A DNA stretch of 64,000 bases from Nageia nagi. Lineage: Eukaryota; Plantae; Pinophyta. Position 1 is the stretch's first letter. Every line of letters starts with the position of its first letter. The notes under the pieces are model-generated. The model was not told the DNA's origin. It was given only the letters and a program-made list of their open reading frames with translations, and ran no database searches. Positions 1 through 64,000 of this stretch are shown here, in pieces. The stretch spans positions 58,652,001 through 58,716,000 of the forward strand of contig JBITNC010000001.1 of assembly GCA_050084985.1 (NCBI GenBank). The letters are read 5' to 3'. A program made the position numbers and the translations under genes.

Positions 1-2246
1 GCAGGAAAGCATGTTGTTGATGGCCTTCCATAAATAGAATTTTGGGACATCCCAAATCTTTAATGGATGCAAATAAATTCACATTCTCAATTCTATATGT
101 ACCCATTTTATTTCTGTAATCTAAGTCCATGTTTTTGAAATTATCCCCAACGCACTTTTTTCCAAGGGTTGAATCTCATATCTTGGACAAGTTATTATGA
201 ATTCCTCAAAATATACTACATTACAAAAAGCATATGGATCTAGATCATCCAACACTATATGGACCTAAACCTAAAATTCAAATTTTAATCTTCCATGTAC
301 TGTAGATGGATTGTATCCATATCATGAAGCCAAGGTCTTCCCAATAACAAATTATATGATAACTTGGAATCAACAACCTAAAATTTAGCTACAATTTTTC
401 TTACTCCTATATTTACCATGATTGTGGCTATCCCAACCAGTTTTTTAGATGAGATATCATATGCCCTAATTTTGAATGTAGCTTCTTCTAGTGGAGGGAT
501 TTCTACAACTTTCTCTTTGATTTGAATCAAAAACTTATGAGAGCATACATTAATAGTTGATCTATTATCTACCAATGTTATTTTTATTTCTCATACATCA
601 ATCATAGGTGTGATATATAAAGTTAAACACTCATCAAGTAACTCTTTATTAAACTTTTCATATTTGTAAAAAGAGATGGCATCACATTCCTTAATTAATC
701 TAAGATTTTCAAAGAACATAGCAATAGACATATCTATAGGGACTACCTCCTTTTTTAAAAAGCATATAATATCTCCCTATTTGTTTCATATGTGGATATA
801 ATATTATATAAGCTAATCTTTTTAGAAGTAGTTTTTAATTGCTTAATCATACTATATGTCTTTGGATCAGGTGGGATACTTAGTTATTCTGTAGTAACAG
901 GATTGGGAGCATGCCTTGGATGCCCTCTTCTTAACCTGACATAAACTACTTTATCCATTGAAATTGTATTTATTGTAATTCCTTAATTTGCATCTAATTA
1001 GTCAATTTGATACTTTCCTGAGCAATAAGATCCAATATAGCTACTTCTAATGCCTTGCAAAAAATTGTAGCATGACCCTTCCTTTGATGGAATGTGCAAT
1101 AAGCATCTAATTTCTCCATGGGAACATTATCATCTTGGGCTAATTGAAACACTAAGCAAATTATATAACCACTAACTAGCATCACCTTTCAAACTCCTTG
1201 GGAAGGATTTTCCCATCAACTTATCCTTTGATCCTAATTTCAACAAGCACTCCTCTTGAAAGCTAATAAGATGTTGTTATGTGTCTTGTTCGCCAGTAAA
1301 CATCTCGAACTTGGGGGCCTTATGCTCGAGTGGTAAGGAAAAATTATGAATCTCTTTAGACAAGGATGATATGAAAACACCATCATAATCCTCTTCATGT
1401 TGTTATGATCTCTTACTATTCTTAATATTGGTAAGTCATGTAGTTATGACGGGATTTAGCACTACGAGCGAGCTACCTATGCTAGGAAATGTATAAATTT
1501 ATGCCTTTGATGGTCCAAAAATAGCTAAACACATTGTTTATGGCATGGATTTGTTACATAATTTGCATGAGATCTCATTAGGAGGGAAAGATAAATCAAA
1601 TAGATGGGTTCACCAAAATGTATACCCAAAATAATGCATAAATCGATGCATTATTTATCTACAATATTTAATTAAAGCATATATCATATATATGGCATCA
1701 AATGAATAATGATAAATAATGTAACTTCATCATAATCATACAAACATGAAATAACATAGACCATTATTCAAGCATCACATGGCATTCACAAAGATACAAG
1801 TTGTCAATGGCCCAAAGATACCATGTCATTGGCTACATAGAATAAGTAGATTGATGAATGGAATAAAAGGTATGTGAGAGCAAGTCAAAGGGTTTAACAT
1901 ATCTATGTAGAGGTGGTGTGATAAAACATCATTATGGGTAGGATAGAGTGATCTTGTATTTTTTTAAGTCTCTCATGGTGTTTTTGATACCCTTACATGA
2001 TATCTCTTGTGTTGCCTTTGATTTGTCTTTATAGCAATCTCCTGATCTTCTTTGATTCTTAAGATCATTGCACATTACATGATTTGAGGTGTCTTTATTG
2101 ATATTTGACACCTTCTACATTGTACAATGGTCCATTACATTTATTACATTGCTTTAGGTATATTTTAACCTCTTTTTACAATAAATATCATTGATGCTAT
2201 AAAATGAATTATTTAATAAATAATAATTCATTTTTAGGCATCTACA
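1..2246 (-). mobile_element. Ty3/gypsy Tat-lineage LTR retrotransposon, 5' part (LTR, PBS, decayed gag and protease); continues off the left edge
   Basis: LTR 1619-2246 with TGTA...TACA ends. Minus-strand PBS TGGTGAACCC at 1606-1615. Gag Cys-His motif YCTFHQRKGH in ORF 994-1185; protease-like VDNRSTINVCS in ORF 378-575. Similar throughout to the element at 2247-8847. Confidence 0.85.
1619..2246 (-). repeat. 5' LTR (628 bp) of Tat element 1
   Basis: TGTA...TACA ends; diverged direct repeat of 8215-8847; PBS immediately internal. Confidence 0.85.
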
Positions 2247-5200
2247 GTCACTGTATTATTGATGTTCTCCTTTAGGAATCTCCTACTTGGAATGCTTTTA
2301 GCTTGATATTTTTCTCAAATTATCTTTTTAACTTTATGTTATATGCTTTCTAATTTTCAATAGCATATATCATTTTTTCATCAAGTGATTGTAACTATTG
2401 CAATCTAGCCTTCCTTGCTTCTTCATTTGATATATCTCCTTGTAGTGAGATTCTCAAAGATGTTATCTCTAACTCAATTCATACAACAACCTCATCAACA
2501 TGAAACAATAAAAATGGAATTGCCCCAGTAGAAGTTCTAACTCTTGTTCTATATGCCCAAAGTATATAAGCTAATTTCTCATGACAATCTCTTTTGTATC
2601 TATAACATGTTTTTGATAAAATACTTTTGATTGTCTTATTTTATGCTTAATATTAACCATTTACTTGAGGATAATAAACATAAGAAAAATTTTGAGTAAT
2701 ATGAAACTTATTGAAAAATACTTTCATGTTCTTACCTTTAAAATTAGGCTCATTATCCATGATTAATTGTTGTGGAACATTAAACTTTGTGATGATGTTT
2801 TCAACTAGGAACTTGATAAGCTTTTCTTATTTTACTAATTTTATTAGTGCATCTTCTAACCATTTGATAATATATTATGTGGATATAATTATGACTTTAT
2901 TACCATATCTTGATTAAGGATTTATAAGCCAATTAAATCAATGGCCCAAATTTTAAAAGACCATGATGAAATAATTGGATTTAGTTCTTGTGTTGGTGTC
3001 ATCTCTAATTTGGAGTGCTTTTGACATTGAAGGCAATTTTTTACATGAATATTATAATATTATTCCATGGATAGCATATAGTATCCCTTACATAAGAGCT
3101 TAATGTATAATGATTTTACAAGGAAATTCCCCCCACATAGACCTTCATGTGCTTGATCAAGTGTTGTTGTAGTTTCATGATTTTTGACACATCTTAAAAG
3201 AGCTCCATCAAATGATCTCCTATACAATACTTCATCGATATGACACATTTGATTGCTATAATTTTTAACCTTATTTTCATTTCTATCAAAATAATGTAGA
3301 AATATTTGATCTTATAAGTATTGATAAATGTCAACATACCATGATGGACTAGTTTCTGCTTGTGTAACACAACATATGTCTATATCACTATCACTATCCA
3401 CATAATATGGTGTATTCATATGCATGATTTTCAAAATTGTTTCTTCATATTGTATGTCAATTAGAGCCAAAGATGCAACACTTTCCATTACATTTGCATA
3501 TTTCTTATTTTTTCTTGGAATATTTTCAATAGTGTAACAGTCAAATTGATGAAGAAGCTCCATAACCACTAACTTGTATGGGCATAATTTCTCATATTTT
3601 ATATTATATATGTTATTAACTTGATTAATAACAAGTTTTGAATCAACATATATCTACAAACCTTTTATTTTTAGAATAAAATCAACTTTCAAACCCATGA
3701 GAAATGCTTCATATTCTACCATATTTTTAGTAAACTTAAATCTAAGCTTATATGCCATAAGAATAATATCATTTGAAGTTGAAACCAATATAATACCTAC
3801 CCTTACTCTATATGTGCATTTTTAACCATCAAAATATAATGTACATGCCTTGAGTTCATCTTATGTAAAGCACACAAACGCATATAGTATATTGCATTGG
3901 TCTTCATAATGGAATGTGTTCTCTCCTCCATGATTTCCATGTTGTAAAGGCATATAGTATTGATCATAGTCATATGGGAATTCCTTATAGATAATAACTC
4001 CATCATTCTAGGAAAACTCTACAATGAGATCTGCAATCGCTTATCCTTTTACATATTTTTGCTTTACCATATTTATATCAAATTCTTACAACAACATTAA
4101 CCATTTGGATACCCTTCTTGATACAAGCTTCTTAGATTGAGGTATTTAAGTGGATTTGTAGGACTTAAAATATATGTAATGTAGTATAAAAGATCATTCA
4201 TCAATTTTTTCAATAGCAAATACAATACCAAAGAAACAGTTTTCCATTGGAGTGTACCTTATGTCATATTATAAGACATCTTGCTGAGGTAGTAGATGAC
4301 TCTTTCTTTCATCTCATCATCTTACTAATACAACATTTCCCGCATGGCGTATAATGTGGTTGATATATATAAGACATCCTACCTTACTAAAATACATAGG
4401 AAGCAAGATGGTAGGATTGAGTAGGTATTTCTTAATATCTTCAAATGCCTTCTGGCACTTATCATCCCATATCAATTTCAATCCTTTTTCAACAAATGAG
4501 TAAATGGCATTTATCACCATGTTGAGAAATGAATCTTATTACTAAATTTATCTTACCTTATAGTCTTCTTAACTATTTACTATTTTTAGGAGGTGGCATG
4601 CTAATAATGGATTTTACCTTTTTGGGATCCACTTCAATTTCTCTTTTAGAAACCATGAAGCCTAACAATTTTCTTGAAGTAACACCAAAAGCACATTTTT
4701 GATGTTTTAATCTAAGCTTATACCTTTTAAGAATGCCAAATACCCTTCTAGAAGCTACAAATGATCCTACCCTTGCTTTGATTTGACCAAGATGTCATCA
4801 ACATACACTTCAACTAATTTGTAATAAGCTCATGAAACTTAGTAACCATTGCATGTTAATAAGTTGCTCCTACATATTTTAGTCCGAAAGGAATAACTTT
4901 CCAACAAAAATTACTCATGGTGTAGTAAAATTTGTCTTATGTTGATCAGTCAAATTGATTAGAATTTGATTATATCTTTAGAATCCATCCATAAAAGAAA
5001 AAGTATCATGACTAGTAATACTATCCACTATAATATCAATGTTTGGAAATACGAAATCATCTTTTGGTCAATCATTATTAATATCTCTAAAATCAATACA
5101 AATTCATATCTCTCTAATAGGTTTAGTAACAAGAACAATATTAACCATCCATTATGAATAATATATTGGCCTAATGAAACTTGCATTCAAGTATTTCTCA

Positions 5201-8200
5201 ATATCTTTCTTGACTAACAATTCCTTAGAAGGATGCATCTTTCATATTGTTTACTTAACATGTTTTTCTCTTTTTTTGAGTGGCAAACTATGCATGACAA
5301 AATATGTATCTAAATCAAGCATATCAGAATAAGACCATGCAAAGTTCTTGTTGCATTAAATAAATTGATTTTTGTACCTATTTTGTTGTTGTGTAGGAAG
5401 AGAAACTCCGATCTTTATTATCCTTTCTTTATCACTTGTGATAATATTGGAATCAACTAGTTATTCAAAATAAAAAGCCAAATCATATTTCTTTTGCAAT
5501 AAATAAGGTAACTCCTCTAATCCAAGAACATCGTGAACTTCATCCTCTTCATCATCAACCTATTGTACTTGAAGAAACTCATTAAAATTTACCTCTTTTC
5601 CAAAATAAGCATGTTGACTAAGGACATAATTTGGTTTCCTTTTTATATTTGATTAGGGAAACTCAGAATGTGCCCCCATGTATTCTAGCATATCATCATA
5701 AATAGCAATATAATCAAACCCAAGAGTTATAGTATCATAATTCCATAAATGTTCATCAATATCATCACATAACTCTATTATAGTACATTCTAGAATAAAA
5801 AATATAATTCCTAAATTTTTCTTAGTGTTTTGATCACTAAACATCCTTTTTTTTATCTTTTTGAGCTCTTAAATTAGTAGGAAAAGAAGGCATCCCTTGT
5901 TTTGACTTTCCTCATTCTCCTTCTTTATAATTTCTATTTTGGATCATGTAATTTTTTGGAAAAGGAGATATAAAAATAGCACAAGTATTACCAAATTATT
6001 TTTCATAGTTTCATCCTTTTTGGATCAGAAGTAGGATACAGAGCACTACATAGCAAGAATCACATGAATTTCCTTCATTCTCACAATATGGGAACCCCTA
6101 AACATAGCATGGATGCTACTCAAACTATAATATTTTTTATCATCGAAGTTTTTTTATGAAATCTAATAGATATAAGTTATGAATTCTATATGTTCCCATG
6201 TTTGAAACTATAATCAAAATCTCTATATCTATCTTGATTAATGCCAACTAAATTTCTCTTAGAGTGACATCAAACAAGTTAGCATGATACATAAATAATC
6301 CTTCAATATCTAAACTTGCTAAGCTACTTAGTGCATAAGGCTCAAGATACCCAAGTACTATATGTATATGTCCTTCATATTTGAATTTCAAATGACCATG
6401 CATTATAGAAGGTATTGCATCCATATCATGAAGCCAACGTCTCCCTTGTAGAAAATTGTAAGAAAGTTTACCACTCATAACATGAAAATGAGTTTCAATA
6501 GCTCATGTGCCTAGTATGACTTGAAGGGAAATTAAACCAAGAGGTATTTTGGATGAACTATCAAATTCTCTAATACAAAAGGTTGGTTCATACATGGATG
6601 GAATTTGGATATCATTATTTTGAATATCCTATAAAACCTTTTGAGAACAAACATTCTAAGCTAACCTGACATCTACCAATGATTTTTTGATTTCCCAACC
6701 ATGTATCATAGGTGTTATGAAAAGGGATATACATTCAGAAATGATATGTTTATAAAGTTTTTCATATTTAAAAAAGATGATTGTATCTTTTTCTTAAAGG
6801 GGTTGAATTTGTTTCAAAAAATGAAGCAAAAAATATGTTTGTAGGGATCTTTTCTTTTTTGAACAATTCATATAGTATATCTTTATATATTTTTGATGTA
6901 CTAATGAGGTCATATAAAATAATTTTTGTAGGAGTAGTTTTTTAATTATTCTATCATACTATAAGATTTAGGATGTGATGGAAGACTTAGTTGTTCATTA
7001 GTGATTGGATTTTGGATAGACCTTGGATGGCCACTAAGAATTGCAACAAAAATTTCTTCATCCACTGATATGGTGTTAACCTCTTAAGGTTTAGAAGGGG
7101 AATCATACTCTTTTACCTCATACTTCCCTTATGAAATCAAATCTAAGATAGTATCTTCTAAAGGCCTACATTTATTTTTGGTGTGTCCTCTTCTTTGATG
7201 ATAGGTGCAGTAAGACTCCATCTTATCAGATGATACACTATCATCTTGAGCCTTTCTATCCATTAGTTAGGTTAGGTGTTTTTGCCATATTCATATTCTT
7301 TTCCTCCTTATTAGCATAAGGTTTGCGATTATATTTTTTGTATGAAGTAGATGCATATTTATTATCCCAATCTTAATAAAAGCTTTTTCTTATGCTAGAA
7401 CTCTTTTATCATTATTATAAATCCCAATTTAGTATAATCAAGTGCATGCTACTTAATAAATGGAAGGATAAAATTAGGAAAAATAACATAAATTTTAATT
7501 TCATCTAATTTACTATGAATATACTGCCATACCTTTTTGAATGTCAAAATGTATTTTTCTAATACCTTATTGGACCCTTTGCCAAAGGTAAATAATTTTA
7601 TAATGGTACACTACTCCTTGATGTTATGTTTATACTTATTTATGAATGCCTTTATCAGTGATTTGAATGAACCAATTGATCTTGAAGGTAAGTCATAAAA
7701 CCATTAGCTAGCATCATCCTTTAAACTCCTTGGGAATAATTTGGTCATCAATTTCTATTCATATCCCAATTTCAACAAACACTCCTCATGAAAGCTTACA
7801 AGATGTTATTTTGGGTCCTAATCACATTGAATATCTTGAACTTAGGGGACTTGAGGTCAATTGGTAGGGGAAGTTTGTGGATATCTTTTGATAAGGGTGA
7901 AGTGAAGGCACCATCATAGTATTCCTATTTCTGTAGGGATCCATGATCATTTTCAATCTTTGAAAATCTTATAGCTAGGTCAACATCTAATGAATCATGA
8001 TTCATACTAGTAGAATTTTGAGGCATGTGTGTATTAAAAGCTTCTTTGAATATTTTTAGGAATATTTCTTTAATTTGATCTGTATCCATTTTTTATGACA
8101 TTAGTGAATTTAAGATATGCATATCACGATGTCAGTAGTATGGAATCTATTATATAATTGTGCAAGATATTGGTCAGAAGGGCAAGGTGATTCAAAATTA

Positions 8201-8847
8201 TGGTTTCACCAAAATGTAGATGAAAAATAATGGTATTACAATAAAATAAAGCATTATTTCTCTGCAATATACTTATTGAAGTATAAATGAAGATATGTGT
8301 GTGGTTATTATATGATCAAACACTTCTCTTCATCATATTCAAGAATTCATATCACAAACAAGTTTTTTAGGTAGATTGGCATATTATGATTATGGAACCA
8401 TGATCCGGGTGCTATGAAATCAGCCTTTGCACAACATCGACATCATGAAAGATGCAAGATATGATGCTAAAATTAAACAATACAAAGCATAACAAAGAGT
8501 AAGTAACAAATACTCAATTAGGTGGTGTTACAAAATATCATTATTGTTCAGATGATGTGATGCTCATGTATCAACTTATCTAATATTCAATTATTTGATA
8601 GGGAATCCTTTGCTTTTCATTTTCTTTTAAAGTAATGTATTGATCTTATTTTTTTCTTGAAATATTCATGTATTACATAACTTATGGTTCCTTTATTGAT
8701 ATTTTACACGACTTACATCATTTGGTGGTCCTTTTACATTAATTACATCAATTAAGGTGTATTTTAATCATTTTTTATAATAATATCTATTGATGCCATA
8801 AAAAATAGATTATTTAATAAACAAGAATCCATTTTTAGGAATCTACA
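2247..8847 (-). mobile_element. Ty3/gypsy Tat-lineage LTR retrotransposon with decayed gag-PR-RT-RH-aRH-INT, interrupted at 2247 by element 1
   Basis: 5' LTR 8215-8847 and PBS TGGTGAAACC at 8202-8211. Gag WFYDLP at ~7690; RT EVYVDDILVKS at ~4780-4812; additional RNase H (EYEAFLMGL...DSKLVINQV...IPRKNKKYAN) at ~3450-3860; integrase HEGLCG at ~3130 and LWAYRT at ~2550. Many stops and frameshifts. Confidence 0.9.
8215..8847 (-). repeat. 5' LTR (633 bp) of Tat element 2
   Basis: TGTAGA...TCTACA termini; homologous to 1619-2246; followed by PBS and gag. Confidence 0.85.
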
Positions 8848-8929
8848 AGCTCGCTCTTGTAGGAGTGTATGGGTGACTGATCAATCCTTACACACTCTCT
8901 TTACACTCTTCAACATATCTTTCACTCCT

Positions 8930-9500
8930 ACAAAATTGCATCAAAAACTCTACCCTTTGAAAGGACTAGCTCTATTATTGTATCATCAATCACATTAGAC
9001 TTAATTTTTGGTCATTCATGAACAATGTTTTCAAGATTAAATTATCCACATAAATTGAAGAATCTTGGTAGATAACTTGAATTTTTTGGCTATATGACAA
9101 AGTGAAATATTAGCTCATGAAATAAGATATATTTAGGTTACTAAGGATATCAATTCCCTTGACAAACTTCTCTCCACTCCTACATTTTGCATATGCATGT
9201 CTAAGACCTTCACAACCACCATATGTAACAAAAATCAATTTTTAAATAATTCTTGATGTATGTCTAAAAACTATTGCAAATATTCCAATTGATTTCACAC
9301 TTTGAGGATGTTAGAAATGGTATTGACCACCTTTTAACAAACTGTATGCACCTTCTCTATGTTTTTACATTTTTATAGAAAAAGGCCCTATTGACATAAT
9401 TCCACTAGTTGATGCATTGTATGAACATGATGCTTAATGTTTTTCCATTACAGTTGATGGAGGTGATGGACTAGGTGAAAGAGTAGGTGGAAATTATGGC
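8930..9500 (-). pseudogene. Decayed PLS-class PPR gene fragment
   Basis: Minus-strand translation across frameshifts gives TISNILKV*NQLEYLQ*FLDIHQELFK..FLLHMVVVKVLDM..YAKCRSGEK, matching the PPR L/S consensus (TF.SILKAC..LG.LQ.G.DIH..I.K.GF.SDVVV.NAL.DMYAKCGS.EKA). Confidence 0.6.
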
Positions 9501-10112
9501 AGCATGGAAGCCTAACATGACAGGAAAGATGCATGTGTTGAAAAATGTTGGTTTAGGTGAAGGAAAATATTGATCAGTGAAATATGTTTAACCATAGGGC
9601 CATTTTTGTAATTTACATTTTTAGAGGTTCATTTTAGTAAATATTAGAATTGTGAGGGTCATTCAATAATTTCCCCAAATTTTAATTAAAATACATCCAT
9701 ACTTCTTTAAACACAGATAGAGACTAGTATTTAAGGGGAAGGATACTAATACTCAAATGATCTCCTTCCTAATCAAAACTCAATATATTTTGATATCTCC
9801 TCTCACTATTTCTATTCATTCAATCTATTAAAGGAATATAAATATTCCTCATGAAGGAAGAATATCTCATTTTCATAATCTAATAATATAATAAAATACA
9901 ATAATTCTATTATATTCCTCCTTTTACTATTCTTACATTTTTCCCATATCAAATATCAATTTGAGAAATTAAATATCAATTTTTAATAATTCCTATCCAT
10001 TTAAATTAAGGAATGTAATTTAATTCTAAATAAATATATATAGTTATTAAATAAAATAAACCATTAAATTTAAATTACATAAACATTAAAATCTACTATT
10101 AAAAAACCAAAC

Positions 10113-10301
10113 CAACCCTATCAGCTAAGGTGGTATTGCTAGCCAATAGCCATTTCACAACTCATACATGCACAATTTATTTATAGATCATATACATTTA
10201 AATATAAAGCAACCAATCATCTAAAAAACATAAATAAATTATGTATGTACAAGTTGTGGAATGGTTATTGGCTAGCAATTCCACCTTAGCTAATAGGGTT
10301 G
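10113..10301. repeat. 72-bp-arm inverted repeat (hairpin) with 45-nt loop
   Basis: 10113-10184 is the reverse complement of 10230-10301 with 8 mismatches, 7 of them transitions. Confidence 0.95.
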
Positions 10302-11889
10302 AGGTAGTTATGGCCAAGCCAAGTCATAACAAAATGTTATTATGGAGTATGCATGTCTTACCAACATGTTGCATAGGGTATTCCTTGCACAAGGAACACC
10401 AAACATGCAAGCAAAAATGACACAAATAAGGCATATGATCAATGCTACAAGTAATATAGGAAGAAGCATGACCTACTATAAATCAATTTGCCACTAGGAT
10501 ATGCATAGGTCACCTATAGGTGACTGCCACAGTTGTGCACCAAAAGAAGAAAGACATAATGGAGAAAAATCAACAACTAACTACCATTCAACAAATTGAG
10601 ATGCAAACCAAAATATAGTCTTCTACATTCACTTGATCATGGCTTAACAAACAAAGTGAAATAATCTGACATTGAGATAGGTAGAGGACTAAGATCCTTT
10701 CCATTCAAATACAAAGTAGATAAATACAACCATTAAAAGATAGTAAATAAGTTCCAAAAGATCAAATAAAGCTATGAGAAAAGAATATTGAGCACATACA
10801 AACTAAAAAATTTAAGCCTTTAAAGCTACAAAGAAAATTATTCAATCTTCTAACATTCCTTAAGCTTTCTACACCAATCAAAAAACAAAGTAACTCAAAA
10901 AATTTTGAGTAATGTTAAGATCTCAAAGATAAAATAAAAATATCTTATTATATTGTAGTGATAAAAGAAAATAATCTTATTATAAAAATATCATTAATTC
11001 AAAACTTAAACATCCAACCTATCCATATAAGATTATTAATTTAATTACAACTTGATCCATGAATTATTAAATCAAAATAACCAAAACAAGCTTGAAAAAA
11101 TTATTATACAACTTAACTATATGAGAAGAAATCAATTAATTACTTAATTGATATTTATTTATTTATTTCAAGCCAAACTTTGATAGGTCCTACAAACCAA
11201 TGGGTTTAAAAGGAAGTTAAAATAATTATCTACTCATCTATTATTCAAAAGATTTAGCAAAGAAAATCTATAAAAATAAAAGATCATGTATATTATTGAA
11301 CTCAAGTTGTTGATACTAAAAATTGATTTTACTCAATTAATTAATATCAATTATAATAAATAAAGATTGTAATTAAAATTATAGTCGAATTGTAATAATA
11401 CCTAATGCTTCTATGCTCCCACCCTAATCAAATCTAAATTTAAATGAACTACAAACATATCATTTATCTATTATGAATAGATCATAAGCCATATTTGAGT
11501 ACAATGTGATCAAGAAGACTTACTCCCAAAGTAATCAAGCCTTTAAACTTATATTTTTCGTCAAGCCCTCCTACTAATACTATCAAATCTACACTACAAT
11601 ATCATAAAGAAAGAATGCAATAATCAATGATAGTGCAAATCTATACTTGATAGGTGGTATCAAGAGGCACAAAGAATAGAATGCAATATATTCTCTATCA
11701 ATATCTAGATATGATCAATGCCACATCCTTTCTTTTATATATGAATTTCTACCATTGGGATAAGAATTTAATTACATCGATACTTAAAATATGATTTTTA
11801 ATTAAATATAAATTGATTTTAGGTATTAACATAAGTAATGAGATAAACATATGTTGAGACCTAATTTGGATACCAAATACCCAAAAGTA

Positions 11890-13500
11890 GTTGTTTCATC
11901 CACCAACACCTTTCACTTACTAATGGGAGAGTGCACAGTGACCCTAAAGGACATCTAGTGGATTTTGAGGATAGCGATCAAGGGGACCCCATGATTGGGT
12001 TACCAAATGAGGGTGGGAGAGAGGTAGAATGGATCTAGATATTGGACCAACACTATCACTATCTATGATAGAGGGAGGTGGCTTCAACTATGAGCATCCA
12101 TACAAACATGGGCTCATAGAATTTGTGACATGCTTCATGATGATTGTGATTACATTCTTCATACTACCAGATGCTTTTGGGTGTAGGTTCCCTTATAATA
12201 TTTGCAACGTATTATGCGATATCCATAAGGATGCTACAATTTTTGCATGGAACTCAACATTTTTGGTACAATTGTACCATAAGTTCTAGGCGATGAGGAT
12301 GGGAGTATATAGTTATTATGCAACCTATGGGTTTGACATTTTACATACATGCATAGGATGCAATGACCTTTAAGGAGTTGAGCAACAAGATACCCTACAT
12401 GATGCATTGGGAGTATCATCATGAGCTAAGGAGTGGGCGACTTAGAAGAGGTTAGGTGTCACACTTCATAAAGGTCTTTAGGATATTTTTCCAAGGTGAC
12501 ATGATCTAGAGACCATATAGAAGAGGTCCTAATTGGGAGAGGATAGAACACAACTAGATCATATTACATGAGCGAGGTGGATTAGAAGCCATCGAGATGA
12601 GGTCGAGTATATTGAATATCATAGGGTGATCTGATAGTTTAGATAGGTTTAGGATATACCTTGTAACTTATGGGTTTACAATAGGATGAATGGTAGAGTC
12701 AAGAGACCCCATTTGTAGTACCAGAGACCTATGAGGATGCAAATAGTGATGATGAGGTCATCAAAGACCATGATGATGTAGGCATGATAGAGAGATACAA
12801 CAAATGGTGCCTATAGAGGAAGAGGATGAGGGTGAGCTTATAGAGGTAGATGAGATGCAGATGGAGTTCCCCCTAAAGAGACAAAGGAGGCCCAGTAAAG
12901 GTCCCCCTAGTAGTAGTTGCCAAGCTAGTCCCAATGGTAGTAGAAGATGATCAGAGGTTAGAGGCAATAGAGCACCAGCTCATTGAGAGCTAGTGTAGTC
13001 TAGAGTAGAGCCACTTATGAGAGCAAGAGAGTAGACTATGAGGATTGAGATCCACTAGAGGCTAAGGCTATGGAGTACCAAGATTAGGAGTGTTGACTAT
13101 GGGGACCAAGCTCCTTTAAAGGATATAGGATATGGAGCAATGAGATCAGGAGCTCTGCTAGAGGCTAGAGATTAATGATCAAAGAGAGGTTGAACTCCAA
13201 AAATGAGTGTAGGAGGGCCAACCAAGAGATATTGGGCTCCAAAAAGGGAGAAGGACTTGACATAGACCATTTCTAGCCTAAGTCAATGGTTGGACAGCTT
13301 GAGCAGCAGATGATGGTATATGATATGGATTTTACGAGGAGATTGATCCCTTTACCAAAATTTGAGAATTTCGTAAATACAAAGCAAAATACATAAATCA
13401 TAGGGTGTATCCAGAAGTTTGCATGTGATGAATTCATTGCATGCCACCTCTCATACACATGACATGGGTATACACATAGGTACAAGGATCCAGGATCCAT
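11890..13500 (+). pseudogene. Decayed Plant Mobile Domain (PMD) ORF, TE-associated
   Basis: SSTNTFHLLMGECTVTLKDI*WILRIAIKG at 11896-11985 matches the PMD hallmark TxTFHLPxGExTxTLxDV. FAWNSTFLVQLY at ~12240 matches the YAWGxAxLAxLY-like motif. Acidic and helical tail follows; many stops. Confidence 0.8.
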
Positions 13501-14919
13501 CCCATTCTATAGTGAGGCATCTTGAGAGATCACCATCATCCTCTAGACATATATGAGGATGGATGGTAGCTATGAGACACACTTTTTTGTAGTTATAGGG
13601 TACATAGGTTATATAGGACACATGATATGGGTGAATGTTGCTAGGTGATATTTTTGTACTATGCACTCAAGATTATTATGTACTTTTTATTGGCTTTGGT
13701 AATGCTTATATATATGCAATGGGTTTATTATATGATTCATTTTTAAATTATGTTGGATGACCCTAAGAAAATCCAATCTATGAAGAATAATCACTACTTG
13801 GGCATTTAAAAAAAACTTAAGGGTTTCTTGGGACTTACTAGTTATTGTAGGAAACTCATTAAGGATTATTGGAGAGTTATAACACCCTTAACAATAGTAA
13901 CCAAGAAATATACCTTATGTAGTCAAAAATAATCATGGCAATTTTTAACAATCTAAAATAAGTTGTTACTTTCAAACTAGTTCTAATCATCCCATTCTTC
14001 AACAAATTCTTTTTGATATAGTAATATGCATTAATAAATGGAAATGATGTTGTATTGATGTAAGATGACCATCCTTAGTATTTAAAATTAATTAACTATC
14101 AAGAAAATACTTGGAAAAAATTACATATGCGAAGGAAATGATAGTTATTTTACATACATTTCAAAAATGAAGATCTTATTCAATGAAAAGATGACTTATA
14201 CTCAAAATATACAATAGTAGATAAAAATACTTATTGAATAACATCTCTATTTTATGGAGCAAAAAACTTTAAGATCCAATAAAAAAAAGAATCTTATAAT
14301 AGATGTACTATTACAAAAAATGAAGAATAGGGATTTCTATATGCCATATTATCCTGAGCACCAATATGGATATAACAACTTTAAAATGAATATAAATAAA
14401 AACCAACTATAGAAAATATCATTTACCAACTAATTTATAAATGTAAAAAACCTTAAGGGTTTGAATGTAAAAATGAGATCTTAAAATTCTAGAATAATAT
14501 CTTTATTGGGAAAATCTCTTAATGTAATGAATTTGTTCTTCACAAGTTACACATTTCTCCATGAATAGGAAATTCAATATTCTTTAAAATTTATCATAGA
14601 GTGTTGCAAATAATTTTTTCTAATGGACCAAAAACAATGTAAAGAATTTTATAGAAGTATGTGAGATATACGAAACAAACAAATGAGAAATAACAAAAAT
14701 ACATAGATTATTTTAATCTTTATTAATTTTAGATAAGTAATGGTTTGATATTTCAATGGATTTTATTAAAGGATTAACAATGTAAGAAGGAAACATGATA
14801 ATATTTATTATAGTTAATATGCTATCTAAATATGCTAATTTTCTTGCACTTAAAAACCCCTTCATAATAGCTAATGTGGGAAGTTGTTTGTAAACCAACT
14901 CTTTTGTTTGGATGGTATA

Positions 14920-15772
14920 TGTTAACACATAAAAATGAATTTATGTTTTTAAATCAATAAATTAATGAAATATGTTTGGCCTAAATATATGTCTTGAATG
15001 TATTAAGGTGATAATATCAATGTTTGTCTTGAATATGAATTTTATAATGATTATCTTGAATATTGCATGGGTTATCTTGAATATTGCATGAATTATCTTG
15101 CTTACTGGTGTTTTTATCTTGAATATTGTGAATTAGCCTTATTTATGTAGATGCATGCCGACCCATGGGTTGTATTATCTATTATCTATATAAATAAGGG
15201 ATCTAATAGTAAGTCCACACAACAAGGATACACACGATCCCGCGTATGGTCTTGTAAGTGGCAACCCCTTAAGGTATCTCTTGGTACCACCTACAAGGCT
15301 ATGGTTTGTGTGCTTCCTTTCGCGAGCTATCCTAACATCCACAATCTATTCTGATATCGCACTGCTATCTGAGACACCCGTATTGAAGTTCTGGACTTGA
15401 TTGAGAGGTCAAGAATCATCAAACGAAGGTCATCGATGCTCCTTTATGAACCAAAAACACCGTTGGTGCTCTTATATCACTAAAATAGACCGCCCACGGT
15501 CCTATTGTTGCATCTTCTCATGTCACTACGATTTTGGAAGGGCAGCTCATCATCAGTGCATCGCCAACATATTCATCTTTCGTTGTCAGGTACGTTTCGT
15601 GAGGTAAGTACACAAATTACAGTCTTGGTTGGTATAATTACATTTTTGAGTTGGTTATTTTGTTTATTGCTATTTAAAATAAATTGCTATCCGTAGCTCA
15701 AATACAGATAATATTGAGTTTGTATATATTTGCCTATTTGTTTATTTGCATGCTCAATTTTATTTGTAAACA
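14920..15772 (+). repeat. 5' LTR (853 bp)
   Basis: Direct repeat of 20259-21107; TG...CA ends; TATA-like TATATAAA at ~15188. Confidence 0.97.
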
Positions 15773-15774
15773 TT

Positions 15775-15791
15775 TGGTGAACCCGACATGA
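15775..15791 (+). promoter_or_regulatory. Primer binding site complementary to the tRNA-Trp 3' end
   Basis: TGGTGAACCCGACATGA versus the reverse complement of the recalled plant tRNA-Trp 3' end TGGTGAACCCGACGTGA (1 transition), 2 nt after the LTR. Confidence 0.85.
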
Positions 15792-15794
15792 AAC

Positions 15795-17830
15795 ATGCTT
15801 GCTAATTTGAAAATGAACAAAGATATAGGTGAATTTTCAGATTATTCTTCATTAGTTCAATCATCACCTAAGAGAAAAAGAAAAACATGGAAAGGAACAG
15901 AGCCAACTAGGAAAAGTGCTAGATTAAATAAGGAAAGTGCTCCTTGGATTATTAAAGATAAACTTCCAGATGAGGAATCCTATCATGGTGATTCCGAAGA
16001 CAATGATAGTTTTGATGGTGAAACCTTAGAAAATATCAGCCAAATGTTCGAAAAAGATTTGTCAATAACCCTATACCGACCTAATAGATTCAATAGCTGG
16101 AACCTTACCGAAGAAAAACTTAGGTTAGTGCAACAGTTTATGAAAGATTTTGGGATGTTCTACAAATTTGCCACAGACACTAGTACAGCATATTCTTTTC
16201 ACTATTTATGGAAATTCAAAACTACAAATAATCTGACATCGATCATTAGAGCATCTTTTATCAAACCAACTATGACTATTATAGAAGATCGTGAAAATTT
16301 TTATGTGCCATGCTTTAACCAACAAACTTCTACTCCTAGGGATATTAAAACAAATATGTGCGAATCTATGTCATCTCTAACCCTTGTTGAATGTGAGAGA
16401 AATCATGAAGCAATAATGCAGGAAGAAATGAATAATGGATACTCAGATGAAGAGGAAGTGGTACATTTTGATGAAGAGTTAGATGATGAGTTAGAGATAG
16501 AGCTTGAAATGGACTCTATAGCACAAAGATTGGTTGATGCTTACCCCTATTGGTCCGATCGAGAGAAAGAGATTAAAGAAGCAGAAGTAAGAAGGGTTAT
16601 CAGCATAGGATCTTATCAGAAATCATAATCATGCACAAAAGAGATCATCATAAGGGAATTAGAAATGCAGCTAGTACAGGAATGGAGGGAACAGAATTTA
16701 AGATTCGCCCTAGGACCATCAAATCACGAGAAAGAAGAAGAGACAGAAGGGTGTAAAACCCAGAAGAGAAGTCAGATCAGGGTGACATAGAAAAACAAAG
16801 GCAAAAAGAGATAGCAGAACAAAGAATGGCACAACTTCAAGCAATGGCCGAGCAGCTCAAAAAGTTAACATTATTACATGATGAAAAAGCAAATAAATAT
16901 CTAGTAGAAAATCATCCTCTTTGCACAAGAATAAGAAGAAGAGCATGGGAAGGGGAAGATATTGAATTCAGCAAATACAATGGCATAAGTGATCCAAGGA
17001 TGCACATCACGATTTTTGAGGAGGCAGCTTGTAGTCACCTTCATGATGAGGATATGTTAGCTAGGTTATTTCAGCTCAGTCTAGGGGAAGAAGCCTCAGA
17101 ATGGTTTTATGACCTAAAGGACCAAAGTATCACCAACTATGGACAGTTAAAATGGGAATTCTTAGATCGGTATCAGCACAGCATAAAGAAAAAACCTGCC
17201 ATCATGGATTTGGCTAGAATGAGACAAGGGAAGAATCAATCATTTGAAGAGTTTGTAGTAGCTTGGAAGAAAGTGGCGACATACATAGATTTAAGTGAAA
17301 AAGAGTTGAAGCAGATGTTGATAAAGTCACTAAGGGATGAGGTGATGCTTGAATTTTTCAATTACCTAGAACAACCCCTTGCAGAAATGATCCTATCCAT
17401 GATCTGAAAAGAGAGACATTTGATGAAAATTGGTTTATGGGGGCATAAGAAAGATGAGAAACCAATACCAGCCAAAGTGATAGCTACAGTTACATCAACT
17501 AAAGAGTCACGAGGACCCACCAAACAAAAGACCCCTAGAGCATATACTAAGGTTACTGAAGATCATGATGAGTTGTTACAGTCATTGGTGCAAAGAGGTT
17601 TGATTCAGTTACCACCAGTAAATCAAAGAAACATAAGGACTACAGGAGGATTTTGCAAATATCACAGGGGTCATGGCCATAAAACTTGTGAATGTAAGAA
17701 ATTCAGAGATATTATTCAGGATTTAGTAGACAAGAAGGCTATCTCATTTAACCAACCAGAAGAAAAGAAAAAGGCTCCAGTACACACAGATAACGAAAAG
17801 TTGGGGATATATAAGGACCCCATGCCGTAG
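15795..17830 (+). pseudogene. gag: Gag with a long acidic/basic N-terminal extension (originally ~680 aa)
   Basis: ORFs 15795-16628, 16826-17407 and 17420-17830 join into one frame via TAA 16626, one missing base at ~16760 and in-frame TGA 17405. Retrotrans_gag motifs FSKYNGISDP, LFQLSLGEEASEWF and MRQG, plus FCKYHRGHGHKTCEC. Confidence 0.85.
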
Positions 17831-19291
17831 CATAGTACCGAAATATTATATGCCTAGGGACACATGACAAAAGGAATCAAGATATCAAAAAGATAGTCAG
17901 AAGGACGACAAAATGAGGCTAGCACCAGTGGGAGCTCTAGGCCCTCTGGAGGCATCATTTGGTAGATCAAAAAAAAAAAAGAGAGAGAGAGAGAAGCTAA
18001 TAGTCAGTGCAGGTCACTAACGGATGTCATGGTCAAGAGATTGGGGGACTTCATGATGTCATAGCAGGAGCACCGGTGTTATATTTTGTGCTAATAGGAT
18101 CATCGGTGGTCCTCTTTTAGTAAAAAAAAAAAGGGAAAAAATCAAAAGATTCCAATTCCCTCCCACAGCGTGAGAACTCAAAATTTCAGGTTGTATCGTT
18201 GGCTTTCATTTTCAGGAATCACAGAGCATCAATTTCACCTCCATCACAAGCACATGCACAAGAGCAAATCAGGTACCAAAATTTGTGTTTCATATATATA
18301 TCATGATCAAAATGTTTTTGTTTACAATGCACTCTGGCCGGATGGTCGCATAAGGTATGAACGATTCTGTAAGAAAAGAGTGACAGAAAGCAAGTCAGTA
18401 TCAGATATGAAACAAAAATAGCAAAAATAGTACTGGTAAAGAGGATCACCCACGGTCTAGACCAGGTAAAAAGGACCGCCCACGGTCCAAACTAGAGCAA
18501 AAAGGACCACCAGCGATCCTGTTTCTGTGCATAAAGGTTGATAAAATTTGGGGTACAGGTTCGTACCGATGAGCATAGTATAGCCATGATACCAAAAATT
18601 TGAAAAATGGAATGTAAGGGTAAAAATGATGGGCTAGGGTATTCAACAGGAAAACCCTAGGGGCAACTTGGAAAACCAGCATGCGGGTAGCTAAAATCTG
18701 AAGATAAGCAAAAGCATAGCAAGGAAAAGGTAAGAGATGAAATGTACCTGATGATCGATAGGAGAATCAGCCACTAAGGCAACTCTGTGTCCATCCTGGT
18801 ACGTGATTGGTAGGGCCATAGTGTGCAGCATAGCAGTACAAGAAATATCACCTAGCGATAGCGACAAAATCACTAGCCAAACCTCTCTGACTCAGTCTCT
18901 CAAGCTCTAGGATACTCTCAGCTATGAGAATGATAGTGTGACCAAATGAGGAAGGGTGGGGCCCATTTTATAGAAATGTTAGGGCACACACTTCAAGATA
19001 ATTTTGATTTGAGCATTCGGTGTACGTGGACAAGCAACCAGGTATCAATCTGGAATCCAAGAGTGATTCATAGGGGCCTGATCTTCACGGTTTTTGATGA
19101 ATCCTCAAGAAAAGGACCGCCTACGGTCTTAGGTGAAGATCACCGATGTTCTAAATCTACTAGAAAGGACCGCCCGTGTTCCTTTTTTTAGTAAATCAGC
19201 TCATCCAAGTATCATGGACATATCACAGGTGCTTAACCAATGTCATATCTAGGATAATATTGCTTTGAATCTCACGTTTACAAGGTTGTGT

Positions 19292-19870
19292 TATCAGTTT
19301 ATCATGCCTCTTGGTGGAGTTCCAGCTCCTGTTATCAACTTATCATGCCTCTTGGTGGAGTTTTAGCTCCATCAGTTTATCATTATTTTGTGAAGTTCGA
19401 TTCTTATGCAACTGCAGCATACCTCTTGGTGTGAAGTCTCAGTTGTGTGGAACTTAACTCTCCTCTATCAGCTTATCATGCCTCTTGGTGGAGTTTCAGC
19501 TCCATCAGTTTATCATTGTTTTGCAGAGTTCGGTTCTTATGCAACTGCAGCATACCTCTTGGTGCGAAATCTCAGTTGTGTGGAACTTAGCTCTCCTCTA
19601 TCAGCTTATCATGCCTCTTGGTGGAGTTTCAGCTCCATTAGTTTATCATTATTTTACGAAGTTTGTTTCTTATGCAACTGCAGCATACCTCTTGGTGCGA
19701 AGCCTCAGTTGTGTGGAACTTAGCTCTCCTCTATCAGCTTATCATGCCTCTTGGTGGAGTTTCAGCTCCATCAGTTTATCATTATTTTGCGGAGTTCAGT
19801 TCTTATGCAGCTGCAGCATGCCTCTTAGTGAGAAGTTTTAGCTTTCATTGCAATGTATAGAACTTAGCTC
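19292..19870. repeat. Tandem array of four 133-bp units plus a 41-bp partial unit in the element 3' region
   Basis: Unit starts TATCA(G/A)CTTATCATGCCTCTTGGTGGAG at 19333, 19466, 19599 and 19732; partial copy at 19292. Confidence 0.97.
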
Positions 19871-20258
19871 TCCCCTACGTGCGATCATGGTTATCATGTC
19901 TCGTCTTGTGATGTGGTCTTGTCAAGTCGTCTGTTAGGTCATCATCATGTGTGTTGTCAAGTTTGTTGTCATGAGTAATCAGTGTTGCGGCAAGATTATC
20001 AGATTATCAGATATATCAGGCTATCACCTTCTATGGCAAAATGCAAGGGGCAAGCATGCCCAAGGTAATATCAAAAGGGAGTTTTCTCAACCCATATCTA
20101 GTACTAATAAGCTTTGTCATGATGTTGTTTAAGTTTAGAATGGTTAGTGTTTATTATTGCTTATCAAATTGTTTGCTATGATATTGTGTTTTTACTTTGA
20201 ATGCAAAATCTCAACTCACCTCATGTTTCTTTCGATTTCACATCCAAAGTGGGGCATC

Positions 20259-21107
20259 TGTTAACACATAAAAATGAATTTATGTTTTTAAATCAATAAA
20301 TTAATGAAATATGCTTGGCCTAAATATATGTCTTGAATGTATTAAGGTGATAATATCAATGTTTGTCTTGAATATGAATTTTATAATGATTATCTTGAAT
20401 ATTGCATGGGTTATCTTGAATATTGCATGAATTATCTTGCTTACTGGTGTATTTATCTTGAATATTGTGAATTAGCCTTATTTATGTAGATGCATGCCGA
20501 CCCATGGGTTGTATTATCTATTATCTATATAAATAAGGGATCTAATAGTAAGTCCACACAACAAGGATACACACGATCCCGCGTATGGTCTTGTAAGTGG
20601 CAATCCCTTAAGGTATCTCTTGGTATCGCCTACAAGGCTATGGTTTGTGTGCTTCCTTTCACAGCTATCCTGACATCCACGATCTATTTTGATATCGCAC
20701 TACTATCTGAGACACCCGTATTGAAGTTTTGGACTTGATCGAGAGGTCAAGAATCATCAAACGAAGGTCGTCGGTGCTCCTTTATGAACCAAAGAACACC
20801 GTCGTGCTCTTATATCACTGAAAAGACCCCGCGGTCCTATTGTTGCATCTTCTCAGGTCACTACAGTTTTGGAAGGGCAGCTCATCATCAGTGCATCGCC
20901 AACATATTCATCTTTCGTTGTCAGGTACGTTCCGTGAGGTAAGTACACAAATTACAGTCTTGGTTGGTATAATTACATTTCTGAGTTGGTTATTTTGTTT
21001 ATTGCTATTTAGAATAAATTGCTATACGTAGCTCAAATACAGATAATATTGAGTTTGTAGATATTTGCCTATTTGTTTATTTGCACGCTCAATTTTATTT
21101 GTAAACA
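20259..21107 (+). repeat. 3' LTR (849 bp)
   Basis: Direct repeat of 14920-15772, preceded by the PPT and followed by TSD GTATA. Confidence 0.97.
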
Positions 21108-21453
21108 GTATACCAGAACACATTGTTGGTGATGAAAATTTAATGTTACAATTACTATTTTGGAGGAACTTTTATATATTAGTGGAAGCAAATTGAATGA
21201 GTTCTTCATACCATACACACTCAAATGGCCAAACAAAAATAATTAATAATTGATCTTTTAAGATGTTTTACATGTGATAAATGTACATATTGGATTATAT
21301 ACCTTCCCTTAAAATAATAGTGATAAATACACATATAATTGTATCATTTCCATTAAGTTGTCCCAATATAAGGTACTTTGTGGTAAAAAATTATCCTACA
21401 TTGATGGACTATATGTTGCATTCAACAAAGATAAATTGATATGAAATGGATCA

Positions 21454-22765
21454 TGTATAAATAATGCCAAATATCATTGGAGTGAGGACTTGGCACATTC
21501 TCATGTTTTGGTGGTATTTGGAATATTTTCCTATTGGTTTATGGAATTGTTGTGGCTAGAAACAATCACAAAATAGATCAGTCATCTTTTTGAAGGCATA
21601 CATTTTAATAGATATATCCAATTGAGTTGATTATTTTTTCATTGGATATTCATCAATGATACCTTTTAAATGAGTATATGCATGCCTACCTTTATTGAAA
21701 ATTTGACCTACATCCAAGATATTTTCCTCCAAACTATCTTGTTCAAGGAAGTTGTTACACTAGCACCAATGCTCCAACCAGCACCCATACTGGTGTTTCT
21801 GGGGAATTTGGGTGTAGGATTTTGTATTTGATCAATTTAGCATATCAATGTATCAAATAAGATTCTACAAACCAAGTATTATTAGAAGATTGACATTAAC
21901 ATTGGTTAAGACCTAGCATTTGACTCAACACCCGAGTGGACACTCGACTTTATCATTGCTAACGTTGATGTTAGTGCCAACACTAAGGTCACCACTAACG
22001 TTGGAGAAACATATACAGGAGGAATTTGAAGCGATTTAAGTCATTTTGAAGTGTTATGGAAGTTGAAGAACCTTTAGGAACTTAAAGGGATGTCATTTTC
22101 AAAATCCGTTTAGCTCCCTATTGATTTTATAAACAATCCAAAAATCCAAGAGGAGCATACACAAGAAGCATAGGAGATGGAATGACCTAGTGGAGTATTC
22201 TTATTGTATTCCCACAAACAAAACATGTTGTCATTGTTAGTTGTAGACTGTTAGATGGAGACCAAAATATAGGAATAGAAAAACTTCATAAGAAGGGATA
22301 ATCCTTTCCATTCTCCATGTTGTAATATTAATTAGATGATGGAAAATATCATATCCATCCTAATCAAGTTGTGTTGTAATATTGATTAGATAATGGATAA
22401 TATCATAACCATCCTAATCAAGTTGTGTTATAATATTGATTAGAAGATGGACAATATCATAAGCATCCTAATCAAGTTGTGTGGTGATATTAATTAGATG
22501 ACATACAATATCATAACCATCCTAGTCAAGTTGTAATAAGCCATAGTGTAGGATGAACAATATCATAGTCATTCTTTGTTATTTTAGTTCTTATGTGTTA
22601 CGAAGATCAATGATGTAATAGTGGAAGTTGCATTCTTGAGAGCATACTATATTTGTGAGAATTATAGTGTGTGATTCTAGTGCATGAACAAGAAAATGAA
22701 ACCAATAAAATTATGAAATTTGTATTTGAGGATTATTTGGAAGCCATATGCTTAAGGCGATTACA
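21454..22765. mobile_element. Probable solo LTR (1.3 kb) inserted in the chromovirus integrase
   Basis: TGTA...TACA ends; flanks GATCA (21449-21453) and AATCA (22766-22770); host integrase reading resumes after it (EFLSLLKDNL at ~22806). Confidence 0.65.
22318..22534. repeat. Four tandem 54-bp palindromic units
   Basis: Period 54 (22321, 22375, 22429, 22483); units carry TT(G/A)ATTAG..GATGG and CCATC-CTAATCAA inverted arms. Confidence 0.93.
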
Positions 22766-24679
22766 AATCATAAATGAAATGGATGATATGCTACAACATC
22801 AATAAGAGTTTCTCTCCTTACTCAAGGATAACCTTTAGTAAGCATACAATCACATGAAATAATAAAAGGACTAACATAATATAGAAAGAAGCTCTAAGGA
22901 AGGTGACATAGTATTTTTGCAACTTAAACTATATAAATGAAGAGGGTGATATAACCTTTCGCAAGCATAAAATAATAAAAAATATCAAGATAAATATATG
23001 AAGAATCTCTAATGAAGGTGACATGGTGTTCCTTCAACTTAAACTATATAAAAAGATAACGTTGAAGATAAATACCAAATAAAAGTTAGCATTCAAGTTC
23101 CAAAAATTATATAAATTACTTAAGAAGATTGGCCAAGTAGTCTACCAATTAGAATTGCTAACATCTTCAGAATTTCATCTTATTTTCATGTTTCTTGTAT
23201 TAGATATGTATATAGTGAAAATAATCAATCATAAACATTACTTTTATAACTTGATGATGAAGAAAGGATGTTACTAGAACTAGATTATTTTTGGATAAGT
23301 ACTTAAGAAAGCTAAGGAAACAAAAAAATTAAGGAATTACTTATCAAATGGAAGGACATACCAAAGAAAGAAACAACTTGGGAAAATGATATTTTAAAGG
23401 GCTTTCCAAAACTGTAAGCTTTGGGAATAAGGCTTTTTCGACAAGGGAATGTATCTTATAACTCTACCATAGTTACACATTTGTCTTTAATTTCATTGGC
23501 TCTGGCAATATCATATGGATAGTCAACTATGGAGCATAGGGTTTAGTGCCTTAGTTGTATTTAATTATGAATAAGATGAGAGGTTATATCTATAATTATC
23601 ATTATGAATTCATATCTCATTTGGTATGTTTGAATACTTGGGAAGTTGCCTCCTCAAAGTAGCAGTCACTTTGTGATCTACTCATTATCATCCATTGAGA
23701 ACTTATGCTATTTGATTACTTAAATTTATAAAAGATACAATATTGTTATGCTATCAATCGCTTGGTTATATTGATTATGTTGCTATTAGTTTGTGTTATT
23801 ATAATATCTAATGTGATTATATATAATTTCTATTACTATGTTAGGTAAACCATAGCACTCATATGCTATTAAACTATATTGTTGCTAGATCAAAGTGTAG
23901 TATGATTTAATCTAGAATCATTTTGCCACTTTGCAAATGGTTATCTTTGTTTTTGAAATTCATTACTACATCACCTACAATATTAAAACTCAATTTGATA
24001 TCAACTAATCAATTTTGAGGGGTCTACTTCAAGAAAATTTATTTGCCTTATTCACAATTAGACTTTATCAAGCAAAATAATTTTGTAGTTATCTTTGAGG
24101 ATGGAAATCAAGAACATAAAAAACTTTGTTGTTACATTTAAGCTCAAAAGAGATTTTCTAAACAAAAAAAAAAGTAGTTGAATGATTTTAAATTTCAAAA
24201 TAAACTTCCAAAAGTCACGTAGGTTGAACTTGAAAATGATATTAAAAAAAATTATTTGACAAATTTAACAAATCATACCATAATTTAATCATTTGAAATT
24301 ACTTTTTAAAGTTTAGAGAATATAAACATCAATTTAACTTATCTGTTTTCATAAATAATCACTCCATAATTGAATATTAACCCGAAACATATATCAAAAT
24401 AATGCAGTTGATATTAAAATTAACATAAGCAATTATCATATATATAATATGAAAAATTGAACTAGTGATTTGAATAATTTCAAATATTTATAGTAAGCAC
24501 ACTAAGTTAAATGTTAACCACCTAAATTAACAATCAATTCCATGATATCCATGATCTTTCATTCTATTTCAGCCAATGCAGGTTGAATTAATCTCATCAC
24601 GTCATATATCAATTTTGAGATATTGGTGTTCATCGACATCCCATTTGTTATTCATATGGTATTCAAACATGGGACTTTC

Positions 24680-25335
24680 GGTCAAATTGTGTTCTCAAGA
24701 AAACTAGCTTCTTGGATGACAACTATGGCTTTTGTCACTTCCTATGATTTCCTGTTCACCGTTTGATAGAAAACTAGTTTCTTTTGACATATTAAAATCC
24801 ACATCATCATGCAGTTCCAAAAGAGGATGCATTACAAAAGTTTATTTTTAAGTACATGTAGGGCAAGCATGAGACTAGCTTCCTCTAAGGAGGAAATCCA
24901 GATATGTAGACTTACTGGATGATGCAAACTCCAATGCATTCAGCTTAGCATGCACATTCCAAATTCCAATGGGCAAGTTCCAAGAAACACCCCTTTCCAT
25001 ATAAACACAGTTTCTTCACCCTGCAAATTTATCACTCACCAATACCATCCTAACCCATAGCCTATTAAAACCTAGTTTTACATTTTCCAAATTTATCATA
25101 TTTACCTCACCGTCAACTTATATCTCCTGGGAAAGGCCTTGACCAACATTGAATGGACCATATAGGATAATTCGAGGGACATGACACCATTGACACGATC
25201 ATCTAATCTACAAGAAACGTTTTGTGGGTGAATTACCAATAGACATGCTCGTCCACATACATTTTTGGTAATTTACAACGGGTCATTTTTGGCTGATAGC
25301 AAGTTTTTCAAATTTGGTAAAATAGGTGTGGTCAA
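24680..25335. promoter_or_regulatory. W-box cluster upstream of the TNP gene
   Basis: TTGACC at 25139; GGTCAA at 24680 and 25330; further TGAC cores at ~25111, 25190 and 25281. Confidence 0.35.
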
Positions 25336-25530
25336 TTTTTGTGTTTGTTGTTGAGTGGTAGGCGTTTAGAAAATGGCAATTTTTTTATTTTTTATTTTAT
25401 TTTTGATTGTAAGGGTCTTTCGGAGTGAGTGTTTTGGAACTGGAAGTAGTAAGTGGTGTTAAGTGGGAGTGGAAATAAGAATGCATGAAAGTGCAAAAGC
25501 ACTGATTTTGGGAAGAAGGAAGATGGGTGA

Positions 25531-28500
25531 ATGGAGCTGCTTCAGCAGGAGAGCTCCAGATTTGGAGCACCAGCAGCGCCATCAACAACAACAACACCAA
25601 CGCCAGTACCACGCCCAGCAAGAAATTTATCTTCCTCCTCCTCTGCATTTGTTTCGGCTTCTCAATCCCCCTTCTTCTCTCCAAGATCTCCAACACCTTC
25701 AAACTACACAGAATCCCAATTTTCAGAATCCAGCAAATCAGATATCCAGACGTCATCCAACAGTGGATCTCAGCTATCTATCATCAGAACCACTTATGCA
25801 CAGAGAGCTCCCGTACTCCTCTCGTACCTCTCCCTGAATGCGACGTCTGTCAATGACATACCCAGCTCCTCCCATGGCCCCTCCTTCATTAGAGCAACCC
25901 AGTTCAAGGACACCCAGAACCACAAAATTCCATCTTTGGCCAGCAGGGATACAGGATCCAATCATGGGATGCCACAAAGACACCCAGTGGCCACCTCATT
26001 AAGGGCAAGCAATGGGGGAACCCGAGTCTCATTCGCCAGGACCTCAGCATCTCTGTCATCTTCAGCAAGGCTGAGGAGCTGTGACGTGTACATTGGAACC
26101 CATGGGCAAAAACCATCCTTGTTGAGGTTCACAAAGTGGCTTCGAGCGGAGCTGGAGCTCCAGGGGATCGCTTGTTTTGCAGCTGACAGGGCAAGGTACA
26201 CAGACTCCAGGAGCCATGACATTGCTGACAAGGTAATTAGCTCCGCCACCTTTGGCGTTGTTATTGTTACAAAGAAGTCTTTTGGGAATCCATATAGTAT
26301 AGAGGAGTTGAGGATTTTTCTGGGTAGAAAAAATTTGGTTCCTTTGTTTTTTGATCTGGGCCCTGGAGATTGCTTGGCGAGAGACATTATTGAGAAGAGA
26401 GGAGAACTGTGGGAGAAGCAGGGAGGTGATTTGTGGATGTTGTATGATGGGGATGAGAATGAGTGGAGGGAGGCTGTCAATGGGCTTAGTAGAGTTAGTG
26501 ATGACTGGAAATTGGAGGCACAGAGTGGGAACTGGAGGAGTTGTGTGATGAGGGCAGTGAGTGTTTTGGGGAGTAGGCTTGGGAGGAGGAGTGTGGCAGA
26601 GAGGGAGAGGCTGAGGAAGGATAGGATCCCGGGTCAAGAGTATCCTTTCCCAAGGAATGAAGGTTTTGTGGGCAGAAGGAAGGAGCTTATGGAGTTGGAA
26701 GCAATTTTGTTTGGGAATGCAGGTGATGATGGTGGTGGCGATGATGATGGCATTCTTGACCTTAAAATCAGACCTAGGAGGAAGGATTCTGTTATTGTTA
26801 GGAGGAGGACTGATAGTGATCGATCCAAAAAGCAGGCACGGAGAATGAGTGAGAGTGATAGATTGAGGGATGTAGAAGAGGAAGGAGGGAATGAAAGGAG
26901 AAGGAGCGAGGCGGACAAGTGGGACATGAAAAATAAGGGGAAATTTGCAGGTTCTGTAGACTTGGGGGGGAGCATTAAGGGGAAGGAGTTGGTTGTGTGG
27001 AAGGAGTCAGAAAATGAGATAGAGATACAAAGAGGGAGGAGTGCGCAGAGGGCAAGGGAACGTCGTCACCGGGCGAGAATCCTGCATAAAGCAAGGTATG
27101 CAAAAAGAAGCAAGGAACTGAATTCGACATATGGTCGAGGCATTTCCTGTGTAACAGGAGAATCAGGGATTGGGAAAACAGAGTTGGTGTTGGAATTTGC
27201 TTACAGATTTGCAGAGAGGTACAAGTTGGTCTTATGGGTTGGTGGAGAAGCGCGTTATCTTAGGCAGAATTTTTTGAATTTGTCTGCTTTGCTAGGATTG
27301 GATCTAACTACTGAAACACACATTTCTCCTGAGAAAGGGAGAAATAAGACCTTTGAGGAGCAGGAAATGGAAGCTATTCAGAGAGTGAGAAAAGAGCTTG
27401 TTAGAGACATTCCTTATTTGCTTGTGATAGATAACTTGGAAAGTGAGAGAGACTGGTGGGATGGAAAAGACATTTTGGAGCTGCTTCCGCGCTTTGGTGG
27501 AACCACGCATGTGATAATCACAACTCGTCTCCCACGGGTGATGAATCTAGATTCCCTGAGGCTCTCATACCTTTCAAGCGTGGAGGCCATGTCATTAATG
27601 AAGGGAAAGAGAAGGGATCTTTCAATATTGGAGTTGGATGCACTAAGGACAATTGAAGAAAGATTAGGTCGGTTAACACTAGGCCTTGGGCTTGTTGGAA
27701 CCCTCTTATCCGAGCTTCCCATTACACCTTCCAGACTTCTTGATACAATAAACAGGGTACCATTGAGAGATTTGCTGTGGGGTATTCGTGATGATTCAAC
27801 ATTAAGGAATCATCCATTTCTTATGCAACTTCTGGATGTGTGCTTCTCCATTCTTGATCATGCAGATGAACTGAATAATTTGGCTAGCAGGATGGCTTTG
27901 GTCAGTGCCTGGTTTGCTCCTTGTCCTATCCCTATTTCTCTTCTGGCAGTTGCAGCTACTAAGATCACACAAAGAACGGGCAGTTCGAAGCTATGGAAGA
28001 AATACCTACATGTGGTGGGTTCATGTTTTTCAGGGTCGCAAAAAAAAAGATCAGAAGTTGAAGCATCAGCTATGCTAATCAAATTTGGAATTGCAAGAAG
28101 TAGCACCAGGCAAGGATGGATTTATATTCATGAGGTGATTCAGTTATATACAAAGAAAAAGGGAGGTAATTTGGCTGCTAAAGCTATGCTTCAAGGTGTT
28201 GGTTGCAGGGCAAACATCCACCTCCATTCAGAGCACTTATGGGCTGCTTGTTTCCATGTTTTTGGATTTGGGAACCAGCCAGTGATTGTCGAACAAAAAG
28301 TGTCTGAATTACTTTGTTTTATCAGAAAAGGAGCAGTTCCTCTGGCACTATATTCTTTTACTACCTTCTCAAGATGCCTTGCAGCTTTAGACCTTCTACG
28401 GCTCTGTACCAATGCCTTGGAGGCTGCTGAGGAATCTTTTGTTTCACAAGTGCCTAACTGGTTGGACAAATCCCTGTGTTGGAAAATTCCTAGGCATTCT

Positions 28501-28704
28501 GATAATCAAATGGATGAGTATCTATGGCAGGATGTAACACTCCTCAAGGCTTGGCTCTTGGAATTAAGGGCAAAACTGATGCTCAGAGGTGGACTATATG
28601 ACACAGGAGAGGAGCTCTGCAGGACCTGTATTAGTATCAGAACAGTTTTATTGGGTACGGAACATCCTGACTCCGTAGTGCTCAAGAGACACTGGCCAAA
28701 CTAG
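25531..28704 (+). CDS. TIR-NB-ARC-TPR (TNP/XTNX) protein, At4g23440/At5g56220-like, intronless; true end probably 28736 (1-bp frameshift at ~28677)
   Basis: 1057-aa ORF. N-terminus MELLQQESSRFG...FVSASQSPFFSPRSP; TIR SCDVYIGTHG...NPYSIEELRIF with the catalytic-position Glu; P-loop GESGIGKT at 27157-27180; Walker B LLVIDNLE; HVIITTR; family insert KGKELVVWKESENEIE; C-terminal TPR-like LRAKLMLRGG..GEELCRTCISIR. Confidence 0.95.
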   Translation: MELLQQESSRFGAPAAPSTTTTPTPVPRPARNLSSSSSAFVSASQSPFFSPRSPTPSNYTESQFSESSKSDIQTSSNSGSQLSIIRTTYAQRAPVLLSYLSLNATSVNDIPSSSHGPSFIRATQFKDTQNHKIPSLASRDTGSNHGMPQRHPVATSLRASNGGTRVSFARTSASLSSSARLRSCDVYIGTHGQKPSLLRFTKWLRAELELQGIACFAADRARYTDSRSHDIADKVISSATFGVVIVTKKSFGNPYSIEELRIFLGRKNLVPLFFDLGPGDCLARDIIEKRGELWEKQGGDLWMLYDGDENEWREAVNGLSRVSDDWKLEAQSGNWRSCVMRAVSVLGSRLGRRSVAERERLRKDRIPGQEYPFPRNEGFVGRRKELMELEAILFGNAGDDGGGDDDGILDLKIRPRRKDSVIVRRRTDSDRSKKQARRMSESDRLRDVEEEGGNERRRSEADKWDMKNKGKFAGSVDLGGSIKGKELVVWKESENEIEIQRGRSAQRARERRHRARILHKARYAKRSKELNSTYGRGISCVTGESGIGKTELVLEFAYRFAERYKLVLWVGGEARYLRQNFLNLSALLGLDLTTETHISPEKGRNKTFEEQEMEAIQRVRKELVRDIPYLLVIDNLESERDWWDGKDILELLPRFGGTTHVIITTRLPRVMNLDSLRLSYLSSVEAMSLMKGKRRDLSILELDALRTIEERLGRLTLGLGLVGTLLSELPITPSRLLDTINRVPLRDLLWGIRDDSTLRNHPFLMQLLDVCFSILDHADELNNLASRMALVSAWFAPCPIPISLLAVAATKITQRTGSSKLWKKYLHVVGSCFSGSQKKRSEVEASAMLIKFGIARSSTRQGWIYIHEVIQLYTKKKGGNLAAKAMLQGVGCRANIHLHSEHLWAACFHVFGFGNQPVIVEQKVSELLCFIRKGAVPLALYSFTTFSRCLAALDLLRLCTNALEAAEESFVSQVPNWLDKSLCWKIPRHSDNQMDEYLWQDVTLLKAWLLELRAKLMLRGGLYDTGEELCRTCISIRTVLLGTEHPDSVVLKRHWPN

Positions 28705-31700
28705 TCAGATATCAAACTAACACTAGAGCTGGGTAAATGGTAGGGTTCTTCAATGCAGGCAGATATCTGGGTGAAATGCCTGTTAAATCAGTCATGCAGA
28801 ACAGGGCTGTCTGTTAAATGAATATTGACAAAGATTATACATGCAGTTTCATTCTGTTGTTAACCATTCATTTGCAAAATCAATGTTGTACGTACAAGCA
28901 CAAATTTTTCTTGGCTTTGGGAGGACAAGAGGATGCTAAATCTTTCATTTTTTTGTTAATGCCAGAAATTCCAACATGGCTGGATATACCAAGAAAAAGA
29001 ACATTGGAGTTGGCTGGATAAATGCAATGTGACAAGTTTACCGTTACATTTTTTCTTTTCCAGAGATTCTTGAATTTTGATTGGGCATAAAAATGGTTTG
29101 TATTGCTGCCCATGAAAAGTTCTGTAGATTCAATTTGTAAAAGGGATAAGTCTTAGATTTTTCCAGTCATCGGAGTTTAACCTTTGTTGGAATTCAGGGT
29201 CTTAAATATGGCAACTCCAACATTTTCATTCTTTAAATAAGATGTAATTTGTTGTTCTGATTTTGAGAATTCTACCTTGCTTCTCTCTATAGACAAATTA
29301 AGATGCACTTTTCTTATCAATCATTTGAAGAATTTGAACTAGACAAATATTTGTAGTTATTACAGATCTATGGAATGCAACATGGATGATCATCTTGGGA
29401 TTTGAATGCTTATCATTATCCTCGTAAGGTTAGTGTTTCACTGGACGGGGACAGTTGAAGGGACAGGTCTTGCTGGAGCATAATGGATACATTATTTCAG
29501 AAGACTTTATGCTCTCTTTGAAATCAATTAATACTTCTAAAAATTAAAATCTTTCCAACAACATTAAAGATGTAATTTATACCATTTAAGCTCACAACTT
29601 TGAGACTAATTCCTTGAGAAAAGGTACTTCACATGTGAGATTAATGAGAATTAAATTGTAAAATTTTCTTGTAATACCCTGTATATTTTCTATAATAAAT
29701 ATCTATTTATCTCCGTTAATGGAGTAATTCTTTTGTATAATTTGCATTATGCTATTTGAACAATTATATAGATTGAGAAGTGAGAATCACAAGTTTATTG
29801 TGGAACAAATCTAGAAATCAATTACAAATATGTATAAAAGAAAGAGATTGAAAAAGTTTCACTCAAACTTAACTTCAAAGTTAGAATATTGGATTCTCTG
29901 CAACCCTCAAGATCAGTCAAGGTAGGGATCCCTTTCATGTTGAACAGATTCACAAGAGATTTTGATGATACAGAACCAAGGACAGACTCTAAAAATGCAT
30001 GGAAAGTTTAGTCATATCTGTCATGGAAATATCATGCTATCATTATTTATTTGAGGACCCCTGTTTGCGTTCTGAAAACTGCGAGATTAAGCAATATTCT
30101 TGATAATGCAAGATTGGCCTAATAAGACCTCTCTTTTGAGTGGCCTTTATTTGTTCAAGCTTTTTAGAGTCACAGGATGGCAAAAACTTATAGTTTTCTT
30201 GTTGCAATGGGAGGAATTTCTCTGAGAATAATATTTAGGGGAACAGATGGCCAAAGTGCAGGAGTAAAAAATTTGTCTAGAAAATACTTGCACACAAATC
30301 GCCAATCTGACTTATTTGAAGACAGTATTCACTGTATGCTTCTGTTTCAATGTATATTTGAGAAAAATGTATGAAAGGCTTAAATGGATAACCATGCAAT
30401 TACTTTATTAGATTTATTTCTATGGACGAGTAGTAGGCCACCTCAAATTGCGCATAAAAGGACATTTAGCTTCTGCAAATAGTTGTATGTTGAGCTAAAG
30501 CATGCGTACTGTTTGCCGGAAACACCGACACAAGTGGAAGAAGAAATAGCTGGCTTTGAGGATGATGCAGTGGCAAACAAACCTTGGTATAATGGTTTCA
30601 AAAAAGCATCAATACACACAAAATTTAAAATGACAAGGTAGGCAAACATATGGCCTTATTTCCTTTACTAAAACAACATAAACTTGCATCGTCTTCTGTT
30701 AGTAGTTCAATGGAAAGCATATTTGCAGTGCTATATGAAAATGAGATGGGTCAAAGGGACATTGTAAACCTTCATGAATCTATCTTCTTTGTTACTTGGT
30801 GCCTAATAGAGGTCATTGTTCCATATTCAATTTTTCATTGAAGCTAAGGTCAAGATAATATACATTCATTTCAAATGATTTTTTTCTCTTCACTTGTATT
30901 TAAAATGGATTTTTTTCTTTTGTAAACAGGCATTGCTGAGCGAATGGAATACACTCCAGAGATGAGCCAGAGTGTGATGATGCGAATGGTTGAACATTGG
31001 AATAAACCAGAGAGTTTGGATACCTTAATTGCCAATGCTTGCTGCCTCTATGTTTCCTCCATATATATCTAATAACTGATTGTATCATCAGCATAATACT
31101 TGATATACATCATTTTGATTTGAGGATAAGAGGAGAGAATATGCTGCAGCAGAGAAGTATCTTGAAGCAGCGTTGCATGTGATTTAAGTAATCAGACTGT
31201 AAATTGATATACCTACAAATTTTACATGTAAGATTCTTCTTTCCCTTATAGAACAAACATTAAAGTACTTCTGCAAAGAACAACAGTAAACAAATTGATA
31301 TTGCTGTAGACTTATTTTCTTTTCTACTGTTGAATTGTGATGCTCTTTTCTAATTTGTAAAACAAGCAGCTATTGATTTGCATTTTGCTTGATTGTAAGG
31401 TAGTAAACCAATTTATAAAATTTCAATTCTGACAGCCATATGCCAAATCATTCTGTCATATTATCTCGTTTGGGAGGCATTATCATATGAATGCAATTGC
31501 TAAATCTTTCGCTTTAAGGTTGTGGTTGGCACGTACATTTCTCTATGTAAAAAATTATATATAAGCAAACAAAAAATAGAAGCGGAAAAATTTCTATTGG
31601 TGTAGTATAACATCTATAGATGTGCCTTGACCACCAATTTCTCTTTTCTGGTTACTGTCACGTATCTTTGTCAGAGGGATCTTTATTGCCATGTTTATTT

Positions 31701-34339
31701 ATGTTATCCTTGTGGTTGAAATTCTGTCATATTCTTGCAATCTTATGAGCACATTTGGTGGTTTCCAAACCACTGCCTTTTGTACTGTTCATATTCTTTT
31801 ATATGTCTCTCTAATGCTTCAGCAGAAAAGATTCATGATATTTATATTTAAGATGCTTCAGTGGTTTATCAAAAGTTTTTATCTTAGATCCTGCATTGTC
31901 TTACAATTGCTGGAAAAATCCATATTAGCAAGTCTGTTACGGGAATAATACCAGCTTACATTTAATGATAAAAAGCACAGAAATGGAATTTGATAGCAAG
32001 TCTTTTCCTTCTATTTTGAAGTATAATATTGGTTGTCAGTTCTTGTACAGTCTAATCAAAGGAGGGTTGCTGGCTTGAAACTTATACAGTATTCTACACC
32101 ACGAGTCTGAGACTTGTACCTTCGTGTGATTGTGATAAAAAAAAATATCTGATGTATAATTACTAATTCAGGAACCGAATTTTAACATTAAAAGCAACAA
32201 AAAGCATTTTAATTGGTCTTCTATTAGCAATGCCGATGCCCACTTTATTGCACAAGCCTTTAAATTTGCTTAGGAATGATAAACAGCCTCAATACTTGAA
32301 GAATACTCATTCGATGTTTTCCTTATCCTTGCACAAAACTAGCTTTGATTTATGGATAAGGTTTGTAAGTGCACTTTATTTTTTCTTTGTTGTGTTGCTG
32401 TCTTAAGTTGGGCAGACTGACTGAATTTGGCTATGAACTTGTCAAGTACAAGCCAATTACAGGCTTTAGTTTGAAGACATGGTATCAAAGTGATATATTG
32501 TTATTGATTATTAGACATGGCTATATCATATATCATAAAAAAAAGTTCTTGGTACATGCATTGTCATAAATTCTCACAATATTGTATTGAAGTTAATTCT
32601 GTAATAGATTAACATGAGGGTTTTAGATTTACAATATGGTATTTTAGGGTCGCTTTGTCTGCAAAGTGTTCTAATCCAACATGTAATTGTGCCAATATAG
32701 TATATACTAGTACATATGAGAGTCAAGGCCCATATGGCTTGTTGAAAATAAAATGTGTACAATTGTTTTGGTATCCTCAAGATCAATGAATGATTGTCTA
32801 TCGGGTCTCAAGCAGTTCACTTTTTTGGCTGGGACCCTCAGCCCAAGGGTGTTTATACTGTAGCTTTGGGTTATTTCTCATCATGTCAGCCAATCTCCTT
32901 AGTGATGTTTTCAATCAACTTTGGCAGCTATCGTTATGACCCAAGTTGAGGTTTTTTGTTTAGCTTCTTTTCCATATGCGGTTCTTACAAGAGATCATTT
33001 GATAAAGCAAGGTTTTTCCAGCCTCTATAGATGTATAATGACGGAGAGACTTTGAATCACCTTTTTCTTTCTTGACCTTTAGCTGCTCGATTATGGAAAA
33101 CGTTGGCCTTATTGGATCTTAGACTTTACATGTCAACTTCTTTTGAGCAAGCTTGACGTACCCAGTTCAAGGTGGGCAAACGTTATCCAGCAAACGCAAC
33201 GTCTGCGTCGTACTGTCAGACAAGTGCTGACATTTTTGGCCGGAAATTTTTTTGGGTAAGGTTAACAAAAATAGATGGACAAAACATTGAGTATAGATTT
33301 TTCAAAATGTTTTGGTGAAGTTTGAATCTAGGTTGCTGATGGAAATTTAACATTTATACTATATTATATTGTAGCATTGATCACGATGTTGATTGACGGT
33401 GAGTTGGTTTTATTTTTAAAAAGAAATTTTATGGAGAATCGTACCACAATTATCTAATAGCCATAGTGCGGTTCTTCGTCGATTCTTCTTAACAATATAC
33501 CAGAAAATGGTCTAACACATTTGACATTAATCGAAAAAATGCATTCACGTGAGGGGATGATGTGTTTGTTGGATAACCTTCTTCACCCAAGGTGGATGGC
33601 ATGGATAGTTTAATGAAGGAGATGGTACGAGTTTGTAGACATCTAAATTTGATTTATTAAAAATCACTAATTTAGGTATCTAAAATGATTTTATTAACTA
33701 GAGGTACTATCAATGATATAATTTCAAAAAAAATATTGGTTAATCATCTTATTGTCTTATATCTTTTGCAAGGTATGAAAAGAATTCTCAAAGATATTTC
33801 AAATCAACAATTCACTTTATGATCAAATTACTTTTGAAAGTAAAACTCTCTACATTTATGATGTGATCACATTGCAAACCCTTTTTGGAGGAGCCAAAGT
33901 TCAAAGAGCCATAACTATTGTTTTGCAAACCCAACAAGCTTATCAAGATGGTCATTTTGAAGGTAATTCATCAAAAAATATATTGCAAGATTTTCAAGTC
34001 AAGTTGGAACCATTTTATGTTGAAATATTGAGTTTTTAAGGTAAGAAGGTTCTTGAGACATGATGTAAAATAGTCATAATATTGGGAAACAGGGTCTAAA
34101 AATGAGCTTTGGGTAGAATGACTAAACGAATACAGGATGTGGCTAATACCTGGGGCATAAAAGAAGCATTTTCTATGAGATCCCAAATCCATCGACCACC
34201 CTAACCTAATTCATGATAAGCCCACCAACTTCCTATCAAGATGCCTACGATGGAAACAAACAGATGAACTTGAGATTTAGGACCTTGAACTCATATAATA
34301 GCCCTTGTAATTTTCATATATGCAAAAAGCTCTTGGAAT

Positions 34340-36882
34340 AGGATTGCCAATGATCCTATATCAAGCCTAATGTAAAGGTTATCTTGTAAAGGTTATCTTT
34401 CATAGATCCTTTAACTAAAGTGGCAAGTCCTTTCTTAATGCATCAGGATTGAGAGTCGAACTCAAAAGAATACCTTTTTCTAGCAACTTGGATCATAGAG
34501 AGAAGGTTCATCTTTAACTTAGGAACATAGAGAACATTTTCAAGAATCTTTCTATGAATTAACACACTTGTAATTCCTTGAACTTCAAAGTGGAGTTATC
34601 ACCTATCACAACCCCATCTTTTCTATACTTATGAAAGTTCTCAAACTTTTTCTTTTCAAATCATAGGTGATTAATGCAACCAGAGTCAACAATCCATTCA
34701 AATGAAAAAGAGCAAAACATGGAGTAGAGTATTGTAGCAAAAATAACATGAATATTCATCTTTCTTTTGTAATTCTTTACATTTCCATTACCTTTATTCT
34801 TTTCCTCTCTTTTCTTTTTGTGGTAATCAATTTCTTTGTGACCTTGAATGTCACAATAGTTACAATTACCATCAAATTTTTTCTTAGAATAACGATTATT
34901 TATTTTACCTTTTCCATCTCTTTGCTTGAAGTGATTTTTGTTGTTATTATTTTTGTTGTTGTGGTTGTTGTCTATGTTATTTCTGTTGCTATGTAGCCAT
35001 TACCTCTTTTCTCAAACCTTTTGGAGGAAGAAGGATAAGATTTTTTATAATGGTTGAACTTCTTTTTGAAAGGAGTTTTGGTTGCTCCAAGAGCAACATT
35101 ATTATCCTTAGGAGAAGAAATCAACACCTTATTGTTAAAGGTTTCCTCATGCTTCAATAGGTGCCTTGAAAGGTTTTCAAGGGAGAAGACTTCTTCTTCA
35201 TCATCAACCATTGTTTCCATAACCATTACAAAATTTTCAAACTTTGAAAAAAGGTTTTGAAGAATGATGAAGACCATGAACTCATCATTGATCCAATTGC
35301 ATCCATAAGCAATAATTTAGGTCCTTACGTAAATGATTTTATTCAAGTAGATAGCCATATTTTCATCTTCCCCTTGATGATATTGAAGCAACCTTTGGAG
35401 AATGGTAAACCTTCTTGAAAAGTTTGAATTAAAGTAGATTTGTTTAAGTTTATCCCAAGCTTCCTTTGCTGAGGTTGAAGAGGAAATCATCATGAGCACA
35501 TCATCTAAAATTGCACGATAAATCATGGAGGTTGATAACTCATTCTTCATGTTGTAAGCCTCTAGTGCCTTCTCATCTGTAGGAGGTACAAGGTTTTTAT
35601 TCATTTTTGCCAAAGCTTCCTTGTTTGCAATTCAATTCTCATCTGAGGTTCCCAAATCCCATAGTTAGAACCATCAAAAATGTGTTTGGATAAAAAAGAT
35701 TCTCTAATTTGCTACATAAGAATGTGAAATAATAAGCATGTGGTTTCAATAAACAACATTAAATGTTAAGTTTTAACCAAGTAAATAATACATATTACAT
35801 TTAACACTAAAGATATACTTGATTTGATTCACAAGTGCAAATGTTTTACAATTCAAATAATAACCTATGTACCCAAATACATTTCTCATCTCAAGAATTG
35901 TAGATGTAGAGTGACATTGTTGAGGCTTATTTTCTTATCTAAAATTAGGCCTTCACTTGGATGCCCACATAAGAGGAGCCCAAATCCTACTAATCCTCAA
36001 CCAGTTCCCCTTGGGTAGCAATATACTCTCACAAGGAGAAGTAATAACTATTTTTAAGGTTTTAACATTTATTGGATCAGCCAAATTATTAATCTTGATT
36101 AAGTTTCAAGTTGTCCTCTTAAGTTATCAGGATAATCTTTGAACGGATGTATACACATGTGGTATCACTACACACATGCCTATCCATCTAATAGAGTTAT
36201 GTTCAAACCAACATAGGACTTAGGGGCAATTGAGAAATACGAACTTTTCACCACTTGGATCATCAGACTTAAAGGCTCAAATTCGCTTATCCTCATTTCA
36301 TGGCTCCCCAAACAAATCATGTTGCGAAATGTACATGCAAATGTATTCATTTTAGTGGGTTGCTCATATCAAGTAGCTCTGATACCAAATTGAAGGAACT
36401 AACACTAACAAGATAATTCTTAATCAACTAAGATCACATGAAAGCTCACAATTGCATCTAACAAACTCACAAAGTAATCTCACAACATAAGATATAAGTG
36501 GTTCCTCCAACTAGGAGTACATCCACTAACTAGATCTTTACTTCAATCACAAATACAACTCTCTTACAATCCTCCTAATCTCAACTCTTACACTTGTATC
36601 CTATAGCATAACTTTACTCCACAATTGATTTGTGATCACAAAGAGGGAGCCTTCTATTTATAGGCCAAAATTCCTCTTTGGATCATCATTTTATCCAATG
36701 TACAAAAACATGACATGCACATCCTTTTACCCAAAGGAATGCTCATGACATGGAGTGTAGGATAAGTTACATTATCATATTCACTTAAATACTTAAGCTA
36801 TCAAATGATAACCTTAAGTATTAGTAAACTTACATAGAATATTTAATACAAACCTTTACAATAATGCATTATACATTCAACA
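34340..36882 (-). mobile_element. Ty1/copia retrotransposon, 5' half (LTR, PBS, gag, protease); 3' half absent
   Basis: LTR 36391-36882 (minus-strand TGTTG...TTCA, TATA CCTATAAATAG at ~36655); PBS TGGTATCAGAGC (tRNA-iMet) at 36376-36387; UBN2-type gag SAKEAWDKLK in ORF 35317-35613; protease EWIVDSGCINHL at ~34667-34700; ENVLYVPKLKMNLLS at ~34500. Confidence 0.9.
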
Positions 36883-37728
36883 ATTTATAGATCTGATATT
36901 TTAAATTTTAAAATTTGATTTTTATATGCAAGATTTCTAATATTTCTGGTTAAGGTTATTGTAGTGGTGTCAAAGCTAGTTTCCTACCAACCTGTTATCA
37001 GATCTGAAGGTTTGCAACTAGACCTAAAAGTTTGAAGGCTAGATATGAATGTTTATGATCATATTTGAAGAGTTAGTGATCAGAGTCATGGTCCTTCCAA
37101 TGAGATGATTAGTGTGGTGTGTTGGATGCAAAGTGACTATGAATGTGGCTATAGGATTTATGAAGTTTCTATGTCCTAATTATGAGCTTACGCAAATGTT
37201 ATCTCCAAATTACACCTAGGGAGGTGAGATATTATTTTCTCATTCTTTAGTCATATTTCTGAGGAGATTATTTGTAGGCAATTTTGAAGAGAAAGTAGAT
37301 CTTTAAGTGAAAGTCTCATCAACTTTAGATTGAGAAAAAGATATCTTACATCAAAAGGTATGCATAAAATAACTCCAAAATGAATCCACCACAATGCTTG
37401 TATCTTCATCCATTGAGGATGGTAAGATCATTGAAAATAGATATGAGGAACCATGTTTGTTTCCTAGCAATAGTCCTTTAATGCATAATTATGGTATTTT
37501 TTTATTAAGTTTTGTAGGAATAGAGGATTTGGAGATCCTAAATTTAATAATAAAATGTAAGGTCTACCTAATTTGATTTGCCAAGTAGTAAATGTAAGGG
37601 AAAATGGATAGCTCGTTCCCTTTCTATTTTTGGTGACTATTTGTTCTACTTGAGGTAGGTTCTTCTTGATCAAAGTTTGCTAAGTTTTTTGCAAGTTTAT
37701 GACTCTACTCTATTTAGATTTTGCTTCT

Positions 37729-38048
37729 AAGAAGCCAATACTACAAAGGATATGTGGCATTGCCTGGGAAATTGAAGAGCAATTAAAAGCTTATCAAGTT
37801 TTCAAGGAGGATATTAAGCTATCTAATCTCATATGTTTAGGCCAAAAGCTAGACTTTTTCTCTATACAAGAGGAAGAGGAGGAGGTTTGGTATTATATAA
37901 CCTTAAAGGGGCTATTTTTAGGCACCATATTGAAGATTCTTGGAAGGGAACAAATATACAACACAATTATGAACTTTTGTATACATCACATGTGGCTAAA
38001 GATGATTTGTGGAAGATAAGTGGATATCTAGAGATTTACAAAGAAAAT
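37729..38048 (+). pseudogene. Fragment of a nuclear-encoded organellar threonyl-tRNA synthetase (EMB2761-like)
   Basis: KKPILQRICGIAWEIEEQLKAYQVFKED...LGQKLDFFSIQEE/GGGLV..KGAIFRHHIEDSWK...YELLYTSHVAKDDLWKISGYLEIYKEN; one frameshift at ~37877. Matches recalled ThrRS MLQRIYGTAWE.EEQLKAY...GGGLVFWHPKGA...LWKISGHLDFY.EN. Confidence 0.9.
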
Positions 38049-41000
38049 TCCCAAAATTGGGAAATCCTCCTAGAGAGAAAAATAACTTTGTAAATATGCA
38101 AAAATAGGTCCCCAAAAATGGATAACCCACTCCCAAGTCCGATATATATTGAGAACTCTAAAATTTGAAGCATAAAGGTGAACCTTGAGGTAGATTCAAT
38201 CTCTAATTGACCCAAGAGATCAACCCTTGAATCTCCAACCAAGAGCAAGGGTCATCCTTTTCTACAAGATTAGTTCTCCTAAATATTTTGGAATCATACC
38301 TAATTTGTAGAAGATGGAGTAAGGGTTCAACCCTTCACTCTTACAATTTCATAATATGACATATACATAATAATGTTTAAATGGGATGCTCTCTTCCTTT
38401 TTATACTAAAAATGTTATAATTCTTCGTTGAGCCCCCTTTTATTACAGCATGATTCAAAATAACACTTTTAACTAATTAAAAATACCTCAAATGCTATTA
38501 AGTGGGATATCCCAATTCCACACATGCTTAATTAAAATTTATAAAAATTAAGTGAAATTTGGATGTCCATATTAGGGACATCACAATACCGCCCCTCACA
38601 AATTGCTTGTCCTTAATAAATGCAATTGAGTGTAGCAATCCCTATTGTACTATATATTTAATGATCACCTTGTTTATCAACTTTTTCTTCTTGGTCTCAA
38701 CAATAGCATATGGTGTTAACTGGATTCCATATATATATTTGTGTGTGTAATATTTGTAGTACCATTTCCAGCAAATGCAAATACATAATATAGGGATCTT
38801 CTATATGAATAAACAACTTCTATTATTGTATGTTCTCCATCAATAACTTCATTGGAAGCATCATCGTGTACCCATATTTCCATATATGTTTTACTTCCCT
38901 AGTAGAATTATGATTCATGTTCATATATGGAATGGGCATGAATAATTATTTGAATATTTTTGTTGTAATTATGGAGTGAAGCTAGTCACTACCATAAAAG
39001 ATAAAGTGATCATTGTAAGGGAAGTTATGGAGACTGAAAGTCAAGCATAACCATTTATAGAAACAACTTTGGTGACTCTTGGGAAGTTGAATTTATCTAG
39101 TGAGAATATTGAGGAAAAGATCATTTTTGTGGTTTTCTCAGTAGTTGTAATAAATATTTCACATTAGGTTATGGTATATACAATACTTGATCATATTGCA
39201 AAACAACTTTATTATGCTACAAGGTTCATACAACATTTTTTTCCAATCTTCCTTCTATAATTGATCATAAGGGGAAATGACTCTCATTTAAACTAGATAG
39301 TAATGATTATTTTTGAACCTATTACAACTTTGGTAAAACAACATTCCCTTATTTGAACTACTCCTAACCTTCTACATGATGCTTATATATTTTTAGTTAT
39401 ATTTTATCAAATTGATGGTGTGATTGTAATATATGCTAACATTCTACATTATCATAGTCAGTTTATATCTTTTGCTCTCACTTTAAATGACTTTGCAATA
39501 ACTGCAAACATACAAGGAATAATGAAATCTAATATTAATGTTGGTCTTGGTGTGGCTCATGCAACATGTACCTTAAATGATGTTGCAATATTTTCAACAT
39601 GGATAGGAAATATACTTTCAATTTCATTAGTTTATGATGGGAAGGTTGTACAAAAGATGGAATATTCAAAGGTTGGGATGACATTCCTTTGCTTTAGGAG
39701 TTGTTGGGCTGATAATTGACTAGTGTAGCCAGAGTACTTGACCAAGTTCAATCAAGAGACACTTTTCCATATCTTTTACAATATGCCAAAGGATGAGCTC
39801 AGTTATATGCTGCTAATGAGTTATGTAGAAGAGGTTGGATCTATCATAAAAATATTCAAATGTGATTTATGTGTGTTCCATAAGTAGAGCTATATTTTTC
39901 AATGTTGTATATATATATAACACTTGGAAAAAAAGTACAACCAATCTTTGAAATATTATGTTATAGCAAGCTATGTTGTCAACAACATGTCTAATGAAAT
40001 TGAAAGAGCTCAAAGTATTGAAGTAACAACTCTATGTGAAATAGGATTAGATCCAAGAATATAATATCATATAGGAATTGTTTTTCTTTAAGCTTTTTAT
40101 GTTTTATGTATTAGAAATGTTGCACTTAATTCTAAGGAGGTGGTTGTATAGGGTATAATAACTGATCTTCTAAGTCATATTATAGATAGATATAGTTATA
40201 ATAATATAGCATACAGTAATGGTAAGCACTAGATGTTGCAAGAGTTACAGGAACATGAATCAAAATTCTATTGGGGAGGTAAAACATTGACAAAAAGATG
40301 GGTACATGATGATGTTGCCAATTGAGTTATTGATGATGAACTGAAAATAACAAAAAAAAATTCTTCATATAGAATATCTCTATGTTATATAGTTGCATTT
40401 GCTAGAAATGGTACTAAATATGTTACACATAGATATTGAATCCACTTAACACCAAATGATATTATTGAGACCAAGAAGAAAAAGTTGATAAATAGGGTGA
40501 TCATTAAATATTTGGTATAATGGAAGGGATTGACAAACTTAGTTGCATTTCTTGAGGACAAGCAATTTGGGAGGGTTGATATCGTTATGTCCCTAATATA
40601 GATGTCCAAATTTGAATTAATTTTTATAAAGTCTAATTAAGCATGTGTGGTATTGGGATGTCCCACTTAATAGCATTAGAAGTTTTTTAATTAGTTAAAA
40701 GTGTTATTTTAAATTAGGTTGTAATAAAGGAGGGCTCAATGAATAATTATAATATTTTTAGTATAAAGGGAAGAGAGCACCCTATTTAGACATTATTATG
40801 TGTTTTTCATGTTATGAAATTGTAAGAGTGAAGGGTTGAACCCTTACTTCATTTGTTGCATATTAAGATTGATCCCAAAATCTTCAAGAGAACCAATGTT
40901 GTAGACAAGGCTAACCCTTGCTTTTGGTTGGAGATTTAGGGTTTGATCCCTTGGGTCAATTAGAGAGTGAATCTACCTCAAGGTTCACCTTTGTGCTTTA

Positions 41001-41125
41001 TAATTTAGATTTCTTAGCATATATCATACTTGGGATTGGGTCTCCATTTCTCAGGACCTATTTTTGCATATTTTAAAGTTATTTTTCCCTCCAGGAAGAT
41101 CTCCTAATTTTGAGAATTTTTTGAA
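38040..41125. repeat. Long inverted repeat, arms ~38040-38922 and ~40251-41125, spacer ~1.3 kb
   Basis: Arms are reverse complements (for example GGTGAACCTTGAGGTAGATTCA at ~38177 versus TGAATCTACCTCAAGGTTCACC at ~40968), roughly 80-85% identical by eye. Each arm is chromodomain relic + PPT + LTR start. Confidence 0.93.
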
Positions 41126-43498
41126 CATTTTGAAGGTTGATTTGTGATGTTTGATAGTTGATTTATTTGTTTCCACTTGCAACAAAATTTAATAAAATTT
41201 ATATGGCCATATCTATTCCATTTTAAGGGATTTTGTGTTATTTTTCTAAGTTATTTATAGAATTGATTTTTTAAATTGTAAAATCTGATTTGTATGCAAG
41301 ATTTCTAATATTTCTAGTTAGGGTTATTACATTGATGTATTAAGGATTTTACTTCTTTAAATCTAATGAAAAGGTGATTGTTCATACCATATCCTTCTTT
41401 GGTGAGTAACTTCTAAACAACTTTCAAAAACCTTGATCATATACAACCTTTCTTCTACTGGACAATCTTATATATCAAAAACTAATTAAAGGACTAGTCT
41501 CCATCTCCTTTCATTAATTTCTTATTGTATAAAGATTTTGGTAATAGTTATTTAAAAGACCCTAATAGGGAGTTTGAAGCAAATCCAAGATAATAACTAA
41601 TGTTATGCATCAAGTTAGTTGATGTCAATAAAGATTATTATCAATAAAGAGCTCACGAGAGTTGCAATAAGGGGTATAGGATAACATATATGATATTCAA
41701 AGGAATCTTGGAAGGTAGTTTTGGTAGTTAAGGTATAGGGTAAGTGTTGATATTGTTTCTTCTATTAATGATGGATCTTATTCTTGGCCTCACAAGATTT
41801 GACTTAATTTATTTTATTGATGATCCTTTATTTCAAAAAGAAGTTCATGATGGATGGATGTTATATTATATTATCCAATTGTTTCATGCAAGATTATGAA
41901 TAAGATGTATAGTTTTTAGGTAAAATAATGATCAAGAATGGATAGGAAGAAAAAAATAAACATGAAAATGAAAATGATGAAGAATAATATGATTGTGATG
42001 AAGTAGAATATGAGGATGAATATGTAAGTGGTATTGAATAAGAAAATGAATTAAATAGAGAAACATTTAAAATTTAAGAAGATCATATTATTTTAATTAA
42101 TTCCCCTCTCTTATCACTCAATAGGATCAAAATAAAATATAACTATTATAAAATTTCATAGAGATATCTATCCAATTAAGAAGAAAATATAGCATGATAT
42201 CTATGGTACAAACTCTCTTCAAAGATAAAAGAAATAATACATAAGAATATCAAAGAAGAATGGCTTAGAAAGAAAAGACTATATACTCTTGATAAAGTAG
42301 TAAATAAAATTGTTCCTCAATGGATTAAAATAATTACCCTATTATACAAGCAAAAACATATTCCGTCATTATCCTAAGAAAGATCATCATTCATGCCAAC
42401 AATCTAAAAATAAGATAAATATTCTTCTTGTAGCCTATATATCTATGATTACCCTATAAATAAATTTTCCTTCTTCATAATAAAATATAATCCAAAAATT
42501 CTTATGAAAGAATAAACTATTCCAAAAGAATACTAAAATTCCTTAGATCCATCATATAACCATGAACTTTATTCCCTTGATGTACCTATATGTCTTAAAT
42601 ATGGTATATACCATACTTTTTTTTCTATTGACAAAATATCCTTATAAATGTCATATTAGATTAATCATTATTATTTAAACACCCTTAAAATCCTATATGC
42701 CCTATAATTGTTCCATTTAGAATACCTAAAACCCTTACTATAGCCTAAAATCTTGAAATCCCTAAAATCTCAATCCCTTCAAACCAAAGTCTTCCTCATT
42801 AAACATGAAAAAGAAGAATAAAACTTATAATCCATTGAAATCAATATCAAAATATTTTTCCAACTATCACATAGGAGAATTATTTAGAAGAAAACAATGT
42901 CAAAATAAAGGATTAATAATCATTTAACAATCTTTTACTATAATTATTACCATAAATCAAAACTTTTAAAGATGACAAATGATTAAAAATCTTTTAAGAA
43001 AAATAATCCAAGTAATATGCAATAGTCTAGAAAGAGGAATATATTAAGTAGTGGTAAAAAAAGAGGAAGAATATGATGAAAGTGCTCCTAAAGTTCTATC
43101 GAAGAAATACTATGATGAAAATATTGAAGTATACAAAAACTCAATTTAGCAAAATATAAAAAATAATAATGGAATTTAAAGAATTTATATCACCACATAT
43201 AGTGCATAAGTATCAAATATAATTAAAATAGGTTAAATTATATTTTGAAGTATTTATATTTAAGCACTTAAAATAATGGTATATTATTTTATTTATCAAT
43301 CATCCTTCTCTCTCATTAATAATATTTGGAATCATTTAATTCATTATTACAAAAAATCCTAAATCAATCCCTCTATTGTGTTATGAACATCATGAATTGT
43401 TATATGAAATGAATCACATATACTTATTTAATATCATATTGTACACATAGATATAGGTCCATATTATTAGGAATAGTATTACATTATAGGTAATATTT

Positions 43499-44708
43499 TG
43501 TAGAATCCCAAATATAATTCAAGTGCAATTAAATCAAAAACACACAAGTATACTCCAATGTCTGACCTAGGGCATCCATAAGAAGCTCAAACAATGCAAT
43601 AATGCCAATGTTTCCAAGACTAGCATATACAAGTATAAATACCTCATAATGCCAACATATGGCTCATATAATCATATACATGCAAAATTAATCCAATGAT
43701 GCCAATACACAAGTATACACAACACAAAAATGAGATCCAATAGCCCACGACTTGTATTAATGATGCAAAATGAAAAAAGATATAATATTAGGCCCATAAG
43801 GCTCAATGTTGGCCTCTAAGGATCTAACTAAGGCACAATGAATATGCTTAATGCTGGACAAATAGAACACTGAATGGGATAGCCTCACTCCCTTAGAATC
43901 TGAATCCTCTCCATGGAAGGAGCTCTCTCCAAACCCTGATGACCAATTGAATGATAGAAGTGTGCCTCAAAATGCCACCAAATGGATTAAAGTGCTACAC
44001 AAAAGTTGTAGATCAACAATATCTCTCAACTAATAACCCTCCTAGATGTTGCACCTAGGGATGTTGCTTGATGTTGCACCAAGATTTATGTCCTTTGGAT
44101 GATATGTGTAATAATCAATTTATGTATATCCATAATTGATTCTCCAAGGACTAATATAGCTTTCCTAGATCTAGATCTCACCTCAAATTCATCACCCAAT
44201 CCCCTCAAACTCTAATGATGGAACCTAGGAGTCATTCTAGGCCTAACATGGGTATTTAGACCTCCCTCATTCTCCATGTGGGTCCTCAAGCTCAATGTGG
44301 GATTAAGGATACATGCATGGGTCAAGGAAGTATGTATGGGAATCTAGGGGCATGCATAGGTGTCATGGGCCAATGTGGGGGTCTATAAGTCTCCCCAAGG
44401 TTGGTGCATATGTACAAGTGCTCCCAATCTCAATGTTGGGACCATTAAGTGATCATACATGCTCTAAGTGCTAAATAAACCTTAGGATTCCCATAATCAT
44501 AGTTTGGGATTTTTAAATACATTAAAATACACTAAACGATACTTAGGAGGGAGAAGTCCCACTTGGCACTCATAGTGGGATCCAATGGCCCATTAAGTCT
44601 TCTATCCCAAGTACTAACTAATAAAGGATAATTAAATAATTAATTATATAAAAGGGGGAATCTAATGGATTCCATAATTAATTACAATTGTATAAGGGGG
44701 ACATCATA
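43499..44708 (-). repeat. 3' LTR (~1.2 kb)
   Basis: Direct repeat of 48113-49316; adjacent to the PPT. Confidence 0.95.
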
Positions 44709-44729
44709 AAGCCTTCCCTCTCAAAATTA

Positions 44730-47640
44730 CTTACCCTCAACCAATTCAATGTTGGATGTGCAAATATCTCTTCTCCTTCCCATGTTAAGTCTTCATCAGG
44801 AAAGTCCCTCTATTTGATAAAGTATTCTTGAATATTTCTTTATCTTAGTTTCTTTAATCAAGTCTCCAACACCCTCTATGGAATCTAAACCAGGTGTCCC
44901 TCATCATCAAGTGTTGGGAGTGTAGTAGATCATACATCATGGTATCCCATGACCTTATTTAAGAATGATACATGGAAGGTGTTGTGGAGCTTACTTTTCT
45001 CAGGAAAATCCAACTTATAAGCAGTCTCTCCCACCACGTGTAGGATTTTGTATGGCCCAAAGAATCTAGGATGCAACTTCTCTACTCCCTTTTTCTTGAG
45101 TGTGGACTATCGAAAGGGATGTAACCTCAAGTACACCATATCCCCTACCTCAAATGTCCTCTTCATTCTCTTCTAATCATAATACTTCTTTTGGAAATTT
45201 TGGTCCATCTGTAGGTTCTCCTTCAGAGCTCTCATGATGTCCTAATATTCCTACAATATTTCTTTAGATTTTTGTATCTTTTTTTATAAATAATCAAGTC
45301 TATAAAGTTATGGGGATCATAACAATACAAAGATTTGAAAGGAGACATTTTTATATAAAAATAGTAGGTGGAATTATAACAATACTCCCAAAATAGAGCC
45401 ACATGATCCACATTTGTTGTTGTCCTATCATGTAGTGTCTCAAATACCCTTCCACCCATTTTTTCATGATTTTTCCCATCCTTTTGGGGGTGGTAACTGG
45501 TGCTTGGGGTGAGATTGGTGGCACTCAATTGGAACAACTATTTCCAAAACATGCTTATGAACTTGTTATCCATATCACTCATAATTATCCTAGGCAACCC
45601 ATGTACTTTGAAGATCTCTTTCAAGAATAAATCAATCAAAAATGTTGTTGTATATGTGATAGTAATGGCAAAGAAATGGGCAAATTTAGTGAGCCTATCT
45701 AGAACCACAAAGATACAATCTTTACCTTACATCTTTGGAAGTCCAATGATGAAATCCATGGAGATGTTTTCGCATTTCTACTACAGAATGGAAAATAGAT
45801 GAAGTAACCCTTATGATTTCACATTATCTTCCTTATTTTCTTAGCACTGTACACACTCTTGACCATGCCTCAAAACATCCCACTTCAGCCCTTTCCACGT
45901 GAACCTCTCCCCTATTGCCTTATATGTTTTCATGATGCCTAGATGACCTATAAGAGGAATGTTGCGCAAATCATGGAGTACCTTCTCCTTCATTTCAAAG
46001 TTAGGGGTCAAAATATTGCATTCCTCTTCAAAATCATCCCCTCCCTAATCATGTACCTCTTGTTTCTTATAATTCCATCTAAGATCCCTTGAGCAAACTC
46101 ATGACTAGTGTATTTAGCCATTATGATCTTTTTCCAATTAGCAGAATTAGAGGAAAGAGAATAAAATGATGGGTTCCTATATAGTGCATTAGTTGTTGTA
46201 TTCTTCTTTCCTTTAATATACTAAATCTCAAAATCAAAGAATTGAAGTTTACTTACCCACCTTTATTATTTCTCACTTAGATCTGATTGGATGAAAAAGT
46301 ACAAGCTTTTATGGTCACTATTGATGATAAATGGACCAAAAAGTAAATATTGCTTGAATCTATCCAATGCATGCATAATTACCAACATATTTTTATCATA
46401 CATGCTAAAATTCTACTTTGTACTTATCAAATTTTTGCTCTCAAATGCTATCAATTTTCCTTTTTGCATGAGTACAACTCCAAAACCAAGCTTAGATGCA
46501 TCACACTCAACAATAAAAGGGATTGAAAAATTAGGAATAACCAAGAAAGGATAGGAACACATAACCTTCTTGAGTGTCTCAAATACATCTTGAGCACTCT
46601 CACTCCAAACAAATGCATCCTTCTTGGTCAACTACATTAGGGGGAAACCAAGTGGGAGAAGTCGTGTATGAACCTCTTATAGTAGTTGCATGACCTTGAA
46701 AACTCTCTCAATTATGTTAATATGGTAGATGTTGGTCATTCCTAGATAGTTGCAATATTTTCCCATCCACGCTAACTCCCATATGGCTAATTACATGACC
46801 AAGATACAAGATTTTATTCATGTCAAAGTCACATTTGGACTTCTTTTCATAGAATTTGTTTCCTGCAATATCCTAAACATGTGGTCCAAATGATGGAGGT
46901 ATTCCTTCCACATTTTATTATAGACCAAGATATCATCAAATAACACTAACACAAACTTCCTTAGATGCTCCTTGAAAACTTGATTCATGGTTGATTGGAA
47001 GGTGTTGGTGTATTAGTCAATCCAAAAGGCATCACCAAAAACTCAAAGTGATTATAATGGCATCTAAATACCATTTTGTGTATGTCCTCCTCCTTCATCA
47101 TTATTTGATGGTATTTGTATCTTAAATCAATTTTTGAAAAGTACTTAACACCATGCAATTCATTAATGAGATCATCTACTCTAGGAATGGGATACTTATT
47201 CTTGATGGTATTCTTATTAAGCAAGTGATAGTTAATGCACATTTGCATAATCTCATCCTTCTTCTTAACAAACACAATAGAAAAGGCAAAGGGACTAGAG
47301 CTTGGCCATAAGAACCCCATTTTCAACAACTCCTTGATGGTCTTCTCGATCTCATCCTTATAGACTTTTGAATGCTAGTAGGTAATAATCATAACTGGCT
47401 TGGATTCAAACTCCAACTAGATGGTGTGCTCAAATCCTATAGAAGGAAATAGCCCTTTCGACATATCTTTGGAAATATCCAAGTATTAGTATAATATGCA
47501 TTGTATGTTAGATGGATACTCCTTGACCCCCCTAGAATACAATGGGGGGCCTCCTTTATCCATAGTGAAAATGTAGCCCCACTCTATCTCATCCTTCCTA
47601 ACAATGGAACTCATCTTCTTGGGTGATATGATCTAAGTAA
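44730..47640 (-). pseudogene. pol: Decayed pol (RT-RH-INT-chromodomain)
   Basis: Motifs in ORFs 46985-47329, 46413-46631 and 45232-45537; multiple stops and frameshifts. Confidence 0.92.
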
Positions 47641-48112
47641 TAGCCTCTAATTTGCTACTGATAACTCTATATCTAAGTGAAATCTTCCACTCATCCCTTT
47701 TCTTCAAATATAATAAAGTAGTTGAATCCTTGACTCCTCCCGATGGCCCAGATCTAAACATTGGGGCCTAGTTAGCTTGTACCCTCCAATGTTGGATTTT
47801 CTCCATGACACTACTCCATAACCTAGAAGATCCTTGATAGATCTAGAGCAAGAGTTCAATATTTGGTAGAGTCTTATGTGGAGGTACAGATCTAGGATCC
47901 CACATCTACCCTCTCTTCTTGCATGTATTCTCCTCATCCTGTTCACCTAGGAACCATAAGAGTCTCTCCCTTTCCTCCAAAGGGATCTTATTATCTTCAA
48001 ATTTCTAAAGGAGTTAGTGGAAAACTACCCTTCCAAATTTTGAATTCTTCACTTTAGCTATAGATATGGCTTCCATTTCCTTAGGTGGTAAGATCTTAAT
48101 CTCTGATACCAT

Positions 48113-49316
48113 TATAGAATCCCAAATATAATTCAAGTGCAATTAAATCAAAAACACACAAATATGCTCAAATGTATAACTTAGGGCATCCAAATGAAGA
48201 TCAAATAATGCAATAATGGCAACATTTGACCAAGACTAGCAGATACAAGTATGTAATACCTCACAATGCCAATGTATGGTTCATATAATCATATACATGC
48301 AAAAGTAATCCAACGACACCAATACACAAGTATACAAACACAATGATATCTAATAGCCCACAACTTGTATTAATGATGCATAATGAATAACAATATGATA
48401 TCAGGCCCACAAGGATCAATGTTGGTCTCCAAGGAGCCAATTAAGGTATAATGAATATGGTCAATACTAGATATATGAAATATTGAATGGGACAACCTCA
48501 CTCCCTCATAATATGAATCCTCTCCATCAAAGGAGCTCTCTCCAAGATGACCAATTGAATGGTAGAAGTGTGCCTTAGAATGCCATCAGATGGAGTAAGG
48601 TGCTACATCAAAGCTGTAGATCAATAGGATCCATCAGCTTGTTAAGCCTCCTAGATGTTGCACCTAGGGATATTGCTTAAAGATATGCCAAGACTTCTAT
48701 CCTCTGAAGGGTATGTGTAATAATAAATATATGTATATCCAACAATGATGCTCTAAGGACTAATATAGCTTTTTTGGATATGGATTTCATCTCAAATTCA
48801 TCATCAAATCCCTCAAATCCCACTAATAGCACCTAGAAATTATTTTAAGTCCAACGTGGGTATCTATACCTCCCTCATGCTCCATGTGGGTCCTCAAGCT
48901 CAATGTGGACTTGGGGATACATGCATGTATCAATGAGGCATGCATGGGTATATAAGGGGCATGCATGGGTGTCATGGGCCAATGTGGGGGTATAGAAGTC
49001 TCCCTAAGGCTGGTGCATGTGTATAGGTGCTCCCAATCTCAACATTGTGACCATTAAGTGATCATCCATGCTCTAAGTGATAAATAGACCTTAGGATTCC
49101 CACAATCATATTTTAGGATCTCCAAGTATATTAAAACACACTAAAATATACTTGTGAGGGAGACATCCCCCTTAGAGCTCATAGTGGGATCCAATGACCC
49201 GTTAAATATTCTATACCAAGTACTAACTAATAAAGCATAATTAAATAATTAATTATACAAAAGGGGGAATCTATTGAATTCCAAAATTAATTACAATTGT
49301 ACAAGGGGATGTCACA
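48113..49316 (-). repeat. 5' LTR (~1.2 kb)
   Basis: Direct repeat of 43499-44708; adjacent to the PBS. Confidence 0.95.
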
Positions 49317-52300
49317 TATTTTTAAGGTAGTTATTATTTTATCTTTATCTGTTCATAGAACTCTTATGATTGTATATTAATAAGAAACAAACAAATAGTT
49401 GGTTAAGTTTTTGAACATGTATGTTCTCTCTATAATGAAACAATATTACAATATTCAAAATTCTCACATGGTATTAAAGTAGGCTCAGTGAAGAACCATG
49501 GATTGGTGAGATTAAACTCCAACTCATTTATGTGAGAAAATTCAATTATATTCCTTTGTTGTAATAATATGTAGATATCTAAATAAATAGATATAGGTAT
49601 AGTAAACTACCCGTAGATATTTGTTCTTTTATGTACTTGTATAATCCATAGATCTTTATAAGAAGATGTTGCATTTTAAGGTTTATAATTCATTTTTATG
49701 TACACATGTGAGGGACCTATAGGTAAATATTGAGAAAAATCATATTCATGCTAGCCGAATAGGTGTTGATGAGTTCTCACTGGATATCAATTTCCCGATA
49801 AATGAATTTTTAAAATTTGCATTCATGGGTTAAACTTGGAGATATTATGAAATATTATGCTCTAACCTTTTATGCCTTGTAATAAAATGCAAAATATTTC
49901 TTATGCCTGACTATGTAAGAAAGTAGAGTGACTCTCATTGAGCACTTACCTTTTAGTGTATAACTTCATAAAGATTAGTAGAAGGGTGATATTGAATTAG
50001 TTTATTACTAACTACAACTTGAAGGCAAGACTAGCCTGCTTAGTTTTGTTTGCAAAGTGTTGTATTCCCCAGAATATGATATCATACATTTAAAATACCA
50101 GAGTGCAAGAGAGTAATTTTAAATATTTTCTCCCCATCCCACATTTTGAAACAAGTGATGTCAACATGGATAGTGTCACATTATGGCTAAGGAGTCATAA
50201 GAATAATTTTAGTCAATATCATAATTTTTATTAGCTTACACCATCTCACATATTGTCAAATTGTGGGGAGATATTTTAAAATGTGATATAATTGCTTGTT
50301 GCATTTTGGATGCAATGATATAAGCTTTTGCATTCACAAATCATGGCTCAACATTCTCTTATAAGACTATCACTCTTTTTTAGATGTTAACATCATAAGA
50401 TTGAATGTCTCACCTTGACATAGTGTGTTAAAGAGAATTTCAAATGCTTGATTCTCTTTTAGTATAGTGATATCACCTTAGTTTTCTTGGATTATGGCTA
50501 GACCATAATAAAAACCCAAAATGACATGATAATTCAATTCAAAAATCTAATATGTCATGAAAAAGTACAAAAAGCTTCAAGAAGGTGTGATAAGAAGATA
50601 TTATTGCTCAAGAAGGTTTGGAAGATGATAAGAAGACTAGATGACATCAGATGAGCTAGTAGTTAGTTAGTGTGAGTTAGCATCAACAACCTAGATCTAA
50701 TCTTGGGGAGTCTTTTTGAAGATTAATATGGTCAGATATGCTAGTTGGATCTTGTATTCTAGATATTTTTTGATATGAGTTTTTAAAATGTAACCAAAAG
50801 TTGTTAGTAGTAGATATTTTGTAAAAGTAGTTAATTTGTTGTAATGAGTAGTTTTTGAATGTAGCTACTGAAGGTTTTGGCTATAAATATAGCTTAGTTA
50901 AATATATTATCTCTCTCTCTTATAGGATTTTTTGCTCATACAAAGTTTGTGTTAGAATATAGAGTTTGATCAAATTTGAAAAAATCCACATGGAAAGAGA
51001 AAATGAAGTTTGAATCCATATTTAGTATGACATATTTGATGGTTGTAATAATTTATTATATGGATGAGAACTCATAGCTATATGAATACTTATATAATGT
51101 ATTGTATTATGCCTTAAGAAGTGTGTGATATCATATCATGGTATCCCCAAAATTTCTATGTTAGGTATTCATGATGTGAGCCTCTTTTATTATCAAGATA
51201 GAAGGATGGTTGCTAAAGAATTAACGTAAGAATGTATTATATGATCCTCTCATGTAAGAGTGAGAGAGAAGAATCTCATAATAGAGATGAGAGTGTGAGG
51301 GTTTAATAAAGCTCTATGAGATCTTATCTATGTTGTTATGTCTATAATATTAGAATTGTTATTTTCTAGATGAGAGTTGAAGTGGGTGCACCATGCTTAT
51401 ACCTAGGATTTAATGCAAAGTTAATAGAGATGCAAATTATTAGCCTTGTAGAGTGCACTAGCTCACATTGGGTGAACCATTATAAAGATTTTTGTGTCTT
51501 CCATACTTGCTTGATTATTGAATTTATTAATTTGTTTTTTGTTTAGTTTTAATTTCCTCAAATGGAATAAGAGTAGTGACAAGTTTGGCTGAAGGGGTTT
51601 AAAAATCTATGGATGTTCATGGAAATTTATCAAGTTTCTCATATAAGTTTGTTGGGTCAAATTTTTATTTTAGTTGGAGAAATGGTAGATGGTAATGATA
51701 ATTTCAAGAAGTAGTGGGAGACATACATGAATATGGAAGTGTGGAGGTGCTCATAAAGGAAATTCTAGCATTTTCAAAGCTATGAATGTGTCTTCCATGT
51801 TTTGAGAGTTTTCTTATTTTTTGTGAGTTTTTGGATCTCAACAAGAATTCTAAGAGAGAAAATATAGGTGTATATAAGAATGGATCATTTTGTACATCAA
51901 TATATTTGATCTGGTTGATTGTTATTATTGTTGGGTGCATTCTTCATTACCGCATGTGAGGATAATGGATAGAGAGCTTAAAGATATGAATAGTGATTTT
52001 AGAAGGTGCAATTCATGATGTGAAACTATGAGGAGGTTAAGCATATGGAGAGTCATAAATAATGAGATAATGATCTATTGGATCTTGTAGATGTTGTTGA
52101 TAAGCATCATATCACAAAATTTGGAAGTGGTAAGGAGTCCTTAATGGTATCCACAACTTGGCAATGGTATACAAAATCCCATAGAATAATATAACAATAG
52201 TAATATTTAATTACTATTTTTATTTAAATCATTGGGAGAGTTGGCCTATAGAATATAGTTGGCAAGGGCATGAGTTTCAGCGAATAGAATTGAATGATGA

Positions 52301-52384
52301 TAGTGAATTTAATAGAGCTTACAATCGTTATGAACAATAGATGGTGTTGAGATATTTTTGAACCTCAATGAATAATATATCACT

Positions 52385-54736
52385 TTTTTATTAATGGCAA
52401 ATTATATTAATAAAAAAAAGTGGGGATTGAGAAGGCTCCGTGCATCTTTACATATAAAAAAATATCAATGTCTAGATATACAAAAGGAGTACTAAATACC
52501 AAGATAAATTGGCACACCAAAGCAAAGCATACACTTATCCCTTTAGGAGCTAACTTTGTTATAAAAAGTAAAGCCATAAATCAAATTATAAATACATTTA
52601 AACTTGTATATAGACATTATAGCAAGTAAATCATAAGAAACCAAAGCTAGGATCTCTTGGGCTCTTCAAAACGATCATCGAACAAAGACCCAATATACCA
52701 AAACTAAGTGTTTTTCTCATATGAAACAAATAAAGAACCTTCAAAAATTAAAAACTACCCTCCTTACCACCTAAATCATGATCATATCCTCATATACCTT
52801 TAACCTGAAGGCTATATTCTCATAATTCTTCTTGTAAAATTGACAATAATATTTTCCCTCCATTAAGGTTGCTAGAGGAGCCTTTGACAGAATAACTTCA
52901 AACTGCTTGCTCATCTCTTCTCTCCTCCTTATTACCTCACATAGCATTTTATTATGCATCACTCTAGATTATGATATTAGGATTAGAATTGCTTTCATCC
53001 CTCTTTTTCTTAATGTCAGAATGCTCAAAGTCTTTACTAGTTGTTCCTTTGCCATGTCTTTCCCCTAGGTTCTAGCTCACTATTATGCTTTTTTAATTTC
53101 CATTGAAATTAAGTTTTACATATCTACTTTAAAATCCTTGGTAGACTGAGATTTATGTTTGAGTCTCCTTGAAAGGCATTTTTTCCATTCCTTTCTTCTT
53201 GTTACTATTAATAAGAGTTTCCTTATGCGATCTTATTCTCTTTTCCACTCCCACCATTTCCTATTTGGCATTTTGGTCTTTAGGATTTGAGGCTCTTTTC
53301 CTATTCTTCTTGTTACCCCACCCCCTTCCAATTTCCAATAGGAGGTCAGTAATTTCCTCAAATTCAATCGATGCATGACTTCTTGGACTAACCTCCCCAT
53401 CTTCTATCCCTACTGCATTCACCTCTACTTCCCTCACCTTTGTCACTTTATCTACATGATTCCTTCTACTAGCAAGAGCCTTTCTCCCTCTTCCCAAGGT
53501 CCTCTAAGGTTGCTTGGTAAAGGCCACCTCATACACCAAATTAATAATTGAATGGTGTAGATGTACACTATTTTCCTTTCCTTTACACTTGTTAGTTGAG
53601 ATTTCCAATGAATGCATAATGAAAAATCAAAAGTTTACTATCTCATCACCTTTGAGCCTAAAATGGTTCAATAATCCAAAGTGATATGTATACATAAGTT
53701 GATTCTAACCTTTAGAATAACATATCACATCAAAGCTTTAACCACCTCATCTCATAGCTTAGGATGGTTAGTGTGTTTGAAACCTGGTCTTGACCTAACA
53801 AAATCCTCTCCTTGTTTCCTAAACTTGAAGATCTCCTCCAACTTTTTGAGCTTATATTCCCTCTTTAATTATTTTCCTACATTTGGCATATGAATAGCCT
53901 TTGTGATAGTCTCATAATTGAACTCAAAGTTTATTGAATTTACCTTACAATGCCCTCGATTCCAACATTAGACCACCTCCAAAGATAAGCTTAAATTGAA
54001 ACCTTTGCAAGCTTCCATGAAATCCTTCTAGCACCCATAACACAATATTTTCCACACCCTTTCATCCTTTCTAACTATGGTGCTATTCAATAAAACAATT
54101 TTAACTAGTCCTCCCCCCATACTCACTATTCTTGGCTACCATTTAGGTCACTATTCAAATGACACCAACCTTGACAATTTTCTAATTAAGGCTTGCAATT
54201 GCAACCCTCCCTTCACTGCATATGATGTGATGTTCCCTTGCATTATCCTACTATATGTACTGTGACTTACAATGCCTAATCCAAGGAATGTTGATTCCTA
54301 TGGATCCACCCCTATACTTTGTTACCATCTCATCCCTCACTTAGTGCTAAATCAATTCACACACTTCACTCACCCCAAGCACATTAACACTCCATAATGG
54401 CTATCATTACCCTATTTCACTACAAAATCTAACTTCCATATTAAGTCTACATGGTATCTATCATTTACAATATGGATTTACATTATTTAATATTATTACC
54501 ATTAGCCCATATGTTTTCCTTTACTCTTAACCAAATTATCTTTAGGATCATCTTAACTTCACTCTCCTTCTGCTAAAAAAATTCTTCTATTATGTTCCTT
54601 CCATATTTGGTAGTGATAATGAGCCTATATAACATTCCTAATTCATATCCCTTTGAATTTTTCATATCAATCCAATTAACTATCATCTCCACTATTGTAT
54701 TGAAGTGTTTTCATCCATACCCCATCCCCTCCACTA
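52385..54736 (-). mobile_element. 5'-truncated L1-type LINE carrying an extra ORF downstream of ORF2
   Basis: 18-bp TSD AATGAATAATATATCACT at 52367-52384 and 54737-54754; short A tail (..AATAAAAAA) at the minus-strand 3' end; TT|AG target site; ORF2 C-terminal motif YQIWKEHNRRIF at ~54577-54612. Confidence 0.85.
52770..54120 (-). pseudogene. Decayed ~450-codon extra ORF (ORF3) of the LINE
   Basis: ATG at 54120: MGGGLVKI..VWKILCYGC*KDFMEACKGFN..ETITKAIHMPNVG..PGFKHTNHPKL*DEVVKALM*YVILKVR/QLMYTYHFGLLNHFR..VNF*FFIMHSL..LHHSIINLVYE; then a basic low-complexity part (ORF 53261-53497) and a helical tail (ORF 52771-52962). Confidence 0.7.
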
Positions 54737-57700
54737 AATGAATAATATATCACTAACTATACAAAGTTTCCAAATATTTGTAATATAAATATTAGCTTTA
54801 GTGATAAGTAGATATTAATAATGATGCCTATGCCTTGGTATTTATGATGTGTAATTTCATGTAATGGCAAGATGATGATAATATACTACTAGTTGGTATT
54901 TGATGATAAGAATAATATGATAAATATTCATAAAGATATTTGGTGATTGAAATAGATTATGGACAAAAGATATGACTTAAACATGATGCAAAATGATAAG
55001 AAGATCATGGCTAGTTTATTGGAAGTCTTGCCAATTACAATACAAGGAAGAATGATAATGTGGATGGTACATAATTAAGATCTTCAATGTAAAGATGCTA
55101 ATGTGGAGATGCAAATTGTTAGTAGGGACATGTAATTTCGATGAATAGTATGAAATGTGGTATTGTGGAGAAGGTGGTACCAATCTAATGGCACTAATGG
55201 GTACTGATTCCAACAATAATGAGTTGGAAAATAATTAATATTTCCCATAAGATGAATCTAAGGAGGCAAATAGAAGTACATAATGGAGAAAAATCCAAAT
55301 TGAATATTGATCATACTCCAAGTGGTAGAAAGTTAGAATATGGAGTTTGATTAGATTTGAATAAGTCCACATGTAAGGAGAAAATCAAGTTTGACTCTAT
55401 ATTTAGTATGGCATCTTTGATGGCTGTAACAACTAATTCTATGGATGAGAAATCACAACTATATGAACAATTATATAATGCATTATATTGTGCATTGATA
55501 AGTGTGTAATACCATATCATGGTATCCTCAAAATTTTCATGAGTCATTCATGATGTGAGCCTCTCTTATTATGAAGAGAGAATGATGCTTGTTGAAACAT
55601 CAAGAATGTATTGTGTGATCCTCTCATGTAAGTCAACTCTCATAACATAGATGGAAGTGTGCGGGTTTGATAAAGCTCTACGAGAACTTATCTATATTGT
55701 TATGTATAACATCTCAAGATTGTTATATTCTAGATGAGAGTTGCAGTTAGTGCACCATGCTTGTACCTAGGATTTAATGGAAATTTAATAGTTTGATCCC
55801 TCTAGAGGTTCTATTTCATAAGGTTGGATTACTTAGGATTTTTTCCCCTTACAATGGAAGATCAATTGTTATGCTTCAAATTGAGTATTGAAGTATCCTT
55901 TTATTTCAAGACTTGTGTTATAAGATATCTAAATGGTTAAATATGGTGATTTTTTGTATATCCTATAAGGTGGTGATTGAAACATTAGTGACTATTGCAC
56001 CCACTATCTTATTGTGGATATGTGGTCTTACATAAATTTGTGGTCATGGGATGGAGGTCTTTTTTATGGTTCTAATATGATCAATTAGAAGCCTTGTTTG
56101 GCCTCATGCTCCACCATTTACCCTCTTTCTAGTATCTATATACCTTTTTATTGCCTTTTTGGCATCTCTTAACTTTTAATTATGCAATGGCATTCCATGC
56201 CTAATGGATAGGGCATCGTCCTAACAAACCAATATGTGAAGCCTTAATCAGGAACATGTCTCTTTTTGTTGGATAACATTCTTAAAAATATTTATCTCTT
56301 TATTTGTGGGATGATAATATTTGTATCCATGGTTTTTATGCTCGAGATAATGGGTTTGCTCTCTTGTTTGTGAGATAGTGTTCGCACATGAATTATCGTT
56401 ATGTATTTCGAAAGATAGTTCTACAAGAAAAAGGTCCCTATTAAGCACCATCCTATTCAAATATCAGAGGTTGGTCTAGGTAAAACCAATCCATACAAGA
56501 ACTTGTTAGTTCATTTAGTCTCCACTAGCACTTCTTGCATTATTCAAATCAACTAGTATACAAATTCAAGCTTTATAGAATTGCAATAGAGGTGATCCAT
56601 AATACAATATAAGATGTAGTTCAGTTAACATTGAATCTGAATAAAACCATCAAATATGACATCCCTAGAAGCCATACCCATCTTATGGATATGTTTTTTA
56701 TAGTCCATAAGATGTATAAGGAGAAAGGAAATTCATAAGAAAAATTGTATGAAAGCCTTTACAATATGATTCATGGGGAGGTTGATGGTGACAAGGATAT
56801 TTACATAGGTTATGCATGGTGTTCAGCTCCATTTTTAAATCAAGTATATATGAGTATTAATAATAAATAAAAATTCTCCAAGTGAAGGAAGAAGGCACAT
56901 ATTCATAGAGGTTTTCGATGTAGGTGATAGGCTCATCGAGGTATAAGAAAGGTCAATAATCTATGATCAGTGGGATCCCCAAATAAACACAAATTCTACA
57001 TGAATTCATTGGTGGTGCATAACATATAGAAGAATCCAGTGAAAGTATCAATGATGATATCAACTAGTGGGAGCCTTTAATGCATATGAATGATGAGAAC
57101 TAAATGGGATGAAGATCATTAAGTCTTGAGGTTGATGATGATTGGGTGGGTCTTTTAGGTGATAGTATTTATGAGCTTAATGAATCCTTTTCTATAATGC
57201 AAGATTGATTCTAGTGATAAATATGATAAAATACAAATCCATGGCTATCATGGCAACTTTGTGAATGTTATCATAGGAAACAAGGAGTATACTATAAACT
57301 CGTATGGATGGAATCAACATCAACTTGAGACACATGGAGATTATATGGAGAGGTCACCACATATATTATTGTTTAGTAGTACCTAATACTCCTTAAATTA
57401 TAATAAGTTCACATTAAGAGGGGTTAACATATTCTTCTCTCATATAGTGTGCACTTGATTTGAAGATGATTTGACTTATAACATGCAATTAAAGGAAGTA
57501 AAAACTTGACCTAGAACCAATAAAGATATCTTGTAAGTAGTGATATACTCTATTGCACTTGGTAGTTATAGTTATTGGTGATCTATGTATTATGATAGGA
57601 TGAGAAGCTTTCCATAAGGATGCTCTTGATAAAAAATGCAAGCTCAAGGATTTGTATGGGTAAAATAAGGACCATACTACACTTAAGATAAATGGATGTA

Positions 57701-58839
57701 TATATCCCCTTTCACAAGATAAAATAAGTGATTGGATGTGTTCATCCCTAATCATAATGATTATGAATAAATGTATGTGTCCCTATTCATAAACTTTATG
57801 TTAAATAGATGTTTTTTTTTCCTATCCATATTTATTTTATAACTTTGTATGGAAGTGTTTTTTCCTATCCTTGGTTCCATGGATAGTATATATGCCCTTA
57901 TCTAGTTGTAGAAGTGGAGTGTTTCCCTGTCAAAGGTCACATGAAGAAGCATAATGAGGTAAGTTCCATTATTTATTATAATGAGTAGATGTGTATGTCC
58001 CTACTCATATATTGTGATTTAATGAACTATTATATCCATTCATAAAGTAGTTATTAATATAATATCCCCATTTAGAGATTGATGTTATCATGGAGGGTAT
58101 TAAGAATAACATTACATCATAGGTAAAATGTTTAAGGTAGTAGTTGTTAATTAATGACTAGTAACTCAAATTATTAATCAATGACTAAATTACATGCTTG
58201 ATCCTCACTCACACATTGGTTCATAAGTGGAAAGGTGGATCCTATCTTTCAAATTTCCCATTCTCAATACATCGAATCTAGAGTGACCTGTTTCTTGGTC
58301 AGTTGATTCAAACATGAGAAACTAAGGTTGGCTCATTCGAATAGAAGTTGTTGATTAAGTGATGATACATTGAAGGGTGAGTAGTAGAGAGTTTCTTCTC
58401 TAGCTATCGCATGGTGGCATGATATTTGAGATGAAAGGAGGTAAGTGTTTAACATCATCATCTATTATCACCATCATCATCATCATCTAGATCAAAATTC
58501 ATATATCTTGGAGGTTGGGAGTCCCTATCAAAGATTTTATATCTTAGAGGTTGGTAACCCTTTAGCTAATTAGGATGGATCCTTTCTACTATGGATCATG
58601 TAAACAACCATGGGAATGGAAGGGAGAGCACTTTGGATTAGTAGATTACTCAAGGATAATTATTAACACTTGGATCAAGGTGGTCTGTCATTAGATAAAG
58701 AGAAAGGAAATGAATGGTGAATGACTCCCCTATTGTATGATGGCATTATCTATCCAACCTTCTAAATGCCTCTCAAAATTAATGTTTCTATCATACCTAT
58801 CCATGTAGGTGCTTCGATGATGGATTATTTTTTGGTAGG

Positions 58840-59365
58840 ATATTGATTCAACAAATTCCCTCACTAAGATATTGATTCAATGAATGCCCTATTAAGTGTT
58901 GATTGAACATGAGCATTGATTGAACAAATGACCCTATAGGCATTGATTGAATGAATACCCTTATAGGAATTGATTGAATGAATTCCCTAGGAGTATTGAT
59001 TGAATGAATACCCCAAGAAATTGATTTAATGAATATCCTTGGAGGAATTGGATTGAATGGAGTCACCCAGGGTATTGATTGAATGAATACCCTTTGAGGC
59101 ATTGATTGAATGAATTCCCTAGGGGTATTGATTGAATGAATGCCCTAGGAAATTTATTGAATGAATATAACCTAGAGGTTTTTCACAAAGTTGCATAGGG
59201 CATTAATTGAATGAATGCCCTTGTAGGCATTGATTGAATGGATTCCCCCCATTGCTAGATCAACAAATATTTCAAATTATTTTAGGGAATTGATTGAATG
59301 AATGTAACATATAGGTGATTTATTCAATGAATGTCCCATACAAGTGATTTATTAAATGAATGCCC
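58840..59365. repeat. Minisatellite, ~18 copies of a 25-28 bp unit ATTGATTGAATGAATNCCC(N)6-8
   Basis: Directly visible periodic core ATTGATTGAATGAAT. Confidence 0.95.
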
Positions 59366-60109
59366 TCAATAGTACATGAAAACCTTATGGTGACCAAAAT
59401 GACTCAAAACATAGTTGTTGCACCTGATATAAGAGTACAAAACCCTAGCCAACAACAATGCAAATCATGTAGGTATGTTCAGAGAGAAACCCTTATTCCT
59501 CCTTAAACTTGTTAATGGTTGGGTTTCCTTGATCATTAAACTTGTTAATGCATGGAGTTCCCCTACTTTTTTCTATGTTTAATAGAAAATATATATGAAC
59601 ACTAGGTAGAATGTCTTTTTTGTTGGGTACTCTCTTACACAATGGTCTTGTTTTGGACACTATGCGACCTTCCTTAACTTTATGTATGGTACCTCCTATG
59701 TACATATTCCCAAAATTACCATAGATATATAAATATAAGAGCATTCACAATGACACCCATATTTTAGCATTGTTAGTTTTGCCAATTATTGGTGACTTTC
59801 ATTTCATATTTCAGTTGTTTTTATTGCTTAGTTGGTTGTAATAAGTTCCTGGAATGATCCAAAATATCTTAATAGTATTTATTTGTTATTTCTTTATGTT
59901 GTAAGGTTAGATTATTGTAAGATGTGTGAGATCAAGTACTTTGGCTACTGGAGTTGTAAAGGAAAGTGTTTAATAGAATGTCTTACCCCATTGAAGCCTA
60001 AATAAAGCATATATTTCAATCCCATTTCAAATTATTTCTTTTAGATCTATGAATGTATGATAGTTTTATGATTGTTTACATTAACTTCATTAAGTACATA
60101 CATATATAG

Positions 60110-60310
60110 GATCATACTATCCAACTTATAAAAATTGCCACTTCCTGCAAAGCTGTCAAGCAAATCCATCTAGTTTCATGGAAATGTTTGGCCATGGAAA
60201 ATGTCATATACCTATTTGCCATTGCTTCCAAGTTAGCTCCAAATTTTCTTAAAGACTTTGGATACACATATAAAATCTCCAAGTTACCAACTACATTCAA
60301 CACATCCCTT
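60110..60310 (+). pseudogene. Possible PLS-PPR N-terminal fragment
   Basis: QLIKIATSCKAVKQIHLVSWKC..SKLAPNFLKDFGYTYKISKLP resembles the first L motif (C.S...LKQIH....K......KL.....D..YA..IF). Confidence 0.4.
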
Positions 60311-60362
60311 CCTTGATCACATTAAAATCATAGAAATTTAGAAAATAGTCTTTGAAATTTAT

Positions 60363-61110
60363 AAAATAGTCTTTGTTTTTATCAAATTCACCTTTACATA
60401 GGAATTTATTAGTTCAAATAATGAATATGCCTCTTTTACAAGTTTTAAAACTTGTTGACAAGTTGCAATACGATAATCACCACATACTCAAAGGGTCTTC
60501 ACAACTCTAATAATGGTTGGAGGGGGAGTCTCTAACAACCTGAATGCAATTGCCAATTTTTTGCTAGATACTAGAAGATAAAGAAAATAATCATTAGCCT
60601 CCATATCATACAACACATGTATTATATTTAGAATATACTATGTTTCCTTCATATCAATTGATAATTTATCCAATTGTCCATAGATATATTGTGTTTATGG
60701 GTGTGGTTTGTCTCCTACAATAAAAGTGTGTACCCTTTTTTCAAATTCAATCCAACTACATCTGGGTATCTTCTTAATTTCTCTATCTTTCAATGATGTC
60801 CTTACTCATAGATCATCACTTCAACATAAATATTTGAAATAAGAACATAAGATGAAGTGTATTTATGTTGCAACAAAAAAAGGATGGTTACCACAAATTC
60901 TACTATTTCTACATTCTTATGTGATTTACAACCAACAAGTAGACACATCCATACTTTTATCTTTTTTATTTCACTTAATAATACAATTTTAGTAACTAAA
61001 AACATTATTTATTTTTAAAACATTTAATAATAGTACTTTTTAGAAAAATGAAATGAAACATGGTTTGCTTTCTACCTAAAAGCATGCACATGTAATTATG
61101 CAATACTTTT
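60363..61110 (-). pseudogene. DYW-class PPR relic, copy 1 (S2 remnant, E1/E2, PG box, DYW)
   Basis: HNYMCMLLGR; VWMCLLVGCKSHKNVE..YVLISNIY; LKDREIKKIPRCSWIEFEKRVHTFIVGDKPHP*TQYIY; SKKLAIAFRLLETPPPTIIRVVKTL*VCGDYR. Confidence 0.9.
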
Positions 61111-61131
61111 TAGATCTTGCATTACTTCGCA

Positions 61132-61425
61132 TCACCAATAATCTCCACAATAACATTCTCAATATTTCAAAATTTGCATCCTTCACAATAATCTTAAAGA
61201 TAAGCTTAGTTGCAGTATGGAAATCATCATATACTCAAAGGTTATTCACAAGTATAATAATTGTTCTAGGTTGAGTCTTTAACTACCAGAATGTAATTGC
61301 TAACTTTTCACTATACTGGCATCACAATAATTCTTTGCCGGTAGCCTCTACAACATGCAACATAAGTATTGTATTTGGAATATAGCCTATTATCTTCATC
61401 TCACTTGATAATTTCTCTAATAAAA
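61132..61425 (-). pseudogene. DYW deaminase domain relic, copy 2
   Basis: LEKLSSEMKIIGYIPNT..LHVVE..KELL*CQYSEKLAITF..LVNNL*VYDDFHTATKLI..IIVKDAN..ECYCGDYW*, with the stop at 61132-61134. Confidence 0.92.
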
Positions 61426-61951
61426 GTTATAATAATGAAAAAATTTAGACTAAATTAGGATCACTTGCAATATTTTACATAATATCATTGTAAGTGTTCA
61501 TATTCAGGTGATAATTGTGAATTTTCTTTGTGAAAATTAGAACTTGATAACTAATAGGAACACATGCTTGATTACTTGTGAATCTCTTATTAATTGTGAT
61601 TTTGATTTCATCATTTATCATGTTTAATATGAAATGGTCTCTACTTCTTTTATCTTCTTCCATATTTAATTAGTACATTATTTCTCTTTATTCTTAGTAG
61701 AAATATTCAAAATGCACATTGTTGTTTGATTTCATCTTAGCATCTTAGGCACATGTTTATAAGAGCATTTGTTGAAACAATACATAGGTGGAAACATAAC
61801 CTTTTATTGATGTTATTTGTGATCTATATATTTACAGTGGACTTCATTGGGCAATGGTTGATATTTTTGCATTTGTTGGCATTTCTATGTTTGTTGTTTA
61901 TGTATTTTTGCAATGAATATATGATGGTTTGATCTTCTTTACTTGTAATAG

Positions 61952-64000
61952 GCCCCTGATCAAAAGAATGTATATGATGAGGAAAGATCATGGCATGTAG
62001 ATAGATTAGCAGGGAACTTGATATATTTTTATGAAATCCTTAGTTTTAGAGTTGTCAGGGATGTCCACTTTTTGAATAAGCCACAGTTTAACCACCATAG
62101 GAATGCATATCACAACTTACCACCTAGTGGAAAATTGCTAAGGAGTAATGCCAAATCCAAATATGATCCTGCCAAATATGCTAGGGTAAGGTGTGATATA
62201 AATAAGGTACTTCAAAGCAATACTAATAATATATATTTTAGAGAGATACATAAAGTGCTAACCAAATACGGGGAAAAGGACTATCATGAACTACCACAAG
62301 AAGCAAAGGATCATATTGAAAAAGAAATAGAAATGTATAACCTACCAAAAAAAAGGAAGATGAGGAATAAAAATGTAATAAATGCATATATATCAAAATT
62401 CATAGTGTTCATACTCTTAGTGCACTCATTATTGTAGACATAGAATCCTAGGTGAACATAATTTTTGTTTCCTCTTTATTAATAATATTGCTTAAATGAT
62501 TGTTTTTTATGTTTTATGTTGCATTTTTGATTGCTATCTTCCATTTTTCCAATGCAAGAACAAGAGGGAAAAAATCAACAAAATAATGAGGAGCAAACCT
62601 TGGAACAAAACCAAGTTGATCAAAGTGATGAAAATATGAAAACTTCACATGAAGATATGCAAATTCCAGATGAAGATATGTAGGACTCGTACCAGTTTTC
62701 TTTGAGTTAGTTTGTGCAATAATAGGTTGATGTTTTAACAAATTGGTTTTTTTATGTTATAATTGATAATTAGCAAATTGTGATCATAATGTTGTGTTAC
62801 CTCTTTATCAATAATGTTGCTTAAATGATTTTTTTTTTTGCATTTTTTTATGTTTTTCTTCACTTTATCCAATGCAAGAACAAGAGAAACTAAATCAACA
62901 AAACAACAATATGCAAATTCCAGACAAATATATGCAAGGTTATTACTAGTTTGCTTTGACTTAGCCTATGCAACAATAGATTGATGTTTTAATGAATTGG
63001 TTTTTTTATGTTATAATTGCTAATTAGAAACTATGACCATAATATTTTGTTTCCTCTTTATTAATAATGTTGCTTAAATGATTATTTTTTATTTTTTTGC
63101 ATTTTTTATGCTTGTCTTCCCTTTCTCCAATGCAGGAACAACTCCATAACAACCAACAACAACCAACAATAGTAGCAAACAACTCCATAACAACCAACAA
63201 CAACCATGTTTCAAGTAATGATTATATATATGTAATAAGGATTTAGAATGAACATTCCTCCATTAAAGGATCAACATGTTTTCACAAGAGACACAACATA
63301 AATGAGTTACTTATAAATTTATGCCTCATTGAAATGTAGGAAAAAGAGGCATCAAATGAAGAGGTATCAGATGAAGAGACATCATATGAAGAAGAACACA
63401 AATAAGAAGATGATGATGTTGGGTCCTTCTAGCTAAAATATTGTGCTAGCAAAGATAGAATTCTAAAACTATATGTAGAGGTTATTCTAGGTTCATTCAA
63501 ATAGTGAAATAAAAAAAATGGTTCGATAAATCCTTGTAGTTGTATAGCAATAGTTATTGTTGATTGGCTACTTAAAAACCCATCCATTGTGCCATAAAAA
63601 ATGCACTTGATAACTTGGTATTAGCTGGAGTAAAAGAGTGGAAAAAATTCTTAGAGAATGAATACCTTAAAAAAAATTATTTTTTGATGGTTGTTTTGAT
63701 CTAAAAATAGTATTATATGCTTGGATACATCCCCTCATTATGAATTAAGAGAATTCCTGTACTGGTATGATTAAGATAAAGGTTGTCAAAGAAAAAATGA
63801 AGCATATTGACTTTATGCAATCACTTGACAATATATGGGAATCAATCAGGAATGGTGATAATGATGTTGTTTACATTATTTGGTGGAACCATCATTTTTT
63901 TTATTCTAAAGGTTTGAAATGATGCATTTTATGTTATTGATACCTTGGGGGATATATTGCATGAATGAGGGGGAAAATCATACATACTGAAATTTGACAA
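61952..64000 (+). pseudogene. Multi-exon TE-like gene ending in a papain-like Cys/His domain related to the C-terminus of At3g11760-family (NT-C2) proteins; runs off the right edge
   Basis: Acceptor at 61950-61951; ORF 62018-62437; duplicated mini-exons; acidic exon at ~63340; then VILGSFK**NKKNGSINPCSCIAIVIVDWL..GVKEWKKFLENE..FDLKIVL..SLDNIWESI..VYIIWWNHHFFILKV..FYVIDTLG, versus recalled family SIDQR..GESACTALV.VIADW..WNDHFF.LKV..YYIIDTLG. Confidence 0.7.
62456..63140 (+). repeat. Three tandem intron+exon duplications (~250-330 bp)
   Basis: CCTCTTTAT(T/C)AATAAT(A/G)TTGCTTAAATGATT...CCAATGCA(A/G)GAACAA, with the first part at ~62471, 62800 and 63053. Confidence 0.88.

Follow-up and report, generated by a model that had tools for sequence, protein, structure and literature searches.

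A third gene in an L1 lineage, with a predicted PMD/VANC-like product that may counter silencing

Is the decayed reading frame lying between the end of ORF2 and the 3' end of an L1-type insertion a gene of the element's own family, and what might its product do? The insertion lies on the minus strand of the window (the whole 64,000-nucleotide stretch of Nageia nagi DNA analyzed here). The sequence at 52385-54736 belongs to a dead L1-type LINE that is truncated at its 5' end and retains the end of ORF2 and a decayed ORF3, with the following features.

52367..52384, no strand: TSD on the element's 3' side, an exact 18-bp direct repeat
52385..52438, minus: conserved 3' terminus, a T-tract, CCATTAAT and then 5-6 A, common to the end of L001 (0/300 shuffles reach the score)
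52385..52770, minus: 3' UTR of ~390 nt (386 nt in L001)
52771..52968, minus: ORF3 C-terminal segment, open for 65 codons, likely helical; matches the L001 ORF3 C-terminus (z 14, 0/300 shuffles)
52969..53584, minus: decayed charged linker of ORF3 that contains basic clusters; its frame path is uncertain
53585..54120, minus: ORF3 N-terminal domain of ~180 codons that starts with the ATG at 54120 and has a frameshift near 53700; found by the family profile in two frames, with a PMD/VANC-like fold predicted for homologues
54121..54482, minus: ORF2-ORF3 spacer of ~360 nt, the true ORF2 end being uncertain
54483..54736, minus: what is left of the L1 ORF2 C-terminus, including IWKEHNRRIF at 54606-54577, and the 5' truncation point at 54736
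54737..54754, no strand: TSD on the element's 5' side, 18 bp, exact

The repeats at 52367-52384 and 54737-54754 enclose 2352 bp, in agreement with a preliminary description of this DNA that had proposed an exact 18-bp TSD around an insertion of ~2.35 kb, and chance alone would yield only ~0.0015 such pairs per 5 kb of DNA with this composition. The A tail claimed in the same description holds as an A-rich end, but the run following CCATTAAT consists of just 6 A, the last of which is part of the TSD. The 3' end is marked by the terminal block, which also ends L001, a copy outside the window (score 42, reached by 0/300 shuffles). A 5' start common to the window copy and L001 was rejected, their first 75 nt being alike but 78/500 nulls scoring equally. 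The window copy is flanked by direct repeats that are 81% identical.

The pattern IWxERN marks the C-terminal region of plant L1 ORF2, and IWKEHNRRIF had been read accordingly. Plain tblastn recovers this ORF2 remnant weakly (E 0.33), though as the best match in the window and at the right place, whereas a frameshift-tolerant alignment to the ORF2 C-terminus of L004, a second outside copy, reaches a score of 76; none of 300 shuffles exceeded 54, and of the 378 tiles cut from the window the highest-scoring unrelated one reached 42. The reverse transcriptase domain is absent from the 5'-truncated window copy. On the same strand, 457 bp past the motif (~450 bp in the earlier estimate), the ATG at 54120 opens ORF3, which extends over 450 codons (54120-52771) and fits the decayed ORF of ~450 codons described before. 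Five stops fall within its first 146 codons, and there are at least two frameshifts, one near 53700 and one somewhere in the linker. The N-terminal domain matches the family profile in two frames with E values of 2.9e-44 and 9.6e-07; the linker gave no homologue match by tblastn, and a profile and tblastn search found no second ORF3 copy in the window.

A protein search with ORF3 returned 49 matches at E <=0.001, 11 of them at <=1e-10, and 14 of the 49 align starting at query residues 1-3. Plausible homologues are 48, all scoring on the family profile; the remaining match, P0042, was rejected, being bacterial and built of fibronectin-type repeats. The named plant matches (9/9) come from Ginkgo or Taxus. 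No Pfam family was assigned to ORF3 in any of the 49 matches at E 0.05, and seven window pieces gave just two weak, unrelated Pfam matches. Word-seeded protein searches returned 0, 0, and 1 match and no further fused ORF2-ORF3 models among proteins of up to 2000 residues, while prokaryote genomes and a first metagenome scan held no ORF3 match and PDB sequences searched with the family profile yielded no significant match. A viral origin was rejected for want of any match, viral contigs yielding none.

Beyond the window, DNA context comes from three loci of one clade, found with one query, and only L001 (P0008) is among the 48 homologues. ORF2 sequence lies directly upstream of ORF3 on the same strand in all four distinct copies with DNA (window, L001, L004, and L005), with a common layout of ORF2, a spacer of 0.35-0.57 kb, and ORF3; RT and zf-RVT are visible upstream in one of the four (L004), the other three holding the ORF2 end only. 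In L004, RVT_1 (E 3.7e-25) and zf-RVT (E 1.7e-18) are followed on a single strand by IWKERN, by a stop near 7781, and at 8348 by the ATG of ORF3, and its best PDB matches are to human L1 ORF2p (E ~1e-16), compared with 1e-7 for R2. L001 and L005 start with the last 13-15 codons of ORF2 (compared with L004, 0/500 shuffles reach either score). The spacers of L001, L004, and L005 align with one another (z 14, 7.3, and 3.0), and the window spacer aligns with none of them (z <=1.2). Moreover, L001 is flanked by a 13-bp TSD and shares its 3' end with the window copy, the two being 37% identical, so that two of the four copies have a TSD and a 3' UTR that closes with CCATTAAT(A)n, with A runs of 6 (window) and 8 (L001). 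L005 is inserted within a Copia gag-pol.

A fifth linked case is the Taxus gene model KAH9292484.1, in which zf-CCHC, RVT_1 (E 1.2e-32), and zf-RVT are followed by ORF3. This single predicted, spliced model, a gene prediction seen without its DNA, unites L1 ORF1, ORF2, and ORF3, and it opens with an LTR-type RNase H piece; its 90% cluster comprises four gene models on four differently sized contigs. The Taxus ORF3 is 23-28% identical to those of the other four linked copies, and linked copies occur on both sides of the midpoint root of the ORF3 tree. Pfam reports no APE endonuclease in the Taxus model, and the DNA copies are all truncated 3' of it. By its ORF2 with RVT_1 and zf-RVT, the PDB match, TSD, A-rich end, and 5' truncation, the carrier is classified from its sequence as an L1-type LINE.

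The coding sequence itself appears constrained. In all six ORF3 pairs pN/pS is below 1 (upper 95% bounds 0.44-0.80) and third codon positions are the least conserved, and in the three pairs with unsaturated dS omega is 0.11, 0.22, and 0.26, well away from the value near 1 that the preliminary description had named as a counter-sign. The codon alignments were made via the protein profile, so pN is biased downward. Among L001, L004, and L005, which share the collinear spacer, omega is 0.11-0.22, so that selection acted while the gene was linked. These ratios indicate that ORF3 evolves under purifying selection, and its reading as an unconstrained translated spacer was rejected, the ORF lying downstream of ORF2 and being constrained. 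Taken with the homologues and the linkage in independent copies, this makes it very probable that ORF3 is a family-level gene of an L1 lineage; the earlier proposal of an accessory gene of the family is thus supported.

Structure models were obtained for two homologues (P0024 and P0020), the genomic context of both being unseen. For the first model the best PDB match is VANC21, with Z 6.8, an rmsd of 4.3, and 180/198 residues aligned (next match, Z 2.0), and for the second it is again VANC21, with Z 6.7, an rmsd of 4.6, and 191 residues aligned; both Z values are below the aligner's caution level of 8, and the identity is 8%. Foldseek also places VANC21 at the top for both models, with E values (2.0 and 0.14) that are not significant. 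The models are not independent, because many alignment rows are common to both. Coiled-coil matches of the second model were generic and set aside, and a viral fold library gave no significant match. The Ginkgo homologue model ends in a 53-residue helix; a long C-terminal helix, as predicted from homologues, could dimerize. Neighbors in the ESM Atlas are clusters bearing Transposase_32, ATHILA-ORF1, and PMD. Feature scores for the Transposase_32/ATHILA clusters are 0.85-0.91, with a structure TM of 0.79, under the tool's naming bar; the top set scores 0.91 with 164/256 shared (bar 170) and has 25/30 matches in the Transposase_32/ATHILA set, and one cluster, 14% of whose members are PMD, gives an alignment with TM 0.71. 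Taken as a lead, and by way of its homologues, the ORF3 N-terminal domain is predicted to adopt a PMD/VANC-like fold.

The preliminary description had likened the domain to Transposase_32/Athila ORF1 and proposed a module shared with LTR elements. A distant relation is retained by the Atlas scores, but membership is not, because 0/49 matches reach the Pfam profiles PF20167 and PF03078 at E 0.05 (none in the window pieces at E 1). Likewise, sharing stands at the level of the fold, whereas no sequence-family homologue was seen inside an LTR element among the few contexts visible. Pfam also gave no match to PF10536 (plant mobile domain) among the 49, nor to DUF1985 in the homologues or copies.

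A comparison with known systems places ORF3 between several of them. Canonical plant L1s, such as poplar Celine (PMC11288735; PMC5203782), are described with the same RVT_1 and zf-RVT ORF2, TSD, A-rich 3' end, and 5' truncation, and their ORF1 zinc knuckle recurs in the Taxus model. However, in the available text of these sources they have two ORFs, with at most an RNase H inside ORF2, whereas here a selected sense ORF of ~450 codons follows ORF2; the third ORF mentioned in the accessible part of PMC5203782 is only the primate antisense ORF0. The Transposase_32 (PF20167) and ATHILA ORF-1 (PF03078) proteins are likewise extra ORFs, of ~400-490 aa according to the available portions of PMC11728184 and PMC7264820, where no established role for them was found; their carriers are LTR elements, whereas the carrier here is a non-LTR element and the 49 matches reach no Pfam family. 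VANC, from VANDAL Mutator-like DNA transposons (VANC21, PDB codes: 9lnj and 9lnk; PMC5735166), is also a transposon-encoded accessory protein, and VANC21 is the best, though modest, PDB match of the homologue models over nearly the whole domain; the coiled-coil helix predicted for it in PMC13547354 resembles the long helix of the Ginkgo model. Nonetheless, VANC has a DNA-transposon carrier and is described as dicot-specific in the available part of PMC13547354, and ORF3 has a LINE carrier in likely gymnosperms. Moreover, VANC has a DUF1985 domain, to which ORF3 shows no match (8% identity), and target-motif arrays in noncoding DNA, none being found around ORF3 in 16 tests on copies whose 5' UTRs are missing. 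Sequence-specific DNA binding and induced hypomethylation are described for VANC; for ORF3 they would be hypothetical. The plant mobile domain PF10536 (MAIN/MAIL1, also Gypsy- and MULE-encoded) is reported as a structural homologue of VANC (PMC13547354; bioRxiv 2024.09.27.615353, in the parts available), and both VANC and MAIL1/MAIN are reported in PMC5735166 and in that preprint to oppose silencing. In what is accessible of PMC5418596 and of the same preprint, TE-borne PMDs are placed in Gypsy and MULE elements, whereas ORF3, with no Pfam match, is in a LINE.

A shared fold by itself shows no function. Because the homologues are predicted to fold like the anti-silencing protein VANC21, we favor, at somewhat short of an even chance, an L1 lineage whose third gene encodes a PMD/VANC-like protein countering silencing on the chromatin of its own family. 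Synthesis of the protein would rely on a subgenomic RNA or on reinitiation; its basic linker would bring it into the nucleus, where it would bind the DNA or chromatin of cognate copies. By relieving the promoter of DNA-methylation or Polycomb silencing, it would allow full-length RNA to be produced. Given that the gene is real, this sequence of steps has about an even chance of being right. The narrower statement that an old gymnosperm L1 lineage encodes a sequence-specific anti-silencing third ORF expressed from subgenomic RNA is more tentative still. Clusters of VANC-type motifs were unremarkable in 16/16 tests covering spacers, 3' UTRs, and entire copies, and 9/100 nulls reach the score of the best test. 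The copies are all old and lack the 5' UTR, a possible site of such motifs.

The motif result would also fit a real ORF3 with the same fold that acts in retrotransposition instead, by tethering the RNP to chromatin, steering integration, or binding RNA, and the family, linkage, and selection evidence fits this role equally. Copies sit among or inside repeats (L005 in Copia gag-pol, the window copy between its direct repeats), although this is expected anyway in a repeat-rich genome, and the only characterized proteins found with this fold, VANC and MAIN/MAIL1, regulate silencing in the sources as available; we consider such a role rather unlikely, though it is a serious alternative. It is less probable that LTR or DNA elements are the main home of the protein family, or that it is a host PMD-like gene, and that LINEs captured it repeatedly through 3' transduction or template switching, with selection predating capture. 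The closest named families are indeed LTR-element accessory ORFs, DNA context is seen for just one of the 48 homologues, the window spacer is unalignable to the others, and the Taxus model starts with its RNase H piece. However, ORF2 sequence is upstream in every copy with DNA, L001, L004, and L005 combine a collinear spacer with low omega, the divergent window and L001 copies have a common 3' terminus, and Pfam finds an LTR domain in 0/48 homologues, most of them short fragments.

The starts of L001 and L005, within ~10 nt of each other near the ORF2 end and with upstream sequence ~56% alike, could point to a semi-independent, SINE-like cassette of ORF3 and spacer, in which subgenomic ORF3 RNA is retroposed by the L1 machinery and spreads the gene for itself. 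Yet these are two copies only, the L005 contig ends and leaves the TSD at its junction out of view, the 5' ends of the window copy and L004 lie farther upstream, and a rough estimate puts a chance coincidence of the starts at a few percent; moreover, selection would be unexplained unless ORF3 aids its own spread. Such a cassette is quite improbable and is compatible with the anti-silencing explanation. The chance is very slight that a single transduction event put ORF3 into the window copy, or that it is a passenger there without function: the heavy decay of this copy and two word-seeded searches with window pieces that gave no match would suit this, but the homologue family, the linkage in independent copies, and an omega far below 1 do not, and L004, L001, L005, and the Taxus model largely refute it.

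Descriptions of LINE-1 elements present them as parasites with two genes, and the published anti-silencing proteins found belong to DNA transposons. A literature search, with Repbase outside its scope, found no LINE with such a third gene, and hence no published family of the kind that the preliminary description had held against novelty. ORF3 is a testable candidate for how L1s remain active in giant, heavily silenced genomes; in the available text of bioRxiv 10.64898/2026.07.23.736688, L1 accounts for 4.9% of the cypress genome. It also bears on the origin of the PMD/VANC fold, which is left open in the accessible part of PMC5418596 and read as a capture from the host in dicots in that of PMC13547354. 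If the anti-silencing reading is true, ORF3 would encode the first anti-silencing factor of a non-LTR retrotransposon, and the PMD/VANC/Athila-ORF fold would be a counter-defense module common to DNA transposons, LTR elements, and LINEs that predates angiosperms. Even without an anti-silencing role, ORF3 is an unannotated retrotransposon gene among the 'hypothetical proteins' of Ginkgo and Taxus.

The LINE in the window lies between two copies of an exact 18-bp target-site duplication (TSD) separated by 2352 bp, and about 0.0015 such repeat pairs are expected by chance per 5 kb. The following features compose the insertion.

52367-52384 and 54737-54754: TSD pair, exact 18-bp repeat
54606-54577, minus strand: motif IWKEHNRRIF of ORF2 (the L1 reverse transcriptase gene), in a decayed reading frame of ~250 nt
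ORF2 remnant to ORF3 ATG, minus strand: spacer
54120 (ATG) to 52771 (end), minus strand: ORF3, a broken frame of 450 codons
3' of ORF3, minus strand: 3' UTR of ~390 nt, terminating in CCATTAAT and then 6 A

The LINE proposed in the preliminary description is real, with the repeat, the motif, the ATG, and the frame all located, although the A tail is short, at 6 A. ORF3 is decayed in this copy, with 5 stops within the first 146 codons and at least two frameshifts. Direct repeats of 81% identity flank the LINE (50951-51427 and 55332-55791), which may be nested in an older LTR element.

Other features were observed in the window. A young LTR element (14914-21107, 860-bp repeats 96% identical) carries a 278-codon ORF at 15792-16625, which precedes a gag-like ORF, and has a 133-bp tandem array at ~19292-19877; because no long pol ORF is among the ORFs listed for it, it may be a non-autonomous element that has gained an additional ORF on its 5' side. 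An intact ORF of 1057 codons (25531-28701, plus strand) presumably resembles a host TIR/NB-type (TNP/XTNX-like) gene. There is also an inverted repeat pair of ~880 bp and 83% identity (38044-38922 and 40251-41120), and an LTR element with an RT piece and 1.2-kb repeats 84% identical (43498-49308), of which a 67%-identical relative is present in the metagenome locus L001 (L001:15-2127).

Pieces of the window ORF3 gave no useful Pfam match, and two word-seeded protein searches with it were likewise uninformative. A full phmmer scan using codons 1-146, with X in place of stops, gave 49 matches at the cut-off of E ≤0.001, the best with E 3.6e-24 and 48% identity. In 14 of the 49 the alignment begins at query residues 1-3, and therefore the start of ORF3 is conserved. 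One match, the bacterial repeat protein P0042, was removed. Among the 29 matches looked up, together with P0055, the named plant matches are gene models from Ginkgo biloba (5) and Taxus chinensis (4), which makes a gymnosperm the likely host of the window. A relevant Pfam family was found in none of the 48 remaining homologues, one of which has two weak unrelated matches. A family profile built from 27 sequences recognizes the window ORF3 with E 2.9e-44 and, past the frameshift, a second frame with E 9.6e-07. Two Ginkgo gene models (P0005, Gb_10421; P0023, Gb_35992) contain two tandem ORF3 domains each, either adjacent insertions merged by the gene caller or a true duplication.

A metagenome scan with the homologue P0008 as query returned five loci, three of them distinct (L001, L002, and L003 being the same). 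In L004, 2.7 kb of ORF2 remain; this stretch contains RVT_1 (E 3.7e-25) and zf-RVT (E 1.7e-18), and its best PDB match is human L1 ORF2p. Then come the motif IWKERN, a stop codon near 7781, and, at 8348, the ATG of ORF3. L001 and L005 are shorter, and the first 75 nt of each correspond to the end of the L004 ORF2 (score reached by 0 of 500 nulls each). The spacers of the three loci are collinear (z 14 for L004-L005, 7.3 for L001-L005, and 3.0 for L001-L004), and the window spacer matches none of them. The window copy shares with L001 a 3' terminal block (0 of 300 shuffles) and an ORF3 C-terminal segment (z 14). Its ORF2 remnant scores 76 against the L004 C-terminus, with a null maximum of 54; plain tblastn of this remnant gave only E 0.33. 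L001 is bounded by a 13-bp TSD (L001:6056-6068 and L001:9417-9429), with a 145-bp tandem duplication (88% identical) beyond the LINE at L001:12356-12645, and the L005 copy is inserted in a Copia element (L005:542-1560, gag E 8.5e-12).

Independently of these loci, the Taxus gene model KAH9292484.1 (2005 aa) shows the order zinc knuckle, RVT_1, zf-RVT, and ORF3 homologue; the LTR-type RNase H piece at its start probably derives from a neighboring element. ORF3 is thus directly 3' of L1 ORF2 in four of four copies with DNA and in one gene model, in a sample where the three outside loci are one clade from one query and DNA context was seen for 1 of 48 homologues. After removal of 22 short rows, 35 of the 57 remained for a midpoint-rooted tree, in which L1-linked copies fall on both sides of the root; the Taxus ORF3 shares 23-28% identity with the other four.

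The copies of the window, L001, L004, and L005 were compared codon by codon in all six pairings (75-153 codons). The pN/pS ratio ranges from 0.33 to 0.60 (upper 95% bounds, 0.44-0.80). Three pairs have finite dS and give dN/dS values of 0.11, 0.22, and 0.26, and in the other three dS is saturated and dN/dS undefined; the profile-guided alignment pushes both estimates downward. The third codon position is the least conserved in every pair, including L004-L005 (68% identical; positions 0.79/0.81/0.63), where this bias hardly matters. These comparisons show purifying selection and, since L001, L004, and L005 have a spacer in common, ORF3 would have been selected while joined to ORF2. With homologues, L1 linkage, and selection in agreement, the family-level gene anticipated from the window is very probable.

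AlphaFold2 models of the P0024 domain (pLDDT 80) and Ginkgo P0020 (pLDDT 77) both predict a largely helical domain of ~195 residues with small strands, and the P0020 model also contains a linker and a helix of 53 residues. When the two were compared with 48,161 PDB chains, both matched best to DNA-bound VANC21, an anti-silencing protein of VANDAL DNA transposons (P0024: Z 6.8, rmsd 4.3, 180 aligned, runner-up Z 2.0; P0020: Z 6.7, rmsd 4.6, 191 aligned), these being modest matches at 8% identity from models built on shared alignment rows. VANC21 also ranks first in Foldseek for both, not significantly. ESM Atlas neighbors of two homologues, leads below the tool's naming bar, are Transposase_32 (0.88-0.91, TM 0.79), ATHILA ORF-1 (0.85-0.88), and a cluster partly of the plant mobile domain (PMD; TM 0.71). 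The suspected Transposase_32/Athila-ORF1 likeness would be a distant relationship at most, with no Pfam match. VANC and MAIN/PMD are reported to be structurally homologous (PMC13547354, bioRxiv 2024.09.27.615353), and a relationship between Transposase_32 and Athila ORF1 is also reported (PMC11728184). Through its homologues, ORF3 is predicted to have a VANC21/PMD-type fold.

By analogy, the ORF3 protein would most likely be a nuclear factor acting on the chromatin of its cognate LINE to keep it expressed, and we infer nuclear import, dimerization, DNA binding, and anti-silencing for it. VANC is described as binding arrays of short motifs in non-coding parts of its own family's DNA, leading to methylation loss (PMC5735166), and MAIL1/MAIN as countering Polycomb silencing at promoters bearing a motif (bioRxiv 2024.09.27.615353). 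Counting against this reading, 16 tests revealed no motif cluster, although every copy lacks its 5' UTR; anti-silencing itself would be a tentative assignment, slightly short of an even chance. The main rival is that ORF3 acts in targeting or within the ribonucleoprotein. In addition, the 5' ends of two diverged 5'-truncated copies (L001:6069 and L005:~1560-1567) coincide to within ~10 nt, at 13-15 codons ahead of the ORF2 stop (L004 ~7730-7741), and for these two copies this point may mark either where a subgenomic RNA starts or where truncation is favored.

In the full-text literature accessible to us, we found neither a plant LINE in which a sense ORF follows ORF2 nor a LINE-borne PMD, VANC, or Transposase_32 domain, although an entry in Repbase or Dfam may already show this ORF. 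The window element is a variant of the L1-type LINE whose accessory ORF3 has been under selection and by analogy would work like the Transposase_32/ATHILA/PMD/VANC group without being a member of it.
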